Part shown: one piece after another, positions 1 through 64,000 of the stretch | Layout of the letters: each line of letters begins with the position of its first letter | Numbering within the stretch: position 1 is the stretch's first letter | Source: Burkholderiales bacterium | Lineage (GTDB): Bacteria > Pseudomonadota > Gammaproteobacteria > Burkholderiales > Eutrophovitaceae | DNA: 64,000 nt | Assembly: GCA_035560005.1 (NCBI GenBank) | Contig: DATMAN010000031.1 | Coordinates: forward strand, 70,060 to 134,059 | Reading direction: 5' to 3' | Position numbers and translations under genes: made by a program | The notes under the pieces: model-generated | Databases searched by the model: none | What the model saw: only the letters and a program-made list of their open reading frames with translations | What the model was told of the DNA's origin: nothing

Positions 1-502
1 CTTGGGTGAAGAGGTCGCCGCACAGGAGGGTTTGGGTGCTGTATTCCATCAACAGTCCGCACTCCCAGGCGTGAGGCACGTGCGGTGTATCGAACCAACG
101 CACCGCATGCCGGCCCAGTACCAGCAATTCGCCGTCCGTGAGCGCGCGGGCCGGCCGATCGGCCATGTCGTTGACCGACACCGTGGCCGCAATCCGTCCG
201 CACACCGGCACGGCCTGGGGCGCCGTCGCCAGCCATTGGTTCAGCGAGCCGCATTCGTCGGCCTCGAAATGCGAGAAGGCGACGTAGCTCAGGCGATGGA
301 CCGGCATGACGTGCGCGACGGCTTGGCGTACCAGCGAGAAAAGCCTGCGCGGGCCGGTATGGAACAGCATTGGGGCGTCGTCCACGATGAGGTACTGGTT
401 GAAGCTGAACTGTGAACCGGGAATGGTTACCGGCGTGTTGATGCGGTAGATGCCGTCGGCGATTTCGTGGATGTTGGTACCGAATTGCGGGTTGCTGAGC
501 AT
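1..502 (-). CDS. MBL-fold metallo-hydrolase (ODP/flavodiiron-N-domain-like), partial; C-terminus lies outside the window
   Basis: Absent from the ORF track because it runs off the window. Minus-strand translation from ATG 502 reads MLSNPQFGTNIHEIADGIYRINTPV..MLFHTGPRRLF..SYVAFSHFEADECGSLNQWL. AGGAGG lies 6 nt upstream. Carries the H-x-E-x-D metal motif. Confidence 0.7.
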   Translation of the reverse strand, partial: MLSNPQFGTNIHEIADGIYRINTPVTIPGSQFSFNQYLIVDDAPMLFHTGPRRLFSLVRQAVAHVMPVHRLSYVAFSHFEADECGSLNQWLATAPQAVPVCGRIAATVSVNDMADRPARALTDGELLVLGRHAVRWFDTPHVPHAWECGLLMEYSTQTLLCGDLFTQ

Positions 503-583
503 GTCTGCCTCCTTTGTTGTGGGCACAAGGGTGTGTAACGGGGAGGCGCTTCGTTACACTTCCTTGGCAAAGGCCGGAAAGGT

Positions 584-1171
584 ATGCTCGGCTGCTTGAA
601 CAACCTTGACCAGGCAGACAACCTCGAAGATTCCGCCTTGGCGCGGCGGATCGCGGCTGCCGGAGCCGATGGCGACCGGATGGCCGAGGCCGAGCTATGC
701 CGGCGCCTGGCTCCGCGCGTGCGCTTCTATGGCCTGAAGCATTTGCGCGACGAGCAGGCCGCGGCCGACCTCGTTCAACAGGTGCTGCTGATGGTCCTGG
801 AACGGCTCAGATCGGGCAAGGTCCGGCAGCCGGAAATGCTCGGGTCCTTCATGCTGGGCATGTGCCGGATGGTCGTGCTGGACATGAAGCGCAACTACGC
901 GCGCCGCGAACGTCTGCTGCAGACCTTCGCGGCTGACGTTCCCGCCGCCGACACCTCGTTCTCGCCGCGCCTGGATCAGGCGAAGCTTCTGCGCTGCCTG
1001 GATCGATTGCCCGAGCGCGAGAAGTCGGTCCTGGTGATGACCTTCTACGACGACCAGCGTGCGGCACAGGTGGCCACGGAATTGGGGATTTCCGAGACAA
1101 ACGTCAGAGTGATCCGGCACCGCGGGCTGCAGCGTCTGCGCGATTGCCTTCAGACAAGGAGCGTGTCATGA
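584..1171 (+). CDS. ECF-type RNA polymerase sigma-70 family factor
   Basis: Region 2 (DLVQQVLLMVLERL) and region 4 HTH (LPEREKSVLVMTFYDDQRAAQVATELGISETNVRVIRHRGLQRLR). Its stop overlaps the start of the anti-sigma gene. Confidence 0.9.
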   Translation: MLGCLNNLDQADNLEDSALARRIAAAGADGDRMAEAELCRRLAPRVRFYGLKHLRDEQAAADLVQQVLLMVLERLRSGKVRQPEMLGSFMLGMCRMVVLDMKRNYARRERLLQTFAADVPAADTSFSPRLDQAKLLRCLDRLPEREKSVLVMTFYDDQRAAQVATELGISETNVRVIRHRGLQRLRDCLQTRSVS

Positions 1172-1743
1172 GACGGGCCGCCTGTTCTTCGCCGATCCCG
1201 ATCTCGACGCTGGCGGAGTACTGGTTCGGGGAACTGGACCCTGCGCGGGAAAGCTCGCTGGAGGAACACCTGCTCGGCTGCGAGCGATGCAGCACCGAAG
1301 CTCTGGGTCTGGCCGAGATCGCGGGCGGTATCCGCCGGCTGACGGAGCGCGGCTTGGTACGGGCCGTGGTCACCGAAGCGTTCCTGGAGCGCCTGCGGGC
1401 CGGCGGGCTGCAGGTGCGCGAGTACGACGTACCAAGGGGCGGCAGCGTCAATTGCACCATCGCTCCGGACGATGACTTTCTGGTCGCTCACCTCCAGGCA
1501 CCGTTGGATACCGTGGAGCGACTCGATCTGGTGATGTCCGGTGCTCATGGCTCCGAGGTCGAGAGGATCGCGGACGTTCCTTTCGACCGCAGGACCGGCA
1601 GCGTGGTAGTCGCGTCCAGCACCGAGGTGATTCGTGCCCTGGCCGCCTCGACCTCGTACATGCGCTTGATCGCCGTGGATCGCGAAGGCGATCGCCTGAT
1701 CGGCGAATACACGTTCAACCATACACCATGGCCGGCGCGCTGA
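1168..1743 (+). CDS. Zinc-binding (ZAS) anti-sigma factor, apparently soluble
   Basis: ATGA overlap with the sigma gene. H-x3-C-x2-C motif (EEHLLGCERC). No hydrophobic transmembrane stretch in the 191 aa. Confidence 0.75.
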   Translation: MRRAACSSPIPISTLAEYWFGELDPARESSLEEHLLGCERCSTEALGLAEIAGGIRRLTERGLVRAVVTEAFLERLRAGGLQVREYDVPRGGSVNCTIAPDDDFLVAHLQAPLDTVERLDLVMSGAHGSEVERIADVPFDRRTGSVVVASSTEVIRALAASTSYMRLIAVDREGDRLIGEYTFNHTPWPAR

Positions 1744-1872
1744 AATAGATGCGCGCAGACCATGGCCTGCGGCAACGCAGGGCGGACATTCAACGCCGCC
1801 TCCTCTGCGCCGCCATCGCCTGATCTGCGGCACCGGCAGTTCCGGTTCTTGACCCTCGCTATTGCCAGCCCG

Positions 1873-2844
1873 TCAGGCAATCAGTGCCCGGCAGGCGTCG
1901 ATGATGGCTTCCGCGCTCATTCCGTACTTGGCGCGCAGCCGCCCGGTGGGACCCACCATCGCAAAGGTGTCGGGCATGCAGATCATGCGCATCCGGGTCG
2001 GATGCTCCACTGCCAGCAGCTCGGCCACCGCACCGCCCAGGCCGCCGGCCAGGCGATGCTCCTCCGCGGTGACGATGCCGCGCGTCTCGGCCGCCGCGGC
2101 AAGCACCGCATCGCGATCGAAGGGCTTGATGGTGTGCATGTTCAGCACCCGAACGCTCACTCCTTCCTTCGCGAGCGCATCGGATGCGCGCACCGCCATC
2201 TCAACCAGCGCGCCGCAGGCGATCACCGTCACGTCCCGGCCAGGACGCAACAGAGTCGCCCTGCCCGGTCGAAAAGGCGCTTGCGGGTCGGTGACCGGCG
2301 GTTCCTCCACCCGGCCGCCCAGGCGCAGATAGACCGGGCCGTCGATATCCAGCGTCGCCAACGTCGCCTGGTAGGCTTCCTCGATATCGGCGGGCACGAT
2401 GACCGTCATGTTGGGCAGGCTGCGCATCAGCGCGATATCCTCGAGAGCATGGTGGGTGCCACCCGCGACGCCGAGAGAGATGCCGCTCGCCGCCGCACCG
2501 ATGACCACGCGCTGGTTGGCGTAGGCGACGTCGTTTCGGACCTGTTCCATGCTGCGGGCGGAAATGAACGGTGCATAGGCACAGACATAGGGATGCAGGC
2601 CGGTGGTCGCCATTCCCGAAGCGGCGCCGATCGCATTCTGCTCGGCGATGCCCAGCTCGACGAATCGGTCCGGGTGGCGCTCGACCCAGGCACGGATTCC
2701 GAGCAGGTCCTGGGTGTCGGCGGACACCACCACTGCCCGCGGGTCGCGCGCTCCGATCTCCAGCAAGGCTTGGCCGAAGGCGAGCCGGGTCTGGTTGGCG
2801 CAACGGCTGCGCCAGTCCTGCACGCCAGAGACGGCGCTGTTCAC
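1873..2844 (-). CDS. Transketolase, C-terminal (pyrimidine-binding) subunit
   Basis: FGQALLEIG..VVVSADT..ELGIAEQNAIGAASGMA..GGTHHALEDIALMRSLPNMTV. GTGA overlap with the stop of the N-terminal subunit gene. Confidence 0.85.
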   Translation of the reverse strand: MNSAVSGVQDWRSRCANQTRLAFGQALLEIGARDPRAVVVSADTQDLLGIRAWVERHPDRFVELGIAEQNAIGAASGMATTGLHPYVCAYAPFISARSMEQVRNDVAYANQRVVIGAAASGISLGVAGGTHHALEDIALMRSLPNMTVIVPADIEEAYQATLATLDIDGPVYLRLGGRVEEPPVTDPQAPFRPGRATLLRPGRDVTVIACGALVEMAVRASDALAKEGVSVRVLNMHTIKPFDRDAVLAAAAETRGIVTAEEHRLAGGLGGAVAELLAVEHPTRMRMICMPDTFAMVGPTGRLRAKYGMSAEAIIDACRALIA

Positions 2845-3683
2845 GATCCGCCCCCTGCGCCGGGTTCGGCGAGCTGCGCCAGCGCCTTGGCGAGGATCTC
2901 GTCGTTCACCGAGTTGCTGTGCCAGACATAGGTGTTCTCGGCGAAATCCACGCCCTTGCCCTTCACGGTGTGAGCGATGATCGCGGTGGGACGTTCTGGA
3001 TCGAGCGGCACCGAATCCAGCGCCTCGACCACCTGCGCCATGTCGTGGCCGTCGATCTCGCGCACCTCCCAGCCGAAGGCGCGCCACTTCTCGGCGAGCG
3101 GATCGACGCCGATGATCTCGTCGACCCGGCCGCTCTGGCAGATCTTGTTGAAGTCGACGATCGCGGTGAGATTCGACAGCCGGTAATGCGCAGCCGACAT
3201 CGCCGCCTCCCAGTTGGAACCTTCGTGCAGCTCGCCGTCACCCAGCATCACGAAGGTGTGGAACGGTTTTCTCTGAATGCGCGCGCCCAGCGCCATGCCC
3301 AGGGCGACGGCCAGCCCGTGTCCGAGCGCGCCGGTGCACATCTCCACACCGGGCATCTTGATGTCGGGATGCATGCCGAACGGCGATTCGAAGCCGTAGA
3401 AGCGGTCCAGCACCTCATCCGCGATGAATCCCGCCTGTGCCAGCACCGCGCCGAGCGCGGCGTTCGCATGCCCCTTGGATAGCACGAAACGGTCGCGCTC
3501 CGGCCAGTCTGGCTCATCGGGACGCACCCGAAGGCGATGGAAATACAGCGCCGCCAGGATGTCCGCGGCGGAACAGGAGCCGCCGGCGTGGCCTCCGCCG
3601 CCGGCGCGCAGCGCGCGCCAGACGTTGCGCCGTATCTGGCGCGCTTCCGCTTCCAGGCGACTCACCAGCGCGGATTTGTCCAT
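2841..3683 (-). CDS. Transketolase, N-terminal (ThDP-binding) subunit
   Basis: GGHAGGSCSAADILAALYF..LSKGHA..GALGHGL..LGDGELHEGSNWEA. Start taken at MDKSAL, which has a GAGG RBS. Confidence 0.85.
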   Translation of the reverse strand: MDKSALVSRLEAEARQIRRNVWRALRAGGGGHAGGSCSAADILAALYFHRLRVRPDEPDWPERDRFVLSKGHANAALGAVLAQAGFIADEVLDRFYGFESPFGMHPDIKMPGVEMCTGALGHGLAVALGMALGARIQRKPFHTFVMLGDGELHEGSNWEAAMSAAHYRLSNLTAIVDFNKICQSGRVDEIIGVDPLAEKWRAFGWEVREIDGHDMAQVVEALDSVPLDPERPTAIIAHTVKGKGVDFAENTYVWHSNSVNDEILAKALAQLAEPGAGGGS

Positions 3684-3693
3684 GACGGTCGGG

Positions 3694-4209
3694 TTACCTC
3701 GCGACTTGCACCAGCACGCGGCGGTTCTTCTGCTTGTCCGCCGCCGTCTTCTCCGGCGAGACCAGTGGCTTGGAGGAGCCGACCCCGATCGGCTTGCAGG
3801 CAAGCTGCATGCCCTTGTCCTTGAGCGCTTTGCACACCGTACGGGCGCGGGCGAGTGAGAGCATCTGGTTGAACTCAGCAGTCCCGTCGGCGTCGGTGTG
3901 CCCTTCGGCGGTGACGTAGAGATCCGGAAACGCCGCCTTCAGCGCCTTGGAGTTGTCGGTGATGATCTTCAGCAGCCCGTCGATGCGCTTCTCGTTGCCG
4001 GGTGCGAACTCGGCCTTTCCGGTCTTGAACTGGAACTGACCATCCTTGATCTGCTGCTGCGCCAGTTTCTTGTTCACCGTGTCGAGCAGCGATTTGTCCT
4101 TCATCTCGCTCAGCCTGGGAACGCCGTCGAGTTTGGGCAGATCCACCGCCGTCGCGGAGGACCCCTGCATGAGCAACAGGCTGGCGGCGGCTACCAACAT
4201 CGAGCGCAT
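3694..4209 (-). CDS. OmpA-family (OmpA_C-like) secreted/periplasmic protein
   Basis: Signal peptide MRSMLVAAASLLLMQGSSATA. OmpA_C signature YVTAEGHTDADGTAEFNQMLSLARARTV..NRRVLVQV. Confidence 0.8.
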   Translation of the reverse strand: MRSMLVAAASLLLMQGSSATAVDLPKLDGVPRLSEMKDKSLLDTVNKKLAQQQIKDGQFQFKTGKAEFAPGNEKRIDGLLKIITDNSKALKAAFPDLYVTAEGHTDADGTAEFNQMLSLARARTVCKALKDKGMQLACKPIGVGSSKPLVSPEKTAADKQKNRRVLVQVAR

Positions 4210-4379
4210 GACGATTCACCCTGGAGAGTTCGAACGGCCCAAAGTATAGAGGACGGCGGCCCGCCACGGGGCCTGCCAGCGGCAGCCTGCGGAATAACCG
4301 ACCGGACCCGCCGCTATTTGTAGTCAATTCGTACCCGCCGCCTCGCTAGGCTGTTCTTGCGTCGAGGGAGGTCGAGCAG

Positions 4380-4577
4380 ATGAATGCGGTCGGTGTCTAT
4401 GTTGTCCGTCTCTACCGAAGGGATGCTTTGACGCTTGCGGGCGTGGTGGAATCGGTCGAAAGCGGCGAGCAATTGCCGTTTCACTCCACCGAGCAGTTGT
4501 GGCGCGCCCTTCACAAGCTGCCGTCTCCCCGACGAGCCATCCAGAGCGCCAAACCAGACGAGGAGGACATGCCATGA
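4380..4577 (+). CDS. Small hypothetical protein (65 aa), translationally coupled to the next gene
   Basis: GGAGG 9 nt upstream of the ATG. The stop overlaps the downstream ATG (ATGA). Sequence MNAVGVYVVRLYRRDALTLAGVVESVESGEQLPFHSTEQLWRALHKL. Confidence 0.45.
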   Translation: MNAVGVYVVRLYRRDALTLAGVVESVESGEQLPFHSTEQLWRALHKLPSPRRAIQSAKPDEEDMP

Positions 4578-5083
4578 AGAGAGGTTTCGTTTCAGTAATG
4601 GCGATCGCAGTAGCCGGGGTCGTGCTGTCGACCGAGTCTCTTGCCGGCAGGGTCACCATGCCCAAGGAGGGCAGCTACGAGTTCGACTTTTGCCCCATCG
4701 GTCGTGGCAAGGTCTTTTCAGCGGGCGACAAGCTCTTCGTCATGAATTACGATCTTGAAGCGGTCCTGAGATCCACGCCAGCGGGGAAGGCGTTCGACCG
4801 CATGGGCGCCCGATGCTTCGGAATCTATTCGAACATCAGCGGGCGTCAGCAGGAAGCCGGAATATGCGAGCTGACGGACCTCGATGGAGACAAGTGGTGG
4901 ATGGACTACCGCGGCAATCCGGACGGCAAAGGCGGTACTTACACATCCGTGCATGGCACGGGAAAGTATGAAAGCATGATTCTGCGGGGCGAGTACCGCA
5001 TCGACAACGATTGGGGCAGCATTTCGAAGGAAGTCAGTTTTCAAGGCTGCAACCCCAACAAGGGTGCCTACAAGCTGAAGTAG
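4574..5083 (+). CDS. Secreted hypothetical protein (169 aa, 4 Cys, beta-rich)
   Basis: Signal peptide MKRGFVSVMAIAVAGVVLSTESLAG. G+C about 52-57% in hand-counted lines, clearly below the flanks. Confidence 0.7.
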   Translation: MKRGFVSVMAIAVAGVVLSTESLAGRVTMPKEGSYEFDFCPIGRGKVFSAGDKLFVMNYDLEAVLRSTPAGKAFDRMGARCFGIYSNISGRQQEAGICELTDLDGDKWWMDYRGNPDGKGGTYTSVHGTGKYESMILRGEYRIDNDWGSISKEVSFQGCNPNKGAYKLK

Positions 5084-5205
5084 CGCATGCAGGGCTCCGC
5101 GTGATGGCTTGAGTCCAGAATCGGGCCTGCGCATACTGCCGAGCAGGGTAGGGCCGCAGTCGTGGGTCCCATCCGTTCGCCCACGAGTCGGGAGGGGGCT
5201 CCGGG

Positions 5206-8200
5206 ATGAGTAAGACGGCATCGCCAGCCAAGATCAGCCGGCCGCGATTGTTCGACGTGGTGCCGCGCGAGCGGCTGTTCGAGCTGCTCGACGGCAACCG
5301 CGGCCGGCCGCTGATCTGGATTGCTTCTCCGCCCGGCGCGGGCAAGACGGCGCTCATTGCCAGCTATCTCGAGGCGCGCAGCATCCCGACTGTCTGGTAT
5401 CAGGTCGACGCGAGCGATACGGATCCGGCGACGTTCTTTCACTATTTGTCCCTGGCCGTGGAGCCCTTGCGCGAGGGCGATGATTCTCCGTTGCCATGCT
5501 TCGTCGCCGAACACCTGGCCGATCTGCCGGCCTTCGCGCGCCTCTACTTCCGTGCCTTTTTCGCACGGCTTCCGCAGGGCGTGGTTCTGGTTTTCGATAA
5601 CTACCAGGAGATCCCGGAGGACGCACTGCTGCACGATATCGTCTGCCAATGTGTCGCGGAGACACCGAGCGACAGTTCGGTGATTTGCGTCAGTCGTGCG
5701 GAAGCGCCGCGGTACTTCGTCCAGTTTGCCGCGCGTGGCGCCATGGTCCTGGTCGGCTGGGAGAAGCTGCAACTGACGCTGGATGAGGTCCGTGCGGTGT
5801 CGCTGCGACGCGGGGTCGGCGACGAATGGCTGATCCATGCGCTGCACCAGCAATCGCAGGGATGGGCTGCAGGTGTCACGCTGATGCTGGAGCGTCTGGG
5901 GCACCTGGACTGCAGCGGCAGAGAGCTTCCGTCCGATTCCCGCGAGTCGGTCTTCAACTACTTCGCCAGTCTCATTTTCGACCGTGTGCCGGAGTCGATG
6001 CGCCATGTCCTGCTATCGGTTGCGTTCCTTCCACAGGTCACACCCGCACTCGCGCGCGAGCTGAGCGGTCGACCGGATGCCGCGACGGTACTGGAGGATC
6101 TGTACCGCCGCAGGATGTTCACCGACCGCAGGCCTGGCCCGGAACCCGTGTACCAGTTTCATGCACTGTTTCAGGAGTTTCTGAGAGCGCGGGCGAGAAA
6201 TGTGCTCCCACCGAAGCAGTTTGATGCGTTGGTCGGTCGCACGGCTTTCGCTTTGCAGGTAGCGGACAATGTCGATGCGGCGATCAGCCTTTGGATCGCA
6301 GCGCGGGATTGGCAGCCGGTAGTGCAGTTGATTGTGAAGGAGGCGAAAGGACTGCTGAACAGTGGCCGAAGGCAGACGCTTGAGCGCTGGATAGGCGAAG
6401 TACCGGAATCGGGGCGGTACAGCTCGCCGTGGCTCGTGTATTGGCTTGGATGCTCGCAATTGCAGACGAGGCCGGAGCAAGGGGTAAAGACCCTCGAGAA
6501 TGCACTGGGACTCTTTCATAGCGCCGAGGACCGCCGAGGTTCTATCGCCTGTCTTACGGCACTGTTGGGCGGTGGATATATCGGGTATGCGGCGATCGGC
6601 GCGATGGACAGGTGGCTCGACGAGTTGCAAGCAAGCTCAGAAGAATTCTCGGACGCCCTTGCGTCGGATAAACAGTTGCAGGCGTGGGGCGCCCTGTGTT
6701 GCGCGCTGATATACGTCAGGCCATGGGATCCCATGACGACGCAGGCTCTCGAGAGTGTCGAGGAGCTTCTTCCGCGTTGCGCAGACGCTGGCATCGCCCT
6801 TACCGCAGCGATTGGAGCAGTGAGTGCCTGCATGCTGACCGGTGATCTTGAGCGTGGCGAGCGAATCCTGGAACAAGCGACAGAACTCGCGGAACGGAGG
6901 GGAGCAAGCCCTTCGGAGGCAGCATGGTGGTACTGTCAAGTTGGGTACCTGAAATTTGTCGAGGCTCAGTACAACGACGCGTTGCGTTACCTCGACAAAG
7001 CGATTGCCATTGCGGAATCAAATGCGCTTCGCTCGACGATACGAGAGATCATGCTGCATCGCGTGACCGTCGAGTGCCGGACACTGGGATGGGCCAGGGC
7101 AAGCGCGACGCTCACCGAAATAGACGCTCTGTCGAGATCGAGCCGACCCATGAATGGATCACTCTATTGGTTGCACCAGGCGCGCAGGGCACGCTTCAAT
7201 GGGCAATCTGAGCAAGCTGTCGAGTTTGCGCTGGCAGGTTATCAGGCCGCGGTCCGATCCGGGGCCAGACTGTGGGAAATGATGATCGGCCTGTGCGTGG
7301 CTGATCTCCTGATCGACGCCGGGCGACTCAAAGAAGCCAAGCCCCTGATTGCGCGGTCCGCGGAATTGATCGGCCGGACCCCTGTGTATGACTGCTATCG
7401 CGCGGCCCTGTCCTTTGTGGAGTCGTGGACTGCTCTCGTAGCGGGTGACCCGCAGCACGCCACGCTGCGACTGCGCGAAGCGCTTGGGCTGGCGCAGGGA
7501 GGAACCCGTCGCTACTACCTCTGTTTTCTTTACTGTGCTTTGCCTCGTCTGTTCATGTTTGCACTCGAGGAGGGAATCGAGGTGTCTGTTGTGCAGGGCT
7601 TGATCGGGTTGTTTCGTTTGAAACCTCCTACGGATGCGCCGGAGAACTGGCCGTGGCCAGTGCGGATTCTTACCTTGGGCCGGTTTGAAGTGCAGGTCAA
7701 TGGCCGACCGATGGAGTTTTCCCGCAAGCTGCCACGCAAGACCTTGCTGCTTCTGAAAGCAATCGTCGCGCACGGTGGACGCAATGTGCCGGAACAGGTG
7801 TTGTGCGATGCACTTTGGGGCGACGAAGAGGCGGATGCCGCATTGAACGCGCTCGCCATTACCATCGTCCGTCTGCGCAAACTTCTGGGAACGAACGAGG
7901 CCGTGCTGTATCAAGCCGGCAGAATCACCCTGAATGCGGAGCTATGCTGGGTCGACACGTGGATCTTCGAGAAGTACATTGCGGACAATGGTTCGGCCGG
8001 CAGGTTGCTGAGCATTTACCGAGGTGCCTTTCTTCCGGACGAGGAAGGCGAACCGTGGAGCGTGGCGGCGAGGGAACGGTTGCGCGGCAAGTTCATCGAC
8101 GCCCTGTCGAGGTACGGCGCGACGCTGGAGCAGCAGGGCGACTGGCAGGGTGCGGTTCAATGCTATCTGCGTGGTATCGACGCCGATCCGATCGTCGAGA

Positions 8201-8487
8201 CATTCCACCAAGGGTTGATGCGCTGCTATGAGCGGCTGGGCCGGCGCACCGAAGCGCTGAGTGCGTACCGCCGGCTCAAGCAGACGCTGTCAGTAGTGCT
8301 GGGAGTTGCGCCTTCCGAGTCGACTCAGCAGCTTTTCCAGACGATGCTTCAACGGCAGAGTGCGCTGGGGAGCGGTGCGCGCGAACGCTCCTCGCACCTC
8401 GATGCGGAAGACGGTACTGGTTCCCAGCGCGAGGACACTGGCAATGTCGTGCGGAAACTGCCGCCACGCCGCAGGCAGGTGCGTTGA
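5206..8487 (+). CDS. STAND-class ATPase transcriptional regulator: MalT-like N-terminal NTPase, helical/TPR sensor region, C-terminal OmpR-type wHTH + BTAD
   Basis: MalT-like N-terminus (AKISRPRLFDVVPRERLFELL). Walker A SPPGAGKT and Walker B VVLVFDNYQE. C-terminus RILTLGRFEVQVNGRPMEF..KTLLLLKAIVAHGG..LCDALWGD followed by BTAD (WVDTWIFEKY..ETFHQGLMRCYERLGRRTEALSAYRRLKQTL). Confidence 0.85.
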   Translation: MSKTASPAKISRPRLFDVVPRERLFELLDGNRGRPLIWIASPPGAGKTALIASYLEARSIPTVWYQVDASDTDPATFFHYLSLAVEPLREGDDSPLPCFVAEHLADLPAFARLYFRAFFARLPQGVVLVFDNYQEIPEDALLHDIVCQCVAETPSDSSVICVSRAEAPRYFVQFAARGAMVLVGWEKLQLTLDEVRAVSLRRGVGDEWLIHALHQQSQGWAAGVTLMLERLGHLDCSGRELPSDSRESVFNYFASLIFDRVPESMRHVLLSVAFLPQVTPALARELSGRPDAATVLEDLYRRRMFTDRRPGPEPVYQFHALFQEFLRARARNVLPPKQFDALVGRTAFALQVADNVDAAISLWIAARDWQPVVQLIVKEAKGLLNSGRRQTLERWIGEVPESGRYSSPWLVYWLGCSQLQTRPEQGVKTLENALGLFHSAEDRRGSIACLTALLGGGYIGYAAIGAMDRWLDELQASSEEFSDALASDKQLQAWGALCCALIYVRPWDPMTTQALESVEELLPRCADAGIALTAAIGAVSACMLTGDLERGERILEQATELAERRGASPSEAAWWYCQVGYLKFVEAQYNDALRYLDKAIAIAESNALRSTIREIMLHRVTVECRTLGWARASATLTEIDALSRSSRPMNGSLYWLHQARRARFNGQSEQAVEFALAGYQAAVRSGARLWEMMIGLCVADLLIDAGRLKEAKPLIARSAELIGRTPVYDCYRAALSFVESWTALVAGDPQHATLRLREALGLAQGGTRRYYLCFLYCALPRLFMFALEEGIEVSVVQGLIGLFRLKPPTDAPENWPWPVRILTLGRFEVQVNGRPMEFSRKLPRKTLLLLKAIVAHGGRNVPEQVLCDALWGDEEADAALNALAITIVRLRKLLGTNEAVLYQAGRITLNAELCWVDTWIFEKYIADNGSAGRLLSIYRGAFLPDEEGEPWSVAARERLRGKFIDALSRYGATLEQQGDWQGAVQCYLRGIDADPIVETFHQGLMRCYERLGRRTEALSAYRRLKQTLSVVLGVAPSESTQQLFQTMLQRQSALGSGARERSSHLDAEDGTGSQREDTGNVVRKLPPRRRQVR

Positions 8488-8562
8488 CCGTGGGCACGGT
8501 CGGGTCCATCGGATGCCGTAATCCGACTTTCGAACGGGCAGCCCCATCGCGGGAACTTCCGC

Positions 8563-9081
8563 ATGCGTAATCGGGACATACGCGTCGTGAGATCCATCAC
8601 CGTTGTCGCACTCTGGCTGACAGTGCATACGGCCGCCGTCTTCGCCGAACCGTGGAATCCGGGCGAGGCGCTGGACGTGTGCCTGGAGGCCGCGCTCAAA
8701 CAGCGGCCGGGTGTCGTCACGGCGTGGCGCCAGGCCGGAGGCGGGGACAAACCTCCGTATGCGGTGAGCGTGCTGAACGCGGACGGCAGGATCGCGGAGG
8801 CCACCTGTGATCCGACCAATCCCGCGAGCCTGCAGTTCAAGGACAAAGGCGGGCTGTACCGTTACGAGATGTACCGGCGCGCAACGTTTCCTGAGGCCAA
8901 GGCTCGCAGTGCAGCGCCGGAGATCTTCGTGGGTCCGGTCCGAATCATCGCAATGGACCTGAGGGTCAGCTTCACCGGCAAACCGCATTTCGTCTATCAG
9001 ATGTTCCTGCCAAGCGGTCACAAGGCGGTGGTGAGCGTCGAGGCGACGGTCGGCCGGCTGACGAAAGCCGAGGTGGAGTGA
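8563..9081 (+). CDS. Secreted protein, possibly two PepSY-like repeats
   Basis: Signal peptide (ITVVALWLTVHTAAVFA). Two units of the pattern A..A......G.V........Y.V.....G, each ending in V.V-type strands. The domain call is tentative. Confidence 0.55.
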   Translation: MRNRDIRVVRSITVVALWLTVHTAAVFAEPWNPGEALDVCLEAALKQRPGVVTAWRQAGGGDKPPYAVSVLNADGRIAEATCDPTNPASLQFKDKGGLYRYEMYRRATFPEAKARSAAPEIFVGPVRIIAMDLRVSFTGKPHFVYQMFLPSGHKAVVSVEATVGRLTKAEVE

Positions 9082-9327
9082 AGACGGGCGTGCCATGCGG
9101 CCGGCGCCGGCCGGGGCTTTCCACGGAGGGAAATCGTGCGAGCGGCCAGCGGCGATCGCTCGGCGTGGGCGACTGCTAATGCCTTCTGTCGCTGACGAAA
9201 ATCCTGTCCGTTCGGGACCGCTGGAGAATCTCAACAGTCCCTGCGCGTGAGCGGTCTGATTCTTGCATCGAATCGTGCAGCCACGCCGCGAAATCGCATT
9301 CCGTATTTTTCCCAACCTTCCGACAAC

Positions 9328-9909
9328 ATGACCTGGACGCGTTTGTTCGCGCGCTCTTCCTCCCGGCGCGTTTCGCCGTGGTCGCGCTGGTGGAACGACC
9401 TGCGCTTCCTCTGGCACACCCGGCGCAAGGCGCCGTGGATCGCCGCGTTCGCGCTCTGTCTGGTCGTCGCGACCTTTGTCTCCCTGATGCATTTCCTCGT
9501 GTCCAGGGACGCAGTGCACCGCGAACTGAATTGCCTGGCGCTGAACGTGTACTACGAGGCGCGCGGCGAACCCCTGGCCGGGCAGTACGCCGTGGCGGAA
9601 GTCACCATGAATCGCGTGGCGTCGTGGCGCTATCCATCCACGGTGTGCGAAGTGGTCTATCAGAAAAGGTGGGACTATCTGCGCAAGCGCTACGTGAGCG
9701 CGTTCTCATGGACCGAGTTCGAGGTGGTGCCTCATCCCGAGGGCGAGGAGTGGGAGCGGGCCCGGGAGATCGCCAGGGCGGTCTATCATGGCCACCACCG
9801 GCCCACGCTCAATGGTGCCGTGCTCTATCACGCGACCTACATCAAGCCGAGCTGGGCGCGCGGCAAGCGACACGTCGCCAAGATCGGAAATCACGTCTTC
9901 TACAGGTAA
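9328..9909 (+). CDS. Cell wall hydrolase, SleB/Hydrolase_2 family, with N-terminal membrane anchor
   Basis: LNCLALNVYYEARGEPLAGQYAVAEVTMNRV..YHATYIKPSWA. A transmembrane segment (WIAAFALCLVVATFVSLMHF) precedes the domain. Confidence 0.8.
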   Translation: MTWTRLFARSSSRRVSPWSRWWNDLRFLWHTRRKAPWIAAFALCLVVATFVSLMHFLVSRDAVHRELNCLALNVYYEARGEPLAGQYAVAEVTMNRVASWRYPSTVCEVVYQKRWDYLRKRYVSAFSWTEFEVVPHPEGEEWERAREIARAVYHGHHRPTLNGAVLYHATYIKPSWARGKRHVAKIGNHVFYR

Positions 9910-10066
9910 GGTCGGCGTCACGGGCTCCCGCTTGAGTCGAGTCCGGATGCAAGGCATTATCGCGGCACGCGACGATCGGTCGTCGCTCAACTGAACAACA
10001 GCCGGCGGCTGCTGCGCGCGGCACGACGGCGAGCTGAACCTGGCCAAACGGTTCGAGGAGGAGACC

Positions 10067-11374
10067 ATGCACGTCCGGAACGTCTGCGGCCGCGTGCTTG
10101 CGGCGGCGTTGCTTGCGGCTGTGAGCCTGGGTGCGGCCGCGCTTGCGCAAGCGAAGGAAGTGAAGATCGGCGTCATCTACGACTACACCGGGCCCTTCGC
10201 CGCGGGTGGATCGCTTGCCGCGGCCATCGGCACCAAGATCGCGATCGACATGATCAACGAGCGTGGCGGGGTCGAGGGCTACAAGATCAACGCCATCTAT
10301 GCCGACGCGCAATCCAAGGCAGAAGTAGCGATCAACGAAGCCACGCGCCTGCTCGAACAGGAAAAGGTTCATCTGATCATGGGCGTGTACTCGAGCGCCC
10401 ACTGCGTTCCCATGGCGCAGAAAGTGGATGCCGCCAAGAAGTTCATGTGGGCCAACGTGTGCACCGCCTCCACGGTATTCAGGGGCAAGAACCTGCGTTA
10501 CGTCTTCCGCCCGCAGGTGCACACGGATCAGTTCGGACTCGCTTCCTGCAGCTTCCTGAACGAGAACACCAGGACGCGGCTCAACAAGGACCCCAAGGCG
10601 CTGCGGGTAGCGATCATCTACGAGGACGGGCCGTACGGCGCCGGCGTGGCGGCCGGCAACGAGGAAGTCTGCAAGAAGTTCGGAATGCAGGTGGTGCTCA
10701 AGGAAGGCTATTCGGCGACCGCTCCGGATCTCTCCAGCCTGGTCACGAAGCTGCGCCGCGCACGCGCGGACGTGATCCTGCACACCGGCTACAACCCCGA
10801 CATCACGCTGTTCTGGCGGCAGGCGCGCGAGCAGGGCTTGAAATGGGCGGCGCTGATCGGCCACGGCGCGGGATACGCCCAGTTCGATCGGCTGCGCGAG
10901 ACGCTGGGTCGTGACGCCGAGTACATCATGGACGTGGATCCGGTGCCCGCCCAGTTGCTGGACCCGAAGACCCTCGCACCCGGACTTGGCCAGCTCATCC
11001 AGGAAATGGTCAAGCGCTACAAGGCCGAGGTGAAGGCCGACGAGTTGCCGCCGCACGTCTCGATGGGGTTCAACCAGACCTGGATCTTCCTGACGGACGT
11101 GCTCCCGCGCGCGATCAGGAAATATGGCGGAATCGATCCGGAGGCGCTGCGCAAGGCGGCGCTCGACACCGATATTCCGGACGGGGGCACGATCCAGGGG
11201 TACGGCGTGAAGTTCTACCCGCCGGGTCACGAAATGTCGGGACAGAACGAACGCTCGTTTCCGGTGGTCATCCAGTACGTCGGCGGCGATTCCAAGGTCA
11301 TCTGGCCGGCGCGGCTGCGCACCGCCGAACCGGTGTTCCCCTGGCCGAAGACACACAGTTACTCGAATCAGTAA
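10067..11374 (+). CDS. ABC transporter substrate-binding protein (LivJ/LivK-type, type I periplasmic binding fold)
   Basis: Signal peptide, then KEVKIGVIYDYTGPFAAGG..AIDMINERGGV.. GAGGAGGAG RBS. Confidence 0.9.
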   Translation: MHVRNVCGRVLAAALLAAVSLGAAALAQAKEVKIGVIYDYTGPFAAGGSLAAAIGTKIAIDMINERGGVEGYKINAIYADAQSKAEVAINEATRLLEQEKVHLIMGVYSSAHCVPMAQKVDAAKKFMWANVCTASTVFRGKNLRYVFRPQVHTDQFGLASCSFLNENTRTRLNKDPKALRVAIIYEDGPYGAGVAAGNEEVCKKFGMQVVLKEGYSATAPDLSSLVTKLRRARADVILHTGYNPDITLFWRQAREQGLKWAALIGHGAGYAQFDRLRETLGRDAEYIMDVDPVPAQLLDPKTLAPGLGQLIQEMVKRYKAEVKADELPPHVSMGFNQTWIFLTDVLPRAIRKYGGIDPEALRKAALDTDIPDGGTIQGYGVKFYPPGHEMSGQNERSFPVVIQYVGGDSKVIWPARLRTAEPVFPWPKTHSYSNQ

Positions 11375-11466
11375 TGCAGTGACGGATAACAAGCGATGAG
11401 CGACGCAATGACTGCGAATCGCGACAGCGCGCATCGCGCGTCTCCGTTCGCCGGTCACGGATTCTG

Positions 11467-12225
11467 ATGCTCGCGGTCAGCGGACTGACGAAGCGCTTCG
11501 GCGGGTTCACCGCCGTCAATCGCGTCTCCTTCGAGGTCAAGGAGGGCGAGATCCTCGGCCTGATCGGCCCCAACGGCTCGGGCAAGAGCACCATATTCAA
11601 CCTCATAGCCGGCGCGCTCGTGCCCACGGCCGGCTCGATCCGGTTTCTGGGGCGTGAGATCGCCGGTGAGCCCGCGTATCGCGTCGCCCACCACGGCATC
11701 GGACGCACCTATCAGCTTCCACGTCCTTTCCGGCGCCTGTCGATCCTCGAGAACGTCGCGCTCGCCGCCTACTACGGGCAAGCCGAGCGCCCCACCCGCG
11801 AGCAGGCCTTCGCCCAGGCGGCAGAGATCCTGGAGCTCGTGCGGCTTCGCGCGCAACCCGATGCGCGCGTCGACGGGTTGGGCGCGGCGGGCCTGAAGAA
11901 GCTCGAGCTGGCGCGCGCGCTCGCAACCAGGCCGAAGTTGCTGCTGGCCGATGAATCGCTCGGCGGGCTCGACGAACAGGAGATGAAGCAGGCCGCGGAG
12001 ATGCTGGTCGATGTGCGCGCGCGGCGCGGCGTTACCATCGTGTGGGTCGAGCACATCATGGGCGTGCTGATGCGTGTGGTGGACCGCTGCGTGGTGCTCG
12101 ACCATGGCGAGGTGATCGCCGAGGGCAGACCCGAGCAGGTGGCGCACGACCCGAAAGTCATCGAGGTTTACCTCGGCACGGAGGCCAGCGACGTCCAGGC
12201 CACCGTTGCGGCGAGGAACGGCTGA
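11467..12225 (+). CDS. livG: Branched-chain-amino-acid-type ABC transporter ATP-binding protein (LivG-like)
   Basis: Walker A GPNGSGKST, signature motif and Walker B LLLADE. LivG-type C-terminal tail DPKVIEVYLG. Confidence 0.9.
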   Translation: MLAVSGLTKRFGGFTAVNRVSFEVKEGEILGLIGPNGSGKSTIFNLIAGALVPTAGSIRFLGREIAGEPAYRVAHHGIGRTYQLPRPFRRLSILENVALAAYYGQAERPTREQAFAQAAEILELVRLRAQPDARVDGLGAAGLKKLELARALATRPKLLLADESLGGLDEQEMKQAAEMLVDVRARRGVTIVWVEHIMGVLMRVVDRCVVLDHGEVIAEGRPEQVAHDPKVIEVYLGTEASDVQATVAARNG

Positions 12226-12929
12226 TGCTGGTTTTGAGCAAGGTCTCCGCGGGCTACGGCGGCTTTCAGGCGCTGTTCGACGTGAGCCTCGAGGTCAAGG
12301 CGGGTGAGACCGTTGCGGTGATCGGCCCCAATGGCGCGGGCAAGACGACGCTGTTGCGGGTAATCTCGCGGCTGATCGACGCGACTGCCGGAGAGCTCAT
12401 GATGGAAGGCCGGCGTCTGAATGACGTGCCGCCACACGAGGTGGTGGGATGCGGCATTGCGCACGTGCCGGAGAACCGGCGGCTGTTCCCGCGGCTCACC
12501 GTCGAGGAGAACCTGCGCATGGGCGCATTCGTGCCGCAGGCTCGGGCGCTGTGCGTTCAGCGTCTGGAACGCGTCTACCAGTTGTTTCCGCGCATGAAGG
12601 AGCGCCGGCATCAGCCGGCCGGAACGCTTTCCGGTGGCGAGCAGCAGATGTGCGCCATCGGCCGGGCCCTCATGTCCGGCCCGCGGCTGCTGCTGCTCGA
12701 CGAACCTTCGGCGGGACTGGCGCCGGTCGTGGTGCAGGCGATCTTCGAGTCCGTGCGCCGGATGAGCGCGGAGGGCTATACCGTGTTGATCGTCGAGCAG
12801 AACATCCGCCAGGTACTCAAGATCGCCACCCGCGGCTACCTGCTCGAAACCGGGCGCATCCGCGCCGCCGGCACGGCCGCGCAACTGCTCGACACCGACG
12901 AACTCAAGAAAGCTTACCTGGGACTCTGA
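12225..12929 (+). CDS. livF: Branched-chain-amino-acid-type ABC transporter ATP-binding protein (LivF-like)
   Basis: TGATG overlap with livG. GPNGAGKTT, LSGGEQQM, LLLLDEPS. Ends KKAYLGL. Confidence 0.9.
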   Translation: MLVLSKVSAGYGGFQALFDVSLEVKAGETVAVIGPNGAGKTTLLRVISRLIDATAGELMMEGRRLNDVPPHEVVGCGIAHVPENRRLFPRLTVEENLRMGAFVPQARALCVQRLERVYQLFPRMKERRHQPAGTLSGGEQQMCAIGRALMSGPRLLLLDEPSAGLAPVVVQAIFESVRRMSAEGYTVLIVEQNIRQVLKIATRGYLLETGRIRAAGTAAQLLDTDELKKAYLGL

Positions 12930-12933
12930 CACG

Positions 12934-13071
12934 AAGAGCCAAACACGAAGGCACGAAGGAAACTCACTGGGAGAATAACGGAACACGCGGGCCGGAATAT
13001 GTTGTCTGATTTCATTGGGCATTCTTGTATTCGTTTTTCTTCGTACCTTCGTGTCTTCGTATTTCGCTCTT
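12934..13071. repeat. Imperfect inverted repeat inside the liv-type operon. The 26-nt arms (12934-12959 and 13046-13071) match at 23/26 and are separated by 86 nt.
   Basis: Left arm aagagccaaacacgaaggcacgaagg. Reverse complement of the right arm aagagcgaaatacgaagacacgaagg. Three ACGAAG hexamers per side (12931, 12945, 12953 on +; 13039, 13047, 13055 on -). The segment is low in G+C. Confidence 0.6.
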
Positions 13072-13099
13072 TGGGTTTGATCGTGCTGTCCAATAGCAA

Positions 13100-13969
13100 A
13101 TGGAGATCTTCGACATCTTTCTGCTGGAAGCGGTGGTCAACGGCGTGCTGCTGGGCGGCATCCTGGCGCTGCTGGCGCTGGGGCTGAACCTGATCTTCGG
13201 CGTGATCGACGTGGTGTGGATCTGCTACGCCGAGCTGATCATGATCGGCATGTACGCTGTGTACTACCTGCACGTCGAGTATTCCTGGCCGTTGTGGCTG
13301 GCCTTCGCTGCGGCCGTCGCGATGGTCTCGGTGCTGGGCATGGCGCTGCACCAGTTCGTGATCCGGCCGGTGCTCTCCGCCGAGCCGATCAATCAGCTGC
13401 TGGTCACTGGAGGCGTGCTCTTCCTGCTGCAGGGCGCGGCTACGCTCGCCTTCGGCGTGGAGTTCCGCAATCTCGGCGTCAAGTTGCCTACCTTCGAGTT
13501 GAGCGGGATGTTTCTCAGTGTGGCGCGACTGACCGCTTTCGCGATCGCGCTGGGTTGCATGATTGCCGTATACGCCTTCCTCAAACGCACGTATCTCGGC
13601 ACCGCGATCCGCGCCATCTCGCAGGACCGCGGGATCATGCCGCTGATGGGCGTGAATCCGAGCCACATCTTTCTGATCACGTCCGCGCTGGGTGGGGCGC
13701 TGGCCGGGGTCGCCGCCTGCCTCCTGGTGCTTCAGTACGACATCCACCCGGCGATCGGACTTTCGTTCGGGCCGATCGCCTTCCTGGTATGCGTGCTGGG
13801 CGGGCTCGGAAACATGATCGGCGGGTTTCTCGCGGCGTTCATCTTCGCCCAGTTCATTTCCGTGGGCGGGTATTTCTTCCACCTCGAGTGGGGCTACGTG
13901 CTGGCCTTCCTGTTCTTCATCGGTTTCATGTTCTGGCGGCCGCAGGGTTTGCTCGGAGGCAAGGCATGA
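13100..13969 (+). CDS. livH: Branched-chain-amino-acid-type ABC transporter permease (LivH-like)
   Basis: MEIFDIFLLEAVVNGVLLGGILALLALGLNLIFGV.. Polytopic membrane protein. No obvious RBS; the start directly follows the inverted-repeat element. Confidence 0.9.
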   Translation: MEIFDIFLLEAVVNGVLLGGILALLALGLNLIFGVIDVVWICYAELIMIGMYAVYYLHVEYSWPLWLAFAAAVAMVSVLGMALHQFVIRPVLSAEPINQLLVTGGVLFLLQGAATLAFGVEFRNLGVKLPTFELSGMFLSVARLTAFAIALGCMIAVYAFLKRTYLGTAIRAISQDRGIMPLMGVNPSHIFLITSALGGALAGVAACLLVLQYDIHPAIGLSFGPIAFLVCVLGGLGNMIGGFLAAFIFAQFISVGGYFFHLEWGYVLAFLFFIGFMFWRPQGLLGGKA

Positions 13970-14961
13970 GGCGCGCGCTGCCGTGGATGGGGGTCGCGCT
14001 GCTCGCTGCCGCGCCGCTTTCCGGCATGGGCAACTACCCGCTGCACCTGATGATCATGTGCCTGCTCTGGGCATTCGTTTATACGAGCTGGGCGTTGATG
14101 GGGCGGTTGGGGATGACCAGCCTGGGCCACGGTGCTTTTCTGGCGATCGGCGCCTACGGGGTGGTCATGGCCTGGAATCTGTTCTCGGTTTCCCCCTGGC
14201 TGTCGCTGCCGTTGCTGCTGGCGATCACCGCGCTGGTCGCATTCCTGATCGGGTATCCGTGCTTCCGGCTGAAGATCGTCGGGCACTACTTCGCGCTGGT
14301 CACGCTGGCGCTTGGAGAAGTCGCGCGCATGATCATTGTGGCGCTTCGGGACCAGACCGGCGGCTCGCTAGGCGCTACGCCCAACACCGCGCTCGCCGAC
14401 GCCGCGTGGTCGCTCTCGGCCCTACAGTTTTCCTCCAAGCTCGTCTGGTTCTACATCATCCTCGGCTTCTGGCTCTTCGGGCTCTGGGTGTGGGCTAGGA
14501 TCGACCGCTCGATGGCGCGGCTTGCGCTCGAGGCCATCAGCCAGGAGGAGGACGCCGCGGCATCGGTCGGGATGAACGTCACCCGGCTCAAGCTCGGTGT
14601 CACGATCGTCTCGGCGCTGATGACGTGCGTAGGCGGTGCGCTCTACGCGCAGTACCAGCTCTATGTGAATCCGGAAACGGTCTCGGGAATCGGCGTCAGC
14701 CTGCAGATGGTCTTTGGCGCGATCGCCGGCGGCATGTTCGTGCGCCTGGGCCCGACGGTGGGTGCGGTGTTCACGCTCTTGCTGGCGGAAGCGCTGCGCC
14801 TCGCGCTCGGACACGACATACACGGTCTCGATGTCACGCTCTACGGGCTCATGCTGGTGCTGTTCATCATCTTCATGCCCAAGGGCATCCTCGGCGCGGC
14901 CATCGCCGCGCTGGAGGAGCGTCGTGCGCCCAAGCCTTTACCCGCCACCTTGACGAGATAA
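13966..14961 (+). CDS. livM: Branched-chain-amino-acid-type ABC transporter permease (LivM-like)
   Basis: ATGA overlap with livH. ..TSLGHGAFLAIGAYGV.. Polytopic membrane protein. Confidence 0.9.
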   Translation: MRRALPWMGVALLAAAPLSGMGNYPLHLMIMCLLWAFVYTSWALMGRLGMTSLGHGAFLAIGAYGVVMAWNLFSVSPWLSLPLLLAITALVAFLIGYPCFRLKIVGHYFALVTLALGEVARMIIVALRDQTGGSLGATPNTALADAAWSLSALQFSSKLVWFYIILGFWLFGLWVWARIDRSMARLALEAISQEEDAAASVGMNVTRLKLGVTIVSALMTCVGGALYAQYQLYVNPETVSGIGVSLQMVFGAIAGGMFVRLGPTVGAVFTLLLAEALRLALGHDIHGLDVTLYGLMLVLFIIFMPKGILGAAIAALEERRAPKPLPATLTR

Positions 14962-14998
14962 TTCGAACCGCGATCGCTTCAGTCGGCCGCACGCTTTT

Positions 14999-15018
14999 GC
15001 ATGCTGTATTCAGAATGC
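14999..15018. promoter_or_regulatory. Candidate GntR-family operator: 20-bp imperfect palindrome, 33 nt upstream of the GntR start
   Basis: gcatgctgtattcagaatgc is self-complementary at 16/20. It shares the 13-mer attcagaatgcta (15008-15020) with the site at 17308-17320. Confidence 0.45.
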
Positions 15019-15050
15019 TAAACTCGTGCTGTTGAAATAGAGAGGCCGCA

Positions 15051-15770
15051 GTGAAGGCACTTCCGCATCAACCAACGCTGGTCGATCAAGTCTACGAGGC
15101 GATCCTGTCGGAGATCTCAGCGGGCAAGTTCGCGCACGATAGCCGGCTGATTCAGGAAGAACTCGCCGAGTCGCTGGGTGTGTCGCGTCAGCCGATACAG
15201 CAGGCGCTGCTGCTGCTGAAGAGCCACGGCATCCTGCGCGATGCACCCGGGCGCGGATTGATGGTGGCGCCGCTGGAAGCCGAATTCGTGCGCAATCTGT
15301 ACGAGGTTCGGGGCGTGCTCGACGGGCTCGCCAGCAGCAAGGCGGCGGAACGCGCAGCCGTCACCGCCCGCAAGGAGGGCCCTGCCTTCATCAAACGCGG
15401 CCGCGAAGCGGTGGCCAGCCGTTCGATCCCGAAGATGATCGCGGCCGACATGGACTTCCATTTCTTCCTCTACGGCTTGTCGAGAAACCCGCTGATCGCC
15501 GAAGCCAGTTCGCCCTATTGGAGCTACCTGCGGCGAGTGATGGGTGAGGTGCTTCTGTACGACGAGACACCGGCAGAGATCTGGGACCAGCACGAGGCCA
15601 TTCTCGATGCGGTCATCGCAGCCGACCCGCAAAAAGCAGGGCAATTGGCGCGCGAGCACATCGCCCAGGCATCGGACACGATCACCGAGCGACTGGCGGC
15701 GCGGGCACCTGCCGGGCCGGCTCGCGTTGCATTGACGCGCGTGCGGCGCAGGCGCGCCCAGGGCGTCTAG
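15051..15770 (+). CDS. GntR family transcriptional regulator (FadR/FCD subfamily)
   Basis: GTG start. wHTH (LIQEELAESLGVSRQPIQQALLLLKSHGILRD) followed by an FCD-like helical C-domain. Confidence 0.9.
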   Translation: MKALPHQPTLVDQVYEAILSEISAGKFAHDSRLIQEELAESLGVSRQPIQQALLLLKSHGILRDAPGRGLMVAPLEAEFVRNLYEVRGVLDGLASSKAAERAAVTARKEGPAFIKRGREAVASRSIPKMIAADMDFHFFLYGLSRNPLIAEASSPYWSYLRRVMGEVLLYDETPAEIWDQHEAILDAVIAADPQKAGQLAREHIAQASDTITERLAARAPAGPARVALTRVRRRRAQGV

Positions 15771-16011
15771 CAAACTTCCGCTGCACACACCGGCGCTGCT
15801 GGACGTGCTGCATCGGCGGCCCTGCAGGCGGGGCGCCGCACCACAGCAACGCGCAATCGGTGTCCGCGCCCTCGCCGCGGCTGGACGGCGACTGCCCGAA
15901 CTTCCCCTACGCGCCTGCGGAAATCGAGGCTTGTCTCACCCCGTGCGCCAAGATGCAGGAGTGTTGTTTCGGCTTTCCCTGAGCCCCGGCCCCAAGTCCC
16001 GAGTCCCGTTC

Positions 16012-17118
16012 TTACATCGCGTACTTTTTCACTGCCGCCTCGTCCCAGTCCAGACCGTTGCCGGGAGTGTCGGGCACGATGGCGTGGCCGTCTTTCGCCA
16101 GGAAGGGCTCGGCGAGGAAGGGCTCGGCCCAGTCGCTCCATTCCAGCCAGTCGGCGGATTCGCTCACGCGCAGCAGTTGCGCGGAGACCGGCGTGTAGAG
16201 GTGGCTCGACAGTGGCAAGCCCGCGGCGCCGGCGATCGCGGCCGAGCGCATCCAGCCGGTGACGCCGCCGATGCGCATGAGATCCGGCATGTAGAGGTCT
16301 GCCGCTTTGGCCAACACCGCCTTGTGGAACTCGCGCGGGCCATAGATGTTCTCGCCGATCTGGATCGGCGTTTTCATGTCGCGCGCGATCTGCGCGCAGC
16401 CTTCGTAGTTGTCGTACACGATCGGCTCTTCGAACCAGTACAGCCCCTGGTCGTCCAGCCCGTGCATGCGCTGCAGCGCCTCTCCGAAGGTGAGCCCCTG
16501 GTTGAAGTCGCTCATCAGGATGATGTCGTCGCCGACCGCGTCGCGCACGATGCGGATCGCCTCGATGTCGTCCTTCAGGCTCGGCCGGCCGAGGCGCATC
16601 TTGATCGCCCTGAAGTTGCCTTCTTCCACCAGCGACCTGGCTTCGGAGGCAAGCTTTTCTTTCGGGATCAGCCACAGGCCGTTGGTGTTGTAGGCGCGGA
16701 CCGGGCCGGGGCTACCCCCGAGCAGGGTCGCGAGCGGCAGGCCGGCGGCACGTGCGAGCGCGTCCCAGATCGCCATGTCGAGCCCGGACAGCGCGATCAA
16801 GGTCATGCCCTGGCGGCCGTTCAGATGCAGCGTCTTCATCGCCCCGCCGTACACGTCGAGCGGCGCGATCGGCTTGCCGATGAACTCCCCGGCGATGTTC
16901 TCGATCACTTGGGCGATCGGCTTCACCGCCTTGTGCACATACGGCTCGAGATAGCTGCGGCCGACCACGCCTTCGCGCGTGTGCACGTCGATCAGGATGA
17001 ACGGCCAGTTCGGATACTCGCCGACCCTGGAGACGATCGGCCGGCGCAGCGGCACGGACAGCGCCTGCACCTGCACGCTTTCCAGCGTGAGCCTGATCGC
17101 AGCGGTTCCGGTTTTCAT
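16012..17118 (-). CDS. Mandelate racemase / muconate lactonizing enzyme family (enolase superfamily) protein
   Basis: Capping domain (FILIDVHTREGVVGRSYLEPY) and barrel (AIKMRLGRP..DFNQGL..WFEEP..). GGAGGA-type RBS. Confidence 0.9.
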   Translation of the reverse strand: MKTGTAAIRLTLESVQVQALSVPLRRPIVSRVGEYPNWPFILIDVHTREGVVGRSYLEPYVHKAVKPIAQVIENIAGEFIGKPIAPLDVYGGAMKTLHLNGRQGMTLIALSGLDMAIWDALARAAGLPLATLLGGSPGPVRAYNTNGLWLIPKEKLASEARSLVEEGNFRAIKMRLGRPSLKDDIEAIRIVRDAVGDDIILMSDFNQGLTFGEALQRMHGLDDQGLYWFEEPIVYDNYEGCAQIARDMKTPIQIGENIYGPREFHKAVLAKAADLYMPDLMRIGGVTGWMRSAAIAGAAGLPLSSHLYTPVSAQLLRVSESADWLEWSDWAEPFLAEPFLAKDGHAIVPDTPGNGLDWDEAAVKKYAM

Positions 17119-17298
17119 TTTTTCAGTCCTCCGTGAAACGATCCTGAAGAACCCAAGTACGCCCGGAACGGTCTCGGCGCAACGCTGACCCCCGGCGAAT
17201 GCTTTTCCCCGTCATAGACCTGCTCAAAGATAAATCCTAAGTCTATGTTTCAAAATAATATGATGAAACCTCAGAAATAAATTCCGCACATCCGCATT

Positions 17299-17318
17299 GC
17301 ATTCGGAATTCAGAATGC
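17299..17318. promoter_or_regulatory. Candidate GntR-family operator: 20-bp near-perfect palindrome in a strongly AT-rich intergenic patch
   Basis: gcattcggaattcagaatgc is self-complementary at 18/20 (GCATTCnGAATTCnGAATGC). The preceding 60 nt (17221-17280) are about 27% G+C by hand count. Confidence 0.5.
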
Positions 17319-17360
17319 TACACTGCACGCCTGTAACGACCCTGAACAGGAGTCTGATTG

Positions 17361-17570
17361 ATGCGACCGCCACCCCCGGACCCGACTCTAGTGTTCCGGG
17401 CCTACGGCAATTCTGTCGAAGATTTCAGCCGGCAAACTCGTCATCGACGCTCGGCTGCGGCAGGAGGAACTGGCCGAGTCGTTGGGCGCTTCGCGCCAGC
17501 CGGTTCAGCACGCGCTGCTTCGCTAAATATGCACACCTGCACACATCCTGCGTGACGCAGCCCAAGCCCT
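17361..17570 (+). pseudogene. Truncated, frameshifted remnant of a second GntR-family gene (N-terminal wHTH only)
   Basis: MRPPPPDPTLV.. (compare MKALPHQPTLV). A 1-nt deletion near 17408 is followed by AILSKISAGKLVIDARLRQEELAESLGASRQPVQHALLR, then TAA at 17524 (compare AILSEISAGKFAHDSRLIQEELAESLGVSRQPIQQALLLLK). Nucleotide similarity continues to about 17570 (catcctgcgtgacgca). Confidence 0.7.
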
Positions 17571-17614
17571 GCATCTTCACTGATCAAGACAGGTTACGGT
17601 CAACGGAGAAAAAC

Positions 17615-18232
17615 ATGGACCAAGGGCAACTCAGGAGCTGCGCAGCAAAGGTATGCGGCTGCAGTGGCCAAGCATCGCAATCCCAAAGGTCGGTGGAATC
17701 CAGGCGGCGCATCTTTCGCCTAATCGCCGGCATCGCTGCCGGACTGGCTACCCGAACGGCTTTTGCAAACGACGAGGGCCAGATCCTGGTCGGAGACCGC
17801 CTCGTGCTTCACACCGCCCAAGGCGAACCGGTGGCACTGCGGCCCGCAGACGTCAAACCCGGCAAAGTGGTTCTGGCGTTTCCCTTCGACCCTGCGACCA
17901 AGAAGATTCGCAACGAATCGCGCCTGAGCAAGATCCTGCTGGTTCGGGTAGACGAATCCAGGTTCGACGAGGCGACGAGGCAACGCGCCGCTGGCGGCGT
18001 GCTGGCGTTTTCCGCCGTGTGCACCCATGCCGGCTGTGACGTCAACGCGTGGATGAAACAGACGCACAAGCTGCTTTGCTATTGCCATTCCTCACAGTTC
18101 GACCCCTACGCCTCCGGAAGGGTGGCGGAGGGGCCGGCGCCCCGCAGCCTGCCCTGGCTGCCGATAAGGCTGGAGGGTGAGGAGTTGGTGGTGGCTGGGC
18201 AACTGAGCGCTCCGGCGGGCGCGCCCGCCTAG
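17615..18232 (+). CDS. Tat-exported Rieske [2Fe-2S] domain protein
   Basis: Twin-arginine motif SRRRIFRLIAGIAAGLATRTAFA. Rieske boxes CTHAGC and CYCHSS. GGAG RBS. The longer ORF from 17297 is rejected. Confidence 0.85.
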   Translation: MDQGQLRSCAAKVCGCSGQASQSQRSVESRRRIFRLIAGIAAGLATRTAFANDEGQILVGDRLVLHTAQGEPVALRPADVKPGKVVLAFPFDPATKKIRNESRLSKILLVRVDESRFDEATRQRAAGGVLAFSAVCTHAGCDVNAWMKQTHKLLCYCHSSQFDPYASGRVAEGPAPRSLPWLPIRLEGEELVVAGQLSAPAGAPA

Positions 18233-18300
18233 ATTTCGACGACACAGCAACGGTCGTCTCCCGTGTCAGTACCTGCAACCGTGACAAGATCGGAGGAAAC

Positions 18301-20031
18301 ATGAGAAACACCAGAAAGAACAGGATCGGAGCGCTAGTGATCGCCCCCATCATGGCCATGGCGACCGCTCATGGCATGGACTACGTGCCAGTCACCGACG
18401 CCAGGCTGAAAAATCCTGAACCGGCCAACTGGCTGCAGTATCGCGGCAACTACGCTGGCTGGGGCTACAGTCCGCTGAAGCAGATCAACTCCAAGAACGC
18501 GAAGAACCTGACCGTGGCCTGGTCGTTCGCTACCGGGCAGGCGGAGGGCCATCAGTCGCCGCCGATCGTCAACAACGGCTATATGTTCATCACCACGCCG
18601 GGCAGCCAGGTGATCGCCCTCAACGCCAAAACCGGCGAAGAGATCTGGCGCTTCAAGAAAGAGCTGCCGAGGGATCTGCTGCAGCTGCACCCGACCAACC
18701 GCGGCGTAGCGCTGTATGGCGACAAAGTGTACTACACCACCCTCGATACCTTCTTGGTCGCGCTGGACGCCAAAACCGGCAAGCAGGTGTGGGAGTCGAA
18801 GATCGGCGAGTGGAAGCACGGGTACTACACCACGGTGGCGCCGCTCGCCGTCAAGGGCAAGATCCTTGTCGGCATTTCCGGCGGCGAGATGGGCGTTCGC
18901 GGATTCGTCAAGGCATTCGACGCCGAGAGCGGCAAGGAAGCGTGGGTATTTCACACCGTTCCCGCACCTGGAGAACCGGGCGGCGACACTTGGCCCGGCG
19001 AAACTTACAAGACCGGCGGCGGCGCCACCTGGGTCACCGGCACATACGACCCGGAAACCAACCTAACCTTCTGGGGCACCGGCAACCCCGGCCCGTGGCC
19101 CACCGAAGGCCGCAAGGGCGATAATCTCTACACGACCTCGGTGGTGGCGCTCGATGCGGATACCGGCAAACTCAAGGGCTACCACCAGTACCACTGGCAC
19201 GACGCCTGGGACTGGGATGAGGTGTCCGCGCCGGTGCTCATCGACACGGAGATCGGCGGCAAGAAGGTCAAGACCGCCGTGCACGCCGGCCGCAACGGCT
19301 ATCTCTGGGTACTGGAGCGCACGAAGGACAAGATGAACTTCCTCGCCGCGCACAAGTATGTCGAGCAGGATGTGTTCACCAGCATCGATCCGAAGACCGG
19401 CCGGCCGTCCTACGATCCCGCGCGCACCCCGGGCAAGGTGGCGACCACGTTCTGCCCGTCGCTGTGGGGCGGCAAGGACTGGCTGCCGGAAGCCTACAAC
19501 CCGGACACCGGCCTGTTCTACATCCCAGCCACCAACAACCTGTGCTCCGAATTGCCCGAGCCCGAAGAAGGCCTTGAGTACCAACCGGGTGGACTGTACA
19601 TCGGCTATCCGATTCCCGACGTACTGGGCAGCCTGCGCCTGGGCAAGAATGCGCACAAGAGCATCGGAGAAGTGCAGGCGTGGAACCTGAAGACCGGCAA
19701 GCAAGTCTGGACGCACACTTACAAGGGCATCAACTGGGGGCCGCTGCTGACCACCGGCGGTAACCTGGTGTTCGGTGGAGGCACGGCCGACCGTAAGTTC
19801 CGCGCCTTCAACGCTACTACCGGCGAAGTTGTGTGGGAGTACCCCACGCCGTCGGGCGTAACCGGAGTGCCGACCTCCTACGAGATCGATGGCGTCCAGT
19901 ACGTGGCCGTGCAATCAGGCTGGGGCGTGGATGCGCAGCGCATGCAAGCCGGCATCGATGCCGCCACCAACACCAAGACCAATGTCCCGCAGGGCGGCAC
20001 GGTCATGGTGTTCAAGCTGGGCAATAAGTAA
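18301..20031 (+). CDS. PQQ-dependent dehydrogenase, methanol/ethanol (quinoprotein ADH) family
   Basis: Signal peptide. Propeller W-motifs. GISGGEMGVRG (metal Glu), GTGNPGPW (Asn), HDAWDWDE (D304-W-D306). GGAGG RBS. Confidence 0.9.
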   Translation: MRNTRKNRIGALVIAPIMAMATAHGMDYVPVTDARLKNPEPANWLQYRGNYAGWGYSPLKQINSKNAKNLTVAWSFATGQAEGHQSPPIVNNGYMFITTPGSQVIALNAKTGEEIWRFKKELPRDLLQLHPTNRGVALYGDKVYYTTLDTFLVALDAKTGKQVWESKIGEWKHGYYTTVAPLAVKGKILVGISGGEMGVRGFVKAFDAESGKEAWVFHTVPAPGEPGGDTWPGETYKTGGGATWVTGTYDPETNLTFWGTGNPGPWPTEGRKGDNLYTTSVVALDADTGKLKGYHQYHWHDAWDWDEVSAPVLIDTEIGGKKVKTAVHAGRNGYLWVLERTKDKMNFLAAHKYVEQDVFTSIDPKTGRPSYDPARTPGKVATTFCPSLWGGKDWLPEAYNPDTGLFYIPATNNLCSELPEPEEGLEYQPGGLYIGYPIPDVLGSLRLGKNAHKSIGEVQAWNLKTGKQVWTHTYKGINWGPLLTTGGNLVFGGGTADRKFRAFNATTGEVVWEYPTPSGVTGVPTSYEIDGVQYVAVQSGWGVDAQRMQAGIDAATNTKTNVPQGGTVMVFKLGNK

Positions 20032-20070
20032 CTGCCAGACGGCAAGACGCGCGTCGTCTGCTGCTTCGAA

Positions 20071-20110
20071 GACGCGGACCCGTAATTACCGGGTCCGCGT
20101 CATTGTTTCC
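20071..20110 (+). terminator. Stem-loop downstream of the PQQ dehydrogenase gene
   Basis: gacgcggacccg / taattac / cgggtccgcgtc: a perfect 12-bp stem followed by attgtttcc. Confidence 0.6.
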
Positions 20111-20213
20111 GGATGGTCGTGAAATCAGAAGCTTCTGTTCGCCGTTCGCAGAGCACTGCGCCATCGACTCAGATCAGGATTGCGTGCGTTGGACGAAAGA
20201 AATGACAGCCCCG

Positions 20214-20380
20214 CAAAGGCTCCAGATGCCTGGCGCCGACCACGCCTTCGCGGGCGAGCACGTCGATCAAAACAGGTGGTCACTTGGGATAGACCCCCAA
20301 GGACCCGATCGGTAGCGCAGCCCTAACGATAGTGTCCGGTCCCGGTCGCGAGCGCGTGTGTCTTCTTTTCCAAGCGTCAT
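20214..20380 (-). pseudogene. Frameshifted N-terminal remnant of a second mandelate-racemase-family gene
   Basis: MTLGKED..TLSLGLRYRSGPWGSIPSDHLF, a frameshift, then LIDVLAREGVVGARHLEPL (compare ALSVPLRRPIVSRVGEYPNWPFILIDVHTREGVVGRSYLEPY). About 60 nt aligns at roughly 80% nucleotide identity (tgatcgacgtgc..cgcgaaggcgtggtcggc). Confidence 0.7.
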
Positions 20381-20591
20381 GCCTAACTGCTTGTCAGGCT
20401 CTACGGACTCATGGCGATCCCTGAAAACGCAAGAGCTCGAAACAGGTAGCGTCCGGAAGAAGACGCGCACGGACCTGGGCCGCCAGTAGCAGGAAAGCCT
20501 GTCGATCAACGGATTGAGACCTCGGCATCGGCGCCAGGCAGATGGCTTCGGCCGACGCGCAGAATTCTTGACCCTGGAGGCGGAAACACCC

Positions 20592-21902
20592 ATGTCGCAA
20601 ATCGCACGCGCCGCACCGCTGCCCCAGCCCGTGGCAGCTGAGAAACTCGCTTACCAGAAGGTCACGCTGCGGCTCGTGCCCTTCCTCTTCCTCTGCTATC
20701 TCGCCGCCTATCTGGACCGGGTGAACGTCGGCTTTGCCAAGCTGCAGATGCAAGACGATCTGGGTTTCAGCAGCACCGTCTACGGTCTTGGCGCGGGCAT
20801 CTTCTTCGTCGGTTACGTGCTGTTCGAGGTGCCGAGCAACATGATCCTGCACAAGGTCGGCGCAAAGCTGTGGATCGCACGCATCATGATCACCTGGGGT
20901 CTGATTTCCGGCGCGATGATGTTCGTGGAAACGCCGACGCAGTTCTACCTCCTGCGCTTCCTGCTCGGCGTGGCGGAAGCCGGGTTCATTCCCGGCGTGC
21001 TGCTCTACCTCACTTATTGGTATCCGGCGGCGCGCCGCGGTCGCATCGTCGCCCTGTTTCTGGCGGGCATTCCGGTCTCCAGCATCTTTGGCGGCCCGGT
21101 CTCCGGCTGGATTCTCAATACCTTCGCCGATGTCGGCGGTTTGCGCGGCTGGCAGTGGCTGTTCGTGATCGAAGCGATGCCGTCGGTGATTCTGGGCATT
21201 CTCACGTTGTTTCTTCTCGATGACGGGGTGCGCGACGTCAAGTGGCTCACCGAAGCCGAAAAACGCATCATCAGCGACCGCATCGCGGAAGAAAACCAGG
21301 AAAAAGGCGGCCACGCCGGTTTCGGCGATGCCTTCAAGAGCGGGCGCGTCTGGCTGTTGAGCGTGGCCTATTTCTTCTTTGCGAGCGCGATCTACGTCAC
21401 CAGCTTCTGGCTGCCGACGCTGATCAAGGCGCGCGGCGTGAACGACCCGCTGCACATCGGACTGCTAGTCGCCATCCCTTACACGGTGGCGACGATCGCG
21501 ATGATCTGGACCAACGTGCACGCCGACCGCACCCGCGAACGCCGCTGGCACGCCGCCTTGCCGTGCTTCCTCGCCGGAGTCGGGCTGCTGCTGAGCGCCC
21601 TGCCGGGGCAAGCTCTGGTTTACGGCATGCTGGCACTCACCTTGGCCACCGCGGGTGCCTGCGCCGCAGTGGCCGCCTTCTGGAGTCTGCCCGCAGCGTT
21701 CTTGGTCGGGGCCGCGGCGGCGACGGGCATCGCGCTGATCAATTCGCTGGGCAACGTCGCCGGATTCGTCAGCACCTCGCTGGTCGGGTGGATCAGCGAT
21801 CTGACTGGCAGCGCCCAGGCGAGCCTGTACCTGTTCGGTGCACTGATGTTCGTCGGTGGCGCGATGGTTCTGGCGATTCCGGCAAAGCTGGTTAACAAGT
21901 AA
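20592..21902 (+). CDS. MFS transporter, anion:cation symporter (ACS)-like
   Basis: LVPFLFLCYLAAYLDRVNVGFAKLQMQDDLGFS..GAGIFFVGYVLFEVPSN. 12-TM pattern. GGAGG RBS. Confidence 0.9.
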   Translation: MSQIARAAPLPQPVAAEKLAYQKVTLRLVPFLFLCYLAAYLDRVNVGFAKLQMQDDLGFSSTVYGLGAGIFFVGYVLFEVPSNMILHKVGAKLWIARIMITWGLISGAMMFVETPTQFYLLRFLLGVAEAGFIPGVLLYLTYWYPAARRGRIVALFLAGIPVSSIFGGPVSGWILNTFADVGGLRGWQWLFVIEAMPSVILGILTLFLLDDGVRDVKWLTEAEKRIISDRIAEENQEKGGHAGFGDAFKSGRVWLLSVAYFFFASAIYVTSFWLPTLIKARGVNDPLHIGLLVAIPYTVATIAMIWTNVHADRTRERRWHAALPCFLAGVGLLLSALPGQALVYGMLALTLATAGACAAVAAFWSLPAAFLVGAAAATGIALINSLGNVAGFVSTSLVGWISDLTGSAQASLYLFGALMFVGGAMVLAIPAKLVNK

Positions 21903-21926
21903 ACCTTACTCCTACGCGCACAACCC

Positions 21927-23582
21927 ATGGACGCTTCCAAGTACGGAACTCTTTACCAATCCTTGCAGCGCACCGCCGCGCGGTTCGGCGACCGGACGGC
22001 CTATGCGGTGCCGCCGATGGCCGGCCGCGCCTACCACCCGGAGGGCTGGGAGGTCACCTGGGCGCAGACCCTCGCTGCGGTCGAGGAGAAGAAGCGCATC
22101 TACGCGAACGCCGGCTATGGCTACGGGCACCGGGTCGCGATGCTGTTCGACCAGCGGCCGGAATTCTTCTTTCACTATTACGCGCTGAACGCGCTCGGCG
22201 CCGGCGTCGTCCCGATCAATCCCGATTACCGCGCCGACGAGATCCGCTATGTCGTGGAGCACTCGGAGGCGAGCCTCGCGCTCGCGATCGACAGCCGGCT
22301 CGCCGAGATCGAGGCGGTGGCGCGAGCGATCGGCGGCGTCCTGCCGGTGGTGTCCTTCGAGCGCTTTCCCGACCGTCTGCCTGCGCCGGCGCGCCCGGCG
22401 CAGGCTGGCACGCCGGGTCCCGACACCGAGGCCGCGCTGCTCTACACCTCGGGTACCACCGGGCGCCCGAAGGGCTGCATCCTCACCAACGAATACTTCC
22501 ACAGTTTCGGCGCCTGTTATCTTTCGCTCGGCGGCCGCCTGGAGTTTCGCGAAGGCGAAACACGCCTGTACAACCCGCTGCCCTTGCACCATGCCAATGC
22601 GCTGTCGGTCTCCACGCCCGCCCTGCTGCTGTGCGGCGGCTGCCTGATCTTTCCCGACCGCTTCCACGCCAGCACCTGGTGGAAGGACCTGATCGCCACC
22701 CGCGCGAACGCGGCCCAGTTCCAGGGCATCATCCCCAACATCCTGCTGAAACTGCCGCCCTGCCCGGAAGAGCGCCAGCACAGCGTGCGCTTTTCGCTGT
22801 GCGCCGGCGTCGAGCCCAGCCAGCATGAACTCTTCGAGAAGCGCTTCGGCTTTCCCGTCGTCGAGATGTGGGCAATGACCGAGACCGGTCGCCTCATCAG
22901 CGACAGCGTCGAGCCGCGCTCGATTCACACCCGGGCATTCGGGCGGCCCAACGCCTGGGTCGAGGTACGTGTAGTCGACGAGCAGGGTCGCGACCTGCCG
23001 CCCAACCAGCCCGGCGAAATGCTCATCCGCCACAGCGCGCAGACGCCGCGCAAGGGCTTCTTCTCCGGCTACCTCAAGAATCCCGAGGCGACCGAAGAGG
23101 CCTGGCGCGGCGGATGGTTCCATACCGGCGATGTCGTCGCGCGCGACGACACCGGCATGCTGTACTTTGTCGATCGCAAGAGAAACATCATCCGCCGCTC
23201 GGGCGAGAACATTGCCGCGGCCGAGATCGAGGCCTGTCTGACCGCGCACGACAAGGTGAAGCAGGTCGCTGTCATCGCCGCGCCCGACGAGGTGCGCGAG
23301 GAAGAAGTCATGGCCTGCGTGATCGCCAAGTCGCCCGAGGATGTCGCCACCGAAGAGGCGCGCAAGGCGCTGGCGCAGGCGCTGTTCGACTGGTGCTTCG
23401 AGCGCATGGCCTACTTCAAGGCACCGGGCTGGATACTGTTCGTCGACAGCCTGCCCACCGGCACGTCGGCCAAGGTGCAGAAGATCCACATCTTCCCCAC
23501 CGGTACCGACCCGCGCAAGCAGTCCGGCGCGATCGACCTGCGCGCGCAGAAGAAACAGACAAAGCCGGCCGTCTCCCACTGA
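21927..23582 (+). CDS. AMP-dependent synthetase/ligase (acyl-CoA synthetase family)
   Basis: AMP-binding motif LLYTSGTTGRPKG. ..GWFHTGD..DRKRNIIRRSGENI.. with a C-terminal SAKVQK. Confidence 0.9.
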   Translation: MDASKYGTLYQSLQRTAARFGDRTAYAVPPMAGRAYHPEGWEVTWAQTLAAVEEKKRIYANAGYGYGHRVAMLFDQRPEFFFHYYALNALGAGVVPINPDYRADEIRYVVEHSEASLALAIDSRLAEIEAVARAIGGVLPVVSFERFPDRLPAPARPAQAGTPGPDTEAALLYTSGTTGRPKGCILTNEYFHSFGACYLSLGGRLEFREGETRLYNPLPLHHANALSVSTPALLLCGGCLIFPDRFHASTWWKDLIATRANAAQFQGIIPNILLKLPPCPEERQHSVRFSLCAGVEPSQHELFEKRFGFPVVEMWAMTETGRLISDSVEPRSIHTRAFGRPNAWVEVRVVDEQGRDLPPNQPGEMLIRHSAQTPRKGFFSGYLKNPEATEEAWRGGWFHTGDVVARDDTGMLYFVDRKRNIIRRSGENIAAAEIEACLTAHDKVKQVAVIAAPDEVREEEVMACVIAKSPEDVATEEARKALAQALFDWCFERMAYFKAPGWILFVDSLPTGTSAKVQKIHIFPTGTDPRKQSGAIDLRAQKKQTKPAVSH

Positions 23583-23601
23583 GTGAAACAAGGATGATCC
23601 G

Positions 23602-25335
23602 ATGCTTCCTCCTCCGCTGACTCCCGACTGCACCGCCGGCGTCATCGCCCGCTTTCTGAAGGCGCGCAGTGTCGACCGCATCTTCGCCCTGTGCGGCGGC
23701 CACATCATGCCGATCTGGATGCGTGCGGATGCCGAGGGCATTCGCATCATCGACGTGCGCGACGAGCGCGCCGCCGTTTACATGGCCCATGCCCATAGCG
23801 AGCTGACCGGCGGCCTCGGAGTGGCGCTGGTCACTGCCGGCCCCGGCATGACCAACGCGATGACCGGCATCGCCAACGCGCACGTGTCCCGCGCGCCGGT
23901 GCTGGTGCTCTCCGGCGGGCCGCCGCGCCCGCAGGAAAACCGCGGCGGTCTTCAGGATCTGCCCCACGCCGACATGGCGCGTCCAATCACCCGTTATGCG
24001 CGCACGGTGCGCGAACCCGCACTGGTGCTGCAAGAACTGGACGAAGCGGTTTCGCGCGCCTTCGGTCAGGGCGGTGAGCCGGGACCGGTCTATCTGGACT
24101 TTCCGACCGACACGCTGCGCGCGGAGGTGCCGAAGCCGCTGCAGCTCGAAGAACACTTCCGGGTGAAACCGAAGCCGGTGCTGCTGCCCAACGACAACGA
24201 CGTGTCGGCAGCGGTGGAACTGCTGTGGTCGGCGAGGCGCCCGCTGGTGATCAGCGGTCGCGGCGCGCGCGGTGCGGCGCGGGAGTTGCGCGCGCTTCTG
24301 GACGCGCTTGGCGCGCCTTATCTCGACACCGGCGAAAGCAAGGGACTCATTGCCGAAGATCATCCAAGCGTGGTCGCTGCAATGCGTGGCGCGGTGATGG
24401 GCCAGGCCGACGTGGTGGTGACCGTCGGCCGGCGGCTGGATTTCCAGCTTGCCTACGGTTCGCCGGCGGTGTTCGGCGAGGCGAAGTTTCTGCGCATCGG
24501 CGATGTGCCCTCGGAGATCCGCGACAACCGGCGCGGCGCCGTCGAGCTTTTCGCGCAGCCGGCGGCGGCGCTGGCCGCCATCGTGCGCAAGGCGGGCGGC
24601 CGCGCGCCCTCGGTCGACCGCGCCTGGGCCGATGGCCTGCGCGAGAGGCATCTGGAGCGCGCGCAGAAGCTCAAGGCCTCGATGAGCACCGCCGCCTCGG
24701 ACGGTGAAGGACGCATTCATCCGAACCGGCTGCTCGCCGAGCTGCAGGCGCAGCTCAAGCCCGATGCGGTCATCATCGCCGACGGCGGCGATTTCCTCAG
24801 CTTCGCGCGCGTCGGTCTCGCCTGCTCGGTCTACCTCGATCCCGGCTCGCTCGGTTGCATCGGCATCGGTACGCCGTTCGGCGTGGCCGCCAGCCTGGCG
24901 CTCCCCGACAGGCAGGTGGTGGTCGCCACCGGCGACGGGGCGTTCGGCTTCAATGCGATGGAGATCGACACAGCGGTGCGTCACAAGGCGCCGGTGCTGA
25001 TCGTGGTGGCCAACAACGGCGCCTGGCAGATCGAGGTGCACGACCAGAGCGACACCCACGGCAAGGTCGTCGGGACAAAGCTGCAGTTTTCCGATCACGC
25101 GCAGATGGCGCGCGCCTTCGGCATGCACGCCGAGCGGGTGGAAAGGGCGGAGGACCTGAAGGGCGCGATTGCGCGCGCGCTGGACAATCGTCCCGCGCTG
25201 CTCGATGTCGTTGTGTCGCCCGAGGCGCGCTCCTCCGACGGCAAATCGGGGTTGGCGTGGGTGCCCGATCTGCAGCCGCTCGCCGCGTGGGACGACGCGG
25301 AGCGCAGCTGGCGAAGCGCGGTCCGTCATCGCTGA
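23602..25335 (+). CDS. Thiamine diphosphate-dependent enzyme (acetolactate synthase / oxalyl-CoA decarboxylase / 2-hydroxyacyl-CoA lyase superfamily)
   Basis: N-terminal Pyr domain (VALVTAGPGMTNAMTGIANA). C-terminal ThDP motif GDGAFGFNAMEIDTAVRHKAPVLIVVANNGAW. Confidence 0.9.
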   Translation: MLPPPLTPDCTAGVIARFLKARSVDRIFALCGGHIMPIWMRADAEGIRIIDVRDERAAVYMAHAHSELTGGLGVALVTAGPGMTNAMTGIANAHVSRAPVLVLSGGPPRPQENRGGLQDLPHADMARPITRYARTVREPALVLQELDEAVSRAFGQGGEPGPVYLDFPTDTLRAEVPKPLQLEEHFRVKPKPVLLPNDNDVSAAVELLWSARRPLVISGRGARGAARELRALLDALGAPYLDTGESKGLIAEDHPSVVAAMRGAVMGQADVVVTVGRRLDFQLAYGSPAVFGEAKFLRIGDVPSEIRDNRRGAVELFAQPAAALAAIVRKAGGRAPSVDRAWADGLRERHLERAQKLKASMSTAASDGEGRIHPNRLLAELQAQLKPDAVIIADGGDFLSFARVGLACSVYLDPGSLGCIGIGTPFGVAASLALPDRQVVVATGDGAFGFNAMEIDTAVRHKAPVLIVVANNGAWQIEVHDQSDTHGKVVGTKLQFSDHAQMARAFGMHAERVERAEDLKGAIARALDNRPALLDVVVSPEARSSDGKSGLAWVPDLQPLAAWDDAERSWRSAVRHR

Positions 25336-25469
25336 GGCAGGCGGTCAGAACACGCACCTCGAGAAAAGGCGAAAGGGAAGTCTGCAGGACATCGCCAGCA
25401 CGTACCACCACGGCGATGCCGATTTGCGCCGCATTGTTCCGCTTTGGTTGATCTTGCGCGCGGATGGTT

Positions 25470-26219
25470 TTACACCGCCAGGACGCGTTCGAGGGCGACG
25501 CCGCGCACGTCCATCTCGTACTCGAGTTCGACGATCGGCGGGCTGCAGTAGTGCCAGGTCACACCGGGGCCGTTTCCGGTGCGCGGCAGTATCTCCTCCC
25601 GGAGCACGCCATGGATGTCGTGCACCGAGTACACCTGCACTGCGGTCGCGTCGCCCCACGATGCGCCGAGCCCCGCGAGACGCTCTTCCATCTTGCCGAG
25701 CACGAAGCGCACTTTTTGCCTAAGGCCCGCGGGCGTGACGTCGCCGCGCGCCACGATGTCCTCGGGGAAGCGGCCGCCTTCGGGCCATTCGCCGCTGCCC
25801 GCCGCGACGAAGTTGACCGCGGCGGCCGCGGGCACGCTGTAGCAGAACGCGTAGAAGCAGGGTTCGGCCGGCGGGGCAATCCGCGGCGCGACGTTGGAGC
25901 GCGCCACGGGGTTCAGGCCGTCGCGAAACAGGTTCCACTTGGTCAGGACGCCGACATAGCCTTCGTTGAAGGTCCGGAATCCGGCCATGGTGAGCGGCTG
26001 CGGCGAGCGCAGCTCGGCTGCGCAGAGCGCAGTGCGCGGCCTGCCGAGTGCCGCGAGATGCGCTTCGATGGCGGCGAAGCCGTGCAGCAGGGGAAGCGGG
26101 CGCGCGAAACGGACCCGCTCGATGGCGTGACCTTCCAGCGCCTTCACCCCTTGGGAGTAGGCAAAGCCGCCTTTGAGAAACGCGAAACCGCCATCTGGAA
26201 ACGGGATCAACTGCGCCAT
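25470..26219 (-). CDS. Conserved hypothetical protein. From memory it resembles the family annotated as CnbZ-like 2-aminomuconate deaminase; this is unverified.
   Basis: GGAGG RBS 5 nt before ATG 26219. MAQLIPFPDGGFAFLKGGFAYSQGV..ERVRFARPLPLL..ELRSPQPLT..NPVARSNVAP. Confidence 0.65.
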   Translation of the reverse strand: MAQLIPFPDGGFAFLKGGFAYSQGVKALEGHAIERVRFARPLPLLHGFAAIEAHLAALGRPRTALCAAELRSPQPLTMAGFRTFNEGYVGVLTKWNLFRDGLNPVARSNVAPRIAPPAEPCFYAFCYSVPAAAAVNFVAAGSGEWPEGGRFPEDIVARGDVTPAGLRQKVRFVLGKMEERLAGLGASWGDATAVQVYSVHDIHGVLREEILPRTGNGPGVTWHYCSPPIVELEYEMDVRGVALERVLAV

Positions 26220-26335
26220 TGCGCCTCCACGGATGCGCGCCGGCGATCTGGTCGTGCCGGCGCTCGGTGCCGAATGCACCGCAGTCTGGAGCAAAATAGC
26301 GCTCCGTGGAAGCTCGCGATGGAGACCGCAACGAC

Positions 26336-26746
26336 ATGAAGACTACCCTTGTACCCGGCCTTGCGTTGCTGCTCGCCGCCGGCCCCGCGCTGGCGCTCGA
26401 CGTCGAGGCCTACATCGATGGGCCGTTGCTCAAGCGCGAGCGGGTCATCGAGTTCGTCGGGAAACGGATCGGCGGGGCCGTGGCCAGGATGCCGGGCCTG
26501 GAAGAAGGCGGCCGTCATCGTCTGTTTGTCCGCGTGATCTCCGAGCGCACGGGACCCGGCAGCCGGTTCTCGTCGCTGGTGGACATCGAGTTGCAACGGC
26601 AGGTGATCGAGCAGGACACCGGCAACATCTATTGGGCGATGCTGCGCTCCGGGACCGCGTGGGGCAGCGTTCCCTCCGAGACGGAGTTGTGGCAGTGGAT
26701 CGCCGATTTGATCGAGCAGAAGGTCAACCTCTGGCCCGCGCACTGA
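26336..26746 (+). CDS. Small secreted hypothetical protein
   Basis: Signal peptide MKTTLVPGLALLLAAGPALA. Third-position G+C is consistent with coding. Confidence 0.6.
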   Translation: MKTTLVPGLALLLAAGPALALDVEAYIDGPLLKRERVIEFVGKRIGGAVARMPGLEEGGRHRLFVRVISERTGPGSRFSSLVDIELQRQVIEQDTGNIYWAMLRSGTAWGSVPSETELWQWIADLIEQKVNLWPAH

Positions 26747-26768
26747 AGGGTCCGGAAGGCATCGGCAC

Positions 26769-27581
26769 ATGCGCCCCCCCTTGCTGCGTGTAGCCATCGC
26801 CGGGCTGGGTGCGGTCGGCAAGGTGGTCGCGCGCAAGCTCGACGCAGGCATGCCGGGGTTGACGCTGAGCGCGGTTGCGGTGCGCGATGCGCGGCTCGCC
26901 GAGCGCTTCATCCAGACCTTGTCGCGGCGCCCGCCCGTCGTCGCGCTGGAGGCACTCGCGCAGTGCGCCGATATCGTGGTGGAGTGCGCACCAGCGCAGC
27001 TGCTCGCGCGGATTGCGGAACCGACCCTGGCGGCGGGAAAGAAGGTGGTGGTGCTGTCGGCGGGTGCGCTGCTCGCCAATCCGCAGCTCGAGCGCATCGC
27101 TGCACGCAACGGCGGGCAGATCCTGGTGCCGACTGGGGCGCTGATCGGGCTCGACGCGGTGCTTGCCGCCGCCGAAGGCCAAATTCACACGGTGCGCCTG
27201 GTCACGCGCAAACCGCCGAAGAGTCTCGAAGGCGCGCCCATGCTCGTCGAGAAGGGCGTCGACCTGTCGGATCTTCAGGCGCCCCTCAAGGTGTTCTCGG
27301 GCAGCGCGCGCGAGGCGGCGACCGGTTTCCCGGCCAATCTCAACGTGGCGGCGGCGCTCGCGCTCGCCGGAATCGGTCCCGAGAGGACCGAAGTGGAGGT
27401 CTGGGCCGACCCGGCGGTCACGCGCAACACCCACCACCTCGAGGTCGAGTCGGATGCGGCCCGCTTCAGCATGACCATCGAGAACATTCCCTCCGAGAAT
27501 CCGAAGACGGGGCGCATCACGGCACAAAGCGTGGTTGCCTTGCTGCGCAAGCTGACCGCGCCGGTTCGCATCGGCACTTGA
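26769..27581 (+). CDS. nadX: L-aspartate dehydrogenase (NadX-type)
   Basis: Rossmann motif VAIAGLGAVG. ..VVECA..GALIGLDA..FPANLNVAAALALAG..W.DP..RN.H. Family-typical length of 270 aa. Confidence 0.85.
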   Translation: MRPPLLRVAIAGLGAVGKVVARKLDAGMPGLTLSAVAVRDARLAERFIQTLSRRPPVVALEALAQCADIVVECAPAQLLARIAEPTLAAGKKVVVLSAGALLANPQLERIAARNGGQILVPTGALIGLDAVLAAAEGQIHTVRLVTRKPPKSLEGAPMLVEKGVDLSDLQAPLKVFSGSAREAATGFPANLNVAAALALAGIGPERTEVEVWADPAVTRNTHHLEVESDAARFSMTIENIPSENPKTGRITAQSVVALLRKLTAPVRIGT

Positions 27582-27593
27582 CCGGACGCGCGC

Positions 27594-28628
27594 TCAGGCG
27601 ATCGCGCCGCCGGGATGGCGGTCCTTGTTCTGGCGCTCGAACATCCAGCCAGGATATTCGGCCGGGAGTCGGCTCACTGCGTCGAGCGTCTGCAATTCGG
27701 ATTGCGACAAGCGCAGGTCGGCTGCGGCGATATTGTCGGCAAGCTGGGCCTGCGTCTTGGCGCCGATGATCACGCTCGCCACGGCCGGCTGCTGCAGCAG
27801 CCACGCCAGCGCCACGCGGGCTACCGACACGCCGTGCGCCTGCGCGATCGGGCGCATGGCCTGCACGCACTTGAACGCGCGCTGCCGGTCCACGGGCGGG
27901 AAGTCGAAGGTCGTGCGCCGCGCATCGGGCGGGCCTTCGGCGCCTTCGGCGAACTTGCCCGAGAGCAGCCCGCCTGCCAGCGGGCTCCATACCAGAATCC
28001 CGAGCCCCTGATCGAGCGCGAGCGGCACGATCTCGCGTTCGATGTCGCGCCCGGCCAGCGAATAGTAGGCCTGGATGCTCTCGAAACGGCTCCAGCCGCG
28101 CCGATCGGAAATGGCCAGCGCCTTCATGATCTGCCAGGCCGCATGGTTGCTCACGCCGAGGTAGCGCACCTTGCCGGAGCGGACCAGATCTTCCAGTGCC
28201 CGCAGCGTCTCTTCCAGCGGCGTCAGCAGATCCTGGCCGTGGATCTGGTACAGATCGATGTGATCGACCTGCAGCCGGCGCAGACTGGCTTCCGCCGCAT
28301 CCATGATGTGAGCGCGCGACAGGCCGACCTGGTTGGGGCCGGGTCCCATTCGGATCCGGACTTTGGTGGCGATGACCAGCTCGTCTCGCGGCAGCCCGAG
28401 ACTTTTCAACGCCTGTCCGAGCAGTGCCTCCGAGTCGCCCTCCGAGTAGACATTCGCCGTGTCGATGAAATTGATGCCGGCATCGAACGCAGCCCTGACC
28501 TGGGCTTCGACTTCGGCAAGGCCGAGCTGGCCGATCGGCCGCCAGCGACCCTTGCCGCCGTAGGTCATGGTGCCGAGGCAGATTTCGGAAACGAACAGGC
28601 CGGTGCGGCCGAGCACGCGATAGCGCAT
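27594..28628 (-). CDS. Aldo/keto reductase
   Basis: MRYRVLGRTGLFVSEICLGTMTYGG..INFIDTANVYS..DLYQIHG.. GGAGG RBS. Confidence 0.9.
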   Translation of the reverse strand: MRYRVLGRTGLFVSEICLGTMTYGGKGRWRPIGQLGLAEVEAQVRAAFDAGINFIDTANVYSEGDSEALLGQALKSLGLPRDELVIATKVRIRMGPGPNQVGLSRAHIMDAAEASLRRLQVDHIDLYQIHGQDLLTPLEETLRALEDLVRSGKVRYLGVSNHAAWQIMKALAISDRRGWSRFESIQAYYSLAGRDIEREIVPLALDQGLGILVWSPLAGGLLSGKFAEGAEGPPDARRTTFDFPPVDRQRAFKCVQAMRPIAQAHGVSVARVALAWLLQQPAVASVIIGAKTQAQLADNIAAADLRLSQSELQTLDAVSRLPAEYPGWMFERQNKDRHPGGAIA

Positions 28629-28739
28629 GAAACCTCCGGTGATGGACTGTCTTGCGTTTGCCGCTCTTGCTTGGTTCTCGCTCCTCCCCGCTTGTGAACA
28701 GAGGCGCGGTGCAGCGCAGACCCCGTGTTTGGTTTCTCT

Positions 28740-29510
28740 TTATAGCGCCTTCCGAAAAGTGAGGTTGATCCGGCAGCGCCCGGTGAGTGGATCCACGCCG
28801 TCGGGCAGCCTGTCCACACCGTGGAAGAAGAGCCGCGCCGGCCCGCCCCACACGGCGACATCGCCGCTGGCCATCCACACGGGGCGGGGGCGGATGGTGC
28901 GGCGCGGTCCGCCGAACAGGAACCGCGCGGGCAGGCCGAGCGATACCGACACGATGGGAGCGGAGAAGTCGCGCTCGTTGCGATCCTGGTGCAGAGTGAG
29001 GCGCGTGCCGGGCTCGTAGCGATTGATCAGGCAGGCATCGGGAGCGAAGCCCGGAAACCCGCCGCACGCGGCGGCGCGCACGGCCAGGTCGCGCAACAGC
29101 TCCGGCATTGCGGGCCACGGCAAGCCGGTCTCCGGGTCGTATGCGACGTAACGGTAGCCGCTTCGATCGGTCACCCATCCGGCGTGGCCGCAGTTGGTCA
29201 TCGCTACCGACATGCGGTTTCCGCCCGGCGTGACCATGTGGCGGAACGGCGCCTGTGCGGCAATCTCTCCCACCGCGCGCACCAGTGCGGGCGCCGCCTC
29301 CGCCGCGAAGCGGCGCAACACGATCGCTCCCGCGCAGAGTCGTTCGATACCCCGGCCGCCCTGGGCTGCGGTCAACGAGTCGCCGGTGGGCGCGCCGCGC
29401 GAGGCTCTCATGCCGCGTCGTGGAAGATGCACCTTCTCGTTCGGGGCTGCCTGCCGGGCGATCGCGGGCGGCGTCTCGGCCGTACTTCGCTGGCGCAACG
29501 CAGTGCTCAT
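28740..29510 (-). CDS. alkB: Alpha-ketoglutarate-dependent dioxygenase AlkB (DNA/RNA alkylation repair)
   Basis: Near-colinear with E. coli AlkB: AGAIVLRRFA..PFRHMVTPGG..MSVAMTNCG..PDACLINRYEPG..LHQD..PIVSVSLG..WGG..RLFFHG. The start overlaps the ada stop (ATGA). An internal ATG (MRASRG) is an alternative start. Confidence 0.85.
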   Translation of the reverse strand: MSTALRQRSTAETPPAIARQAAPNEKVHLPRRGMRASRGAPTGDSLTAAQGGRGIERLCAGAIVLRRFAAEAAPALVRAVGEIAAQAPFRHMVTPGGNRMSVAMTNCGHAGWVTDRSGYRYVAYDPETGLPWPAMPELLRDLAVRAAACGGFPGFAPDACLINRYEPGTRLTLHQDRNERDFSAPIVSVSLGLPARFLFGGPRRTIRPRPVWMASGDVAVWGGPARLFFHGVDRLPDGVDPLTGRCRINLTFRKAL

Positions 29511-30592
29511 CGCCGTTCGCGTTCGAGCAGTGCTCGCTTGCGCTCCACGCCCCAGCGATAACCGGCGAGCGCGCCGTCGTTGCGCACCACCCGATGACAC
29601 GGAATGGCCACGGCGAGCGGGTTCGCGGCACAGGCCCGAGCGACCGCGCGCGCGGCACGCGGCGCACCGACGCGCCTGGCGATTTCGGCGTAGGTGGCGG
29701 TGGCGCCGGGCGGGATCTTGCGCAGCGCCTGCCATACCCGCTGCTGGAACGCGGTGCCCCGCACGTCCAGCGGCAGATCGAGACCGATGCGCGGCGCTTC
29801 GACGAAACCGATCACCCGGGCGACCCATTGTTCGAAGTCGCGATCGCCGCCGGCCAGTTGCGCTCTGGGGAAGCGTGCCTGCAGATCGCGTACCAGCGGC
29901 TCCGGATCGCCGCCGAGCAGGATCGCACACACGCCTTTCTCGGTGGCGGCGACGAGAATGGCACCGAGAGAGCATTCGCCGACGGCGAAACGGATGCAAG
30001 TCCCTGCTCCACCGGCGCGAAAGCGCGACGGAGTCATGCCCAGCACCTCGGCGCAGGCGGCATAGAAGCGCCCGCTGGAGTTGAACCCGGCTGCGTAGAT
30101 CGCCTCGGTCACGGTTTCGCTGCGCGGCAGTTGCGCGCGCGCACGCTGCGCCCGCTGCGCGTTCGCGTAAGCCTTGGGTGTCAGCCCGGTGAGGGCCTTG
30201 AACACGCGATGGAAATGGAACCGACTCATGCCCGCGGCCGCGGCCAGCGCCTGGAGCCGGGGCGGCTCTTCGGAGGCCTGGATCAGGCGGCAGGCCGCCG
30301 TGACCGCCGCCGCGTGCTGCTCGGCCAGTGCCGGCTGATCGGGGCGGCAGCGCTTGCAAGGGCGCAGGCCCGCCTGCTCGGCCTGCGCGCGCGTGGGATA
30401 AAAGCTCACGTTCTCCCGCCGCGGCAGTCGTGCGGCGCACGAAGGGCGGCAGTACACGCCGGTGGTAGTCACACCATAGTAGAACAGGCCGTCCGCGCTG
30501 GCGTCACGGCGCCGCACCGCCGCCCAGCGCTCGCTGTCGGTCGACAAACGCTCTGGGTCCGTGGTGGTATTCGTGGCCGGAAAATTCATCAT
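29507..30592 (-). CDS. ada: Bifunctional Ada: methylphosphotriester-DNA methyltransferase/AraC-type regulator + O6-methylguanine-DNA methyltransferase
   Basis: N-terminal Zn cluster (YCRPSC..CKRC), AraC HTH, and C-terminal active site IPCHRVV. AGGAG RBS. Confidence 0.9.
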   Translation of the reverse strand: MMNFPATNTTTDPERLSTDSERWAAVRRRDASADGLFYYGVTTTGVYCRPSCAARLPRRENVSFYPTRAQAEQAGLRPCKRCRPDQPALAEQHAAAVTAACRLIQASEEPPRLQALAAAAGMSRFHFHRVFKALTGLTPKAYANAQRAQRARAQLPRSETVTEAIYAAGFNSSGRFYAACAEVLGMTPSRFRAGGAGTCIRFAVGECSLGAILVAATEKGVCAILLGGDPEPLVRDLQARFPRAQLAGGDRDFEQWVARVIGFVEAPRIGLDLPLDVRGTAFQQRVWQALRKIPPGATATYAEIARRVGAPRAARAVARACAANPLAVAIPCHRVVRNDGALAGYRWGVERKRALLERERR

Positions 30593-30689
30593 CTGCTCCT
30601 TTGTCCTGGCGCGGCCGGTCGGCCGGCGTCGACGCCCATTGTGCGGATTTCGCGGAGGGAGCCACTCCGCTTCTTGCTCTCGAATTTCG

Positions 30690-31316
30690 CTACGGGCCTT
30701 CGCGGATCGCCTCGACCGAGATGCTCAGGCGCACTTCGTCGCTGATCATCGTGAGGTACTCGTCCAGGCCGAATTCGGCACGGTTCAGGGTCGCGTGAAG
30801 GTCGCCGCCGCACACGAAGCGTTTGAGCGCCAGGATCTTGACCTCCTTGCACACGAACCGCTCGGCGCTGAGGCGCAGCGGCCGGGTCACCCCTCGCAGC
30901 GTCAATTCGCCCTCGAACTCGGTCGGTACTCCGTCGTGGAACTGCACGGCCCGTGCGGAGAAGCGGGCACTCCTGTGGCGCGCCACATCGAAGAACAGCT
31001 CGCCGCTCAACGTCGCATCGAGCTTCTTGACGCCGGTGTCCAGAGTGCGCAGATCGATCTCCACCGCGACCTCGGCGCTTTGCCGCTCGGCATCGAGCGT
31101 TGCTGTTCCCTTCGCCCCTCCCACCCGGCCGCGGACCGAGGATACACCGGTGTGCAGCACCGCGAAGTGCACGAAGGTGTGGTCGGGATCGATCCGGTAA
31201 CGCTCGACCGCAGCCGATGCGGTGCACCAGGCCGCCGCCGTCAGACAAAAGACCACGCTGCCTTGGATGCGGCGCAGACGCCGCGGATCAGCGAGCCCGG
31301 GGGCAGCTTCGATCAT
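30690..31316 (-). CDS. YceI family periplasmic protein
   Basis: Signal peptide, then YRIDPDHTFVHFAVLHTGVSSVRGRV..F.G.LTLRGVTRP. Confidence 0.85.
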   Translation of the reverse strand: MIEAAPGLADPRRLRRIQGSVVFCLTAAAWCTASAAVERYRIDPDHTFVHFAVLHTGVSSVRGRVGGAKGTATLDAERQSAEVAVEIDLRTLDTGVKKLDATLSGELFFDVARHRSARFSARAVQFHDGVPTEFEGELTLRGVTRPLRLSAERFVCKEVKILALKRFVCGGDLHATLNRAEFGLDEYLTMISDEVRLSISVEAIREGP

Positions 31317-31344
31317 CGCCGGAATCGAGTCGTGCCGCGCGCGC

Positions 31345-32118
31345 TCAGCGGACCAGATCGCGATAGGCGTGCCAAGTGGCGTGTCCCAGCAGCGGCAGCA
31401 CGATGACCAGGCCGAACAGGAACGTGGCGAAGCCGACCGCCGTGAGCAGCGCAATGATCGCGGCCCACAGCAGCATGGCCGAGGGATTCGCGCCGACCGC
31501 GCGCAGGCTGGTGAGCACGGCCTCGCTGGTGCCCGAGCCGCGGTCGAACAGCATCGGCGCCGAGACACAAGAGAGGACAAACGCCACCGCGGCGAATACC
31601 GCGCCGGTGCTCAGGTAGGTCGCCACGAAGCCGTAATGCTGCCAGTCGACGATGGTCTGGTAGAACGTCTCCCGCACCGAAGGCAGGGTGCCGCCGAATG
31701 CCTGCACGAACAGCAGTCTGGATGTCGCCACCCAGGCGATCGCCAGGACCGCGAGGATCAGGCCCAGCCGCGCCAGCGATCTCGCGTTCCTCAGCGCGCC
31801 TTCGAGCGCCGCGTCGAACGTTGCCGGCCGTCCCTCGGCACGCAGGCGCGACAACTCATAGAACGCCGCGGCGAATACCGGACCCACCAGCAGGAAGCCA
31901 GACACCGCCGCGGCCAGCAGGTCGATCTGCGTGCTGCACAACAGGAGGATCAGCCATCCGAGAGACACGAACAGCAGGCCGTGTGCGATGCTCGGTCCGG
32001 GATTGGCGGTGAGATCGCTCCAGCCGAGCTTGAGCCAGCGCAGGGGCCGCGACGTTTGCACGCGGGCCACCGGCCGCAATCCAGGTGCATGCGAGAACGC
32101 AGGAATGGGCTTGTCCAT
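31345..32118 (-). CDS. Integral membrane protein (DUF2189-like)
   Basis: WLKLGWSDL..GLLFVSLGWLI.. Several transmembrane segments. The family call is from memory. Confidence 0.7.
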   Translation of the reverse strand: MDKPIPAFSHAPGLRPVARVQTSRPLRWLKLGWSDLTANPGPSIAHGLLFVSLGWLILLLCSTQIDLLAAAVSGFLLVGPVFAAAFYELSRLRAEGRPATFDAALEGALRNARSLARLGLILAVLAIAWVATSRLLFVQAFGGTLPSVRETFYQTIVDWQHYGFVATYLSTGAVFAAVAFVLSCVSAPMLFDRGSGTSEAVLTSLRAVGANPSAMLLWAAIIALLTAVGFATFLFGLVIVLPLLGHATWHAYRDLVR

Positions 32119-32233
32119 GATTGTTTCCCCTCGGCTGGCATGCGCCGGCCCGTACCGATTCGGCTGGCGCCAAGTTTAGTCGTTTGACGGCGGCTCGTGC
32201 CAGGAAATTCCTTCACTGCCCCGGCGTGCGGGA

Positions 32234-33040
32234 TCAGACCGCGACGGTCAGTGCCGGGTCGAACAGGGCGTTCTCGTATTTCACCCACGTCGCCACCGCC
32301 CCGCTGCGCGCCTGCGGCCAGTTGGAAGTGCGGTATCCCATCGGATTGGCGACGATGCGCGTGCCGTTCACCCGGTAGTCGAAGCTGTCGTGGGTGTGAC
32401 CGTGGATCCACAGGTCGGAGCGGCCCAGCAAGCGCGTAAGGTCGGAGACGAACGCCGCACTGCTGAGGTGAGCGGCCCAGCGCGGATGCACGCTCGCGGG
32501 ATGCGGAGCGTGGTGCGTGACGACCACGGTCTTGCCGCGGAATGCACGGGCGAGGCACTCCTCGAGAAACGCCACGGCCGCGCGATGCAGTGTGATGCTG
32601 CGCTCGGGCGTGAAAAGCGTGTGCCGGTCCCAGCGGATGGCGCGAAAGTCCACGACGTACTTCAACGATTCGGCCAGCGCTGCCTCCTTCTGCTGCCGTC
32701 CGAAAAGCTCGAAGTCGGTCCACAACGTCGCGCCGATGAAGCGCACGTCGCCCACAACGAGTTGCGCATTGTCTAGCAGGCGCACGTTGGGACTGCGCTT
32801 CGCGCGCGCCCTTAACGCCGCGGCGACGGCGGGCAGCTCCGCCTCGTAATATTCGTGGTTGCCGGGGACGTAGATGACCGTGCGGTCGGAGAACGCTCGT
32901 TCGGCCCAGTCGATCGCCCGCGTGCCGTTGTCGATGTCTCCCGCCAGCACGACGACCTCGGCGTCGGCTTCCGGCGGTTCGAACGGCGGATGCCGGTCGG
33001 AAAACTCCAGGTGCAGGTCGGAAAGAACGCGGATCCTCAT
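32234..33040 (-). CDS. Metallophosphoesterase
   Basis: MRIRVLSDLHLEF..VVLAGDI..VPGNHEYY..THH. Confidence 0.85.
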   Translation of the reverse strand: MRIRVLSDLHLEFSDRHPPFEPPEADAEVVVLAGDIDNGTRAIDWAERAFSDRTVIYVPGNHEYYEAELPAVAAALRARAKRSPNVRLLDNAQLVVGDVRFIGATLWTDFELFGRQQKEAALAESLKYVVDFRAIRWDRHTLFTPERSITLHRAAVAFLEECLARAFRGKTVVVTHHAPHPASVHPRWAAHLSSAAFVSDLTRLLGRSDLWIHGHTHDSFDYRVNGTRIVANPMGYRTSNWPQARSGAVATWVKYENALFDPALTVAV

Positions 33041-33044
33041 CGCG

Positions 33045-34517
33045 CTAGGCGCGCGAGCCGCCGTTCCACGCGAGCAGGTTCAAAAATTCCCGGCGAGTCT
33101 TCGGGCCGTAGGTGAGATAGTGCGGCTCGGGCCGCTCGAGATAGGCGAGGCGCTCGCGGGCGATTCGGTCCGTCCGGGTGCGCATCTTCACTTCCTCGGC
33201 GCTGATCCGGTACGGCCGGGTGGCGTTCAGGCCGAAGATCTTGGCGCGCAGTTGCGGCGTGATCTGCGGATAGCCGTAGGCCGCGCGAAACTGCTCGGAG
33301 ATCTGGAACGCGCGGAAGGCCTGAATCTGGTCCTGCGGCGAGCCGTACCAGATCGAGTCCGTTCCCCACAGGACGTTGTTCTCTCCGCAGTACTTGAGCA
33401 GCTTGCCGAGCACGTGCGCGGCCTGTTCGGGTTCACGCATCAGGAAGCGCCACGTGCTGCCCAGCTCGGCGTAGACGTTGCTGTTCGGCGGGACTTCGTT
33501 CTCGATCAGGGAACGGATGAGCGTGTCGACGCCGTCGCCAGAGCCATTGCCCACGTACGGTCCCTCGCGGTGACCGGTGACAAATCCCGAGTGGTAGACG
33601 AGAAAGCTCACGTCGGGAAAGCGCTTCGCCACCACCCCGATGTCCGAGCACTGGCTGTGCTCGTAGGAGCGCCTGCCGAACGGCAGGCCCTTGTGAATGC
33701 AGATGACCTTGACGCCGAGCGCGCGCGCCTTCTCGATGAAGCGCATGCCGACATCGTCCGAAAGAAAATAGCCTCTGCCGTCCGGGCCCCATTGCGTGTA
33801 CGTCTTCCAGGCGCAGACGTCCCAGCGTGACTTCAGCTCGTCCATCGATTCGAGGTCGCCCGGCTGGTTCGGATTGACTCGCCCGTGGAGCATCAGTCGG
33901 TGCATGCCTTCCATGCGGTCCACGATGCGACGCACCGCGTCGGCGGCCTGGATGGTGACCGGCTCGGCGTCGCGCCGCGAGGGCACGAACGACAGCACCA
34001 TCATGTCCGTGTCGCTGTCGAGGAAAACGTCCTTGACGAATTCGTCGGGCCCGAGACAGGCGAGATGGCTGCGCGGACCCGGCCTGTCGGCCAGCGCGCA
34101 TGCGGCCTTGGGCGCCCACTTGAAGGCTTCGGGCGGTGCGCTCTTGACCCACGCCCCGCTCGGGTCGACAAAATGTCCCTGAACATCGAAGATGAATTCG
34201 TCGCCGTCGAGTCTGGCTTGTGCGAGCCGGGGTTCCAGCGCGGCTTCGGTTTCCAATTCGAAGAAGCCGCCGCACCTTCCCGCGCGGGCTTGGGCGGCGT
34301 TGAACGCGAGCAGCGTGCTCGCAACTCCGCAGGCGGAAACGAGAAAGTCGCGCCGGTTCATCCCCAGGCGCTTTGCGTTGCGCGTGGCCGCCTCGTGCGC
34401 CAGCGCCTTGGCGGCGCGCTGGACGGGCGCCAGCGGAACCGGCTCGAACTCGCCGTTCGAGGTCGCGTCGAGCTTGATCGGCAGGCGCCGTCCTTCGGGA
34501 TCGATCCGGTGTCGCAC
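33045..34517 (-). CDS. Amidohydrolase family protein with Tat-type signal
   Basis: Tat motif MNRRDFLVSACGVASTLLAF at ATG 34361. The in-frame 52 codons upstream (GTG 34517; RIDPEGRRLPIKLDATSNGEFEPVPL..) have coding-like third-position G+C, so the longer model is given. 34361 is the conservative alternative start. Confidence 0.75.
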   Translation of the reverse strand: MRHRIDPEGRRLPIKLDATSNGEFEPVPLAPVQRAAKALAHEAATRNAKRLGMNRRDFLVSACGVASTLLAFNAAQARAGRCGGFFELETEAALEPRLAQARLDGDEFIFDVQGHFVDPSGAWVKSAPPEAFKWAPKAACALADRPGPRSHLACLGPDEFVKDVFLDSDTDMMVLSFVPSRRDAEPVTIQAADAVRRIVDRMEGMHRLMLHGRVNPNQPGDLESMDELKSRWDVCAWKTYTQWGPDGRGYFLSDDVGMRFIEKARALGVKVICIHKGLPFGRRSYEHSQCSDIGVVAKRFPDVSFLVYHSGFVTGHREGPYVGNGSGDGVDTLIRSLIENEVPPNSNVYAELGSTWRFLMREPEQAAHVLGKLLKYCGENNVLWGTDSIWYGSPQDQIQAFRAFQISEQFRAAYGYPQITPQLRAKIFGLNATRPYRISAEEVKMRTRTDRIARERLAYLERPEPHYLTYGPKTRREFLNLLAWNGGSRA

Positions 34518-34570
34518 GAACCCAGTATAGTCCCGTTCCCGGGGAAGCGGCCGGCAACGGCGGATTCGAT

Positions 34571-35581
34571 TCACGGCTTCGCGTCGGGCCCGATGGGATC
34601 GTGGCGAACGGGGAGGATTGCCGGATTCAGAACGCGGATCGGATGGCCGTCGAGAAACGCCAGGACATTCTCGATCGATTCGCGATAGAACTGATCGTAG
34701 ACCTCGCGCGTGCAATAGCCTTGGTGGGGCGTGAGCACCGTGTTCGGCAGGCGCAGCAACGGGTGGTCGGCGGGCAGCGGTTCGCGGTCGTAGACGTCGA
34801 GGGCGGCGATCAGCAGTCCCGCGCGCAGCCGTTCGATCAGCGCGGCTTCGTCGACCAGCGGACCGCGCGAAGTGTTGACCAGGATCGCGCCGGGTTTCAT
34901 GCACGCCAGCTCGGCGGCGCCCAGCAAACCGCGAGTACGTTCCGAAAGCACGACGTGCAGGGAGACGACATCGGACTGCTCCAGGAGCGCAGCCTTGTCG
35001 ACCGGCTGCGCGCCGGAAGCAACGGCTCTTTCGGTCGTGAGGTTGTGGCTCCAGGCGAGCACGCGCATGCCGAGCGCCTGGCCGTAGCGGGCCATGCGTG
35101 ATCCGATCTTGCCCAGGCCGATCACGCCCAGCGTTCTGCCCTCCAACACGAAGCCCGCGGGCAATCCACGCTGAAAACGGCCTTCGCGCATGGAGGCGTC
35201 TGCCGCGGGGATGAAGCGCGCGGCGGCGAGCAGCAGGCCCAGCGCCAGCTCGGCGGTCGCGGCGCTCGCACGTTCGCCGCCGGTATGACACACCACGATG
35301 CCGCGCGCGGTGCAGGCTTCGACATCCAGCGTCCAGCTGCGCGCGCCGGTGAGCGCGATCATGCGCAGCCGCGGCAGGCGATCGATCAGCGCCTTGGGAA
35401 ACGCGGTGCGCTCGCGCATCGCCATCAGGATGTCGAATCCGGCCAGCGCGCTTGCGACGGCTTCCGGTCCATCGAGCGCGCGCTCGAAGAAGACGACTTC
35501 GCCGCGGCTGTGCAATCGCGACCAGTCGGCGCTGTGCCGGGCGACGCCTTGCCAGTCGTCCAGTACAGCGATGCGCGTCAT
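34571..35581 (-). CDS. D-isomer-specific 2-hydroxyacid dehydrogenase family protein
   Basis: NAD motif GVIGLGKIGSRMA. ..NTSRG..D..TPH catalytic pattern. Confidence 0.9.
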   Translation of the reverse strand: MTRIAVLDDWQGVARHSADWSRLHSRGEVVFFERALDGPEAVASALAGFDILMAMRERTAFPKALIDRLPRLRMIALTGARSWTLDVEACTARGIVVCHTGGERASAATAELALGLLLAAARFIPAADASMREGRFQRGLPAGFVLEGRTLGVIGLGKIGSRMARYGQALGMRVLAWSHNLTTERAVASGAQPVDKAALLEQSDVVSLHVVLSERTRGLLGAAELACMKPGAILVNTSRGPLVDEAALIERLRAGLLIAALDVYDREPLPADHPLLRLPNTVLTPHQGYCTREVYDQFYRESIENVLAFLDGHPIRVLNPAILPVRHDPIGPDAKP

Positions 35582-35648
35582 GTACCGCTGGCTGGCCGAG
35601 GAGCGCCGCGCGAGGCGCCGCAATCTCCGGGTGCGTACGTTTTCCGCT

Positions 35649-36971
35649 TCACCGCCCGGCAATCTGTCCACGCAGCGCGGCGAAGGCCTCGTCCACGATC
35701 GCGAGCGTGCGATCCACGTCGGCATCGGTATGCGCGATCGAGATATAGAACTTCTCGTTCGGATTCACCAGCAGCCCGCGTTTGATCAGCTCGATCGACC
35801 AGCGCCAGCCCAGCTCCTTGTCCGCCGTGGTGAGATCCAGCCAGGTGCGCAACGGCTTGCGCGCGGTGAAGCGCACGCCCCATACGGCATTTTCGCCCGG
35901 CGCCTGCACAGCGAAGCCGTGGCGCTCCCCGGCTTGCACCATGCCGGAGCGCAGCCGCGCGCCGATGCGCTCCAGGTGCTGGTAGACGCCCGGCTGCGAA
36001 AGGACGTCGAGCGCCGCCAGGCCGGCGACGGCGCACACCGGGTTGCCGTTCAGCGTGTTGGTCGCCCAGACGACTTCGGCCTTCGGCCGGTTGCGCGCGT
36101 CCAGCACCGACATGATCTCGGCGCTGCCCGCGATGGCGGCCATCGGGAAGCCGCCGCTGATCGCCTTGCCGTAGCAGGCGAGGTCGGGAATCACGCCGTA
36201 GCGCTCCTGCGCCCCGCCCCAGGCGATGCGAAATCCGGTGACGATCTCGTCGAAGATCATGACGATGCGGTGCTTGCGGGTGACGTCGCGGATGGCCTGC
36301 AGAAACCCGGGCTCGGGCAGCAGCACGCGCTGCAAAGGTTCGATAATCACCGCCGCGAGATCGGCCGCATGGCGCTCGATCATCTGCACGGCGCGTTCGG
36401 TTTCGTTGAAGGGTGTGACCAGCACGGTCTGCCCGGTTTCGGGCGGCACACCCACGGAATCCGGAAGCGCACGCGGATAGTCCGACGCCGTGCCCGGCAC
36501 GGTGCCCCACAGCCCGTAGTCGTGCATGCCGTGCCACGCACCCTCGAACTTCAGCACCTGGTTGCGCCGGGTCCAGGCGCGCGCGATGCGCAGAGCGTAG
36601 AACGTCGCTTCGGTTCCGGAACCTGTGTAATGCACGACTTCTGCGCAGGGAATCGCATCGACCAGGCGTTTGGCGAGCTGGATTTCCGGCTCGTTGAGAA
36701 AGAAATAGGTCGTGCCTTTGGGCAGTTGCGCCTGCACCGCCTGCGTGATGGCCGGATGGCCATGGCCCAGCAGCGCCGGACCGGAACTCAGGTGGTAGTC
36801 GATGTACTCGCGCCCGGCGACGTCCCACACGCGGCTGCCCTGACCGCGTGCCACGACCAGGTTCAGTTCGGGCGGCAGGACGAAAAGCCCGGTGCCGCCG
36901 CCGGCGAGATAGCGGCCAGCCTGGTCGAGCAGCTCAGCCTGACGTTGTGCGGGGGTGAGGAGGTTGTCCAT
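35649..36971 (-). CDS. Class III aminotransferase (glutamate-1-semialdehyde aminomutase-like)
   Basis: GSGTEA..FDEIVTGFR..YGKAISGGFP (PLP Lys). Confidence 0.9.
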   Translation of the reverse strand: MDNLLTPAQRQAELLDQAGRYLAGGGTGLFVLPPELNLVVARGQGSRVWDVAGREYIDYHLSSGPALLGHGHPAITQAVQAQLPKGTTYFFLNEPEIQLAKRLVDAIPCAEVVHYTGSGTEATFYALRIARAWTRRNQVLKFEGAWHGMHDYGLWGTVPGTASDYPRALPDSVGVPPETGQTVLVTPFNETERAVQMIERHAADLAAVIIEPLQRVLLPEPGFLQAIRDVTRKHRIVMIFDEIVTGFRIAWGGAQERYGVIPDLACYGKAISGGFPMAAIAGSAEIMSVLDARNRPKAEVVWATNTLNGNPVCAVAGLAALDVLSQPGVYQHLERIGARLRSGMVQAGERHGFAVQAPGENAVWGVRFTARKPLRTWLDLTTADKELGWRWSIELIKRGLLVNPNEKFYISIAHTDADVDRTLAIVDEAFAALRGQIAGR

Positions 36972-37118
36972 GGGATCGATCCGTTGGCGTGACGAGTTTG
37001 AATCGGCGAGCAGCAGCGCGATTTTGCCTGCGGTGCCGCTTTTGCGCCATCCGCCGGCCGCGCCGTGGTAGGCTGTGCCTGCGTTTCACGATCCGATCCT
37101 TGCAAGGAACCCAGCGTA

Positions 37119-37580
37119 ATGAACATGCTCTTCAGCCGCTTGGCCGGCGGCTTTCTGGCGCGCCGCGCGCGCGTGCTGACCGTTTGCTCGACGTTCGCCC
37201 TCGCGCTGCCAGCGCTCGCCGATGACTCCGTGCTCGCCTGGTCCTCGAATCTGAAAAACCTCAGCGCAAAGGACGGCCGCACGCTGTTCGCGATTGCGCA
37301 CGATCTGTTTCCCAGACAGTCGTTCAGCGACGCGCGCTACACGGCCTGCATCGATGCCTTCGACGACGCCGCCGCCGACCCGGCGGAAAAGGCCGCAGCC
37401 GAGGAGGCGATGAGCCTCGTCGTGGGCGCAGCCCGGCGCATGGGCTACCACAGTTACGAGGACATCGCCGACGAGCAGGAGCGGCTGCGAATGGCCCGGA
37501 TGCTGGCCGAAGGCCGCTGGATGCGCAGATTCAAGAAGGGCATGGAGGAGTGCCTGAACGCACAGCCACAGGCGCAGTGA
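37119..37580 (+). CDS. Secreted hypothetical protein
   Basis: Signal-like N-terminus (VLTVCSTFALALPALA). Only 3 nt before the downstream MFS gene. Confidence 0.6.
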   Translation: MNMLFSRLAGGFLARRARVLTVCSTFALALPALADDSVLAWSSNLKNLSAKDGRTLFAIAHDLFPRQSFSDARYTACIDAFDDAAADPAEKAAAEEAMSLVVGAARRMGYHSYEDIADEQERLRMARMLAEGRWMRRFKKGMEECLNAQPQAQ

Positions 37581-37583
37581 GCG

Positions 37584-38849
37584 ATGCGTTCGCGAAGTGA
37601 GCATGCGCCCGCCGAACTCGGCGGCGGGCCCGGTTCGCTGACGCACGGCACGGAGTCGGCTTACGCCTGGGCACGGCTGGTGGCGGCCGTGCTGGTGTGC
37701 ACGATCGGCGGGGTGGGCATGTGGTCGGTCGTCGTCGCCCTGCCGGCGGTGCAGGCGGAGTTCGGCGTTGCGCGCGGCGATGCCTCGCTGCCTTACACGA
37801 TCACGATGATCGGCTTCGGCGTGGGCGGCATCCTCATGGGCCGGCTGTCCGATCGCCACGGAATCATGCTGCCGGTCGTGCTGGGTACCTGCGCGCTGGC
37901 GCTGGGCTACGTTCTGGCCAGCCGGGCGGCCACGCTGGGGCAGTATGCGGCCGCTCAGGGATTGCTGATCGGATTCGGCAGCTCGGCGACGTTCGCGCCC
38001 CTGATGGCGGATACCTCGTTGTGGTTCACGCGGCGCCGGGGCATCGCGGTGGCGATCTTCGCCAGCGGCAGCTACCTCGCGGGCACGGTGTGGCCGCCGG
38101 TGGTCCAGCACTTCATCGACGCCGCCGGATGGCGCCAGACCCTGATGGGCATCGCCGTGTTCTGCGTGCTCAGCGTGCTGCCGATGTCGCTGGCGCTGCG
38201 CCGCCGCGCACCGGCGATCGGACACGGTTCGCACCACGCGCATCCCTTGTCCTGGCCGGCCCGGCCGCTCGGGCTGCCGGCCGGTTCGTTGCAGGCGTTG
38301 CTCATCATCGCCGGCGTCGCCTGTTGCGTGGCAATGTCGATGCCGCAGGTTCACGTCGTGGCCTACTGCACCGATCTCGGCTACGGCGCTGCGCGCGGCG
38401 CGCAGATGCTCTCGCTCATGCTCGGTTGCGGGATCGTGAGCCGGCTTGCCTTCGGCTGGATCTCGGATCGCATCGGCGGATTGCGCACTCTGCTGCTCGG
38501 TTCGGCGTTGCAGGGCATCGCGTTGCTGCTGTTCCTGCCGTTCGACGGGCTGGTGTCGCTCTACGTCATTTCGGCCATGTTCGGCCTGTTCCAGGGCGGC
38601 ATCGTGCCCGCCTACGCCATCATCATCCGCGAATTCTTTCCACCGCGGGAAGCCGGCGTGCGCGTGGGCCTGGTGATCACCGCGACCCTGTTCGGCATGG
38701 CGTTCGGCGGCTGGTTCTCCGGCGCGATCTTCGATCTCACCGGTTCCTACGACGCCGCCTTCGTCAACGGCGTGCTGTGGAATCTGCTCAACCTGTCGAT
38801 CGCGCTCTGGCTGTTGCGGCGCTCCGTCCGGCGTCTGGCCTACGCCTGA
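37584..38849 (+). CDS. MFS transporter
   Basis: 12-TM pattern; ..GRLSDRHG.. and ..GWISDRIGG.. loop motifs. Confidence 0.85.
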   Translation: MRSRSEHAPAELGGGPGSLTHGTESAYAWARLVAAVLVCTIGGVGMWSVVVALPAVQAEFGVARGDASLPYTITMIGFGVGGILMGRLSDRHGIMLPVVLGTCALALGYVLASRAATLGQYAAAQGLLIGFGSSATFAPLMADTSLWFTRRRGIAVAIFASGSYLAGTVWPPVVQHFIDAAGWRQTLMGIAVFCVLSVLPMSLALRRRAPAIGHGSHHAHPLSWPARPLGLPAGSLQALLIIAGVACCVAMSMPQVHVVAYCTDLGYGAARGAQMLSLMLGCGIVSRLAFGWISDRIGGLRTLLLGSALQGIALLLFLPFDGLVSLYVISAMFGLFQGGIVPAYAIIIREFFPPREAGVRVGLVITATLFGMAFGGWFSGAIFDLTGSYDAAFVNGVLWNLLNLSIALWLLRRSVRRLAYA

Positions 38850-38995
38850 TGCGCTGTTCGCTCGACCGTGTTTGGGCCCAAGAGCGGGCCTTCGACAAGA
38901 AATTCGATCCCGAGAAGCTCGTTTGGCTCGACGGATACGAACGGGCGCGCACGCCGGAATCCGCCGCCTGGGCAAGGCAACGGTGCGGCGACTGA
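38849..38995 (+). CDS. Candidate 48-aa small ORF coupled to the MFS gene stop (TGATG)
   Basis: MRCSLDRVWAQERAFDKKFDPEKLVWLDGYERARTPESAAWARQRCGD. Mixed, protein-like composition. Third-position G+C about 31/41 by hand count. No homology evidence. Confidence 0.3.
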   Translation: MRCSLDRVWAQERAFDKKFDPEKLVWLDGYERARTPESAAWARQRCGD

Positions 38996-39034
38996 TCCGG
39001 CCGGATTCTTGCCGCGGGCCGGCGTGTGCCGCGA

Positions 39035-39063
39035 TTGACCCTCGCCCCGTACAAGCGTATAAA
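39035..39063 (+). promoter_or_regulatory. Sigma-70-type promoter for the cold-shock gene
   Basis: TTGACC, a 17-nt spacer, then TATAAA. This implies a 5' UTR of about 140 nt, as in cspA-type genes. Confidence 0.5.
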
Positions 39064-39210
39064 GGCGCCGCAGGATTCAAGGCTGATAGCGCAGGTTTGT
39101 CGTTGCCGCGATTGCGGTAGTAGCCCTCAAATCACGTACTCTCCTCTTGAAGTTCCCGCATTTGCCGGGCGCAAGCCCTTTTTACTCCCAATATCAGAAG
39201 GAAGACGTAG

Positions 39211-39414
39211 ATGGCGACAGGTACCGTGAAGTGGTTCAACGACGCGAAAGGTTTCGGATTCATTACTCCGGACGACGGCGGCAAGGACCTCTTCGCTCAC
39301 TTCTCCGCGATTCAAGGCGACGGTTTCAAGACGCTCAAGGAAAACCAGAAGGTGAGCTACGACAAGACCAGCGGTCCCAAGGGCGATCAGGCCACCAACA
39401 TCCGGCCGCTCTAG
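39211..39414 (+). CDS. cspA: Cold-shock protein, CspA family
   Basis: [34 protein letters not shown].. RNP1 and RNP2 motifs. Confidence 0.95.
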
Positions 39415-39468
39415 GACCCGTCGCTGGATTCGGTCTCGCGATCGGCGGGACCGATGAAGTCTTGAACG

Positions 39469-39503
39469 GAAAGCCCGGGCAGCCGGGCTTTCTGTTTTTT
39501 TTT
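39469..39503 (+). terminator. Rho-independent terminator, placed between convergent genes
   Basis: gaaagcccgg / gcag / ccgggctttc, followed by tgttttttttt. Confidence 0.85.
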
Positions 39504-39520
39504 GGCGCTCGCGGGCTGCC

Positions 39521-40495
39521 TCAATGCAGCCTGGGCTTTTTCAGGAAGTCGTTGCGGTCCGCGGAGCGCAGCCTCACCAAGAGGGAATGCCCCTGGCGCA
39601 CGAGCGTCAAGGGAACCTCCACGCCCGCCGGACCCAGCGCCCACACCTTGCGGAACAGGTCGGCCAGACCGGTGAGGCGTTGCCCCGCGACTTCCGTCAC
39701 GAGATCGCCTTGGCGCACGCCCGCGCGGTCGGCCGGCCCCCCTTCCGCTACACCGGCTACGACAAGCTGCCCGTTGGTCTCGGTCGTGTACATGCCCATC
39801 CACGGGCGCGGGCGGCGATCCGGCCTGCCCAGCGTGAGCATGTCCGGCAGGATCGGTTCCAGCAGATCGATCGGCACCATCATGTTGGCCTGCACGGCCT
39901 GACCGCCGATGACCTCTTGCACGAGCAGCGAGCCGATGCCGAGCAGCCTGCCTTCCATGCCGACCAGAGCGGTGCCGCCCCATTGCGGGTGAGCCGGCGC
40001 AGTGAACAGCGCTTCGTCGAGCACGTACTCCCAATACCCGGCGAACTCGCGTTTCTCGATCACCTTCGCTTTGAGCGCGTGAGCGCGCCCGCCTTGACCC
40101 ATGACGATCACGTCGTCGCCCACCGCACAAGCGGCCGCCGAACCACGCGCAAGGGTGGGCAGCTTGAGCTCTCCGAGCGGTTGGATGAGACCGAACCCGG
40201 TCACCTGGTCATACGCCAGCGGATAACCGGGTACCACGTCTCCGGCGTTGGTGGTCAGCCAGATCGCATGCGCCTCGGCGATCAGATAACCGATCGTGAG
40301 CACGATGCCGTCCTCGCGGATCGCCACGCCGTTGCCGACGCGCTCCGTGCCCAGAATCGAGGCGGTGAAAGCATCCTCTGGAATCTCCGCGCGCACCAAA
40401 ACCAGCGCGTTCAGCGCGGCTTCGAGATCGAAGCGCACGTCCTGCGGGTCCGGCTGCACCTCCCGGGGGAATGCCCAGTATCTCGATTCAGGCAT
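39521..40495 (-). CDS. Trypsin-fold (HtrA/S1C-like) + PDZ protein with a degenerate catalytic triad and no signal peptide
   Basis: Colinear with the HtrA core, but LTIGYLI replaces LTNNHVV, DQVTGFGLIQ replaces D...DLAVLK, and HPQWGGTALV replaces NPGNSGGPLV. PDZ region: GQLVVAGVAEGGPADRAGVRQGDLVTEV. Confidence 0.8.
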   Translation of the reverse strand: MPESRYWAFPREVQPDPQDVRFDLEAALNALVLVRAEIPEDAFTASILGTERVGNGVAIREDGIVLTIGYLIAEAHAIWLTTNAGDVVPGYPLAYDQVTGFGLIQPLGELKLPTLARGSAAACAVGDDVIVMGQGGRAHALKAKVIEKREFAGYWEYVLDEALFTAPAHPQWGGTALVGMEGRLLGIGSLLVQEVIGGQAVQANMMVPIDLLEPILPDMLTLGRPDRRPRPWMGMYTTETNGQLVVAGVAEGGPADRAGVRQGDLVTEVAGQRLTGLADLFRKVWALGPAGVEVPLTLVRQGHSLLVRLRSADRNDFLKKPRLH

Positions 40496-40609
40496 GGCGG
40501 TCTTGCGATCGGGTTGACTGACCAACGAAGGGGCCGCGAACGACCTCCTCGTGCATGATGCGCGCAGCTTAGACGAAACCGCTCAGGACGTGAACAGCGC
40601 GCGGAGGAT

Positions 40610-41932
40610 TCAGGTGGACAGCGGCCGCTCGCTCGCTCCGGTGAGCGCGGTGGCGAAGAAACGGTAGCCATTGCGACCGGCTTTCTTGGCGTGGTACATG
40701 GCGACGTCCGCATTGGCGATCAGCTCGGTCGAAGTCTTTCCGTCCGCGGGGTACACGCTGATACCGATGCTGCACGAAATCGTCAGCACGTGGCGCTCGA
40801 TCTGAAACGGCCGGGCGAGCGCTTCGAGGATCTTGCGACCGATGAGGGCCGCGTCATCGGCGCTGCTCAGAGAGCCCAGCACCACGATGAACTCGTCGCC
40901 GCCGGCGCGGGCCACCGTGTCCTCGCCTCTCACGCAGTCGGTGAGGCGCTTCGCCACGGCTTTGAGCAGCTCGTCGCCCACGTGGTGGCCGCAGTTGTCG
41001 TTGACGGGCTTGAAATTGTCGAGATCCACGAACATCAGCGCACAGGGCTTGCCGCTGCGATCGCAACGCCGCATCGCCTGCTGCATCCGGTCCTCCAGAA
41101 GCAGGCGGTTGGGCAGTCCGGTCAGGCTGTCGTAGAGCGCGATGTTGCGCAGCTGCTCGTTGGCGGCCCGCAGTGCTTCGGCATGCCGCGCGGCGTGGGC
41201 GGCGAGCTGGGTATCGAAGGCGGAGATGACCAGCGTGACGAGGAGGATCGTCACCGTGGCCGCGGCGATCAGGCCTGCGAGCACGGGATTGCTGATGCCG
41301 GTCGCCGAACCTGCGGCGAGGCACACGCTGTCGGGCGCAAAGCGCGCGGCGGCCATCCCGGTGTAGTGCATCCCCGTGATCGCCATGCCCATGACCAGCG
41401 CGCTGCCGAGTTTGGCGAGAACGGCTCCCGCGGAATGCTTCTTGCGCAACTGGAAAGCGATCCACAGCGCCGCGAGAGAAGCGCCGATCGCGATCACCAC
41501 CGAAGCGATGAACAGCACGGGGTGGTACTCGATCGGCGGCGACATGCGCATCGAGGCCATGCCGGTGTAGTGCATGCCCGAGATGCCGATGCCCATCAGG
41601 GCGGCACCCGCGGACAGATTGCCGCGGGTCATGGCCGGACGCCGAACCACGAACAGCGCGGTGCCGGACACCACGACGGCGATCAGCCACGAGAGCGTAT
41701 TGAGCCAGCCGTCGTAGGCGATCGGGATGGGCAGATGGAATGCCAGCATGCCGATGAAATGCATCGACCAGATGCCGGTGCCCATCGAAAAGGCTCCGCC
41801 CAGCAGCCACAGCCAGGAACGGCGCCCGTGCGTCTGGCTGACCCGGCTGGCCAGATCGAGCGCGGTGTAAGACGCGACGACCGCAACCGCGAGTGAAAGG
41901 GCGACGAGCTTGAGATCGTAGACTCCGACCAC
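40610..41932 (-). CDS. MHYT-domain membrane sensor diguanylate cyclase (GGDEF)
   Basis: GTG start. Three MH(F/Y)(I/T)GM repeats. GGDEF domain with RGED I-site five residues before GGDEF. Confidence 0.9.
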   Translation of the reverse strand: MVGVYDLKLVALSLAVAVVASYTALDLASRVSQTHGRRSWLWLLGGAFSMGTGIWSMHFIGMLAFHLPIPIAYDGWLNTLSWLIAVVVSGTALFVVRRPAMTRGNLSAGAALMGIGISGMHYTGMASMRMSPPIEYHPVLFIASVVIAIGASLAALWIAFQLRKKHSAGAVLAKLGSALVMGMAITGMHYTGMAAARFAPDSVCLAAGSATGISNPVLAGLIAAATVTILLVTLVISAFDTQLAAHAARHAEALRAANEQLRNIALYDSLTGLPNRLLLEDRMQQAMRRCDRSGKPCALMFVDLDNFKPVNDNCGHHVGDELLKAVAKRLTDCVRGEDTVARAGGDEFIVVLGSLSSADDAALIGRKILEALARPFQIERHVLTISCSIGISVYPADGKTSTELIANADVAMYHAKKAGRNGYRFFATALTGASERPLST

Positions 41933-42112
41933 GCCGGAGCTCCCGGTCGACTGTGCTGGCGTACGCTAGTGTCCGCCAATCGGGTAGACCGGCGCAACCT
42001 CCGGCGCCGCGGGGCACGCGCCGACGCGCTGCAACTGCCTGCTCGTCGCTCGGGCGATGACTCGCGCGGTCGGGGCGGCGGGCGGCTAGACCGGGCCGGG
42101 GCGCCGTCTCGA

Positions 42113-42140
42113 ACGGACGCCGAGCGCGCTCGGCGTCCGT
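42113..42140 (-). terminator. GC-rich perfect palindrome downstream of the 86-aa gene
   Basis: acggacgccgagcg|cgctcggcgtccgt. No clear U-tract. Confidence 0.4.
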
Positions 42141-42162
42141 GCTCCGCTTCAGCGCTGGAGGA

Positions 42163-42423
42163 TCACATCTGTCCGAAGCGCTTCTTGGCTGCCTCGATGC
42201 ACTTCTGCCTTTCGGCTGCGGCGAGCGGCTCGCACTTCTTCAGCGCGGCGAGATACTCCTGCTCGCGCTGTGCGGCATCGCTGCCCGGAGTCGGCTGCGC
42301 CTGCGGTTGCTGCTGGCCGGCCTGTCCTTCCTGGCCCGCGAAGGCGAATCCGCTCAATGCGAACGCCAGAACGCCTGCGCTCAGTGTGGAAAGCAGTCTG
42401 CTGGTCGAGCATTCCCTAGCCAT
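42163..42423 (-). CDS. Small secreted protein (86 aa) with Q/P-rich linker and C-terminal 2-Cys helix pair
   Basis: GGAGGA RBS. Signal peptide (LLSTLSAGVLAFALSGFAFA). ..YLAALKKCEPLAAAERQKCIEAAKKRFG. Confidence 0.6.
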   Translation of the reverse strand: MARECSTSRLLSTLSAGVLAFALSGFAFAGQEGQAGQQQPQAQPTPGSDAAQREQEYLAALKKCEPLAAAERQKCIEAAKKRFGQM

Positions 42424-42556
42424 GGTTGTCCTCCTCGATTGATGAGTTGATGAATCGCCGCGTCCGACTCCAGTGACCCGCTCCCTGGACGCGCGTGGCA
42501 GCCTGTGCCGGCTGCTTCATGAACGGTTAGTCCGGGTCGAACGGGACAAGTTCGGA

Positions 42557-42583
42557 GAAAAAATGTCGCCACGCGGCGACGCG
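42557..42583 (-). terminator. Rho-independent terminator after the S41 peptidase gene
   Basis: The minus strand reads gtcgcc / gcgt / ggcgac, followed by attttttct. Confidence 0.7.
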
Positions 42584-42612
42584 ACACGGCGCGCGTTCGC
42601 GCACAATGCAAG

Positions 42613-43860
42613 TCAGTGGCTGATGGCGAACGCGGATTGGCGCAGCGTTTCGATCGCGCGCGCGAGCTGCGGATCGTCGTCTTCCGATGTCCGCTCCACC
42701 GCCAGATCGGGCACGATGCCCAGGCCCTCGATCAGGCGTCCTCCCGGGGTGCGATAGCGCGCGGCGGTGAGCTTGATCGCCGCGCCGCGGACCAGCGGCA
42801 GCACGAGCTGGATCGATCCCTTTCCGAAGGTTCGCGTGCCGATCACGCGCGCGCGCCCGTGATCCTGCAGTGCGCCGGCCACGATCTCGGCGGCGGAGGC
42901 CGACTGTTCGTTCACCAGCACCGCGACGGGCATCTCCTGCAGCGCGGCGAGGAGCTCCGGCTCCGCGGCGCGCGCATGGCGCCGGGCGTCGGCGAACAGT
43001 TGCATGCGAGACTGCGGTGAGGCGCTTTCTGTGGAGACGATCAGCGCGGCGTCCTTCAGGAACAGGCTGCACACCGCGACGGCGGCCCGCAGCGATCCGC
43101 CGGGGTTGTCGCGCAAGTCGAGCACCAGGCCCTTCAGCACACCATCGCCGCGCGACGCCGCCGCGAGCGCGGCCAGCGCTTCGTGCGGCGTCCGCTGGTT
43201 GAAGACCGAGATGCCGAGGTGGCCGTATCCCGCCTCGATCCGCGCGAACTCCACGCTGCGGCTCTGCACGATCGCGCGCTCGAGCGTGAGCGTGGCGGGT
43301 CGCGCCTGCCCCCGGCGCAGCACCGTGAGCACGATGCGGCTGCCGGGTTCGCCCCGCGCGCGCCCAATCGCCTGTTCGAGGGTCCAGGCCGCGACCGGCG
43401 CCGCGTCCAGATGCGTGATCGAGTCGCCCGCTCGCAGCCCCGCTCGAAACGCCGGCGTGTCCTCGAAGACGTCGACGATGCGCAAGACCCCCTCTTCCAT
43501 GGCCACTTCGACGCCGATGCCGCCGAATACGCCGGCGGTGTCGCGCCGCAACTGATCGTACGTGGTCGCGTCGAAATATTCGGAGTGGGAATCCAGGCTC
43601 CTGACCATGCCGCGGATCGCGTTCTCGATCAGGGTGCGTTCGTCGACCGGTTCGGCGTATCGCGCCCGGATCTGCCGGAACGCCTCGACGAATTCCGTCG
43701 GCGCGACGTCGTGCGCCGGCTGCGCGCTCGCGCTGACCGGCAGGGCGAGCGCGCAAAGCACTGCGCCGAGCACCGGACGATATCCGGCGCCGCGCACCGC
43801 GGGCCGCGTGGCATCTCTCCAGCGAAAGGCAAAGCTCATGTCCGGCGAGAAGCAAGCCAT
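42613..43860 (-). CDS. S41 family carboxyl-terminal processing peptidase
   Basis: PDZ (GIGVEVAMEEGVLRIVDVFEDTPAFRAGLRAGD). LDLRDNPGG. Catalytic NEQSASAAE and TFGKG. Start is uncertain (ATG 43860 or 43839). Confidence 0.85.
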   Translation of the reverse strand: MACFSPDMSFAFRWRDATRPAVRGAGYRPVLGAVLCALALPVSASAQPAHDVAPTEFVEAFRQIRARYAEPVDERTLIENAIRGMVRSLDSHSEYFDATTYDQLRRDTAGVFGGIGVEVAMEEGVLRIVDVFEDTPAFRAGLRAGDSITHLDAAPVAAWTLEQAIGRARGEPGSRIVLTVLRRGQARPATLTLERAIVQSRSVEFARIEAGYGHLGISVFNQRTPHEALAALAAASRGDGVLKGLVLDLRDNPGGSLRAAVAVCSLFLKDAALIVSTESASPQSRMQLFADARRHARAAEPELLAALQEMPVAVLVNEQSASAAEIVAGALQDHGRARVIGTRTFGKGSIQLVLPLVRGAAIKLTAARYRTPGGRLIEGLGIVPDLAVERTSEDDDPQLARAIETLRQSAFAISH

Positions 43861-44046
43861 ACGCCCGGAGGATACCGGGGATCGCCCGCGGTCATCCAGC
43901 AATCGGCCTTCGCGCAGGGGCGGGCGTCGCACAGCGGCCCTTGTCCGCATTGGCACGGACGGCCGCCGGCCGGCGAGCGGTCTTGCGCCGTTCCCGGCGG
44001 AGCCACTTTCGCGTATCTTTGCGCCAACGCGAGAGGAGAGCCACGG

Positions 44047-45171
44047 ATGAGCCGATTGAAGGAACTGGAGCGCTTCGGGCAGTCGGTCTGGATCGATTTC
44101 ATTCGCCGCGAGTTGTTGACCGGCGGCGGACTGGAGAAGCTCGTGCGCGAGGACGGAGTCAAGGGACTGACTTCCAACCCGGCGATCTTCGAGAAGGCGA
44201 TCGGGTCCGGCGCCGAATACCGGGCGGTGCTCGCGTCGCTGTCGCGGCTGGGCGAGACCAATCCGCAGCGGGTGTACGAGACCATCGCCATCGAAGACAT
44301 CCGCATGGCCGCCGATCAGATGAGCCCCGTATTCCAGGCGACCGGCGGGCGCGACGGTTTCGTTTCGCTGGAGGTCTCTCCGAAGCTCGCTCACGACACG
44401 GCGGGCACGATCGCGGAGGCGCACCGGTTGTGGTCGGCGGTCGACCGCCCCAATCTGATGATCAAGGTGCCGGCGACTGCGGCCGGGATTCCCGCCATCG
44501 AACGGCTCATCGCCGACGGGCTGAACATCAACGTGACGCTGCTGTTCGCGGTGCCGATGTACGCCAGGGTTGTCGAAGCGTACCTCGCGGGCCTCGAGCA
44601 GCGCGCGGCCGCCGGCAAGCCGGTCGCCGGCGTGGCCAGCGTGGCGAGTTTCTTCGTGAGCCGCATCGATACCGCGATCGACGCGCAGCTTCAGGCGCGT
44701 TCCGATGCCGCGCGTTCCGACGCCGAACGCACACGGCTTCTTGCCTTGCGCGGCAAGGCGGCGATCGCCAACGCCAAGCTCGCCTATGCGCATTACAAAG
44801 CGGTGATGGCAGGGCAACGCTGGCGCGATCTCGCCCGGCGCGGCGCGCAGTCTCAGCGCTTGCTGTGGGCGAGCACCAGCACCAAGAACCCGGACTACCC
44901 GGATACCCTCTACGTGGACGAGCTGATCGGGCCCGATACGGTCAATACCATTCCGCCGGCCACGCTCGATGCCTTTCGCGATCACGGCAAGCCCGCGCCC
45001 ACCCTGGAGCGCGACCTGGAGGGTGCGCGGTCGACCCTGGCCGCGATCGCGCAAGCCGGAGTTTCGCTCGACGCCGTGACCGCGCAGTTGCTCGATGAAG
45101 GCGTGAAGCTTTTCGCCGATGCGTTCGACCGGCTGCTCGACGCGGTGAACCGCGCGCGCCAGGCCGCCTGA
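44047..45171 (+). CDS. tal: Transaldolase
   Basis: GQSVWIDFIRR..TSNPAIF..GFVSLEVSP..MIKVPAT (Schiff-base Lys)..NVTLLF. Confidence 0.9.
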   Translation: MSRLKELERFGQSVWIDFIRRELLTGGGLEKLVREDGVKGLTSNPAIFEKAIGSGAEYRAVLASLSRLGETNPQRVYETIAIEDIRMAADQMSPVFQATGGRDGFVSLEVSPKLAHDTAGTIAEAHRLWSAVDRPNLMIKVPATAAGIPAIERLIADGLNINVTLLFAVPMYARVVEAYLAGLEQRAAAGKPVAGVASVASFFVSRIDTAIDAQLQARSDAARSDAERTRLLALRGKAAIANAKLAYAHYKAVMAGQRWRDLARRGAQSQRLLWASTSTKNPDYPDTLYVDELIGPDTVNTIPPATLDAFRDHGKPAPTLERDLEGARSTLAAIAQAGVSLDAVTAQLLDEGVKLFADAFDRLLDAVNRARQAA

Positions 45172-45344
45172 CGCCGGGCGTTGAGCAGGGAGACACAGAG
45201 GCGCAGAGAAAATAAAGAACACAGCCAACAAGAAACGACGAAGAATCGGTTTGCAGTCGCGCTTTCCGCGCGGCCGGAAGTTCCTGGCGAACCTGCAGCG
45301 CCACGTGCCTCTGTGGCGGATTGCAGGCGCGGTCAACCCCGCCG

Positions 45345-46601
45345 ATGCCGCATCCTGACGCGCACACGATCACGATCGTGGCGGTCTTCGCGATCGTGTA
45401 CCTCGGAATGATCCTGGGTGCCCTGCCGTTCCTTCAGCTCGACCGGACCGGAATCGCTCTGCTGGGCGCGATCGCGCTGGTGGGCAGCGAGGCGGTGGGG
45501 CTGGAGGAGGCCTGGGCGGCGATCCATGCCCCGACCCTGATCCTGCTCTTCGCCTTCATGGTGGTGTCCGCGCAACTGCGGCTTGGCGGCTTCTACACCT
45601 GGGTGACGCTCAGGATCGGCAAGCAGCGCGTGTCGCCCGCGCTGCTGCTCGGCACGCTGATCTTCGTGGTGGCGGGACTGTCCGCCGTGTTCAGCAACGA
45701 CGTGATCTGCCTCGCGATGGCTCCGGTGCTGGTGGACGTGTGCCTTGCGCGCCGGCTCAATCCCGTCCCCTTCCTGCTCGCGCTCGCCTGTTCGGCGAAC
45801 GTCGGCTCCGCCCTCACCCTGATCGGCAACCCTCAGAACATGCTGATCGGGGAAACGCTCAAGCTCGATTTCTTCGGCTACATCCGCGAGTCGGCGGTCC
45901 CGGTCGTCCTCGGCTTGCTGGTGACGTGGGGCATTATCACCGCCGGCGCGCGCGGGCGCTGGTACTTCCGAAGCTGGGAGATTGCCGAGGCGGTCCCCGA
46001 ACTGCACCCCGACGCGCGACCCGAACTCGACCGCTGGCAGACCGCGAAGGGACTGGGTGTGGCGGCCGTCGTGTTCGCGATGTTCCTGGGCGCGCCGCTG
46101 CCGCGCGAAGTCGTGGCGCTGACCGCGGCCGGCGTGCTCCTCCTGTCGCGCAAGCTGCACTCGCGCAAGATGCTCGGCCTGGTGGACTGGCAGCTGCTGG
46201 TGCTGTTCATCGGGCTGTTCATCGTCAACCATGCGGTGCAGAAGACCGGACTGCCGAACGATGCGGTCGAGGCTCTGCGCACCGCCGGCATCCATCTCGA
46301 TCAACCGGCCCCGCTCTTCGTGACCGCCTTCGCCCTGTCCAACATCGTATCCAATGTGCCGGCGGTGATGCTGCTGCTGCCCCTCGCCACGCACGAGATG
46401 GCCGGGGCGCTGCTCGCGCTGGCGAGCACGCTTGCCGGCAACCTGCTCATCGTGGGCAGCATCGCCAACATCATCGTGGTGGACGCGGCGCACCGGCGCA
46501 ACATCGTCATCGACTGGAAACGCCACGCCATGGTCGGCGTTCCGGTGACGTTGGCGACCCTGACCATCGCCGCGCTCTGGTTTTTCATGCGGACGATCTG
46601 A
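45345..46601 (+). CDS. ArsB/NhaD-superfamily (CitMHS/SLC13-like) anion permease
   Basis: Polytopic membrane protein. ..SAVFSNDVICLAMAPV..ACSANVGSALTLIGNPQNMLI.. A TTG at 45321 is an alternative start. Confidence 0.8.
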   Translation: MPHPDAHTITIVAVFAIVYLGMILGALPFLQLDRTGIALLGAIALVGSEAVGLEEAWAAIHAPTLILLFAFMVVSAQLRLGGFYTWVTLRIGKQRVSPALLLGTLIFVVAGLSAVFSNDVICLAMAPVLVDVCLARRLNPVPFLLALACSANVGSALTLIGNPQNMLIGETLKLDFFGYIRESAVPVVLGLLVTWGIITAGARGRWYFRSWEIAEAVPELHPDARPELDRWQTAKGLGVAAVVFAMFLGAPLPREVVALTAAGVLLLSRKLHSRKMLGLVDWQLLVLFIGLFIVNHAVQKTGLPNDAVEALRTAGIHLDQPAPLFVTAFALSNIVSNVPAVMLLLPLATHEMAGALLALASTLAGNLLIVGSIANIIVVDAAHRRNIVIDWKRHAMVGVPVTLATLTIAALWFFMRTI

Positions 46602-46739
46602 CAGGGACCGCGCCCGTCCGGGAGGAGCCGTGTTGACGTGAATGCGCCGCGAAGGCAAAGGAAGAAACGAGAATGTCCTTGTGCCCTCTTGGCGCTTTCG
46701 TGCCTTTGGTGGTGAGCAACACCCCTGGCCTGGCGGCAA

Positions 46740-47681
46740 TCACCTCCGTCGCGAGGCAACACGGGTGCGTGTGGCCTCGCGGTGCTGGTGGATGATCAGC
46801 TCGCAAAGCAGGTCGAAGTCCTTGGTGTACGGACTGGTGCGGCGCATGGCGAGCGCGATGGTGCGGGCGGGCACCCGCACCGAGAACGGGCGCGCGATCA
46901 ACCGGGTACCGTTCAGCACGCCGGCTTTCAGAACCATTTCCGGCAGCAGCGTCACTCCGAGCCCGCTTTCCACCATCTGCAGCAGCGTGTACAGGCTGGT
47001 GGCTTCGAGGCCGCCCTCGCGCCGCGACATCCGTCTTGCGCCGCAGGCTTCGATCGCGTGCTCGCGCAGGCAGTGCCCTTCCTCCAGCAAAAGGATGCGA
47101 TTGGGCTCCACTTGCCGCACCGCCACCTCCCTGAGGCGCGCGAGCGCATCGTCCTCGCGCGCCACAAACCAGAACTCGTCGCTGAACAGCGTCCGCACCA
47201 CCAGATCGCCGGTGTCGTAGGGCAGGGCGATCAGCGCGAAATCCAGATCGCCCGATTCGATCTGCTGCAGCAGCCGGTCGGTCAGATCCTCCCGCAGATA
47301 AAGCTGCAGCTTCGGATAGGCCGTTCGCGCAACGGGCAGGATGGCCGGCAGCAGGAAGGGCGCCACGGTCGGGATCACGCCCAGCCGCCGCAGCCCGCTC
47401 AGCGGTTGTCCGGCGCCGCGCGCGACCATCACGAGGTCTTCGGCCTGGGCCAGCAGCTTGCGCGCGCGCTCGACGACCTGCTCGCCGATCGCGGTCAGCC
47501 GCACCGAGCGCTTGTCGCGCTCGACCAGCGTCGTCCCGAGCAGGGTCTCCAGCTCCTTGATGCCGGCCGAAAGCGTGGACTGGGTCACGAACAGGCGTTC
47601 GGCCGCTCTGCGGAAATTCAGGGTTTCGGACAGCGCCACCAGATAGCGCAGCTGGCGGGGTGAGGGCAGGGCGTTGATCAT
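46740..47681 (-). CDS. oxyR: LysR-family regulator OxyR
   Basis: LRYLVALSETLNFRRAAERLFVTQSTLSAGIKELE. Redox Cys pair in LLLEEGHCLREHAIEACG. Divergent from ahpC. Confidence 0.85.
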   Translation of the reverse strand: MINALPSPRQLRYLVALSETLNFRRAAERLFVTQSTLSAGIKELETLLGTTLVERDKRSVRLTAIGEQVVERARKLLAQAEDLVMVARGAGQPLSGLRRLGVIPTVAPFLLPAILPVARTAYPKLQLYLREDLTDRLLQQIESGDLDFALIALPYDTGDLVVRTLFSDEFWFVAREDDALARLREVAVRQVEPNRILLLEEGHCLREHAIEACGARRMSRREGGLEATSLYTLLQMVESGLGVTLLPEMVLKAGVLNGTRLIARPFSVRVPARTIALAMRRTSPYTKDFDLLCELIIHQHREATRTRVASRRR

Positions 47682-47797
47682 GGGCGGCTGATCGGTCGGC
47701 ACGATCATTGTAAACGGCAAATTTCGTTGGCACGATCAACGGCCGGGCCGCACACTGCGCGCCGAGTCATCCAACTCTAAACCAAGGAGCAAGCACG

Positions 47798-48337
47798 ATG
47801 TTGACCGTAGGCGACCGCATTCCCGCATTCGACCTGCAGGCGGTGGTGTCCACCGAGCAGGACAAGGCCTTCACCCGGATCACGGACAAATCGGATCCGG
47901 GCAAGTGGAAGATCGTTTTCTTCTGGCCGAAAGACTTCACCTTCGTGTGCCCTACCGAGATCGCGGCGTTCGGCAGACTCAACGCCGAATTCAACGACCG
48001 CGACGCCGTCATCTACGGCGTGTCGACCGACAGCGAATACGTGCACCTGGCTTGGCGGCGCCAGCACCCGGATCTGAAGGACCTGCCGTTTCCGATGCTC
48101 TCCGACATCAAGCGCGAGCTGTCCGCCGCGTTCGGGGTGCTGGACAGGGCCGAAGGCGTGGCGCTGCGCGCGACCTTCATCGTCGATCCGCAGGGCGTGA
48201 TCCGCTTCGTTTCGGTCAACGACCTCAATGTCGGGCGCAATCCGCAGGAAGTGCTGCGCGTGCTGGACGCCTTGCAGACCGACGAACTTTGCCCCTGCAA
48301 CTGGCAGAAGGGCGAGGAAGTTCTGAAGGCGGCCTGA
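47798..48337 (+). CDS. ahpC: Peroxiredoxin AhpC (2-Cys)
   Basis: FFWPKDFTFVCPTEI, and a resolving Cys in ELCPCNW. AAGGAG RBS. Confidence 0.9.
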   Translation: MLTVGDRIPAFDLQAVVSTEQDKAFTRITDKSDPGKWKIVFFWPKDFTFVCPTEIAAFGRLNAEFNDRDAVIYGVSTDSEYVHLAWRRQHPDLKDLPFPMLSDIKRELSAAFGVLDRAEGVALRATFIVDPQGVIRFVSVNDLNVGRNPQEVLRVLDALQTDELCPCNWQKGEEVLKAA

Positions 48338-48394
48338 TGTCGTTTAACTGGTGCGCCCGCGCAAGAGCGCTCGCCTTTTCGCGCGGAGATTCCA

Positions 48395-48946
48395 ATGTCG
48401 ATACAGATTTTGAAGGACAGGCTGCCTGAGTACGCCAGAGACCTGAAGCTCAATCTCGGCTCGCTGGCCGCCGAAACGGTGCTCACCGAGACCCAGAAAG
48501 CCGGGACCTTCGTCGCCACGGCGCTCGCCGCGCGCAACCCCGAGGTGATCGAGGCCGTGCTCGCCGAGTTCGGCACGAAGCTCGATCCCGCCGCGCTCGC
48601 TGCCGCCAGGGCCGCCGCGGCGATCATGGGCATGAACAACGTCTATTACCGCTTTCTCCACCTGGTGGAGGATGCCGAGTACTCGAAGCTGCCGGCCAGA
48701 TTGCGCATGAACGTCATCGCCACGCCGGGAACCGCGCGCGTCGACTTCGAGTTGTGGTGCCTCGCCGTGTCGGCGGTGAACGCCTGCGGCCGATGCATCA
48801 CCTCGCACGAGAAGGTCTTGCGCGAGGCGGGCATGACGCGCGAGCAGATCCAGGCTGCGGTGCGCATCGCTTCGGTCGTGCACGCAGTGGCGGCAACGCT
48901 CGACGCCGAGACGCTGGACAAAGGCCACGTGGCCGCGGCGGCGTGA
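48395..48946 (+). CDS. ahpD: Alkyl hydroperoxide reductase AhpD (carboxymuconolactone decarboxylase fold)
   Basis: [30 protein letters not shown] (CxxC). Confidence 0.9.
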
Positions 48947-49010
48947 CGCGACGGTCTGGGCGCGAGGTGGTACGCGCTTTCAGCCGGATTCTCGATCCCC
49001 TGAAATGGAA

Positions 49011-49039
49011 GGGCCCACGAAGCAGCGCTTCGTGGGCCC
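49011..49039. terminator. Hairpin between convergent genes ahpD and the hydroxylase gene
   Basis: gggcccacgaagc / agc / gcttcgtgggccc. A T-rich run occurs only on the minus-strand side (ttccatttcag). Confidence 0.5.
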
Positions 49040-49112
49040 CCTCCTCTCATGCCGCTTCTATGGCGGCGCTCCCCCTCCCCTGCGGGTTTCCCTTGCCACA
49101 GAGTGGCGGACT

Positions 49113-49892
49113 TTATGCCGGTTTCATCCGGGAGTCCAGTTCTTTTCCCTGATCCGCGAGAAATTCCTTCTTGACGTGCTGCGTGCTGTAGCCGTTGAAC
49201 AGGTGCCCCAGCAGCCCCCGGCTGAGGTCGCTGGTGCCCATGTACCAGTCGGCAATCGGGTAGGTGAGGTTCATGTTGCGCTCCATCATGATCGGCTGGC
49301 TATGATGCGCCGCATGATGCCGGCGGATGGTATTGATCAGCGGACAATGGCGCACGAACCAGTTGTCCTCCACGTGACAGCACAAGTGAAAGGTCTCGTA
49401 ATTCAGATAGTAGAGCGGGGTCAGCATCATCAGGATGTAGCCCGCATTGGCCGACCATAGATAGCCGACGGCAAGCGCGAACGGCAGCGTCAGCAGCATG
49501 AATACCAGCAACGCGTAGGGCGGAAACAGCACGATGCGCCATTCGCGGTTGGTGTCGTAAGTCATGCGCTGGGCGGTGAAGTACTGATGGTGCTGGTGCG
49601 TGTGACGATGAAAGACCGGCATCAGAATCCCGCCCAGGCCCCTGATCGGCCGGTGCATGGCGTTGCGATGCAACCACCATTCGTTCCAGTTGTAGAGGAT
49701 CAGGACCGGGATCGCGAACAGCATCTCCCAGAGGGTCGGGGATTCGATGCGCGAGACGCAGAACGCGACGAGCGCCAGGCCGGGAACGAAGATCGACAGC
49801 AGGTGACCCCAGCCGTTGTACCACGGGGCGATCCGGGCCTTGTACTCTTCGCGAAACGCAGCCTGCTTTTCCGTCATCCTGCCGGTGGCCAT
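49113..49892 (-). CDS. Fatty acid hydroxylase / sterol desaturase family membrane protein
   Basis: His boxes HRNAMH, HRHTHQHH, HHAAHH. Start is uncertain (GTG 49919, ATG 49892 or ATG 49877). Confidence 0.8.
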   Translation of the reverse strand: MATGRMTEKQAAFREEYKARIAPWYNGWGHLLSIFVPGLALVAFCVSRIESPTLWEMLFAIPVLILYNWNEWWLHRNAMHRPIRGLGGILMPVFHRHTHQHHQYFTAQRMTYDTNREWRIVLFPPYALLVFMLLTLPFALAVGYLWSANAGYILMMLTPLYYLNYETFHLCCHVEDNWFVRHCPLINTIRRHHAAHHSQPIMMERNMNLTYPIADWYMGTSDLSRGLLGHLFNGYSTQHVKKEFLADQGKELDSRMKPA

Positions 49893-50074
49893 GGCTGTGA
49901 TCCCGGCGCGCGGGTGCACATGAGTTGGTATGGGGCCCGAAGCGAAGGCGGCTTTTATACGCCCGCGCGCCGCGTCGAGTCAAGGCGCAGCCGGTGCCGC
50001 AGTGGATGGTGCACTGCCTTCCCAGCCGCGCGGGCGACGGGCATCATGGGGCTGTCTTCAGCGGAGGTTCGGCG

Positions 50075-50629
50075 ATGGGATTGCTCGTACTGGGACTCGC
50101 GGTCTTCTTTTCCGTGCACCTGATGTCCAGCTTCCGCGATGCGCGCGACACGCTCATTGCGCGCTATGGCGAGAAGCCCTACAAGGCCGGTTATGCGCTG
50201 CTCTCGGCCATCGGACTCGCGTTGATCGTCTGGGGCAAGATCCAGGCGGACCCGGTGCCGCTGTGGCAACCCCCGGCGTGGAGTCGTTCGCTGGCGTTGT
50301 GGCTGATGCCGCTGGCGTTCATCCTCCTCGTCGGAGCCTATGTGCCCAGCAACCTCAGGCGCCTGACCGCGCACCCGATGCTCTGGGCCGTGACGCTCTG
50401 GGCGGTATTGCATCTGCTGGCCAACGGCGATCTCGGCTCGGTCCTCCTGTTCGGCGCCTTTGCGCTCTACTCCTTGTATGCGATGTGGTCGCAGACCCAG
50501 CGCGGCGCGAAGCCGGGCGATACGGTGCGCCCGGTCTCCCGCGATATCGCGGTCGTGGCGCTGGGCTTGGCGGTGTACGGCGCGGCGCTCTACGGCCACC
50601 GGTGGCTTTCGGGCGTGACGCTGGTCTGA
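50075..50629 (+). CDS. NnrU family membrane protein
   Basis: GGAGG RBS. MGLLVLGLAVFFSVHL..YKAGYALLSAIGLALIVWG..HP..W..H.LANGD. Confidence 0.75.
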   Translation: MGLLVLGLAVFFSVHLMSSFRDARDTLIARYGEKPYKAGYALLSAIGLALIVWGKIQADPVPLWQPPAWSRSLALWLMPLAFILLVGAYVPSNLRRLTAHPMLWAVTLWAVLHLLANGDLGSVLLFGAFALYSLYAMWSQTQRGAKPGDTVRPVSRDIAVVALGLAVYGAALYGHRWLSGVTLV

Positions 50630-50646
50630 AGTTCGCGGTCCGTCGC

Positions 50647-52458
50647 ATGCCTCGCGCAGATCCGCCCGTGGAGTCCCGCTCGTCGACTCCGCCGGCTCCG
50701 TTGCGGCGACTCGCGGCACTTTCGGTGCTGTGGCGTTTCGCGCGCCCGTACAGGGCGCGGATCGCGGGATTCGCGGTCGCGCTGATCGTGGCCGCCGGCG
50801 GCTTCCTGGTGATCGGCCAGGGGCTGAAGATCGTGGTCGATCGCGGCTTCGCCGGCGGGGATGCGCAGGCGCTGAACCATGCGCTGTTCTTGCTTCTGGC
50901 CGTGGTTGCGGTGATGGCCACCGCCACTTACGTCCGTTTCTATTTGATCTCGTGGCTGGGCGAGCGCGTGGTCGCGGACCTGCGCCGGGAGGTGTTCTCC
51001 CACATGCTGCGGCTGTCTCCCGGCTGGTACGAGCACACGCGCACTGGGGAAGTCATCTCGCGCCTGACCACCGATACCGCGCTGCTCGAGCAGGTGGTGG
51101 GTACCAGCGTGTCGATGGCGTTGCGCAACCTGCTGATGGGCACGGGCGCGCTCGTCATGCTGATGGTCACGAGCTGGAAGCTGACCGCGCTGGTGCTGCT
51201 GACCGTGCCCATCGTGATCGGACCGATCGTCCTGTTCGGGCGCCGCGTGCGCAGCCTCTCGCGCGCCAGCCAGGACCGCGTGGCCGACCTCGGCGCCTAC
51301 GTGGACGAAGCGCTGCACGAGATCCGCACGGTCCAGGCCTATGGGCACGAGCGGGAGGAGGAGCGCGCCTTCGCCCGCCGCGTCGAGGATGCTTTTGCGA
51401 CCGCGCGGCGTCGAATCCGGGTGCGCGCGGCGCTGATCGCGTCGGTCATCCTGCTGGTATTCGCCGGCGTGGGCGTCATCCTCTGGGTAGGCGGGCACGA
51501 CGTGCTCGCCGGGCGCATTTCGGCAGGGGAGTTGTCCGCTTTCGTGTTCTATGCGGCGATCGTGGCGGGCGCGGCCGGCGCGCTGAGCGAAGTCGTGGGC
51601 GACCTGCAGCGCGGGGCGGGCGCCGCGCAGCGGCTGCTCGAAATTCTCGCCACCGAGCCGTGGATCCAGGCACCGTCGCGGCCGCTGCCTCTGCCCGAAC
51701 CGCCGGTGGGCCGGGTGTCCTTCGAGCGTGTGACCTTTTTCTATCCCGCGCGTCCTGCTACTGCGGCGCTCGACGATTTCTCGCTGGAGGTGCAGCCGGG
51801 GGAAAAGCTGGCGCTGGTCGGTCCGTCGGGCGCGGGCAAGTCCACCGTCTTCCACCTGCTGCTGCGCTTCTATGATCCGACCGCCGGCGCAGTGCGCCTG
51901 GACGGCGTGGATCTGCGGCTGGCGGATCCCGCGGCGGTGCGCGGCCGCATCGCGCTCGTACCGCAGGAACCGGCGATCTTCGCCGCCAGCGTGGCCGCGA
52001 ACGTGCGCTATGGGCGCCCGGAGGCCACCGAGGCGCAGCTACGCGCCGCGTGCGAGGCCGCCTTCGCCGCGGAGTTCATCGAGGGTCTGCCGCAGAAATA
52101 CGAAACCTTCCTCGGCGAGCGCGGCGTGCGCCTGTCCGCGGGCCAGCGCCAGCGTCTGGCGATCGCCCGCGCGATCCTCGCCGATCGCCCGGTGCTGCTG
52201 CTCGACGAAGCGACCTCCGCGCTCGACTCCGAGTCCGAGCGCATGGTGCAGGCGGCGCTCGAGCGCCTGATGCGCGGGCGCACGGTGCTGATCATCGCCC
52301 ATCGCCTTTCCACCGTGAAGAGCGCCGACCGCATCGCGATCATCGACCACGGGCGCCTGATCGGCATCGGCAAGCACGAGGAATTGCTGCGCTCCAATGC
52401 GCTGTACGCGCGGCTCGCGGCGCTGCAGTTCGGTACCGAGCCTTCAAGCGGGCGGTGA
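50647..52458 (+). CDS. ABC transporter, fused permease/ATPase (MsbA/ABCB-type exporter)
   Basis: Six-TM ABC_membrane domain, then GPSGAGKST, LSAGQRQRLAIARA, LLLDEATSALD. Confidence 0.9.
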   Translation: MPRADPPVESRSSTPPAPLRRLAALSVLWRFARPYRARIAGFAVALIVAAGGFLVIGQGLKIVVDRGFAGGDAQALNHALFLLLAVVAVMATATYVRFYLISWLGERVVADLRREVFSHMLRLSPGWYEHTRTGEVISRLTTDTALLEQVVGTSVSMALRNLLMGTGALVMLMVTSWKLTALVLLTVPIVIGPIVLFGRRVRSLSRASQDRVADLGAYVDEALHEIRTVQAYGHEREEERAFARRVEDAFATARRRIRVRAALIASVILLVFAGVGVILWVGGHDVLAGRISAGELSAFVFYAAIVAGAAGALSEVVGDLQRGAGAAQRLLEILATEPWIQAPSRPLPLPEPPVGRVSFERVTFFYPARPATAALDDFSLEVQPGEKLALVGPSGAGKSTVFHLLLRFYDPTAGAVRLDGVDLRLADPAAVRGRIALVPQEPAIFAASVAANVRYGRPEATEAQLRAACEAAFAAEFIEGLPQKYETFLGERGVRLSAGQRQRLAIARAILADRPVLLLDEATSALDSESERMVQAALERLMRGRTVLIIAHRLSTVKSADRIAIIDHGRLIGIGKHEELLRSNALYARLAALQFGTEPSSGR

Positions 52459-52492
52459 AGGATTTCCGTTCACTGTGCAGGAGCGAGACGCC

Positions 52493-53194
52493 ATGGAGAA
52501 GTTCAGAGGATGTTTGTTCGCGGCCGTGCTGGTCCTGGGCGCACCCGCCTGGGCCCAAGACGACGATCGCGTGGTGCCGGCGCACGAGGAGCCGCGCCAC
52601 GTGCCCAAGCTCGTCAATGAGTGGGTACGCATCATCGACGTCGAGATTCCAGAGGGCGGCCGCACGCTCTATCACGCGCATGCGCTCGACTATCCCTACG
52701 TGATGGCGAGCAGCGTCATGCTCGACAACCAGGTCTACGGGCAGGAGCCCAGGGAAGTGAAGATCGAGCGCGGCACGGTGGGCTACTACCGCGCTTCCAC
52801 GCAGGGAACCTACACACACCGCTTCATCAACAGGGGCCCGGGAACTTTCCGTGCGATCGGGATCGAGCTGCTGAAACCCTTGCAGCCGGGCGCGCGGATC
52901 AGCGACCCGATTCCGGACTCCAGCGCGGTGAAGACCGTGCTCGATACCGAGCGCGTGCGCGCCTACCGCATCCGGCTTGAACCAGGCGAATCGCTCGGTC
53001 CGGTCACGATTTCCGGCCCCAGCATCCGCGTGGCCGTGACCGAAGGGCGAATCAGCGAGGCCATGGAAGGGCGCCCCGAGGCGGTCTCCGAGCTGGCGCC
53101 CGCGCAGTTCGTTTTTCGCGCCGAGTCCGCCACGCTCACGCTCCGCAACACCGGGCGTTCGGTGGTCGAGCTGGTCGAGTTCGAGCTCAAGTAG
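52493..53194 (+). CDS. Secreted protein with two cupin-like halves
   Basis: Signal peptide MEKFRGCLFAAVLVLGAPAWA. First half has the G-x4-H-x-H pattern (PEGGRTLYHAHAL). The second half lacks the His pair. Confidence 0.6.
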   Translation: MEKFRGCLFAAVLVLGAPAWAQDDDRVVPAHEEPRHVPKLVNEWVRIIDVEIPEGGRTLYHAHALDYPYVMASSVMLDNQVYGQEPREVKIERGTVGYYRASTQGTYTHRFINRGPGTFRAIGIELLKPLQPGARISDPIPDSSAVKTVLDTERVRAYRIRLEPGESLGPVTISGPSIRVAVTEGRISEAMEGRPEAVSELAPAQFVFRAESATLTLRNTGRSVVELVEFELK

Positions 53195-53441
53195 ATGCCG
53201 AAAGAGTCTGTCAGCCGGTCTCGTGCGCGCAAGTTTTGGGTGCCCACCGGCACCTTGACGCTTGCACCCGCAACGATGTCGCGCTTTCCTGCACGCGAAA
53301 AGGCGTCACCGTGACCCTGGCGGCGGACAACGCGTTCGACGGCAAATGCGAGCAGTTCCTCGGGCTCGAGCATCCGGGCGCGCGAGCCCGCCTGGCCGTG
53401 TCCGCGACTTTCGGAAGCGGAGATTGTTTTCCGGAGAGCGA

Positions 53442-54056
53442 ATGAGAGCGCCGGGCGTGCTGTGCGTTGCCGCTGTTCTGCTGGTGTTCCGGCTGGGCGT
53501 GGCGGCGGCCGAGGACGAGAATCGCGCGCAGGCGCTGCGGCACGCGCAGAGCGCCTTTGCCGCCGCGCAGCGCGGCGATTGGGGCGTCGCGCGCGACGGG
53601 TTGCGCAAGGCCGTGGCCGCGGCTGAAAAGTCCGACGCCGATCAGCGCACCATGGCCGTGCTTTACTACGAATACGGGCGCGCGCTGGGAGTGACCTGCC
53701 GTTATGGCGAGGCCCGGACGTATCTCGAAAAGGCGCTGGCCTTCGACGAAGTGATGGGCGGGCCGGTTTACATGTCGCACGTCGAGCTGGCGCGGCTCAA
53801 TCGCGCAGGCAGGTCTCTGCAGGAAGCGCAGTGGCACTACAGGACCGTCAAGCCCATGCTCGTTGCCCAGAACGTCCCGGACGTCGATCCGATCGGCTAC
53901 GCCGATTTGCTGGATGAGTACGCCGATGTGCTCGAGCGGATCGGCCGGCAAGGCGAGGCGGGAGCGCTGCGTTCGCAAAGCCGCAAGCTGCGCGCCGCTC
54001 ATCCGGGCCGAACGAGCCGCGTGAGCGCAACGCCTTACGGCACGCACTGCGATTGA
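53442..54056 (+). CDS. Secreted TPR-like helical repeat protein
   Basis: Signal peptide MRAPGVLCVAAVLLVFRLGVAAA. Repeating ..YYEYGRALG..GEARTYLEKAL.. helices. GGAG RBS. Confidence 0.6.
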   Translation: MRAPGVLCVAAVLLVFRLGVAAAEDENRAQALRHAQSAFAAAQRGDWGVARDGLRKAVAAAEKSDADQRTMAVLYYEYGRALGVTCRYGEARTYLEKALAFDEVMGGPVYMSHVELARLNRAGRSLQEAQWHYRTVKPMLVAQNVPDVDPIGYADLLDEYADVLERIGRQGEAGALRSQSRKLRAAHPGRTSRVSATPYGTHCD

Positions 54057-54125
54057 CCGGCCGCGGGCGCAGCGCCGGTCCTGTACAGGGGCAACCGGCG
54101 CCGGGGCGGTCTCCGCCGCCTGCGC

Positions 54126-56411
54126 CTAGAACAGCGTGCGCTGCTGCGCGTTGGCATCCACCGTGCAGAGCGCCGTCATGTTCACCAGCCGGCGCACCGT
54201 CGCGGTCGGCGTGAGGATGTGCACCGGCGCCCGCGCGCCCAGCAGGATCGGCCCGACCGTCACCCCTTCGCTGCCCAGCATCTTGAGCAGGTTGAACGCG
54301 ATGTTGGCCGCGTCCAGGTTGGGCATGATCAGCAAATTGGCCTCGCCCCTGAGCTTGGAGTCTGGGTTGACGTGGTGGCGGATCGCCTCGGAGAGCGCGG
54401 CGTCGCCGTGCATCTCGCCGTCGATCTCCAGCTCGGGCGCCTGTGCTTCGATCAGCTCGAGCGCCTTGCTCATCTTCACCGCCGCGGGCACGTCGTCGGT
54501 GCCGAAGTTCGAGTGCGACAGCAGCGCGACCTTGGGCACGATGCCGAAGCGGCGCACTTCCTCGGCCGCCATCAACGTGATCTCGGCGATCTGGGCGGGG
54601 CTGGGATCCTCGTTCACGTAGGTGTCGCTGATGAACAGCGTGCGCCGCGGCAGCATCAGCACGTTCATCGCCGCGAACACGGTCGCACCGGGCTTGAGCC
54701 CGATGACGTTGTTGACGTGGCGCAGATGATCCTTGTGGCGCCCGAAGGTGCCGCACAGCAGCGCGTCGGCGTCGCCGCGCCGCAGCAGCATCGCGCCGAT
54801 CAGCGTGGTGGACTGGCGGATGTGGACCTTCGCGTCGTCTGGAGACACGCCTTTCCTGCGCATGATCTTGTAGTACTCGGTCCAGACTTCCTTGTAGCGC
54901 GGATCGCTCTCCGGATTGACGATCTCGAAATCCTGGCCCGGGCGCAGCCGCAGCCCGAAGCGCTTGAGCCGCATGTCGATCACTTCCGGGCGTCCGATCA
55001 GGATCGGCCGGGCCAGCTTCTCGTCCACCACGACCTGAACGGCTCGCAGCACGCGCTCGTCTTCGCCCTCGGCGTAGATCACGCGCCGCGGCGCTTTCTT
55101 CGCGGCCGAAAAGACCGGTTTCATCACGAAGCCGGAGTGGTAGACGAAGTTGGTGAGCTGATCGCGGTAGGCCTCGAGATCCGTGATCGGCCGCGTGGCC
55201 ACACCGCTTTCCATGGCGGCTTTGGCAACCGCCGGCGCGATGCGCACGATCAGCCTCGGGTCGAACGGCTTGGGGATGATGTACTCGGGGCCGAACGACA
55301 GCTCCTGCCCTTCGTAGGCCATGGCCACCACGTCGGATTGCTCCGCCTGGGCCAGCTCGGCGATGGCGTGCACACAGGCGAGCTTCATCTCCTCGGTGAT
55401 CTTGGTCGCCCCCACGTCGAGCGCGCCGCGGAAGATGAACGGGAAACACAGCACGTTGTTGACCTGGTTCGGATAATCGGAGCGGCCGGTGGCGATGATC
55501 GCGTCCGGGCGCACGGCCTTCACTTCTTCGGGCAGGATCTCGGGCGTGGGATTCGCCAGCGCCAGCACCAGCGGTTTCGGCGCCATGGTCTTGACCCACG
55601 CCTGTTTCAGGGCGCCGGGGCCCGACAAGCCCAGAAAGATGTCCGCCCCCGGCATCGCGTCGGCCAGCGTGCGCGCCTCGGTCTTGCGCGCATAGCGCGC
55701 CTTGTTGGGCTCCATGCTCTTCTCGCGGCCTTCGTAGATCACGCCCTTGGTGTCGCAGACGATGACGTTCTCGCGCTTCAAGCCCAGCCGCACCAGCAGA
55801 TCGAGACAGGCGATGGCCGAGGCCCCGGCGCCGGAGCAGACCAGTTTCACCTGTTCGATCGGCTTGCCCACCACCTTCAGGCCGTTGATCACCGCCGCAC
55901 CCACGATGATCGCCGTGCCGTGCTGGTCGTCGTGGAACACCGGAATCTTCATGCGCTCGCGCAGCTTGGCCTCCACGTAGAAGCATTCCGGCGCCTTGAT
56001 GTCCTCCAGATTGATCCCGCCCAGCGTCGGCTCGAGCGCCGCGATGATGTCCACCAGCTTGTCGGGATCGGTTTCGGCCAGTTCGATGTCGAAGACATCG
56101 ATGCCCGCGAACTTCTTGAACAGGCAGCCCTTGCCTTCCATGACCGGCTTGCCGGCGAGCGGTCCGATGTTTCCCAGGCCGAGCACGGCGGTGCCGTTGG
56201 TCACCACGCCGACGAGATTGCCGCGTGCGGTCAGCCTGGCCGCGCGCGTGGGGTCGGCCTGGATCGCCTTGCAGGCGTAGGCCACCCCCGGCGAATAGGC
56301 GAGCGCAAGGTCGCGCTGGTTGGTCAGCCCTTTGGTGGGGACGACGGAGATTTTTCCGGGAGTTGGCTGCTCGTGATATTCGATCGCGGCAGTCTCGAGA
56401 TCGTTGGCCAT
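54126..56411 (-). CDS. maeB: NADP-dependent malic enzyme (malic enzyme + phosphotransacetylase-like domain)
   Basis: [28 protein letters not shown].. plus a C-terminal PTA-like half. 761 aa. Confidence 0.95.
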
Positions 56412-56687
56412 GTTGCGGTTCCTTGACTGGACATGTTGTGTGACGAGTGGAGCGCGCGTGGGCGACTGGCGCAGCGCACGCGTTGGTCGTGTTGTGTCTC
56501 CGGATGATACCTCCGGCGGCGCCGAACGCTACGATGCGGTGCGCAATTTCGCGATGCGCAATTCACGCGGGCTCCTGCCTCGGCCGCCCGCGCAGTCTTG
56601 TCGGACGACGAGATTCGCGCAGTGCAGGGCGCGGCGTCGCTGGCGAGATGGCGCGGGCCGCCTATACTTGAAACGAGAGGTGCCTGC

Positions 56688-59591
56688 ATGGGCGATCCCG
56701 GACGAGAGAGTTCGGAAGCCCTGATTGCCGAAATCGGGACGCGGCTGTTGCGCCGCGCGGCCGGGGCGAGGCCATCGATCTTCGATGCGCGCGGTTTGCG
56801 CGGAAAGCTGCTGGCCGGCGCGCTGGCGGAGGAGCGGCTGCGCGCGGCGCTGTTTCTGTTCGTCGACGTGCTTCCGCAACTGGACAGCGCCGCGGAGGTG
56901 GCGGAACACTTCCGCGCCTATCTGTCCGGGTTCCGCCTCGGCGGCACGTGGGGCAGGCTGCTGCGCCTGGGCGCGAGCCCGCTGTTCGCGCCCGCCGTGC
57001 GCGCTTCGGTACGGCGGCTGGCGCGCAATTTTCTCGTCGAGGAAACGCCGGAGGCGATCCGGCGCGTGTGTGCGAAGCTCGCGCGGCTGCCCGCGACGGC
57101 CAGCTTCGACGCCGTGGGCGAGGCAGTGCTGACCGAGGCCGAAGCCGACGAGTACCTTGCGCGCAACCTCTTCCTGCTGGACTGCCTGGCGCGCAATCGC
57201 GTCGCCGCGCCCAACCTGTCCATCAAGCTCTCGGCACTGACCCCGCGCTTCGATCCGCTCGACGCCTCAGGCTCGCGCGAGCGCGTGATGAGCCGGCTGC
57301 GGCATCTGATGCCGCGTGTGCAGGCACTCGGCGCCACGCTCACGCTCGACATGGAGCACAACGACTTGCGGCCCCTGGTGCACGACGTCTTCGCGGCGCT
57401 GCTCGAGACCTACCCGGGACCCAACTGGATCCCCGGCATCGCGGTCCAGGCCTACCTGTGCGGCGCGCACGAAGAGGCGCAGCGCGTCATCGATCTCGCG
57501 CGCTCGCATGGGCGCCGCATCTGCGTGCGGCTGGTCAAAGGTGCCTACTGGGACACCGAGGTGGCGTTGGCCGTGCAGCGCGACTGGCCGATTCCGGTGC
57601 TGCTCGACAAGGCGGCGACCGACGCTCAATACGAAGCGCTCAGCGAGCGCCTGCTCGATGCCGGCGACGCGGTCTATCCGGCGTTCGCCACCCACAACGT
57701 GCGCAGCATCGCCCACGCCGTCGTCCACGCCTACACCCGCGAGCGTCCGCAGTCGAGCTGGGAAGTGCAGATGCTGTTCGGCATGGCCGAGCCCCTGGCG
57801 CAAGCCGTGGCCGCTCAGGGGATTGCGCTGCGCATCTATGTTCCGACCGGCGATCTGATCGGCGGCATCGCGTACCTGATCCGACGGCTGGCGGAGAACA
57901 CCGCCAACACCTCGGTGCTGCGGCAGACCTGGCTCGAGCCCGCCCGGCCCGAGCTGCTCCTTGCCGCCCCTGCCGGCAGAGCCGATCGCGCACCTGCACC
58001 CGTACCGACGAACGGCCGGACAAGCAACACGCCGCTGCTCGACTTCAGCCAGCCTTCGGTGCGCGCGGCATTCGAGCGGGCGTTGAAGGAGGTGCGCGCC
58101 CAGTTCGGTGCGACCTGCCGGCTTGCGGCAGGTTCGAGCCTGTTTGCGGACCTGCCCGTGCGCCCCAGCGTCAACCCGGCGGATCCGGATGAAGTGCTGG
58201 GGCTGGTCGAACAGGCCGGCCAGCCTCAGGCCGCCGAGGCCGTCAGGATCGCCGTGCGCGCTTTTCCGGCGTGGCGCAGCGTGCCTGCGGCGCAGCGGGC
58301 GGCTTTGTGCCGGCGTGCGGCCGAACTGGTGCGGGGCAGGCGTCTGGCGCTCGCGGCCTGGGAGGTGTACGAGGCGGGCAAGAACTGGCGTGAAGCCGAC
58401 GCCGACGTGGCCGAGGCGGCGGACTTCCTCGACTACTACGCGGCACAGATGGAGTCGCTCGGAGCGTGGCGCGCCACGCGCTGCTACCCGGGCGAGCGCA
58501 ACGAGTTCGGCTATGAGCCGCGCGGCGTGGCCGCAGTCATCGCGCCCTGGAATTTCCCGCTGGCGATACTGACCGGCATGACCGCCGCGGCTCTGGTGAC
58601 CGGAAACACCGTGATCGCCAAGCCGGCAGGGCCCACGCCGATCATCGCGCACCGGCTCCTCGAGATTCTGTACGAGGCCGGCTTTCCCGAGGAGGTGGTC
58701 CAGTTGCTGCCGGGTCCGGGCGCGCAGGTGGGTGACTTCCTGGTCGGGCATCCGGAGGTGGCGACCGTCGCGTTCACCGGATCGCGCGAGATCGGTTTCC
58801 GGATCCTGCGGCGCGCAGGCGAAGTGCCTGCCGGACAGGTGATGGTCAAGCGTGTGGTGTGCGAAATGGGCGGCAAGAACGCGATCCTGATCGACCGCGA
58901 CGCCGACCTCGATCAGGCCGTGAGCGAGACGCTCGTCTGCGCGTTCGGCTATCAGGGCCAGAAGTGCTCGGCAGCCTCGCGCGTCATCGTGCTCGATGGT
59001 GTCTATGAACGCTTTCTGGCGCGGCTGACCGAGGCGCTGGATGCCCACAGCTACGGCCCACCCGAATCTCCGCGGCATCTCTTCGGTCCGGTGATCAGCG
59101 CCGAGGCCAAGGCACGCATCGAGCGCTGGATCGCCGTGGGGGAGGGTGAAGCGAAGCTCGTCTATCGGGGAAAGGTGCCGTCGCAGGGTTACTATGTCGC
59201 GCCGGCCGTTTTCAGCGATGTGCCGCCAGATGCGCGCATCGCCACCGAAGAGATCTTCGGTCCGGTCGTGTGCCTGATGCGCGCAGGCAGTTTCGATCAG
59301 GCGCTCGCCCTGGCGATGCACAGCGACTATGCGCTGACCGGCGGCGTGTTTACCCGCCTCCCGGCCCACGCGCAACTCGCGCGAGAGCGCTTCCTGGTCG
59401 GAAATCTGTACATCAATCGCCGGATCACCGGCGCGCGCGTCGGGGTGCAGCCGTTCGGTGGAATCCGGCATTCCGGCACCGGCGTCCAGGCCGGCGGTCC
59501 GGACTACATCAAGCAGTTCATGTGGTCGCGCGTCGTTTCTGAAAACACGCTACGTCATGGATTTGTGCCGTTCGAGGATTCGCAGTCGTAG
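56688..59591 (+). CDS. putA: Bifunctional proline dehydrogenase / L-glutamate-gamma-semialdehyde (P5C) dehydrogenase PutA, without DNA-binding domain
   Basis: PRODH barrel (VRLVKGAYWD). ALDH half (..FTGS..EMGGKN..GQKCSA..). A TTG at 56598 is an alternative start. Confidence 0.9.
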   Translation: MGDPGRESSEALIAEIGTRLLRRAAGARPSIFDARGLRGKLLAGALAEERLRAALFLFVDVLPQLDSAAEVAEHFRAYLSGFRLGGTWGRLLRLGASPLFAPAVRASVRRLARNFLVEETPEAIRRVCAKLARLPATASFDAVGEAVLTEAEADEYLARNLFLLDCLARNRVAAPNLSIKLSALTPRFDPLDASGSRERVMSRLRHLMPRVQALGATLTLDMEHNDLRPLVHDVFAALLETYPGPNWIPGIAVQAYLCGAHEEAQRVIDLARSHGRRICVRLVKGAYWDTEVALAVQRDWPIPVLLDKAATDAQYEALSERLLDAGDAVYPAFATHNVRSIAHAVVHAYTRERPQSSWEVQMLFGMAEPLAQAVAAQGIALRIYVPTGDLIGGIAYLIRRLAENTANTSVLRQTWLEPARPELLLAAPAGRADRAPAPVPTNGRTSNTPLLDFSQPSVRAAFERALKEVRAQFGATCRLAAGSSLFADLPVRPSVNPADPDEVLGLVEQAGQPQAAEAVRIAVRAFPAWRSVPAAQRAALCRRAAELVRGRRLALAAWEVYEAGKNWREADADVAEAADFLDYYAAQMESLGAWRATRCYPGERNEFGYEPRGVAAVIAPWNFPLAILTGMTAAALVTGNTVIAKPAGPTPIIAHRLLEILYEAGFPEEVVQLLPGPGAQVGDFLVGHPEVATVAFTGSREIGFRILRRAGEVPAGQVMVKRVVCEMGGKNAILIDRDADLDQAVSETLVCAFGYQGQKCSAASRVIVLDGVYERFLARLTEALDAHSYGPPESPRHLFGPVISAEAKARIERWIAVGEGEAKLVYRGKVPSQGYYVAPAVFSDVPPDARIATEEIFGPVVCLMRAGSFDQALALAMHSDYALTGGVFTRLPAHAQLARERFLVGNLYINRRITGARVGVQPFGGIRHSGTGVQAGGPDYIKQFMWSRVVSENTLRHGFVPFEDSQS

Positions 59592-59687
59592 CTTGTTTGG
59601 GCGCAGACTCACCTTGCACGCAGTGCAAGGTTATGTCGCAGCCAAAACACGCTACGCCATGGATTTGTGCCGTTCGAGGATTCGCAG
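59542..59687 (+). repeat. 44-bp direct repeat (43/44 identical), copies at 59542-59585 and 59644-59687. It duplicates the last 16 codons of putA; the offset is 102 bp, so the copies are in frame.
   Basis: aaaacacgctacg[t/c]catggatttgtgccgttcgaggattcgcag. Each copy is followed by a hairpin (59611-59631 and 59702-59732). Confidence 0.85.
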
Positions 59688-59825
59688 CCTGCTCGGGTGC
59701 AGGCTTGCGATAGCGGAAGTCAGGCGCAAGCCGGACCGGTTGCGCCGTACAGGCGTACCATGGGGGTGGACGCGGCCGGTTTTCGCGCCCCGCGTAGACG
59801 GCGCACTGGCGCCAAGGAGGAGCAG

Positions 59826-60296
59826 ATGAGCATTCCCGAGAAACTCAGAAACTACATGACCGAGCACCGGGCGACGTGGGACGTATGCGAACATGCGCGC
59901 ACGGCCAGCAGCACGCAGACCTTGCGCGTCACGCACATTCCCGCCGAGCGTCTGGCCAAGTCGGTGGTGCTGGAGGACGACGACGGCTACTTGATGATCG
60001 TCCTCCCGGCGAGCGGGCGCGTGGATCTGGCAGCCGTGAACCGGATGCTGAACCGCAACCTGCGCCTGGCCAGCGAACCGGACGTCGTGCGCCTGTTCGA
60101 CGACTGCGATCCGGGCGCGATACCGGCGATCGGACCGGCCTACGGCGTGCGGACGATGGTGGACGAAAGCCTGCTCATGCAGCCGGAGATCTACTTCGAG
60201 GCGGGCGACCACACCGAGCTCATTCACATGAGCTGCGAGAAGTTCATGGAGCTGATGGCCGGCGTACCCCGCGGGAAGTTCATGGTCAGGCACTGA
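59826..60296 (+). CDS. YbaK/EbsC (aminoacyl-tRNA trans-editing domain) family protein
   Basis: AAGGAGGAG RBS. ..LAKSVVLEDDDGYLMIVLPASGRVDLAAVNRML..GAIPAIGPAYGV..IYFEAGDH. Confidence 0.75.
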   Translation: MSIPEKLRNYMTEHRATWDVCEHARTASSTQTLRVTHIPAERLAKSVVLEDDDGYLMIVLPASGRVDLAAVNRMLNRNLRLASEPDVVRLFDDCDPGAIPAIGPAYGVRTMVDESLLMQPEIYFEAGDHTELIHMSCEKFMELMAGVPRGKFMVRH

Positions 60297-60383
60297 CCCC
60301 CGCCCGACTCGCCTCCCTCACCCCAGCCGAGCGAGCGGGCAGAATAATCCGCCTCGATTCTGGTAAGGCGGGACGGCGAGCGC

Positions 60384-61463
60384 ATGCGGGTGGCAACGGT
60401 CGGCGCGGGAATCAACGGCATCATGTGCGCGTGGGCGCTGGCCGAAGCCGGCCATGCCGTGACGCTGTTCGAGCGCGGCGAGCCGATGGGGGAAACGAGC
60501 AGCCGCTCGAGCAAGCTGCTGCACGGCGGGCTGCGTTATCTGGAGCACGGCCAGCTCGCGCTGGTGCGGGAAGGCTTGCGCGAACGCGCCTGGTGGCTGA
60601 GATCCGCGCCGCAGCTCACGCGTGTCCTCGAAATCATCGTTCCGGTCTTCCGCAACTCTGCTCGCAGCCGTCCGGCGCTCAAGCTCGGTTTGCTGATCTA
60701 CGATCTGTTCGCGGGCCGCGACCGGCTGGGCTGGCATCGGTGGTTGAACGTCGCAGCGCTTGGCGCTCGCGCACCGGAACTGCGGCGCGAGGGACTGATC
60801 GGAGGCTACCGCTATTTCGACGGGCAGATGGACGACCGCGCGCTCGGCCTGTGGGCCCTGCACGAAGCGCAGGCACGCGGGGTTGAGCTGCGCGAACGCA
60901 CAGCGGTCGCGCGCGTGGACACCGAAGGCGGTGTGTTCGTCGCCGGGCGCCGGGAGCGGTTCGATTTCGTCGTCAATGCCGCCGGCCCGTGGGCGGGCAA
61001 GCTGCTGGCGGCGAGCGCGATTGCATCGCGCCACACGTTGGATCTGGTGCGCGGCAGCCATCTGATCGTCGGGCGCGAGGTCGGGCAGGGGTATCTGTTG
61101 CAGTCCCCCGACGACGGGCGCGTGTGCTTCGTGCTTCCGTACCAAGGCCGCACCCTGATCGGAACCACCGAAGTGCGGCAAAGCCTCGACGAGCCGATCA
61201 CCGTCAGCACGGCCGAACGCGACTACCTGCTGCGAGTGTTCAACGCCTACCTGCGGCCGGCGCTGCAGGCCGCGGATGTCGTGGAGGCATTCGCCGGGGT
61301 GCGCCCGCTGTTGGGGTCGCGAGGTCAACCGCCTTCCGCAGTGAGCCGCGAGTACGCGCTGGAGCGCAGCGGCCGGTTGCTGACGGTCTTCGGCGGCAAG
61401 TGGACCACGGCCCGGGCGCTCGGGCGCAAGGTCGCGCGGACCGTCGGCCAGGCGGCCGCATGA
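60384..61463 (+). CDS. FAD-dependent oxidoreductase (short GlpD/DAO-like)
   Basis: VATVGAGINGIMCAWALA..SSRSSKLLHGGLRYLE.. Confidence 0.85.
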   Translation: MRVATVGAGINGIMCAWALAEAGHAVTLFERGEPMGETSSRSSKLLHGGLRYLEHGQLALVREGLRERAWWLRSAPQLTRVLEIIVPVFRNSARSRPALKLGLLIYDLFAGRDRLGWHRWLNVAALGARAPELRREGLIGGYRYFDGQMDDRALGLWALHEAQARGVELRERTAVARVDTEGGVFVAGRRERFDFVVNAAGPWAGKLLAASAIASRHTLDLVRGSHLIVGREVGQGYLLQSPDDGRVCFVLPYQGRTLIGTTEVRQSLDEPITVSTAERDYLLRVFNAYLRPALQAADVVEAFAGVRPLLGSRGQPPSAVSREYALERSGRLLTVFGGKWTTARALGRKVARTVGQAAA

Positions 61464-61562
61464 GGGTCGCGCAGCAGCCGGGTCAACGCCAGGCGGGATC
61501 ACGCCGTTACAGCCTCACCGGCGCACACGCCGGCCCTTCACTTTCTTACGGAGCTCAGACTC

Positions 61563-62078
61563 ATGAAAACTCTGACGACCACGCTCGCGCTTCTCACCGG
61601 CGTGTTGCTGTCCACTGCCGCAGCGGCCGAAGAGCGGGAGCACGGCGCATGCCGCGCGGACGTGCAGAAATTCTGCAAGGACATCCGGCCGGGCCGTGGC
61701 GCGATCGCGCGCTGCCTCTCACGGCACGAAAGCGAATTGTCGCCGGCCTGCCGGGACCGGATGGCCGAGCGCAGGCAACGCGCGGAGGAGTTCGCCGAGG
61801 CTTGCAAGGCCGATGCGCAAACGCACTGCCAGCAGGTGCAGCCGGGCGATGGCCGGGTGCTGCGCTGCCTTGCGGCCAACAAGGAGCGGCTATCTCCCGG
61901 CTGTCGCGAGAAGGTCGCGCAAGCCGAAAGCCGCCATCCGTGCATGGCCGATATCGCGCGCCTGTGCAAGGACGTGCAGCCAGGAGGTGGGCGGGTGAAT
62001 CAATGCCTGAAGGAACATCAAAGCGAGCTGGCCCCGGCCTGCAAGGCCGCGCTAGCCAAGGCGCACAAGGGAGAGTAA
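61563..62078 (+). CDS. Secreted cysteine-rich repeat protein (three repeats, 12 Cys)
   Basis: Signal peptide, then three copies of C-x6/7-C-x4-PG-x-G-x4-CL-x7-L(S/A)-x2-C. Confidence 0.8.
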   Translation: MKTLTTTLALLTGVLLSTAAAAEEREHGACRADVQKFCKDIRPGRGAIARCLSRHESELSPACRDRMAERRQRAEEFAEACKADAQTHCQQVQPGDGRVLRCLAANKERLSPGCREKVAQAESRHPCMADIARLCKDVQPGGGRVNQCLKEHQSELAPACKAALAKAHKGE

Positions 62079-62123
62079 TGGCCCTGCGCTGCACCAAGGC
62101 GCGCCGCGCGCCCGCCCGCGCAC

Positions 62124-62483
62124 TCAGCGCCTGGCCTCGGCCCTGCGGCGCCGTTCGACAGCCGGCGGAGTATGGCGCTGGCGCCGGTCGGACAGCCCCG
62201 CGCGCCCGATCAGCTCACGCCAGAAGCGGTCGCTCTGATCCGATTTGAACTTGATGTACAGAGCGACCTCGTCGGGATAGGCGTCGGGCGCACCGAGCCG
62301 CTCCAGATGGCGGCTCGGTCCCTTGCCCGGCCGCGGCGACTCGTTGTCGGCTTCCCATGCGCGCATGATCGTATGCCAGAGGGATCGCTCGAAGGGATCG
62401 TCCTCGTCCTCGAAACCGTACTGCCACTTGAGGAACGAGATCTCCGCCGGGGTGAGGTCTTTGCTGATGAACTGGATGCTCAT
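62124..62483 (-). CDS. Hypothetical protein (119 aa)
   Basis: GAGGGA RBS. MSIQFISKDLTPAEISFLKWQYGFEDEDDPFERSLWHTIMRAWE.. Protein-like composition with an Arg-rich tail. Confidence 0.5.
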   Translation of the reverse strand: MSIQFISKDLTPAEISFLKWQYGFEDEDDPFERSLWHTIMRAWEADNESPRPGKGPSRHLERLGAPDAYPDEVALYIKFKSDQSDRFWRELIGRAGLSDRRQRHTPPAVERRRRAEARR

Positions 62484-62638
62484 GCTTCCCTCGCTGCAGA
62501 CCGGCCTATTGTGCCGGGGGAACTCATGAGGAATCAACACATTCCGCAAGCCATTTGCCGCGCTGCCGGCCCCGAGGCCGGCAGGCTCCCTCGGGAAGGG
62601 GGCGAATGCCGCCCTTTACTGGCCGTCCGGTCCGGCGT

Positions 62639-63058
62639 TCAGCCGTCCGAAGCGCGCAGCGTGAACACCCGCCGCAGCAGCCAGAACCATTGCAGGTGGC
62701 CGAGCAGAGCGGCGCCCGTCCAGGCGGCCAGCGGATGCGTGTACCACGGCCAGCGTTCCACGGTCACGCCCAGCGTCTGCGACAGCGACATGAGCGAAGG
62801 CAGCACCCAGATCCAGAATAATCCGGCCGGAAACGCGAGCACCGCCATGATGCCTTCGAGGATCTGCTGCTGCTCCGGGCGCCTCGCCTGGGACAGCGGG
62901 GTGCCGAGATCGATGGAGACGAACCACCACGCCAGAACGGCCAGGCACACTGCCCACCACGTCAGCCTGAGCCAGCGCCCGAGGCGCGGCGCGGGCGCGC
63001 CGGGGCGCGCGCGAGCGCGTGAAGAACGCGCAATCAAAACGTGCCTGCGCTTCGCCAT
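62639..63058 (-). CDS. Hypothetical small membrane protein
   Basis: GGAG RBS. Three hydrophobic W-rich segments (LRLTWWAVCLAVLAWWFV, IMAVLAFPAGLFWIWVL, LAAWTGAALLGHLQWFWLL). Confidence 0.45.
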   Translation of the reverse strand: MAKRRHVLIARSSRARARPGAPAPRLGRWLRLTWWAVCLAVLAWWFVSIDLGTPLSQARRPEQQQILEGIMAVLAFPAGLFWIWVLPSLMSLSQTLGVTVERWPWYTHPLAAWTGAALLGHLQWFWLLRRVFTLRASDG

Positions 63059-63135
63059 TCATCGATCTCCGGAACCGCGGCGCTGCCGCCGGGGCGCATA
63101 GCATAGACTAGGACGAACGCATCCCGGAGACACCG

Positions 63136-64000
63136 GTGCTTCCGCAATCGCAATCCTACGAAGACCTCTGCGCGCGGTTCCGCTGGAGTGTGCCGCAGTT
63201 CTACAACATCGCCGCCGACATCTGCGACAAGTGGGCCGACGGACGCGGCCGGCTCGCGCTCGTTCACCAGCGGCGCGACGGCGGGGTCGAGCGCTTCACC
63301 TTCGACGACATCCAGCGCCTGTCCAATCGCGCCGCAAACCTGTTCGCGGCGCACGGGCTGCGCGCCGGTGATCGGGTCGGCATCCTGCTGGCGCAGGAAC
63401 CGCAGAGCGCGATCGCCCACCTCGCCACGTACAAGATCGGCGCGATCGCGGTTCCACTGTTCGTGCTGTTCGGCACCGACGCGCTCCAGTACCGACTGGC
63501 CGACTGCGGCGCGAAGCTGCTTGTCACCGACTCCGCGGGCGCGGAAAAGATCGAGCGTATTCGCCACGCGCTGCCGGAATTACAGACGCTGTTCTGCATC
63601 GACGGGCAGCCGCCGGGCTGCGAGGACTTCACGCGATCGCTCGCGCGGGCCTCGGACCGGTTTACGACGCTGAAGACACAGGCCGACGATCCGGCGCTCA
63701 TCATCTACACCTCGGGCACCACCGGAAACCCGAAGGGCGCGCTGCACGCCCACCGCACGCTGCTCGGCCATCTGCCCGGGGTCGAGATGTCTCACAATTT
63801 CCTGGGGCGCGACGGCGACTCGATGTGGACGCCGGCCGACTGGGCCTGGATCGGCGGGTTGATCGACGTGCTGTTCCCGGCCTGGCACCATGGGCTGGCG
63901 GTGGTCGCCCATCGCTTCGAAAAATTCGATCCGGAAGCGGCGGCCGATCTGATGGCGCGCCATCGAGTGCGCAACGTGTTCCTGCCGCCCACGGCGCTCA
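63136..64000 (+). CDS. AMP-dependent acyl-CoA synthetase, partial; the 3' end lies outside the window
   Basis: Absent from the ORF track because there is no stop in the window. GTG 63136 with GGAG 6 nt upstream. ..FTFDDIQRLSNRAANLF..LIIYTSGTTGNPKGALHAHR.. Confidence 0.85.
   Translation, partial: MLPQSQSYEDLCARFRWSVPQFYNIAADICDKWADGRGRLALVHQRRDGGVERFTFDDIQRLSNRAANLFAAHGLRAGDRVGILLAQEPQSAIAHLATYKIGAIAVPLFVLFGTDALQYRLADCGAKLLVTDSAGAEKIERIRHALPELQTLFCIDGQPPGCEDFTRSLARASDRFTTLKTQADDPALIIYTSGTTGNPKGALHAHRTLLGHLPGVEMSHNFLGRDGDSMWTPADWAWIGGLIDVLFPAWHHGLAVVAHRFEKFDPEAAADLMARHRVRNVFLPPTAL

Follow-up and report, generated by a model that had tools for sequence, protein, structure and literature searches.

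The window analysed here, a 64,000-nt stretch of DNA from an uncultured betaproteobacterium of the order Burkholderiales, contains three consecutive genes which code for a 65-aa protein, a 169-aa protein with a predicted signal peptide and a 1093-aa STAND regulator (Table 1). The question raised by this locus is whether these genes constitute a self-contained regulatory module, as was proposed in a preliminary description of the sequence, and, if so, what the regulator controls and what the two small products may do.

Table 1. Features of the three-gene locus (nucleotide positions refer to the window, residues to the 1093-aa protein).
Feature	Position	Strand	Basis and details
Predicted operator, two 11-bp direct repeats	4316-4337	+	ATTTGTAGTCA 4316-4326, ATTCGTACCCG 4327-4337
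-10-like hexamer, predicted	4347-4352	+	TAGGCT (TAnnnT), 9 bp downstream of the repeat box
65-aa small gene	4380-4577	+	ORF, RBS GAGGGAGG at 4364-4371
169-aa exported cargo gene	4574-5083	+	ORF, RBS GAGGAGGA at 4560-4567
Conserved stem-loop	5094-5126	+	RNAalifold, 14 loci; just 3' of the cargo stop codon
Predicted sigma-70-type regulator promoter	5109-5137	+	TTGAGT 5109-5114, 17-nt spacer, CATACT 5132-5137
1093-aa STAND regulator gene	5206-8487	+	ORF and domain matches
MalT-type NTPase/NOD	residues 7-420, nt 5224-6465	+	Walker A GAGKT 43-47, Walker B VLVFD
Helical/TPR sensor	about residues 430-820	+	Predicted
OmpR-type wHTH	residues 841-897, nt 7726-7896	+	Trans_reg_C
BTAD	residues 935-1047, nt 8008-8346	+	Pfam, 77 bits

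Layout, composition and conservation of the cassette

The gene anatomy reported in the preliminary description, including coordinates and the ribosome binding site of the 65-aa gene, was confirmed. The stop codon of the 65-aa gene overlaps the start codon of the 169-aa gene (ATGA, 4574-4577), by which translation of the latter is predicted to be coupled to that of the small gene, and a spacer of 122 nt (5084-5205) separates the 169-aa gene from the regulator gene. The low G+C content ascribed to the locus turned out to be real, but less pronounced than claimed. The region 4380-8487 has a G+C content of 60.9% versus a window mean of 66.0%, a contrast of about 5 points rather than 10, and merely 0.8% of the segments of the same size (sd 2.1 points) reach such a low value. 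The individual genes contain 59.6% (65-aa), 56.9% (169-aa) and 61.3% (1093-aa) G+C, and their GC3 lies at 0.68-0.73, as opposed to 0.79-0.87 in the flanking genes measured, with one exception out of five (1762-2931, 0.73). The value of 52-58% previously given for the 60-nt lines inside 4574-8487 applies to 23% of these lines only, the mean line having 60.9%, and the flanking genes, although indeed richer in G+C than the cassette, range non-uniformly from 62 to 68% instead of 65-70%. At the 1-kb scale, equally low patches are present elsewhere in the window, at ~17.0 kb and ~20.0 kb.

All relatives of the cassette were found in metagenome or MAG sequences. The same gene order recurs in about 20 other loci, every one of which stems from uncultured Betaproteobacteria/Burkholderiales; order and strand are kept in L001-L009, L011-L024, L094 and L111, that is, in every related locus with enough sequence, and the genes flanking the trio are unrelated and different at each locus. 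These data support the earlier notion of an uncharacterised, self-contained module travelling as a unit. Its horizontal acquisition, also suggested at that time, is plausible, since the cassette occurs in varying genomic surroundings and its A+T content exceeds that of the flanks in 9 of 11 loci; however, no flanking repeats, tRNA gene or integrase were found around it.

A broader family is represented by 87 further metagenome loci, usually ordered as STAND-SARP regulator, small protein and exported protein, the last being of variable family. A STAND/SARP homologue adjoins the small gene on the same strand in 51 of the 65 testable loci of this family and is absent from that position in the other 14, and in about 31-36 of 44 cases the product of the gene located 6-20 nt 3' of the small gene is exported or a lipoprotein, with many unrelated families among them. 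The constant partner of the regulator is the 65-aa protein, not the four-cysteine protein, a point which goes beyond the preliminary description.

The regulator and its predicted operator

Domain analysis of the 1093-aa protein bears out its description as a STAND-BTAD regulator: along with BTAD, matches to AAA_16/MalT-like, TPR (TPR_12, 39.6 bits) and Trans_reg_C domains were obtained, the last scoring 26.1 bits, 0.1 bit under the Pfam cut-off of 26.2. Residues 7-420 match the NCBIfam MalT model (NF003420, E=4.7e-45), with a score of 154 that is far under the equivalog cut-off of 537, and the PDB sequence search retrieved MalT (8bob, residues 7-401, E=6e-23), the SARP of AfsR (8hvr, residues 842-1054, E=2.6e-7) and EmbR (2fez, residues 824-1052, E=3.4e-4). 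For the NCBIfam AfsR equivalog the protein scores 37, the cut-off being 1430, and PADLOC returned a generic TPR match only. By its domain content, the protein is a MalT-type STAND NTPase with a C-terminal AfsR/EmbR-like SARP module (wHTH + BTAD).

With the MalT/LAL family the regulator shares the alignable N-terminal 400 residues and the WHD_MalT domain, which its homologues carry together with BTAD, and by analogy it may obey the same logic of an ATP- and ligand-gated multimerising activator. It differs from MalT in that the C-terminal LuxR/GerE HTH is swapped for wHTH + BTAD, the maltose context is absent and tandem 11-bp repeats, not MalT boxes, form the predicted operator. EmbR of Mycobacterium tuberculosis resembles the regulator in the wHTH + BTAD part, but it has an FHA domain, lacks a STAND NTPase and is controlled via Ser/Thr kinase phosphorylation.

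The supposition that the STAND protein controls its neighbours is supported by the SARP-type predicted operator, whose 11-bp repeats were found upstream of the small gene in 19 of 19 distinct window-type loci. The repeat box (family consensus ~ATC(C/G)GTA+N3) occupies the expected -35 position and is present throughout the 87 broad-family loci. Across this family, the signal is specific to an offset of 11, at which the mean best match is 7.92/10 and at least 8/10 is reached in 33 of 50 non-redundant upstream regions, compared with 5.3-5.8 and 0-4 of 50 regions at the remaining offsets from 6 to 17. A strict form of the pattern has one mismatch-free site in the window, where 0.07 sites would be expected with up to one mismatch allowed, and a single site in each of 50 loci. 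The class of the wHTH recognition helix shifts along with the operator class, a co-variation confounded with phylogeny. The position of the TAnnnT hexamer is kept in the aligned loci (TAGCCT, TAGAGT, TAAAGT and similar; CAGGCT in L001), and in all 19 window-type loci the distance of repeats and -10-like hexamer from the small gene is constant. The -35 consensus is absent upstream of TAGGCT, and a consensus sigma-70 scan revealed no complete promoter at the operator region, as is expected of an activator-dependent promoter. TAGGCT itself is a weak -10.

In Streptomyces coelicolor, the neighbouring small-protein gene afsS is a direct activation target of AfsR (PMC10972967), and the afs box consists of two 11-bp direct repeats overlapping the -35 (PMC10936776). 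Both systems have a regulator of ~1000 aa comprising SARP (wHTH + BTAD), STAND NTPase and TPR, an adjacent target gene with a product of ~63-65 aa, and a pair of 11-bp direct repeats replacing the -35, which in the case of the window is predicted from sequence (PMC10936776, PMC10972967). They differ in domain order (NTPase-sensor-SARP here, SARP-NTPase-TPR in AfsR), in the type of NTPase (MalT-type versus NB-ARC), in the repeat (ATC(C/G)GTA versus CGTT(T/C)ATCG), in the distance from the box to the -10 (9 bp versus ~6 bp at afsS) and in the host, here a betaproteobacterium. Moreover, the small gene of the window is coupled to an exported-protein gene, no AfsK-type kinase is linked, and a beta3-alpha fold is predicted for the small protein. 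We know of no relation between the 65-aa protein and AfsS.

The regulator gene seems to have a promoter of its own in the 122-nt spacer, where GCTTGAG is followed by TGCGCATACT at a fixed spacing in about 14 of 18 loci; matching the consensus at 8 of 12 positions, this promoter falls under the threshold and was therefore missed by a simple scan. The stem-loop detected by RNAalifold has 10 pairs, 7 of them with compensatory double changes, and its loop contains the -35-like hexamer of the regulator promoter. It may be a terminator, an insulator or an mRNA 3'-end element, a function which we infer only, because only five of the seven outer pairs form in the window's own copy and no U-tract follows it.

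The two upstream products

The 65-aa ORF is a real gene: its dN/dS of ~0.14 indicates purifying selection, and its 77 homologues are nearly all 65 aa long, with 21 invariant columns in the alignment. The protein carries the motifs VYVVRxYRR, GVVESVxSGE, PF, LW and LPSP, has no signal peptide and is predicted to be cytoplasmic. Profile searches returned no family match for either upstream product, and for both of them a fold was predicted. In the case of the 65-aa protein, Pfam, NCBIfam, PADLOC and PDB gave no match, and the AlphaFold2 model (pLDDT 76 overall, >90 in the core), a beta-beta-beta-alpha fold (strands 7-12, 20-25 and 31-34, helix 37-46) with a disordered tail, had no informative structural neighbour. 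A profile search with the small protein yielded 598 clusters at 50% identity, made up almost entirely of stand-alone proteins 57-90 aa long; the protein is a member of a large undescribed family (~600 sequence clusters). In one relative the domain is joined to a LuxR/GerE HTH, a link to transcription factors. The C-terminal tail is specific to each subfamily (LPSPRR in that of the window), and its acidic end is accounted for by the cargo Shine-Dalgarno GAGGAGGA, which is encoded within the tail codons.

It could be argued that the cargo has a cytoplasmic escort of its own in the small protein (a holdase, targeting factor or signal-peptide binder), with the STAND protein being just the operon activator. 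In most loci the small gene is coupled to, or lies 6-20 nt upstream of, a gene for a signal-peptide protein or lipoprotein, and an export signal is the one feature common to otherwise unrelated cargo proteins. However, the small protein accompanies the regulator family in spite of the varying fold and size of the cargo (136 to 700 aa), no exported-protein gene follows some of its relatives (e.g., L005 1142-1339 and L040), the fused relative carries a DNA-binding domain of the LuxR type, and private chaperones are not normally needed by Sec/Lol substrates. Such a role is rather unlikely.

The 169-aa protein possesses the signal peptide (Sec-type, ~25 residues, predicted) and the four cysteines attributed to it earlier; C40, C81, C98 and C159 are invariant or nearly so in 29 homologues. 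Its 115 homologues, mostly of 165-169 aa, are all annotated as hypothetical, its motifs include CELTDLDGDKWWM and GTGKYEGM, and no Pfam (including Dirigent) or NCBIfam match was obtained. The AlphaFold2 model (pLDDT 84) is an all-beta barrel, for which the best Foldseek matches in PDB are plant dirigent proteins (6ooc, E=5e-4, probability 1.0, TM ~0.5), followed by the PloI4, AbyU and AbmU cyclases, DUF3237 and DUF3224. The cargo is thus modelled as a dirigent-like periplasmic barrel, with likeness at the fold level only. In common with dirigent/allene-oxide-cyclase-like barrels it has a predicted antiparallel beta-barrel of ~140 residues and GTGxY/F-G near the C-terminal strands, but identity is 9-14%, and the signal peptide, the four conserved cysteines and a DLDGDKWW loop set it apart. 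This loop is nearly invariant in window-type homologues and has a different sequence in the two remotest barrel relatives. Related cassettes include a second cargo subfamily with the motif GGTGxF. Because of its signal peptide and disulfide cysteines, the barrel would work outside the cytoplasm.

The same extracytoplasmic location speaks against the cassette being a remnant or core of a natural-product pathway, in which a SARP activator would be combined with a dirigent/Diels-Alderase-like cyclase barrel, with the small protein serving as precursor or carrier. SARPs are classic controllers of biosynthetic clusters (PMC10972967), cyclases and dirigent proteins are among the structural neighbours of the barrel, and a conserved N-terminal domain with a variable C-terminal tail is found in some RiPP precursors as well. 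Nevertheless, biosynthetic genes are conserved beside the cassette in no context, the tails lack Cys/Ser/Thr-rich cores and their acidic end is explained by the Shine-Dalgarno, so that this interpretation appears very improbable.

Proposed circuit

On the established ground of gene anatomy, domain content, cassette conservation, operator geometry, coding selection on the small gene and predicted folds, we propose, with a probability of about 0.6, that a SARP-STAND activator drives the operon of small protein and exported cargo in a self-contained cassette analogous to AfsR-afsS; DNA binding and activation by the regulator, its ligand and the entire role of the small protein are what we infer. 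The regulator, a cytoplasmic STAND switch produced from its own weak promoter, would multimerise upon triggering of its sensor and binding of ATP. Two SARP modules would then sit side by side on the 11-bp repeats, standing in for the absent -35, and recruit RNA polymerase to the TAGGCT -10, leading to transcription of the bicistronic operon (4380-5083), with the ATGA coupling presumably setting a fixed ratio of the two products. The 169-aa protein would reach the periplasm via Sec and there form a disulfide-stabilised dirigent-like barrel, whose ligand is probably a small hydrophobic or aromatic molecule, while the 65-aa protein would remain in the cytoplasm. Tentatively, and with more doubt than confidence, the latter may feed the output of the operon back to the regulator, most likely by docking of its LPSPRR tail on the TPR sensor. 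Such a circuit would extend a regulator type of antibiotic-producing actinobacteria to uncultured Gram-negative soil bacteria.

STAND NTPases are frequent in defence, and an antiviral-STAND (Avs-like) anti-phage or conflict system, with the STAND protein sensing the invader and the two small products acting as effectors, would agree with the shifts of the cassette between genomic contexts and with its position in L003/L004 among TIR, HNH, SLFN-like helicase, PIN, HepT/MNT and ParE genes. However, all other contexts consist of ordinary metabolic and transport genes, PADLOC matched neither small product, the output domain is a DNA-binding activator rather than a nuclease, protease or TIR, and viral contigs and plasmids gave no hit; we consider a defence function highly improbable. 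In RRNPP systems, a small pro-peptide gene lies next to that of a TPR receptor, and hardly any credence can be given to a cell-cell signalling system of this kind, with release of the small protein and its perception through the TPR region: the TPR-like repeats, the neighbouring small gene and the subfamily-specific tail would suit it, but the small protein has a well-folded conserved domain and no signal peptide, and no exporter or processing protease is conserved nearby.

The signal peptide is the constant feature of the genes downstream of the small gene, and it is equally compatible with the small protein acting in export and with its acting in feedback.

The regulator and its predicted operator

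The three plus-strand genes of the cassette, coding for a 65-aa small protein, a 169-aa protein predicted to be an exported barrel and a 1093-aa STAND regulator, match the preliminary description exactly in all positions. Their coordinates are listed together with those of the accompanying signals.

Coordinates of the cassette genes and of the sequence elements associated with them
Feature	Position	Strand	Remarks
Predicted operator, repeat 1	4316-4326		ATTTGTAGTCA, 11-bp direct repeat
Predicted operator, repeat 2	4327-4337		ATTCGTACCCG, 11-bp direct repeat
TAGGCT hexamer	4347-4352		9-bp spacer after the repeat box
65-aa ORF (small gene)	4380-4577	+	RBS GAGGGAGG at 4364-4371
Shine-Dalgarno sequence of the 169-aa gene	4560-4567	+	GAGGAGGA, within the final codons of the 65-aa gene
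169-aa ORF (barrel gene)	4574-5083	+	ATGA overlap with the 65-aa ORF
Stem-loop	5094-5126		Encloses a -35-like hexamer
Putative regulator promoter	5109-5137		TTGAGT, 17 nt, CATACT
RBS region of the regulator	5180-5205		GGGAGGGGG; forms the loop between the arms of a short inverted repeat (GAGTC...GGCTC)
1093-aa ORF (regulator gene)	5206-8487	+	122-nt spacer after the 169-aa ORF
Second match to the operator pattern	15284-15301	+	ATTCGTGCGCAATCTGTA, one mismatch, inside a coding region

In addition to TPR_12 and AAA_16, the Pfam search of the regulator revealed a BTAD domain (PF03704, residues 935-1047, 77.3 bits against a cut-off of 22.1) and, ahead of it, a marginal match to the OmpR-type winged helix Trans_reg_C (PF00486, residues 841-897, 26.1 bits against a cut-off of 26.2). 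The marginal match is backed by the alignment of residues 842-1054 to the SARP structure of AfsR (8hvr, E=2.6e-7) and to EmbR. Meanwhile, residues 7-401 match the NOD structure of MalT (8bob, E=6e-23), and the NCBIfam MalT alignment covers residues 7-420 (E=4.7e-45) with a score well under the equivalog cut-off. The translation shows both Walker motifs, A (GAGKT) and B (VLVFD), to be intact, and PF25873 (WHD_MalT) is present in homologues of the regulator. The STAND NTPase with its intact Walker motifs is thus shared with the MalT/LAL regulators, but the C-terminal LuxR/GerE-type HTH of the latter is not: no Pfam match to it was found at the C-terminus, which is made up of Trans_reg_C and BTAD. 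Because of the combined matches to the MalT NOD and to the AfsR SARP/BTAD module, along with the intact Walker motifs, the protein is predicted to be a MalT-type STAND switch, in which the LuxR HTH is replaced by a C-terminal SARP module.

SARPs carry their module at the N-terminus and have been described as exclusive to actinobacteria (PMC10972967). In the case of this regulator, in contrast, the module is C-terminal, and all relatives come from MAGs of Betaproteobacteria/Burkholderiales. At E<=1e-20, 728 relatives were found, the named sources of which are Burkholderiales MAGs and the only names of which are "BTAD domain-containing putative transcriptional regulator" or "MalT/SARP".

When the regions upstream of the small gene are aligned, the block ATTTGTAG(Y)CAATCCGTA(S)CC stands out as conserved, with a TAnnnT hexamer after it; no -35 consensus was found ahead of the small gene in the window. 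In the 64 kb, this site is the sole perfect match to the strict pattern ATYBGTA-N4-ATYBGTA, the number of matches expected in the window at up to one mismatch being 0.07. The one-mismatch occurrence at 15284-15301, which lies in a coding region with the look, by eye, of a GntR/FCD-type regulator and has no small, barrel or STAND gene nearby, was rejected as a second operator and is probably due to chance.

The tandem-repeat box is present throughout the broad family of related metagenome loci. For 50 non-redundant regions ahead of small genes, the score of the best 10-mer self-match averaged 7.92 at offset 11 and reached at least 8 in 33 of them, as against means of 5.3-5.8, and at least 8 in 0-4 of the 50 regions, at every other offset from 6 to 17. 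The repeats themselves differ between subfamilies (ATCCGTACCC, ATCGGTAGGC, ATCTGTAAC, ATCGGAAAGA, CTGTATCCCGG), and each repeat class pairs with its own wHTH recognition-helix sequence, a pairing which is confounded with phylogeny and which is consistent with direct recognition of the predicted operator. Control of its neighbours by the STAND protein, as was proposed in the preliminary description, is part of the best-supported model, and the conserved predicted operator ahead of the small gene has exactly the geometry of a SARP site.

The spacer between the barrel and regulator genes contains two conserved hexamers, and the stem-loop enclosing the first of them shows compensatory changes in 7 of 10 predicted pairs (14 loci); in the window itself, pairing of the stem is imperfect and a U-tract is lacking. 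We infer that these hexamers may constitute the regulator's own constitutive promoter, placed after a hairpin that acts as the operon's 3'-end element or insulator. The inverted repeat flanking the RBS of the regulator is found again, slightly altered in several cases, in most related loci, and both arms rarely change.

The small protein and its exported cargo

Close homologues of the 65-aa protein number 77, nearly all of them 65 aa long and with 21 invariant columns. The conserved length, a dN/dS of ~0.14 (120 pairs) and a confidently predicted beta-beta-beta-alpha core, followed by a disordered tail, bear out the small ORF as a real gene and rule out a chance ORF. Pfam, NCBIfam and PADLOC returned nothing for the protein, its model had no structural neighbour in Foldseek at E<=0.001, and when the 84 sequences of the broad small-protein alignment were each scanned against the family libraries, only scattered chance matches appeared. 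A search of the profile against PDB sequences yielded a single weak doublecortin-like match (E ~0.03), which is not relied on. The doublecortin (DCX) similarity of the profile built from the broad alignment (A4) spans profile positions 9-46, is non-significant (E ~0.03-0.05) and follows the pattern VRFYRNGD...G....V.....F.SFD.LL..L; this resemblance could hint at a truncated beta-grasp-like fold.

Searching sequence clusters with a profile of the small protein exposed an unannotated family of ~600 clusters of proteins of ~65 aa (598 clusters at the 50% identity level, E<=0.001), almost all of which are stand-alone proteins of 57-90 aa. Their consensus reads SYVVRIYRR..., G(V/I)VE.V..G...F....ELW..L, and then passes into a variable tail. 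Two homologues depart from this plan: P0334 (L025 366-803), of 145 aa, is a fusion of the small-family domain with a C-terminal LuxR/GerE HTH, and in P0211, of 137 aa, the domain is duplicated in tandem.

The acidic end of the tail of the 65-aa protein is explained as a by-product of the cargo's Shine-Dalgarno sequence, since the latter is encoded in the same codons. With the acidic end accounted for in this way and no modifying enzymes conserved nearby, the possibility that the protein is a RiPP precursor was rejected. Nor does it resemble the secreted pro-peptides of RRNPP systems, having no signal peptide and a confidently folded domain.

The product of the second gene has 115 homologues, all hypothetical by label and mostly of 165-169 aa. 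Its four Cys residues, as well as the motifs PKEG, FDR and GTGKY, are invariant or nearly so, and CELTDLDGDKWWM is nearly invariant among the homologues from the closely related trio loci. In the AlphaFold2 model (pLDDT 84), a signal-peptide helix is followed by an all-beta barrel. In the PDB, the model comes closest to dirigent proteins of plants (6ooc, E=5e-4) and to PloI4, AbyU and AbmU, which are barrel cyclases of bacteria, with DUF3237 and DUF3224 ranking next. The probability of all these matches is ~1.0, yet the TM-scores are only 0.45-0.50 and the identities 9-14%. Any likeness of the protein to the dirigent/AOC-like superfamily of eight-stranded antiparallel barrels would be one of fold; no match to the Dirigent family or a related DUF was found in Pfam/NCBIfam at E<=0.01, and PADLOC returned nothing for the protein. 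The literature search gave nothing relevant on bacterial periplasmic dirigent-like proteins, with subscription journals thinly covered.

Broad-family loci, 87 from metagenomes, were retrieved with a back-translated YVVRIYRR[DE] DNA pattern, which proved to be specific (85 of the 87 matches lie inside small-family ORFs). The usual order is a STAND-SARP gene (~1050-1100 aa), 60-220 nt, the small gene, 6-20 nt and a third gene. In 51 of the 65 testable loci, the small gene has a STAND/SARP homologue as its same-strand neighbour, upstream in 47 and downstream, as in the window, in 4. The third genes are of several types, including BACON/Ig-like lipoproteins, a di-haem peroxidase-like protein, a beta-helix/NosD-like protein, an FG-GAP lipoprotein, an outer-membrane-barrel-like protein and a second subfamily of barrels, marked by the motif GGTGxF. 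Many have no Pfam match, and about 31-36 of 44 carry a signal peptide or lipobox. The constant partner of the regulator is the small protein, not the barrel.

In a few loci, SARP-only regulators (~290 aa) replace the STAND-SARP protein. In L029 (857-2886) and L055, two stand-alone SARP proteins (~280-300 aa, wHTH and BTAD only) precede the small gene, and it is for this reason that the partner of the small protein may be the SARP module rather than the NTPase or the sensor. In one subgroup (L075, L076, L083, L085 and L098), the small protein is shorter, at 51 aa, the repeat box is of the usual kind (ATCCATACCCT/ATCTGTACCCT), and the sequence examined has three short ORFs upstream in place of an adjacent STAND/SARP gene.

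Proposed mechanism and relation to AfsR-afsS

In the best-supported model, the STAND-SARP protein would be expressed from its own promoter and switched on by a cytoplasmic signal and ATP, leading to its multimerisation. Two SARP modules would then occupy the 22-bp box and recruit RNA polymerase, and the operon of the small and barrel genes would be transcribed. The barrel would be exported to the periplasm, while the small protein would remain in the cytoplasm and, as proposed, feed back onto the TPR sensor of the regulator. A regulatory role of the small protein is suggested by its strict linkage to regulators whatever the type of cargo, its location behind the predicted operator of the regulator, a conserved tail motif specific to the subfamily (LPSPRR in the window) and the fusion with an HTH.

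A more general reading is that the 65-aa protein is the founding member of a large, unnamed family (~600 clusters), which is the obligate partner of the Gram-negative SARP branch, the two jointly forming a generic module for the expression of exported proteins with feedback. This reading is tentative, with a probability of roughly 0.3. A SARP activator, with or without the STAND part, would fire a promoter devoid of a -35 element, and the small protein, made in a fixed ratio with the exported or lipoprotein cargo, would bind the regulator or RNA polymerase and so set the gain. If true, this would be feedback by a protein in a form that has no characterised counterpart, and would provide a first mechanistic insight into the function of small, AfsS-like SARP partners. 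The main rival to a regulatory role holds that the small protein escorts the exported cargo, in favour of which speaks the signal peptide as a common feature of the cargo proteins; the linkage to regulators and the HTH fusion point instead to regulation. Defence, biosynthetic or quorum-sensing cassettes fit poorly, PADLOC giving the regulator only a generic TPR match and its output domain being of a DNA-binding type with no effector domain, both of which speak against defence.

The closest known parallel to the regulatory arrangement is AfsR-afsS, in which a large SARP-STAND regulator directly activates an adjacent small-protein gene via a tandem 11-bp box (PMC10972967). The large SARP-STAND regulator and the small-protein gene preceded by a predicted tandem 11-bp box are shared, the small gene of the window having its 22-bp box at 4316-4337 and that of the broad family usually lying directly downstream of the regulator. 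The domain order of the window regulator is, however, reversed relative to AfsR, its NTPase is of the MalT type, and the AfsR equivalog NF053617 (NCBIfam) reaches only 37 bits against a cut-off of 1430, over the SARP part only. AfsS is a repeat-containing, probably disordered protein, whereas the 65-aa protein, which is not known to be related to it, is predicted to fold and has no Pfam/NCBIfam match. Given these differences in domain order, NTPase type, equivalog score and small-protein fold, as well as the Gram-negative hosts, the cassette is not a member of that system, although it is predicted to work in the manner of AfsR-afsS.

Reviews tie SARP regulators to antibiotic clusters (PMC10972967). 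The present loci extend the SARP DNA-binding module and its operator geometry to uncultured Gram-negative bacteria of soil and sediment, where the module, attached to a MalT-type switch at the opposite terminus, is predicted to control exported proteins, not biosynthetic genes. Nothing relevant was found on Gram-negative MalT-SARP hybrids or on the small-protein family in a literature search that covered subscription journals thinly, so that this absence is no proof. The main value of the cassette lies in an unrecognised small-protein family, the function of which is directly testable because of its strict linkage to regulators, and in a compact, directly testable circuit. Its predicted 22-bp operator, cognate regulator and two-gene output could provide orthogonal parts for a synthetic-biology switch, and the trigger of the switch, together with the ligand of the periplasmic dirigent-like barrel, offers a route to the purpose of the module.

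Conservation, base composition and mobility of the cassette

A one-genome-per-species scan (185,579 species) detected only 14 cassette loci, all of them in MAGs of Betaproteobacteria/Burkholderiales apart from two oddly labelled ones, and the same gene order and strand were kept in every locus with enough sequence; co-location of the trio in other genomes is thereby confirmed. Homologues on long contigs keep the order small gene, barrel gene and STAND-BTAD gene in five further contexts: next to TRAP transporter and WYL genes; in an island of TIR, HNH, helicase and toxin-antitoxin genes; beside a second STAND gene with a CHRD gene; among amino-acid ABC transporter and dehydrogenase genes; and near P-II and NAD synthase genes. 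In the window, the cassette lies between an OmpA-like gene (3694-4209) and a gene at 8563-9081. That the cassette moves between contexts as a unit is well supported.

The direction of the low G+C content claimed in the preliminary description was upheld, but not its size. The cassette has 60.9% G+C compared with 66.0% for the window, which places it in the lowest 0.8% of equal-size windows, and the claimed 52-58% fits scattered lines only and, roughly, the 169-aa gene (56.9%). GC3 is 0.68-0.73 in the cassette genes, whereas of five flanking genes measured, four have values of 0.79-0.87; in 9 of 11 loci, the A+T content of the cassette exceeds that of its flanks. At the 1-kb scale, the segments 12800-13400, 16500-17500 and 19500-20500 of the window have a G+C content of 0.59-0.61, equal to or below that of the cassette.

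Horizontal acquisition as a unit, also suggested there, is plausible and is well supported as far as movement together is concerned; for a mechanism of transfer the window offers no signs, there being no meaningful flanking direct or inverted repeats and no integrase at the cassette borders, and the nearest 20 kb being free of tRNA genes. The small, barrel and STAND genes have no second copy in the window. Searches of plasmids (tblastn with the small-protein consensus and the barrel) and of viral contigs (DNA pattern scan) gave no match, hence there is no evidence of plasmid or phage carriage.

Several individual loci deserve mention. The regulator is truncated or frameshifted in L012 (8818-9051) and L020 (8814-9037), and the small gene is frameshifted in L023 (8001-8188), these being either decaying cassettes or assembly errors. 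In L003/L004 (1-7400 and 12600-16000), a homologous cassette lies within an apparent defence or mobile island with genes for a TIR-kinase, a Y1 transposase, two HNH proteins, an SLFN-like helicase, PIN, HepT/MNT and ParE/Phd, and its barrel-STAND spacer is unusually long (385 nt, with repeated GC-rich elements). The cassette-bearing contig L005 (1142-5588; also L006) carries on the opposite strand a second, divergent module, in which a CHRD-domain secreted protein is followed by a 1069-aa STAND-BTAD protein with 34% identity to the window regulator and by a paralogous 65-aa small protein (MGLTEVFIVRIYRRN...), so that one genome can hold two modules.

Follow-up and report, generated by a model that had tools for sequence, protein, structure and literature searches.

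Inner ends of a probable direct duplication of a divergent MR–GntR control region flank a Rieske–PQQ dehydrogenase module in a Burkholderiales bacterium

Introduction

The textbook core of GntR operators is T-N-GT-N3-AC-N-A, and repressors of the FadR (FCD) subfamily of GntR proteins use palindromic operators that overlap the promoter. Lanthanide-dependent quinoprotein alcohol dehydrogenases of the PedH/XoxF type are marked by an extra Asp (D-W-D), vicinal Cys-Cys residues, and a nearby cytochrome c gene. Campbell-type integration, or tandem duplication with insertion at the junction, leaves an insert bracketed by direct repeats of one segment. Among catabolic clusters, the 2-hydroxyisobutyryl-CoA lyase cluster of Actinomycetospora chiangmaiensis encodes a GntR regulator, the lyase, a 2-HIBA-CoA ligase, MpdC, and MpdB (PMC7176365).

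The locus described here occupies positions 17299-20380 of a 64,000-nt stretch of DNA from a Burkholderiales bacterium (GCA_035560005.1 DATMAN010000031.1:70060-134059), the whole of which is referred to as the window. It was studied in a comparison of 180 loci, in which relatives are designated by L-numbers and L089 is the closest relative. The intact GntR genes of the window and L089 are designated G1 and G2, respectively, and the GntR and MR 5' stumps of the window are designated g' and m'.

Organization of the Locus

The features of the locus and its surroundings are as follows.

14999-15018, no strand: operator-like palindrome (op) 5' of G1, two mismatches to GCATTCTGAATTCAGAATGC
15051-15770, plus strand: intact GntR/FCD regulator G1 (Pfam GntR and FCD), identical in strain variants
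15781-15958, plus strand: relic of an acyl-CoA ligase (AMP-binding) gene, approximately codons 198-264 (blastn, Smith-Waterman, tblastn, blastx)
16012-17118, minus strand: intact MR/MLE (enolase-superfamily) gene (Pfam MR_MLE_N and C), colinear with L089 from 15967 on
17299-17318, no strand: operator palindrome 5' of the GntR stump and Rieske-PQQ genes, one mismatch to GCATTCTGAATTCAGAATGC
17361-17565, plus strand: GntR 5' stump g', codons 1 to ~68 (tblastn, HMM, nucleotide alignment), also present in L089
17615-18232, plus strand: Rieske [2Fe-2S] protein with twin-arginine signal RRRIFRL (Pfam)
18301-20031, plus strand: PQQ dehydrogenase, methanol/ethanol family (TIGR03075, 569 bits vs. a cutoff of 480)
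20071-20101, plus strand: intrinsic terminator of the Rieske-PQQ unit, a 12-bp stem with 10 G-C pairs, conserved in L089 and L088
20135-20380, minus strand: MR 5' stump m', ~codons 1/8 to 91, frameshifted (tblastn, HMM, Smith-Waterman), colinear with the L089 MR stump (z = 8.6)
20381-20476, no strand: 96 nt with no assignment; the same position in L089 holds intergenic region, operator, and GntR G2 (~1.07 kb)
20477-25335, plus strand: conserved frame, including the sequence 5' of MFS; colinear with L089 (85%) and L169 (86%)
20592-21902, plus strand: MFS transporter, within the conserved frame
21927-23582, plus strand: acyl-CoA ligase, directly 5' of the lyase, within the conserved frame
23602-25335, plus strand: TPP-dependent 2-hydroxyacyl-CoA lyase (NF058623, 823.7 bits vs. 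a cutoff of 600)

This layout is seen in six independent contigs. A first-pass annotation had described two decayed 5' ends flanking the Rieske and PQQ dehydrogenase genes, with only these genes and a terminator between them. Both observations hold, and nucleotide alignment places the similarity of each stump to the intact genes far above that of shuffled sequence. Also in keeping with that annotation, which had noted no IS or integrase, a Pfam scan of the 21.7-kb neighborhood found no transposase or integrase domains of the kind that would mark an IS, transposon, integron cassette, or integrative element. A repeat search at the joints revealed no meaningful inverted repeats; the gene stumps are the only repeats there, and the same search independently picked up the upstream motif as well as both stump/gene pairs (D1, D3, D6, D8). 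The lyase scores above its family cutoff and is accompanied by an adjoining acyl-CoA ligase and a GntR regulator, features that assign the locus, by sequence, to the 2-hydroxyacyl-CoA lyase clusters.

Two Pseudogene Remnants

When the intact GntR protein was used as a tblastn query, it matched 17407-17559 (residues 17-65, 67% identity, E 3e-12), and a GntR-family HMM matched residues 16-65 of the stump (E 1e-15). The local nucleotide alignment scored 101, compared with 20.8 +/- 2.6 for shuffles. The lesions in this stump are a 2-nt gap near 17406, previously read as a 1-nt deletion near 17408, a 7-nt insertion, and a stop at 17524. The stop was already recognized in the initial reading, which placed the fading of similarity at ~17570, close to where homology ends (~codon 68, 17565). 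No FCD-like sequence was detected between the stump and the Rieske gene. The stump retains winged-helix homology, has lost its frame and FCD domain, and shows relaxed constraint, which are the marks of a GntR/FCD pseudogene relic.

The MR stump was matched by tblastn of the intact MR protein at 20309-20217 (residues 29-59, 55% identity, E 4e-5) and by an MR HMM (E 7e-6). A lenient Smith-Waterman comparison with the intact MR gene widened the match to 20189-20363, or approximately residues 8-70 (z = 14.3). Homology to the N-terminal capping domain is retained, the barrel domain is absent, and the frame is broken, as in a relic; no MR homology was found in the stump past approximately residue 91. 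The proposal that the minus strand from 20380 to ~20214 encodes the N-terminus of a second racemase is upheld from about codon 8, whereas the first ~7 codons (TLSLGLRYRS...) have no significant similarity. The adjacent 20381-20476 interval lacks significant similarity to anything compared.

Between strain variants, the GntR stump diverges by 1.5%, as opposed to 0.1-0.4% in genes, although the counts are small. Both stumps fall within 1.5-2.7% when a 4-nt indel in the MR stump is included, and they evolve like noncoding DNA. That they function instead as small genes or as a structured RNA is highly improbable. An ORF of 64-65 codons does extend from the ATG of the GntR stump, at 17358-17555 in the window and likewise in L089, but the two ORFs lie mostly in different frames and share no common protein sequence, and the strain-level rate of substitutions and indels is high. 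Stumps were sought in L169, L172, and L090 and found in none of them, although L172 has the operator-Rieske arrangement, and an Rfam search for structured RNA returned no match. Both stumps are true pseudogene remnants, and the set of lesions in the window differs from that in L089.

Operator and Promoter

The 13-mer originally reported to recur at 17308 proved to be part of a 20-bp palindrome, GCATTCTGAATTCAGAATGC, for which the two sites in the window compare with 0 expected by chance. The motif is confined to loci with this GntR, where it lies directly 5' of the GntR or Rieske gene; the negative control consisted of 78 loci with an MR gene at 63-86% identity and no synteny, which were also used for HMM building. 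A weak sigma-70-like promoter, TTGCAT-16 nt-TACACT, can be read by eye at 17297-17324, overlapping the operator, and a consensus scan for sigma-70 promoters gave no strict match. Transcription would begin in the operator region, and G1 would bind there. Rieske-PQQ is probably transcribed today from the operator and promoter of the GntR stump, with the stump as its 5' leader. The stump may have survived because the operator and promoter lie on it, and as a leader it would keep the module under GntR control. A dead piece of a regulator gene would in this way have come to provide a new operon with its promoter and leader.

The Rieske-PQQ Dehydrogenase Module

The Rieske gene is located directly 5' of the PQQ dehydrogenase gene in nearly all homologs. 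The nearest solved structure for the Rieske protein is the Thermus soluble Rieske protein, while that for the dehydrogenase is PedH (6ZCV, E 1e-113). The dehydrogenase keeps the D-W-D motif (WDWDEV aligned to WDFDGV of PedH), and its membership in the methanol/ethanol PQQ family together with the extra Asp two residues past the catalytic Asp marks it as lanthanide-type. The vicinal Cys-Cys is absent; QLHPTNRG is found at this place in all 120 of 120 close homologs, and the neighboring gene encodes the Rieske protein rather than a cytochrome c. In L169, the place of Rieske-PQQ is taken by an alternative enzyme, PQQ2, which has the Cys-Cys and a cytochrome c neighbor. A search of the available literature found no relevant report of a Rieske partner for PQQ dehydrogenases. 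This Rieske-partnered clade without Cys-Cys is more intriguing than the stumps themselves. It appears to be a widespread, lanthanide-type clade that always occurs with a periplasmic Rieske protein, and it is placed here inside a 2-hydroxyacyl-CoA lyase pathway. These features suggest an electron-transfer partner that has yet to be described and, in Burkholderiales-like bacteria, a route for diols or 2-hydroxy acids.

In L089-L093, L096, L146, and L179, Rieske-PQQ is found alongside genes for GntR, the ligase, and the lyase. It is present in L172 and absent from L178 within the same frame, the break lying just 3' of the operator, and it occurs in unrelated contexts in L085-87. These comparisons indicate that Rieske-PQQ is a promoter-less module of GntR/acyl-CoA ligase/2-hydroxyacyl-CoA lyase clusters and is not foreign to the neighborhood. 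The earlier suggestion that a two-gene cassette replaced the interior of a gene pair was therefore apt with respect to its cassette-like presence and absence (L172/L178). A foreign origin of the cassette is not supported, since the module is a regular member of the regulon in relatives.

A Duplicated Control Region

Comparison with L089 provides the context in which the stumps can be understood. A tblastx comparison of the entire window with L089 gave only noise. Window 15967-20117 is colinear with L089 7674-11822 at 86%, and 20477-25322 is colinear with 13137-17993 at 85%. L089 also contains the GntR stump (9074-9256) and, between the PQQ terminator and operator-GntR G2, an MR stump on the same strand. 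The L089 MR stump matches MR 5' ends at z = 8.5-8.8 and the window MR stump at z = 8.6 (reverse-complement control, z = -0.3), with a weak signal at the protein level (HMM E 0.19, blastx E 1e-3). It is joined through the intergenic region and the 20-bp palindromic operator to the intact GntR gene. The first and second repeat copies of L089 align at z = 46.5 (z = 8.8 for the MR part), and the layout is present in at least two independent long assemblies. One contiguous chromosomal segment thus brackets the module as direct repeats in L089, whereas the right repeat of the window keeps only the MR part; with the right-hand operator-GntR missing from the window, L089 alone shows the repeat in full.

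Since the L089 MR stump runs into the operator and intact GntR gene, the stumps can be viewed as the inner ends of a direct duplication of ~0.7 kb, and the position of the GntR stump as divergent neighbor of the intact MR gene suggests that the duplicated unit was the divergent MR-operator-GntR region. We consider it probable that a duplication of this unit brackets Rieske-PQQ. The unit would have run from codon ~91 of MR through the start of that gene, across the intergenic region, the promoter, and the 20-bp GntR operator, as far as codon ~68 of GntR. The comparison indicates that the stumped structure is older than the window/L089 split, and the duplication would have occurred in their common ancestor around the promoter-less Rieske-PQQ module, in a GntR-regulated cluster for 2-hydroxy-acid or diol catabolism (PQQ dehydrogenase and Rieske protein, MFS transporter, acyl-CoA ligase, and 2-hydroxyacyl-CoA lyase). 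The left repeat would have retained an intact MR and a truncated GntR gene, and the right repeat a truncated MR gene and, in L089, an intact GntR gene. The route may have been one-step duplicative insertion or single crossover, or else the unit may have been duplicated in tandem and the middle then lost. The window lineage would later have shed the right-hand operator-GntR and would now depend on G1, beside the ligase relic, with the MR stump inert.

The first-pass annotation instead took the stumps for what is left of a paralog of the adjacent convergent pair: a full second GntR'/MR' pair whose interior, the two 3' halves, was replaced by a Rieske-PQQ cassette, considered here as a foreign one. 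The stumps are indeed convergent with only Rieske, PQQ, and the terminator between them, the module is present or absent elsewhere, and the same end product would result if the divergent unit had been duplicated in tandem and its middle then replaced. This reading is at odds with the L089 context, in which the upstream side of the MR stump is the MR-GntR-stump intergenic region and operator, leading into intact GntR. Identity also speaks against it, as both stumps are nearer to L089's genes than to the window's own (GntR, 71% vs. 67% in amino acids and 0.74 vs. 0.67 in nucleotides; MR, 65% vs. 55%), which indicates that G1 is not the parent of the GntR stump. Rieske-PQQ is, moreover, native to the regulon. 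Finally, the pair at 15051-17118 was correctly described as two intact convergent genes, but the ligase relic in its spacer was overlooked. The relic matches AMPb of L169 by blastn (E 7e-11), Smith-Waterman (z = 8.2), and tblastn and blastx (E 1e-5 to 2e-4), with a core at 15839-15907 (residues 221-243), and its presence makes the pair itself a secondary junction. Taken together, these points render replacement of the interior of a convergent pair decidedly unlikely.

The duplication accounts for the stumps and not for the origin of G1 or the ligase relic. Relocation of L089's G2 to the other side as G1 is disfavored by a dS of 1.40 between them, compared with 0.53 for the flanks, a test that is not decisive because dS of the GntR genes is raised (0.94-1.40) in all three pairwise comparisons. 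Derivation of the window from L089 by a clean deletion is likewise not supported, since no match was found for the 137 nt at 20340-20476, which stand in place of the right-hand operator-GntR, and neither end of the 1.07-kb segment of L089 aligns with them.

A further proposal, which we hold to be unlikely, is that an MR-operator-g'-Rieske-PQQ-m' block moves between genomes by homologous recombination and that the window gained it by double crossover with a resident MR gene between G1 and MFS, with MR and m', and also the operator with the GntR 5' end, serving as arms. At synonymous sites, the window and L089 diverge by 0.367 (bootstrap 0.316-0.422) in the block and by 0.528 (0.469-0.588) in MFS, ligase, and lyase, a difference for which codon bias could account. 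L089 homology stops ~45 nt beyond the MR stop and inside m', yet no chimeric breakpoint is demonstrable in m'. Relative to the intact GntR gene, the block is on one side in the window lineage and on the other in that of L089, although only these two contexts are known and the right-hand frame is common to both. The flanks of L169 are closer to L089 (dS 0.27-0.41), and yet L169 is without the block; no circular or excised form was seen. On a bolder reading, the stumps would be the working ends of a recombination-mobilized module in which Rieske-PQQ, the MR gene, the GntR-stump operator/promoter, and the MR stump travel together, which is in our estimation an unlikely role for them. With MR, GntR-stump, and MR-stump homology arms, such a block could enter any genome with a related MR or GntR locus and, if so, would land pre-wired to the resident GntR, without a transposase or integrase.

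Neither an unduplicated precursor (MR-operator-GntR-MFS without Rieske-PQQ) nor an excised circle was found among the 180 loci, the sole empty/occupied pair (L178 vs. L172) belonging to a different frame. The case is one of ordinary cluster evolution. With duplication of the divergent unit as the preferred reading, a catabolic cluster would have been rewired without mobile-element genes, through modules shuffled beside a shared operator, with a duplicated control region left over. For annotation, the gain is three previously unannotated relics and a probable regulatory site.

Comparison With Known Systems

The predicted arrangement resembles Campbell-type integration, or tandem duplication with junction insertion, in that direct repeats of one segment stand on both sides of the Rieske-PQQ-terminator insert, each of them continuous with just one of its two genes, so that L089 has one intact and one truncated copy per gene. 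It differs in having no vector, phage, or IS sequences, and its repeats, at about 58-78% identity, are old and have decayed in part, the right repeat of the window being without operator-GntR.

The regulator resembles FadR-subfamily repressors in its GntR and FCD domains and in a predicted palindromic operator that overlaps a putative promoter. A perfect 20-bp palindrome lies 40-60 nt 5' of the regulator or target operon in every regulator-bearing locus, the window copies having 1-2 mismatches, but this predicted operator has no obvious fit to the textbook GntR core.

The dehydrogenase shares with PedH/XoxF enzymes its TIGR03075 membership, best match to PedH, and D-W-D Asp, and differs in lacking Cys-Cys and in having a TAT-exported Rieske partner in place of a cytochrome c gene. 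As in the A. chiangmaiensis cluster (PMC7176365), an alcohol-oxidizing module adjoins the genes for a TPP-dependent 2-hydroxyacyl-CoA lyase, an acyl-CoA ligase, and a regulator of the GntR family. In the window, however, the place of the NAD(P)-dependent MpdB/MpdC is taken by a periplasmic PQQ dehydrogenase and its Rieske partner, and the cluster adds an MFS transporter and an MR-family enzyme in a Burkholderiales-like host.

Organization of the Locus and Its Putative Operator

In the window, a Rieske protein gene and a PQQ dehydrogenase (PQQ-DH) gene lie between two truncated stumps, the 5' part of a GntR gene (17361-17565, plus strand) and that of an MR/MLE enolase-superfamily gene (~20135-20380, minus strand). 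The surrounding features are as follows.

15051-15770, plus strand: intact GntR/FCD regulator (Pfam), G1
15781-15958 (core 15839-15907), plus strand: unannotated acyl-CoA ligase (AMP-binding) relic, in the 241-nt spacer between G1 and MR
16012-17118, minus strand: intact MR/MLE enolase-superfamily gene, MR
17615-18232, plus strand: Rieske protein with TAT signal
18301-20031, plus strand: PQQ-DH
20071-20101: strong terminator after PQQ-DH

An MFS transporter, an AMP-binding ligase and a thiamine pyrophosphate (TPP) enzyme follow PQQ-DH in that order, and six independent contigs show the same layout. As the first-pass annotation stated, the stump-to-stump interval holds Rieske, PQQ-DH and the strong terminator only; no transposase or integrase was found near the gene pair.

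The 13-mer previously seen to recur at this locus is part of a 20-bp palindrome, GCATTCTGAATTCAGAATGC, present at 14999-15018 and 17299-17318 (0 copies expected by chance). All fetched loci that bear this GntR have a perfect or near-perfect copy a short distance upstream of either GntR or Rieske, and none occurs in ~75 loci carrying only MR. The palindrome is taken to be the putative operator of GntR. It overlaps a weak promoter-like element, TTGCAT-16 nt-TA(A/C)ACT, read by eye; a consensus promoter scan found no promoter.

The Stumps Are Relics

Homology of both stumps to the intact genes is supported by several approaches. At the protein level, 17407-17559 is 67% identical to residues 17-65 of the intact GntR (E 3e-12) and 20309-20217 is 55% identical to residues 29-59 of the intact MR (E 4e-5), and family HMMs returned E-values of 1e-15 and 7e-6, respectively. 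Nucleotide local alignments scored 101 (GntR) and 64 (MR), far above shuffled sequences (~21 ± 2.5), and a repeat search independently returned both stump/intact-gene pairs. With a lenient alignment, the MR stump can be followed over 20189-20363 (~residues 8-70, z = 14.3); its first few codons are statistically unrecognizable. The frameshift described in the GntR stump is present as a 2-nt gap rather than a 1-nt deletion. Strain variants differ 5-10 times more in the stumps than in the genes, with a 4-nt indel in the MR stump, which identifies both stumps as relics rather than genes.

Probable Duplication of a Divergent Control Unit

The stumps had been interpreted as what is left at either end of a decayed duplicate of the adjacent intact GntR-MR pair. 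This reading did not survive comparison with relatives. A metagenome scan with PQQ-DH, followed by mapping, yielded the closest one, L089, which has a PQQ-DH 96% identical in protein sequence; its gene order recurs in an independent assembly (L175). Two colinear blocks link L089 to the window: 15967-20117 (L089 7674-11822, 86% nucleotide identity) and 20477-25322 (L089 13137-17993, 85%); beyond 25322 the window is unrelated to L089 or to another relative, L169. Directly beyond the left end of the shared block, at the MR 3' flank, L089 encodes a 217-aa protein that weakly matches an HNH-endonuclease Pfam family (6919-7572, equivalent to L174 4663-5316, minus strand).

The GntR stump falls within the first block and has decayed further in L089 than in the window. 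Between the blocks, the window has 359 nt with the MR stump, whereas L089 has 1.3 kb comprising a same-strand MR 5' relic, an intergenic stretch, an operator and an intact GntR, G2. The L089 relic aligns with MR 5' ends at z = 8.5-8.8 and with the window's stump at z = 8.6 (reverse complement, z = -0.3; blastx E 1e-3). The second intergenic stretch is homologous to that between MR and the GntR stump, and the two L089 copies match each other at z = 46.5. The L089 order is MR (intact)-intergenic-operator-GntR (1 to ~68), then Rieske, PQQ-DH and terminator, then MR (~91 to 1)-intergenic-operator-GntR (intact)-MFS-ligase-lyase. Rieske-PQQ is thus bracketed by a ~0.7-kb direct duplication of a divergent MR-operator-GntR unit, of which the stumps are the inner ends. 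The stumps are duplication scars of this control unit, common to the sister lineage, and the window's intact MR belongs with the GntR stump rather than with G1.

G1 was rejected as parent of the GntR stump. The GntR stumps are nearer to G2 than to G1 in nucleotide identity (0.74 vs 0.67 and 0.70 vs 0.61) and in protein identity (71% vs 67%), and the MR stump is 65% identical to the MR of L089 vs 55% to that of the window. Upstream of G1, homology to other GntR upstream regions begins only at the operator, and this region abuts an ABC permease stop codon. The ligase relic of the G1-MR spacer was detected by blastn (E 7e-11), by local alignment (z = 8.2, with core residues 221-243 at E 1e-5) and by blastx; in L172 and L178, the normal order has the ligase directly after GntR. 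The intact G1/MR pair is therefore itself a secondary junction. The GntR-ligase portion of the cluster must once have been present here in a second copy, since deleted. An 8-nt indel separates the window from strain variants L001/L002 within the spacer (15771-16011), which fits non-coding relic DNA.

Rieske-PQQ as a Regulon Module

The first-pass view of Rieske-PQQ as a two-gene cassette was borne out in part: the pair is cassette-like, and its implied foreign origin is not supported. Rieske lies directly upstream of PQQ-DH in almost all homologs down to ~56% identity, and the pair is linked to this GntR, ligase and lyase in many arrangements: operator-Rieske-PQQ-GntR-ligase-lyase (L092/L172); MFS-ligase-lyase-Rieske-PQQ, then GntR on the opposite strand (L090/L091); ligase, lyase, GntR on the opposite strand, then Rieske-PQQ (L093); and MR-GntR-Rieske-PQQ (L179). 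L178 (9852-9997) and L172 (7129-9997) provide a clean empty and occupied site for a 2.9-kb Rieske-PQQ module within a common frame of AsnC, periplasmic binding protein, operator, GntR, ligase, lyase and MauG, the break falling just downstream of the operator. L169, with flanks 86% identical to the window, carries a different PQQ-DH and a cytochrome c between GntR and MFS, and in L085-87 the Rieske-PQQ pair occurs in unrelated contexts. The pair therefore behaves as a module that has no promoter of its own and plugs into this regulon, rather than as an alien insert. The operator-bearing GntR stump most likely supplies it with a putative GntR-controlled promoter and a ~290-nt leader.

In L089, MFS-ligase-lyase come after operator-GntR; at 20381-20591 of the window, the corresponding promoter region ahead of MFS is gone, and no operator copy precedes MFS. 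GntR may no longer control the lyase half of the pathway, or expression of that half may require transcription to continue through the 20071-20101 terminator.

The window and L089 have diverged in a mosaic pattern.

Synonymous divergence (dS) between the window and L089, with bootstrap range
MR + Rieske + PQQ: 0.37 (0.32-0.42)
MFS + ligase + lyase: 0.53 (0.47-0.59)
G1 vs G2: 1.40 (0.95-2.27); only suggestive, as GntR dS is raised in all comparisons

The flanks of L089 and L169 are closer (dS 0.27-0.41), yet their dehydrogenase modules differ. The 137 nt at 20340-20476 show no match to either end of the extra L089 segment, so a clean deletion of operator-G2 is not supported; a homologous double crossover, with MR and its stump serving as arms, would account for both homology break points. 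The duplication itself may have arisen by duplicative insertion, by a single crossover, or by tandem duplication followed by loss. Members of this cluster family have been rearranged repeatedly around a single operator. The locus is a further example of a known mode of genome evolution.

A Predicted 2-Hydroxy-Acid Pathway

In all 120 closest PQQ-DH homologs, QLHPTNRG replaces the vicinal Cys-Cys of classical quinoprotein dehydrogenases and the lanthanide-type D-W-D is kept; in nearly all, the gene immediately upstream encodes a TAT-exported Rieske protein. The alternative PQQ-DH of L169 has Cys-Cys and a cytochrome c neighbor (L169 10870-13246). This co-occurrence suggests that the Cys-Cys-less clade uses the Rieske protein as its dedicated electron acceptor, a role for which no paper was found in the literature library searched.

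By analogy, a five-step pathway is inferred. An alcohol or diol would be oxidized by periplasmic PQQ-DH with Rieske, and the resulting 2-hydroxy acid would be imported by MFS, activated by the ligase and cleaved by the lyase to formyl-CoA and a carbonyl compound; MR may racemize or dehydrate a related acid. Against NF058623, the NCBIfam equivalog for 2-hydroxyacyl-CoA lyase, the TPP enzyme (23602-25335), of betaproteobacterial type and adjoining the acyl-CoA ligase, reaches 824 bits, well above the cutoff of 600. This kind of lyase has been characterized in an actinobacterium, whose cluster contains GntR, lyase, 2-HIBA-CoA ligase and diol/aldehyde dehydrogenases (PMC7176365), and this lyase route for 2-hydroxy acids seems to be widespread in uncultured Burkholderiales.

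What the first reader, a model, noticed from the sequence alone, without database searches (positions are those of the whole stretch)
17615..20031. Quinoprotein dehydrogenase with the lanthanide-type Asp, no vicinal Cys-Cys, and a Tat-exported Rieske protein as apparent partner
The 576-aa enzyme has the metal and PQQ ligands of the MxaF/XoxF/ExaA family:
- GGE in GISGGEMGVRG.
- N in GTGNPGPW.
- HDAWDWDE at nt 19201-19221, giving D304-W-D306.

An Asp two residues after the catalytic Asp is the established marker of lanthanide-dependent XoxF/PedH-type enzymes; Ca enzymes have Ala, Ser or Thr there.

The position where these families carry the adjacent Cys-Cys disulfide (..ACCDVVNRG..) reads LLQLHPTNRG here (nt 18676-18705). 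The mature protein has only two, non-adjacent Cys.

Instead of a cytochrome c gene, the gene immediately upstream (69-nt gap) encodes a Rieske [2Fe-2S] protein. It has CTHAGC and CYCHSS boxes and a twin-arginine signal (SRRRIF), so it should be periplasmic. No pqq biosynthesis, cytochrome c or mxaJ-like gene is present in the window.

A Rieske centre as redox partner of a PQQ alcohol-dehydrogenase-type enzyme is not the textbook arrangement. Together with the missing disulfide, it suggests an uncharacterised clade or electron route.
Basis: partly seen in the sequence, partly recalled or inferred. Interest (0 to 1): 0.75.

Follow-up and report, generated by a model that had tools for sequence, protein, structure and literature searches.

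The report
Rieske-partnered lanthanide-type PQQ alcohol dehydrogenase
A two-gene operon encodes a periplasmic PQQ alcohol dehydrogenase with lanthanide-type metal ligands but without the family's hallmark cysteine pair, and it is almost always preceded by a gene for an exported Rieske iron-sulfur protein that probably takes the enzyme's electrons in place of the usual cytochrome c; the pair occurs in many bacteria, and I found no study of it.

Summary
Window 17615-18232 encodes a Tat-signal Rieske [2Fe-2S] protein. Window 18301-20031 encodes a 576-aa PQQ dehydrogenase of the methanol/ethanol family. It keeps all four metal ligands of lanthanide-dependent PedH, including the extra Asp (D306). 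QLHPTNRG replaces the vicinal Cys-Cys, and the only cysteines are C385 and C415.

The pairing is not chance:
- 78 of 79 genome loci of the clade have the Rieske gene immediately upstream.
- 63 of 68 metagenomic loci of the Rieske family have a Cys-Cys-less PQQ gene immediately downstream.
- Only 5 of 61 loci have any CXXCH gene within 6 kb.

The Rieske domain is of the high-potential bc-type and is closest to the Thermus Rieske protein.

Best explanation (about 0.6): the Rieske protein is the dedicated periplasmic electron acceptor or small subunit of the enzyme. The arrangement is analogous to AioB in arsenite oxidase.

A Cys-Cys-containing sister clade also has the Rieske gene (5 of 6 sampled). 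Two divergent Cys-Cys-less members lack it.

Ten full-text literature searches found no description of a Rieske-PQQ dehydrogenase pair. I file it as a new variant of a known kind. It is testable in cultured Aromatoleum, Methyloversatilis, Zoogloea and Methyloferula.

The parts
17615..18232 (+). Gene for an exported Rieske [2Fe-2S] protein (205 aa). It has an n-region of about 28 aa with C9, C14 and C16, a twin-arginine motif SRRRIF (nt 17699-17716), a short h-region and an AFA|N cleavage-type site. Cluster box I is CTHAGC (18020-18037) and box II is CYCHSS (18077-18094).
   Evidence: ORF. Pfam PF00355. Best solved relative is the Thermus thermophilus Rieske protein 1nyk/3fou, E 1e-30. In the AF2 model, residues 56-205 have pLDDT above 90; Foldseek to 1nyk gives TM 0.90 and rmsd 1.7 A. 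GGAG lies 7-10 nt before the ATG at 17615. The N-terminal extension is conserved in homologues.
18233..18300 (+). 68-nt intergenic spacer with a GGAGG ribosome-binding site before the PQQ dehydrogenase start. It contains no terminator-like hairpin.
   Evidence: Sequence; terminator scan.
18301..20031 (+). Gene for a periplasmic PQQ-dependent dehydrogenase of the methanol/ethanol family (576 aa, Sec-type signal peptide). Metal ligands are E196, N262, D304 and the lanthanide-type D306 (HDAWDWDE, nt 19198-19221). LLQLHPTNRG (nt 18676-18705) replaces the vicinal Cys-Cys. The only Cys are C385 and C415.
   Evidence: TIGR03075 568.9 bits against a cut-off of 480. PedH 6zcv E 1e-113 with residue-level alignment. 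AF2 pLDDT 78.6 and pTM 0.84; Foldseek top hit PedH with TM 0.80. Motifs are invariant in the clade. Coordinates.
20071..20101 (+). Terminator-like hairpin (12 pairs, 10 G-C) 40 nt after the PQQ dehydrogenase stop codon. It probably ends a bicistronic Rieske-PQQ operon.
   Evidence: This is a consensus scan only, and the tail is not a clean T-run.
15051..15770 (+). GntR/FCD-family regulator, a probable regulator of the locus. It co-occurs with the pair in 36 of 82 genome loci.
   Evidence: Pfam GntR plus FCD. Weak similarity to LldR/GlcC-type regulators. Co-occurrence.
20589..25335 (+). Probable downstream pathway genes: an ACS-type MFS transporter (20589-21902), an acyl-CoA ligase (21927-23582) and a 2-hydroxyacyl-CoA lyase (23602-25335). 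The link to the pair is inferred, not shown.
   Evidence: NF058623 2-hydroxyacyl-CoA lyase 823.7 bits against a cut-off of 600; HpaX/galactonate-type MFS; acyl-CoA ligase. The lyase is present near the pair in 36 of 82 loci and a ligase in 40 of 82.

Best explanation
The two genes form an operon for a periplasmic alcohol (possibly diol) oxidising system.

Shown or strongly indicated by sequence:
- The Sec-exported eight-bladed propeller enzyme has the residues that bind PQQ and a metal in this family.
- Its metal-ligand set is the one found in lanthanide-dependent enzymes.
- The Rieske protein carries a Tat signal, so it would be folded, loaded with its [2Fe-2S] cluster in the cytoplasm, and then exported.
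- The two genes are conserved as a pair.

Inferred:
- The substrate reduces PQQ to PQQH2.
- PQQH2 is reoxidised in two one-electron steps by the Rieske protein, which acts as the dedicated acceptor or a small subunit. It does the job that cytochrome cL, c550 or XoxG does for MxaF, ExaA/PedH or XoxF.
- The reduced Rieske centre then passes electrons to a soluble c-type cytochrome or cupredoxin encoded elsewhere, and so to a terminal oxidase or denitrification enzymes. This mirrors the Rieske subunit AioB of arsenite oxidase.
- The enzyme depends on a lanthanide.
- In this clade the vicinal disulfide has been lost and replaced by a conserved Q-L-H-P-T loop. This loop may open or reshape the face of PQQ that the Rieske tip approaches. 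It is not a precondition for the Rieske partnership.
For: Enzyme:
- It passes the TIGR03075 cut-off and aligns end to end with PedH. E196, N262, D304, D306, R134, W244 and R331 are invariant across 26 clade members.
- The fold is confirmed by an AF2 model and Foldseek.

Gene linkage:
- The Rieske gene is immediately upstream, on the same strand, with gaps of 26-206 nt, in 78 of 79 genome loci. These span Aromatoleum, Zoogloea, Methyloversatilis, Leptothrix, Derxia, Polynucleobacter, Limnohabitans and Rhodoblastus.
- It is also upstream in Methyloferula stellata.
- In the reverse direction, 63 of 68 Rieske-family loci from metagenomes have the PQQ gene 14-151 nt downstream.
- In the window there is no terminator between the two genes and a hairpin after the second.

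Compartment:
- Both products are predicted to be periplasmic. The RR motif and an AxA-type site are conserved in the Rieske family.

Rieske type:
- It is of the bc-type, with both extra disulfide Cys (CTHxGC, CxCH) and a conserved Ser/Thr after the CxCHx box.

Missing cytochrome:
- The usual partner is absent. Only 5 of 61 loci have any CXXCH ORF within 6 kb, and the window has none.

Co-inheritance:
- Pairwise distances of the two proteins correlate with r = 0.83 over 117 pairs.

Precedent:
- Arsenite oxidase uses a Tat-exported Rieske subunit that reduces cytochrome c552 (structures 8ed4 and 1g8k appear).
Against: - There is no biochemical, genetic or expression evidence.
- Gene adjacency does not show direct electron transfer.
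- The acceptor of the Rieske protein is unknown and is not encoded nearby.
- I could not model the complex, because no coordinates are returned. The distance between the cluster and PQQ is therefore unknown.
- The redox potential is inferred from motifs only.
- The mirror-tree correlation is not specific. Other neighbour genes give r between 0.58 and 0.94.
- Two divergent Cys-Cys-less relatives have no adjacent Rieske gene.
- One relative, P0241, carries a fused cytochrome c domain. Cytochrome c routes therefore exist within the wider group.
- If the signal peptide is not cleaved, the Rieske protein would be membrane-anchored rather than soluble.
Confidence: 0.6

Rival explanations
1. The Rieske protein is functionally tied to the enzyme but is not its main electron acceptor. 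It might have a maturation, redox-activation, repair or regulatory role. The catalytic electrons would go to a c-type cytochrome encoded elsewhere.
For: - The Cys-Cys-containing sister clade keeps the disulfide that is linked to cytochrome c550 electron transfer in ExaA (PMC12997753), yet it also has the Rieske gene.
- P0241, a Cys-Cys-less relative, has a fused cytochrome c domain.
- The A. petrolei locus has a cytochrome c plus an SBP_bac_3 gene pair 8 kb upstream.
Against: - Cytochrome c genes are absent from 56 of 61 neighbourhoods.
- bc-type Rieske proteins are known only as electron carriers.
- Tight 1:1 pairing with short gaps is typical of subunits or dedicated partners.
Confidence: 0.2
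2. The enzyme uses Ca2+ or another metal rather than a lanthanide, despite the D-x-D motif.
For: - No member of this clade has been characterised.
- The residue context (W-D-W-D-E) differs from D-Y-D in XoxF and D-F-D in PedH.
- No lanthanide uptake or lanmodulin genes were seen in the window.
Against: - The extra Asp is treated as the signature of rare-earth-dependent enzymes (PMC11845868; bioRxiv 10.1101/2020.02.25.964783).
- It is invariant across the clade.
- It aligns with D325 of PedH.
- Nearest solved relative by sequence search is lanthanide-dependent PedH.
Confidence: 0.15
3. The PQQ-like protein is a non-catalytic or 'empty' quinoprotein that binds no PQQ, and the pair has a function unrelated to alcohol oxidation.
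For: - The second-best NCBIfam hit is TIGR04528, 'acido-empty-quinoprotein group A', at 417 bits.
- The hallmark disulfide is missing.
Against: - The TIGR04528 score is far below its cut-off of 650, while TIGR03075 is passed.
- All metal and PQQ-contact residues I could map are invariant.
- The neighbours are aldehyde dehydrogenases, alcohol-type sigma-54 activators and acid-utilisation genes.
Confidence: 0.04
4. The adjacency is incidental. The Rieske gene would belong to another system, such as a remnant of a bc-type complex or an oxygenase.
For: [quoted passage not shown]
Against: - No cytochrome b, cytochrome c1 or oxygenase gene is nearby.
- Linkage is 78 of 79 in one direction and 63 of 68 in the other.
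- The protein scores far below the cut-offs of every named Rieske family: 105 against 275, 38 against 97, and 42 against 96 bits.
Confidence: 0.01

Closest known systems
PedH / ExaF (lanthanide-dependent type I quinoprotein alcohol dehydrogenases; PDB 6zcv, 6zcw)
   Same: - Best sequence and fold match: E 1e-113, Foldseek TM 0.80, 36% identity in the Foldseek alignment.
- Same eight-bladed propeller.
- Same Glu, Asn, Asp and extra-Asp metal ligands.
- Periplasmic.
- Neighbours include aldehyde dehydrogenase and alcohol-responsive regulators.
   Different: - No vicinal Cys-Cys. A one-residue deletion and QLHPT take its place.
- No PedF/ExaB cytochrome c550 gene. A Tat-exported Rieske gene is upstream instead.
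- It forms a separate monophyletic clade in my neighbour-joining tree.
XoxF lanthanide-dependent methanol dehydrogenases (PDB 6dam, 4mae, 6oc5, 7o6z)
   Same: - Same family (TIGR03075).
- D-x-D motif.
- Foldseek TM 0.82-0.85.
   Different: - 33-36% identity.
- No xoxG (cytochrome c) or xoxJ genes.
- No Cys-Cys.
- Gene context points to multi-carbon alcohols and 2-hydroxy acids rather than methanol.
Arsenite oxidase AioAB (Rieske small subunit AioB; PDB 1g8k, 4aay, 8ed4)
   Same: - A periplasmic oxidoreductase whose small subunit is a Tat-signal Rieske protein that hands electrons to cytochrome c or azurin.
- AioB is a structural match to the Rieske model, TM 0.7 on the target.
   Different: - The catalytic subunit is a molybdopterin/[3Fe-4S] enzyme, not a quinoprotein.
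- Sequence similarity of the Rieske proteins is weak: E 2e-6, and TIGR02694 gives 42 bits against a cut-off of 96.
- Here the large subunit has its own Sec signal.
Rieske protein of the Thermus thermophilus bc complex (PDB 1nyk, 3fou) and actinobacterial QcrA
   Same: - Closest relatives of the Rieske domain: E 1e-30, 40% identity, TM 0.90, rmsd 1.7 A.
- Same cluster ligands and disulfide cysteines.
- These proteins oxidise a quinol.
   Different: - No cytochrome b or c1 partner genes.
- A short cleavable-looking signal rather than a membrane anchor.
- Box II reads C(Y/F)CH(S/A/F)(S/T)(K/Q)F.
- It is paired with a soluble quinoprotein whose quinol is protein-bound PQQH2.
Type II quinohaemoprotein alcohol dehydrogenases (PDB 1kv9, 1yiq, 1kb0)
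   Same: - Same catalytic domain: E 1e-85 to 1e-95.
- A built-in one-electron acceptor takes electrons from PQQH2.
   Different: - Their acceptor is a fused haem c domain. Here it would be a separate [2Fe-2S] protein.
- They keep the Cys-Cys and are Ca-type.
Cys-Cys-less quinoproteins with a DYD motif reported from marine archaea (reviewed in PMC11845868)
   Same: Same combination of a missing vicinal disulfide with a lanthanide-type Asp. Function is stated there to be unknown.
   Different: A different lineage. That review does not mention a Rieske partner. I did not compare the sequences.

Membership tests
PQQ-dependent dehydrogenase, methanol/ethanol family (TIGR03075; MxaF/XoxF/ExaA/PedH) | Whole-protein profile score above the curated cut-off | tested here: met
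   568.9 bits against a cut-off of 480.05.
PQQ-dependent dehydrogenase, methanol/ethanol family (TIGR03075; MxaF/XoxF/ExaA/PedH) | Eight-bladed beta-propeller fold | tested here: met
   AF2 pLDDT 78.6, pTM 0.84. Foldseek TM 0.80-0.85 to PedH, XoxF, MxaF and ExaA.
PQQ-dependent dehydrogenase, methanol/ethanol family (TIGR03075; MxaF/XoxF/ExaA/PedH) | Metal ligands Glu, Asn and the catalytic Asp | tested here: met
   E196, N262 and D304 align with the PedH ligands and are invariant in 26 clade members.
PQQ-dependent dehydrogenase, methanol/ethanol family (TIGR03075; MxaF/XoxF/ExaA/PedH) | Vicinal Cys-Cys disulfide over PQQ | tested here: not met
   The PedH CC aligns to L129 plus a gap. No CC occurs anywhere, and only C385 and C415 are present. 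The same holds in the 120 closest homologues.
PQQ-dependent dehydrogenase, methanol/ethanol family (TIGR03075; MxaF/XoxF/ExaA/PedH) | Dedicated c-type cytochrome acceptor gene (mxaG, xoxG, exaB or pedF) in the cluster | tested here: not met
   No coding-like CXXCH ORF in the 64-kb window. Only 5 of 61 related loci have one within 6 kb.
PQQ-dependent dehydrogenase, methanol/ethanol family (TIGR03075; MxaF/XoxF/ExaA/PedH) | Bound PQQ and alcohol-oxidising activity | not testable with these tools
   This needs purified protein.
Lanthanide-dependent subgroup (XoxF, ExaF/PedH) | Additional Asp two residues after the catalytic Asp | tested here: met
   D306 aligns with PedH D325. WDWDE is invariant. 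The signature status of this Asp is taken from PMC11845868.
Lanthanide-dependent subgroup (XoxF, ExaF/PedH) | Side chain of that Asp points at the metal in three dimensions | tested here: inconclusive
   The model superposes on PedH, but the tool returns no coordinates. Only the alignment supports this.
Lanthanide-dependent subgroup (XoxF, ExaF/PedH) | Activity requires Ln3+ rather than Ca2+ | not testable with these tools
   This needs an experiment.
Acido-empty-quinoprotein group A (TIGR04528) | Profile score above the cut-off and loss of PQQ/metal ligands | tested here: not met
   417.3 bits against a cut-off of 650. The ligands are retained.
bc-type (high-potential) Rieske iron-sulfur proteins | CxH ... 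CxxH cluster ligands plus the two extra Cys that form the loop disulfide | tested here: met
   CTHAGC and CYCHSS. C136, H138, C141, C155, C157 and H158 are invariant in 20 homologues.
bc-type (high-potential) Rieske iron-sulfur proteins | Rieske fold with a cluster-binding subdomain | tested here: met
   Residues 56-205 have pLDDT above 90. Foldseek to 1nyk gives TM 0.90 and rmsd 1.7 A.
bc-type (high-potential) Rieske iron-sulfur proteins | Twin-arginine export signal | tested here: met
   SRRRIF. The RR motif is conserved in the family.
bc-type (high-potential) Rieske iron-sulfur proteins | Membership of a cytochrome bc1, b6f or bcc complex (adjacent cytochrome b and c1 genes; score above a named-family cut-off) | tested here: not met
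   No such genes are in the window or in related loci. NF050121 gives 105.5 against 275 bits, TIGR01416 gives 38.5 against 97.4, and NF045928 gives 43 against 250.
Arsenite oxidase small subunit AioB (TIGR02694) | Profile score above the cut-off and pairing with a molybdopterin AioA subunit | tested here: not met
   41.6 bits against a cut-off of 95.65. The partner is a PQQ propeller enzyme.

The most novel reading that the evidence does not exclude
These enzymes would be a previously unrecognised class of quinoprotein/iron-sulfur dehydrogenases. A soluble periplasmic Rieske protein would dock on the PQQ funnel and oxidise protein-bound PQQH2 directly. The chemistry would be histidine-mediated proton-coupled electron transfer, like ubiquinol oxidation at the Qo site of bc1. 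The Rieske protein would replace cytochrome c as the entry point of alcohol-derived electrons into the respiratory or denitrifying chain. In the Cys-Cys-less clade, the conserved Q-L-H-P-T loop would take over the role of the vicinal disulfide at that interface.
Probability: 0.4. Interest if true: 0.85.

Novelty: new variant of a known kind. Interest (0 to 1): 0.72.

Why it matters
Every characterised soluble PQQ alcohol or methanol dehydrogenase passes its electrons to a c-type cytochrome, free or fused. The vicinal disulfide is treated as a hallmark of the family and is linked to that electron transfer.

A large and widespread clade has a lanthanide-type active site, lacks the disulfide, and has a dedicated Rieske [2Fe-2S] partner. 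If the inference holds, three things follow:
- It would add a new kind of physiological acceptor for quinoproteins.
- It would give a natural experiment on what the disulfide is for. Sister clades with and without it share the Rieske partner.
- It would widen the set of predicted lanthanide-using organisms. This includes abundant freshwater bacteria (Polynucleobacter, Limnohabitans), denitrifying Rhodocyclales (Aromatoleum, Zoogloea) and methylotrophs or methanotrophs (Methyloversatilis, Methyloferula).

Several of these organisms are cultured and some are genetically tractable, so the hypothesis can be tested directly.

The recurrent neighbours are 2-hydroxyacyl-CoA lyase, CoA ligase, LutABC and aldehyde dehydrogenase. 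They also suggest an undescribed periplasmic entry into diol and 2-hydroxy-acid catabolism.

Tried and rejected
- Literature. None found a paper that links a Rieske protein to a PQQ alcohol dehydrogenase. The hits mentioning both were unrelated: the bc1 Rieske subunit in M. universalis, intracellular Rieske proteins in Bathyarchaeia, and a NosGH reference.
- Papers not held. Keltjens et al. 2014 and the Thauera butanivorans BOH paper are not in the library. I could not exclude that an older subscription-journal paper mentions the gene pair or places BOH in this clade.
- Mdh2. I considered whether the enzyme is Mdh2 of Methyloversatilis. I rejected this: Mdh2 has its own cytochrome c and MxaJ-like genes (PMC5023235), and the Methyloversatilis member of this clade lies in a different locus (L047, L049).
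- Complex modelling. I prepared 43 paired Rieske-linker-PQQ sequences but did not submit them.
- Mirror-tree co-evolution. It gave r = 0.83 but is not specific. Other neighbours give 0.58-0.94.
- The idea that loss of Cys-Cys and gain of the Rieske gene are one event was tested and rejected.
- Rfam and tRNA scans of the window found nothing.
- The first ORF clustering of neighbourhoods was polluted by spurious high-GC ORFs. I replaced it with targeted tblastn.
- The look-up of P0121, the 99%-identical Rieske protein, found no contig on record.


Full report
**Observation**

The 576-aa product of 18301-20031 (+) passes the curated cut-off of the PQQ methanol/ethanol dehydrogenase family (TIGR03075, 568.9 bits against 480). 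It matches Pfam PQQ. Motif coordinates are:
- LLQLHPTNRG at 18676-18705.
- GISGGEMGVRG at 18871-18903.
- GTGNPGPW at 19075-19098.
- HDAWDWDE at 19198-19221.

The protein has exactly two cysteines, C385 and C415.

The 205-aa product of 17615-18232 (+) matches Pfam Rieske. It carries SRRRIF, CTHAGC and CYCHSS. The spacer is 68 nt.

**The dehydrogenase**

By sequence, the best solved relative is the lanthanide-dependent PedH of Pseudomonas putida (6zcv, E 1e-113). Next come XoxF (6dam), quinohaemoprotein ADHs, ExaA and MxaF.

In the residue-level alignment to PedH:
- D304 and D306 align with PedH D323 and D325.
- E196 and N262 align with the other two metal ligands.
- The PedH Cys-Cys aligns with L129 plus a one-residue gap, followed by H130.

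An AF2 model (pLDDT 78.6, pTM 0.84) has PedH as its top Foldseek match (TM 0.80). All solved family members match at TM 0.8-0.85.

Across 26 clade members, E196, N262, D304, D306, N133, R134, W244, R331, C385 and C415 are invariant. From my own knowledge of methanol dehydrogenase, R134, W244 and R331 correspond to PQQ-contacting residues, and C385/C415 to the second, structural disulfide.

The extra Asp is regarded as the signature of rare-earth-dependent enzymes (PMC11845868; bioRxiv 10.1101/2020.02.25.964783). The vicinal disulfide has been linked to electron transfer to cytochrome c550 (PMC12997753). By sequence the enzyme therefore looks like a competent, lanthanide-type quinoprotein that lacks the hallmark disulfide. 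Metal dependence is inferred, not shown.

**The Rieske protein**

- Its closest solved relatives are the Thermus thermophilus Rieske protein (1nyk/3fou, E 1e-30) and actinobacterial QcrA. b6f and bc1 Rieske proteins and arsenite oxidase AioB follow.
- The AF2 model is confident for residues 56-205. It superposes on 1nyk at TM 0.90, rmsd 1.7 A and 40% identity. AioB matches at TM about 0.7.
- It is far below the cut-off of every named Rieske family in NCBIfam.
- The family conserves the four cluster ligands and the two extra cysteines that form the loop disulfide of bc-type Rieske proteins.
- It conserves a Ser/Thr two residues after the ligand His. This is the position of the potential-raising Ser of bc1, by my own knowledge. 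It has Phe where bc1 has Tyr. I infer a moderately high potential.
- The twin-arginine motif, a short h-region and an AxA-type site are conserved. This suggests a cleaved signal and a soluble periplasmic protein, but cleavage is not shown.

**Operon**

- GGAG and GGAGG ribosome-binding sites precede both start codons.
- No terminator-like structure lies between the genes.
- A hairpin with 12 pairs follows the second gene at 20071-20101.

**Is the pairing more than chance?**

I scanned one genome per species for relatives of the enzyme and kept the 80 best loci (63-96% identity). With two Aromatoleum petrolei loci added, 79 loci have room upstream.
- 78 of them have a homologue of the Rieske gene directly upstream on the same strand, with gaps of 26-206 nt.
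- The remaining one has it 2.7 kb upstream.

Hosts include Aromatoleum, Zoogloea, Methyloversatilis universalis FAM5 and EHg5, Leptothrix discophora, Derxia gummosa, Denitromonas, Polynucleobacter, Limnohabitans, Rhodoferax, Methylibium and the alphaproteobacterium Rhodoblastus. Methyloferula stellata has the pair too.

In the reverse direction, I scanned metagenome contigs with a Rieske-family alignment.
- 68 loci had at least 400 nt downstream.
- 63 of these have a PQQ dehydrogenase gene 14-151 nt downstream.
- Every one is Cys-Cys-less (H-x-T-[NS]-R-G), and WDWDE is present wherever that region is covered.
- One exception pairs the Rieske gene with a di-haem peroxidase/MauG-like gene.

All 120 closest protein homologues carry QLHPTNRG-type sequence, and none has CC.

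**How the two oddities relate**

In a neighbour-joining tree of 50%-identity representatives, the H-x-T-x-R-G / WDWDE proteins form one clade. It sits next to Cys-Cys-containing D-x-D lineages (P0246, P0249, P0254). The nearest solved relative of those lineages is again PedH. The tree has no bootstrap support values.

Gene neighbourhoods of that Cys-Cys-containing sister group also show a homologous Rieske gene directly upstream in 5 of 6 cases. These are P0392, P0400, P0406, P0410 and Carboxydochorda subterranea P0415; P0411 lacks it. Their Rieske proteins are 33-40% identical to the window's.

Conversely, two divergent Cys-Cys-less members have no adjacent Rieske gene. They come from Gemmatimonadetes (YHDTNRG) and Pseudohongiellaceae (FHRTNRG). 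One representative, P0241, has an N-terminal cytochrome c domain.

The Rieske partnership is therefore broader and probably older than the loss of the disulfide. It does not require that loss.

**Context and likely substrate**

The window has no coding-like CXXCH ORF and no pqq or MxaJ-type gene among the 41 ORFs scanned. Only 5 of 61 related loci have any CXXCH ORF within 6 kb.

Two neighbourhood types recur:
- Type A: a sigma-54 MimR-type activator, the pair, a MetA-like outer-membrane channel, DUF1097 and an aldehyde dehydrogenase. It is seen in Aromatoleum petrolei, Zoogloea, Methyloversatilis and Derxia.
- Type B, as in the window: a GntR/FCD regulator, an ACS-type MFS transporter, an acyl-CoA ligase and a 2-hydroxyacyl-CoA lyase (NF058623, 824 bits against 600). 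The lyase is present in 36 of 82 loci.

Methyloferula has LutABC lactate-utilisation genes and a GntR gene next to the pair.

I infer, with low to moderate confidence, that many members oxidise 1,2-diols or similar alcohols to 2-hydroxy acids in the periplasm. The acids would then be imported and either cleaved as CoA esters or oxidised by LutABC.

**Mechanism proposed**

Substrate oxidation reduces PQQ. The Rieske protein then reoxidises PQQH2 in one-electron steps and passes the electrons to a cytochrome c or cupredoxin encoded elsewhere.

The closest functional precedent is arsenite oxidase. Its Tat-exported Rieske subunit reduces cytochrome c552 (8ed4, listed). Rieske centres are also the natural oxidants of quinols in bc complexes.

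What is shown: the sequence features, predicted localisation signals and conserved gene pairing. What is inferred: electron transfer, potentials, metal dependence, signal cleavage and substrates.

**Novelty**

Ten full-text searches found no paper that links a Rieske protein to a PQQ alcohol dehydrogenase. A 2024 review notes Cys-Cys-less DYD quinoproteins in marine archaea as being of unknown function (PMC11845868). Public annotations call the Rieske protein a bc1 subunit.

Two older subscription-journal papers that might bear on this could not be read.

I file the system as a new variant of a known kind: a member of the PQQ-ADH family that fails two family hallmarks (the vicinal disulfide and the cytochrome c partner) and has a new kind of predicted acceptor.

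**Limits**

- No coordinates are returned by the structure tool, so neither the orientation of D306 nor a docking interface could be inspected.
- The sister-clade and divergent-member samples are small (6 and 2).
- Co-evolution (r = 0.83) is not specific.

Noticed in passing
window 17406-17519: A truncated copy of the 5' end of the GntR/FCD regulator gene lies just upstream of the Rieske gene. It is 78% identical over 116 nt to 15098-15211 and translates to ...AILSKISAGKLVIDARLRQEELAESLGASRQPVQHALLR*. It looks like a remnant of a rearrangement. In many relatives a GntR gene lies about 1.6 kb upstream of the PQQ gene (roughly 1 kb before the Rieske gene), whereas here an enolase-superfamily gene (16012-17118, minus strand) lies in between.
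   Followed up: partly
window 17615-17698 (Rieske n-region); also A2 and P0121-P0240: The Tat signal has an unusually long n-region of about 21-28 aa before the twin arginine, and this region is Cys-rich. The window protein has C9, C14 and C16. Of 111 database homologues, 93 have at least one Cys there and 61 have a CxC or CC motif. I have no explanation. Chaperone or metal binding before export is a guess.
   Followed up: partly
window 20589-25335; L003-L082: An ACS-type MFS transporter, an acyl-CoA ligase and a 2-hydroxyacyl-CoA lyase (equivalog NF058623, 824 bits) follow the pair. The lyase accompanies the pair in 36 of 82 genome loci and a GntR/FCD regulator in 36. This suggests a route from diol to 2-hydroxy acid to 2-hydroxyacyl-CoA to formyl-CoA plus an aldehyde or ketone.
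   Followed up: partly
L083 3936-7685 (Methyloferula stellata): LutABC lactate-utilisation genes and a GntR regulator lie divergently next to the Rieske-PQQ pair. This is a second, independent link of the pair to 2-hydroxy-acid metabolism.
   Followed up: no
L167, L168, L169, L170, L174 (Cys-Cys-containing sister clade): PQQ dehydrogenases that keep VCCDVVN(R/K)G also have an upstream Rieske gene. It is often preceded by a small SCO4226-like gene. Large TonB-dependent or OMP_b-brl_4 outer-membrane receptor genes lie next to the pair in L169 and L174, and next to the Rieske-less PQQ gene in L171. The receptors might relate to lanthanide or substrate uptake.
   Followed up: partly
P0241 (1075 aa) and P0245 (831 aa): Some relatives carry an N-terminal cytochrome c domain fused to the PQQ domain. 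P0241 is Cys-Cys-less (TQLHPTNRG) and P0245 is Cys-Cys-containing. I could not check whether these are real fusions or gene-calling artefacts, or whether they also have a Rieske neighbour.
   Followed up: no
L097 1-1668: Here a Rieske homologue of this family is followed by a 354-aa di-haem cytochrome c peroxidase/MauG-like gene instead of a PQQ dehydrogenase. A CCP_MauG gene also lies about 6 kb from the pair in Methyloferula.
   Followed up: no
L001 11810-14669 and about 18 other loci: A second recurrent neighbourhood has the pair followed by a MetA-like outer-membrane channel (PF13557), DUF1097 and an aldehyde dehydrogenase. A sigma-54 MimR_N-type activator lies nearby. This layout is typical of alcohol or hydrophobic-substrate oxidation operons.
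   Followed up: partly
window 5206-8487: A 1093-aa AAA/TPR/BTAD (SARP/AfsR-like) regulator gene lies in a stretch with lower G+C (about 0.60) than the rest of the window.
   Followed up: no
window 25470-27581: A CnbZ-type 2-amino-5-chloromuconate deaminase homologue (332 bits against a cut-off of 220) and an aspartate dehydrogenase (416 bits against 253) lie just beyond the lyase gene. A relation to the locus is unknown. Neither is conserved near the pair in other genomes.
   Followed up: no
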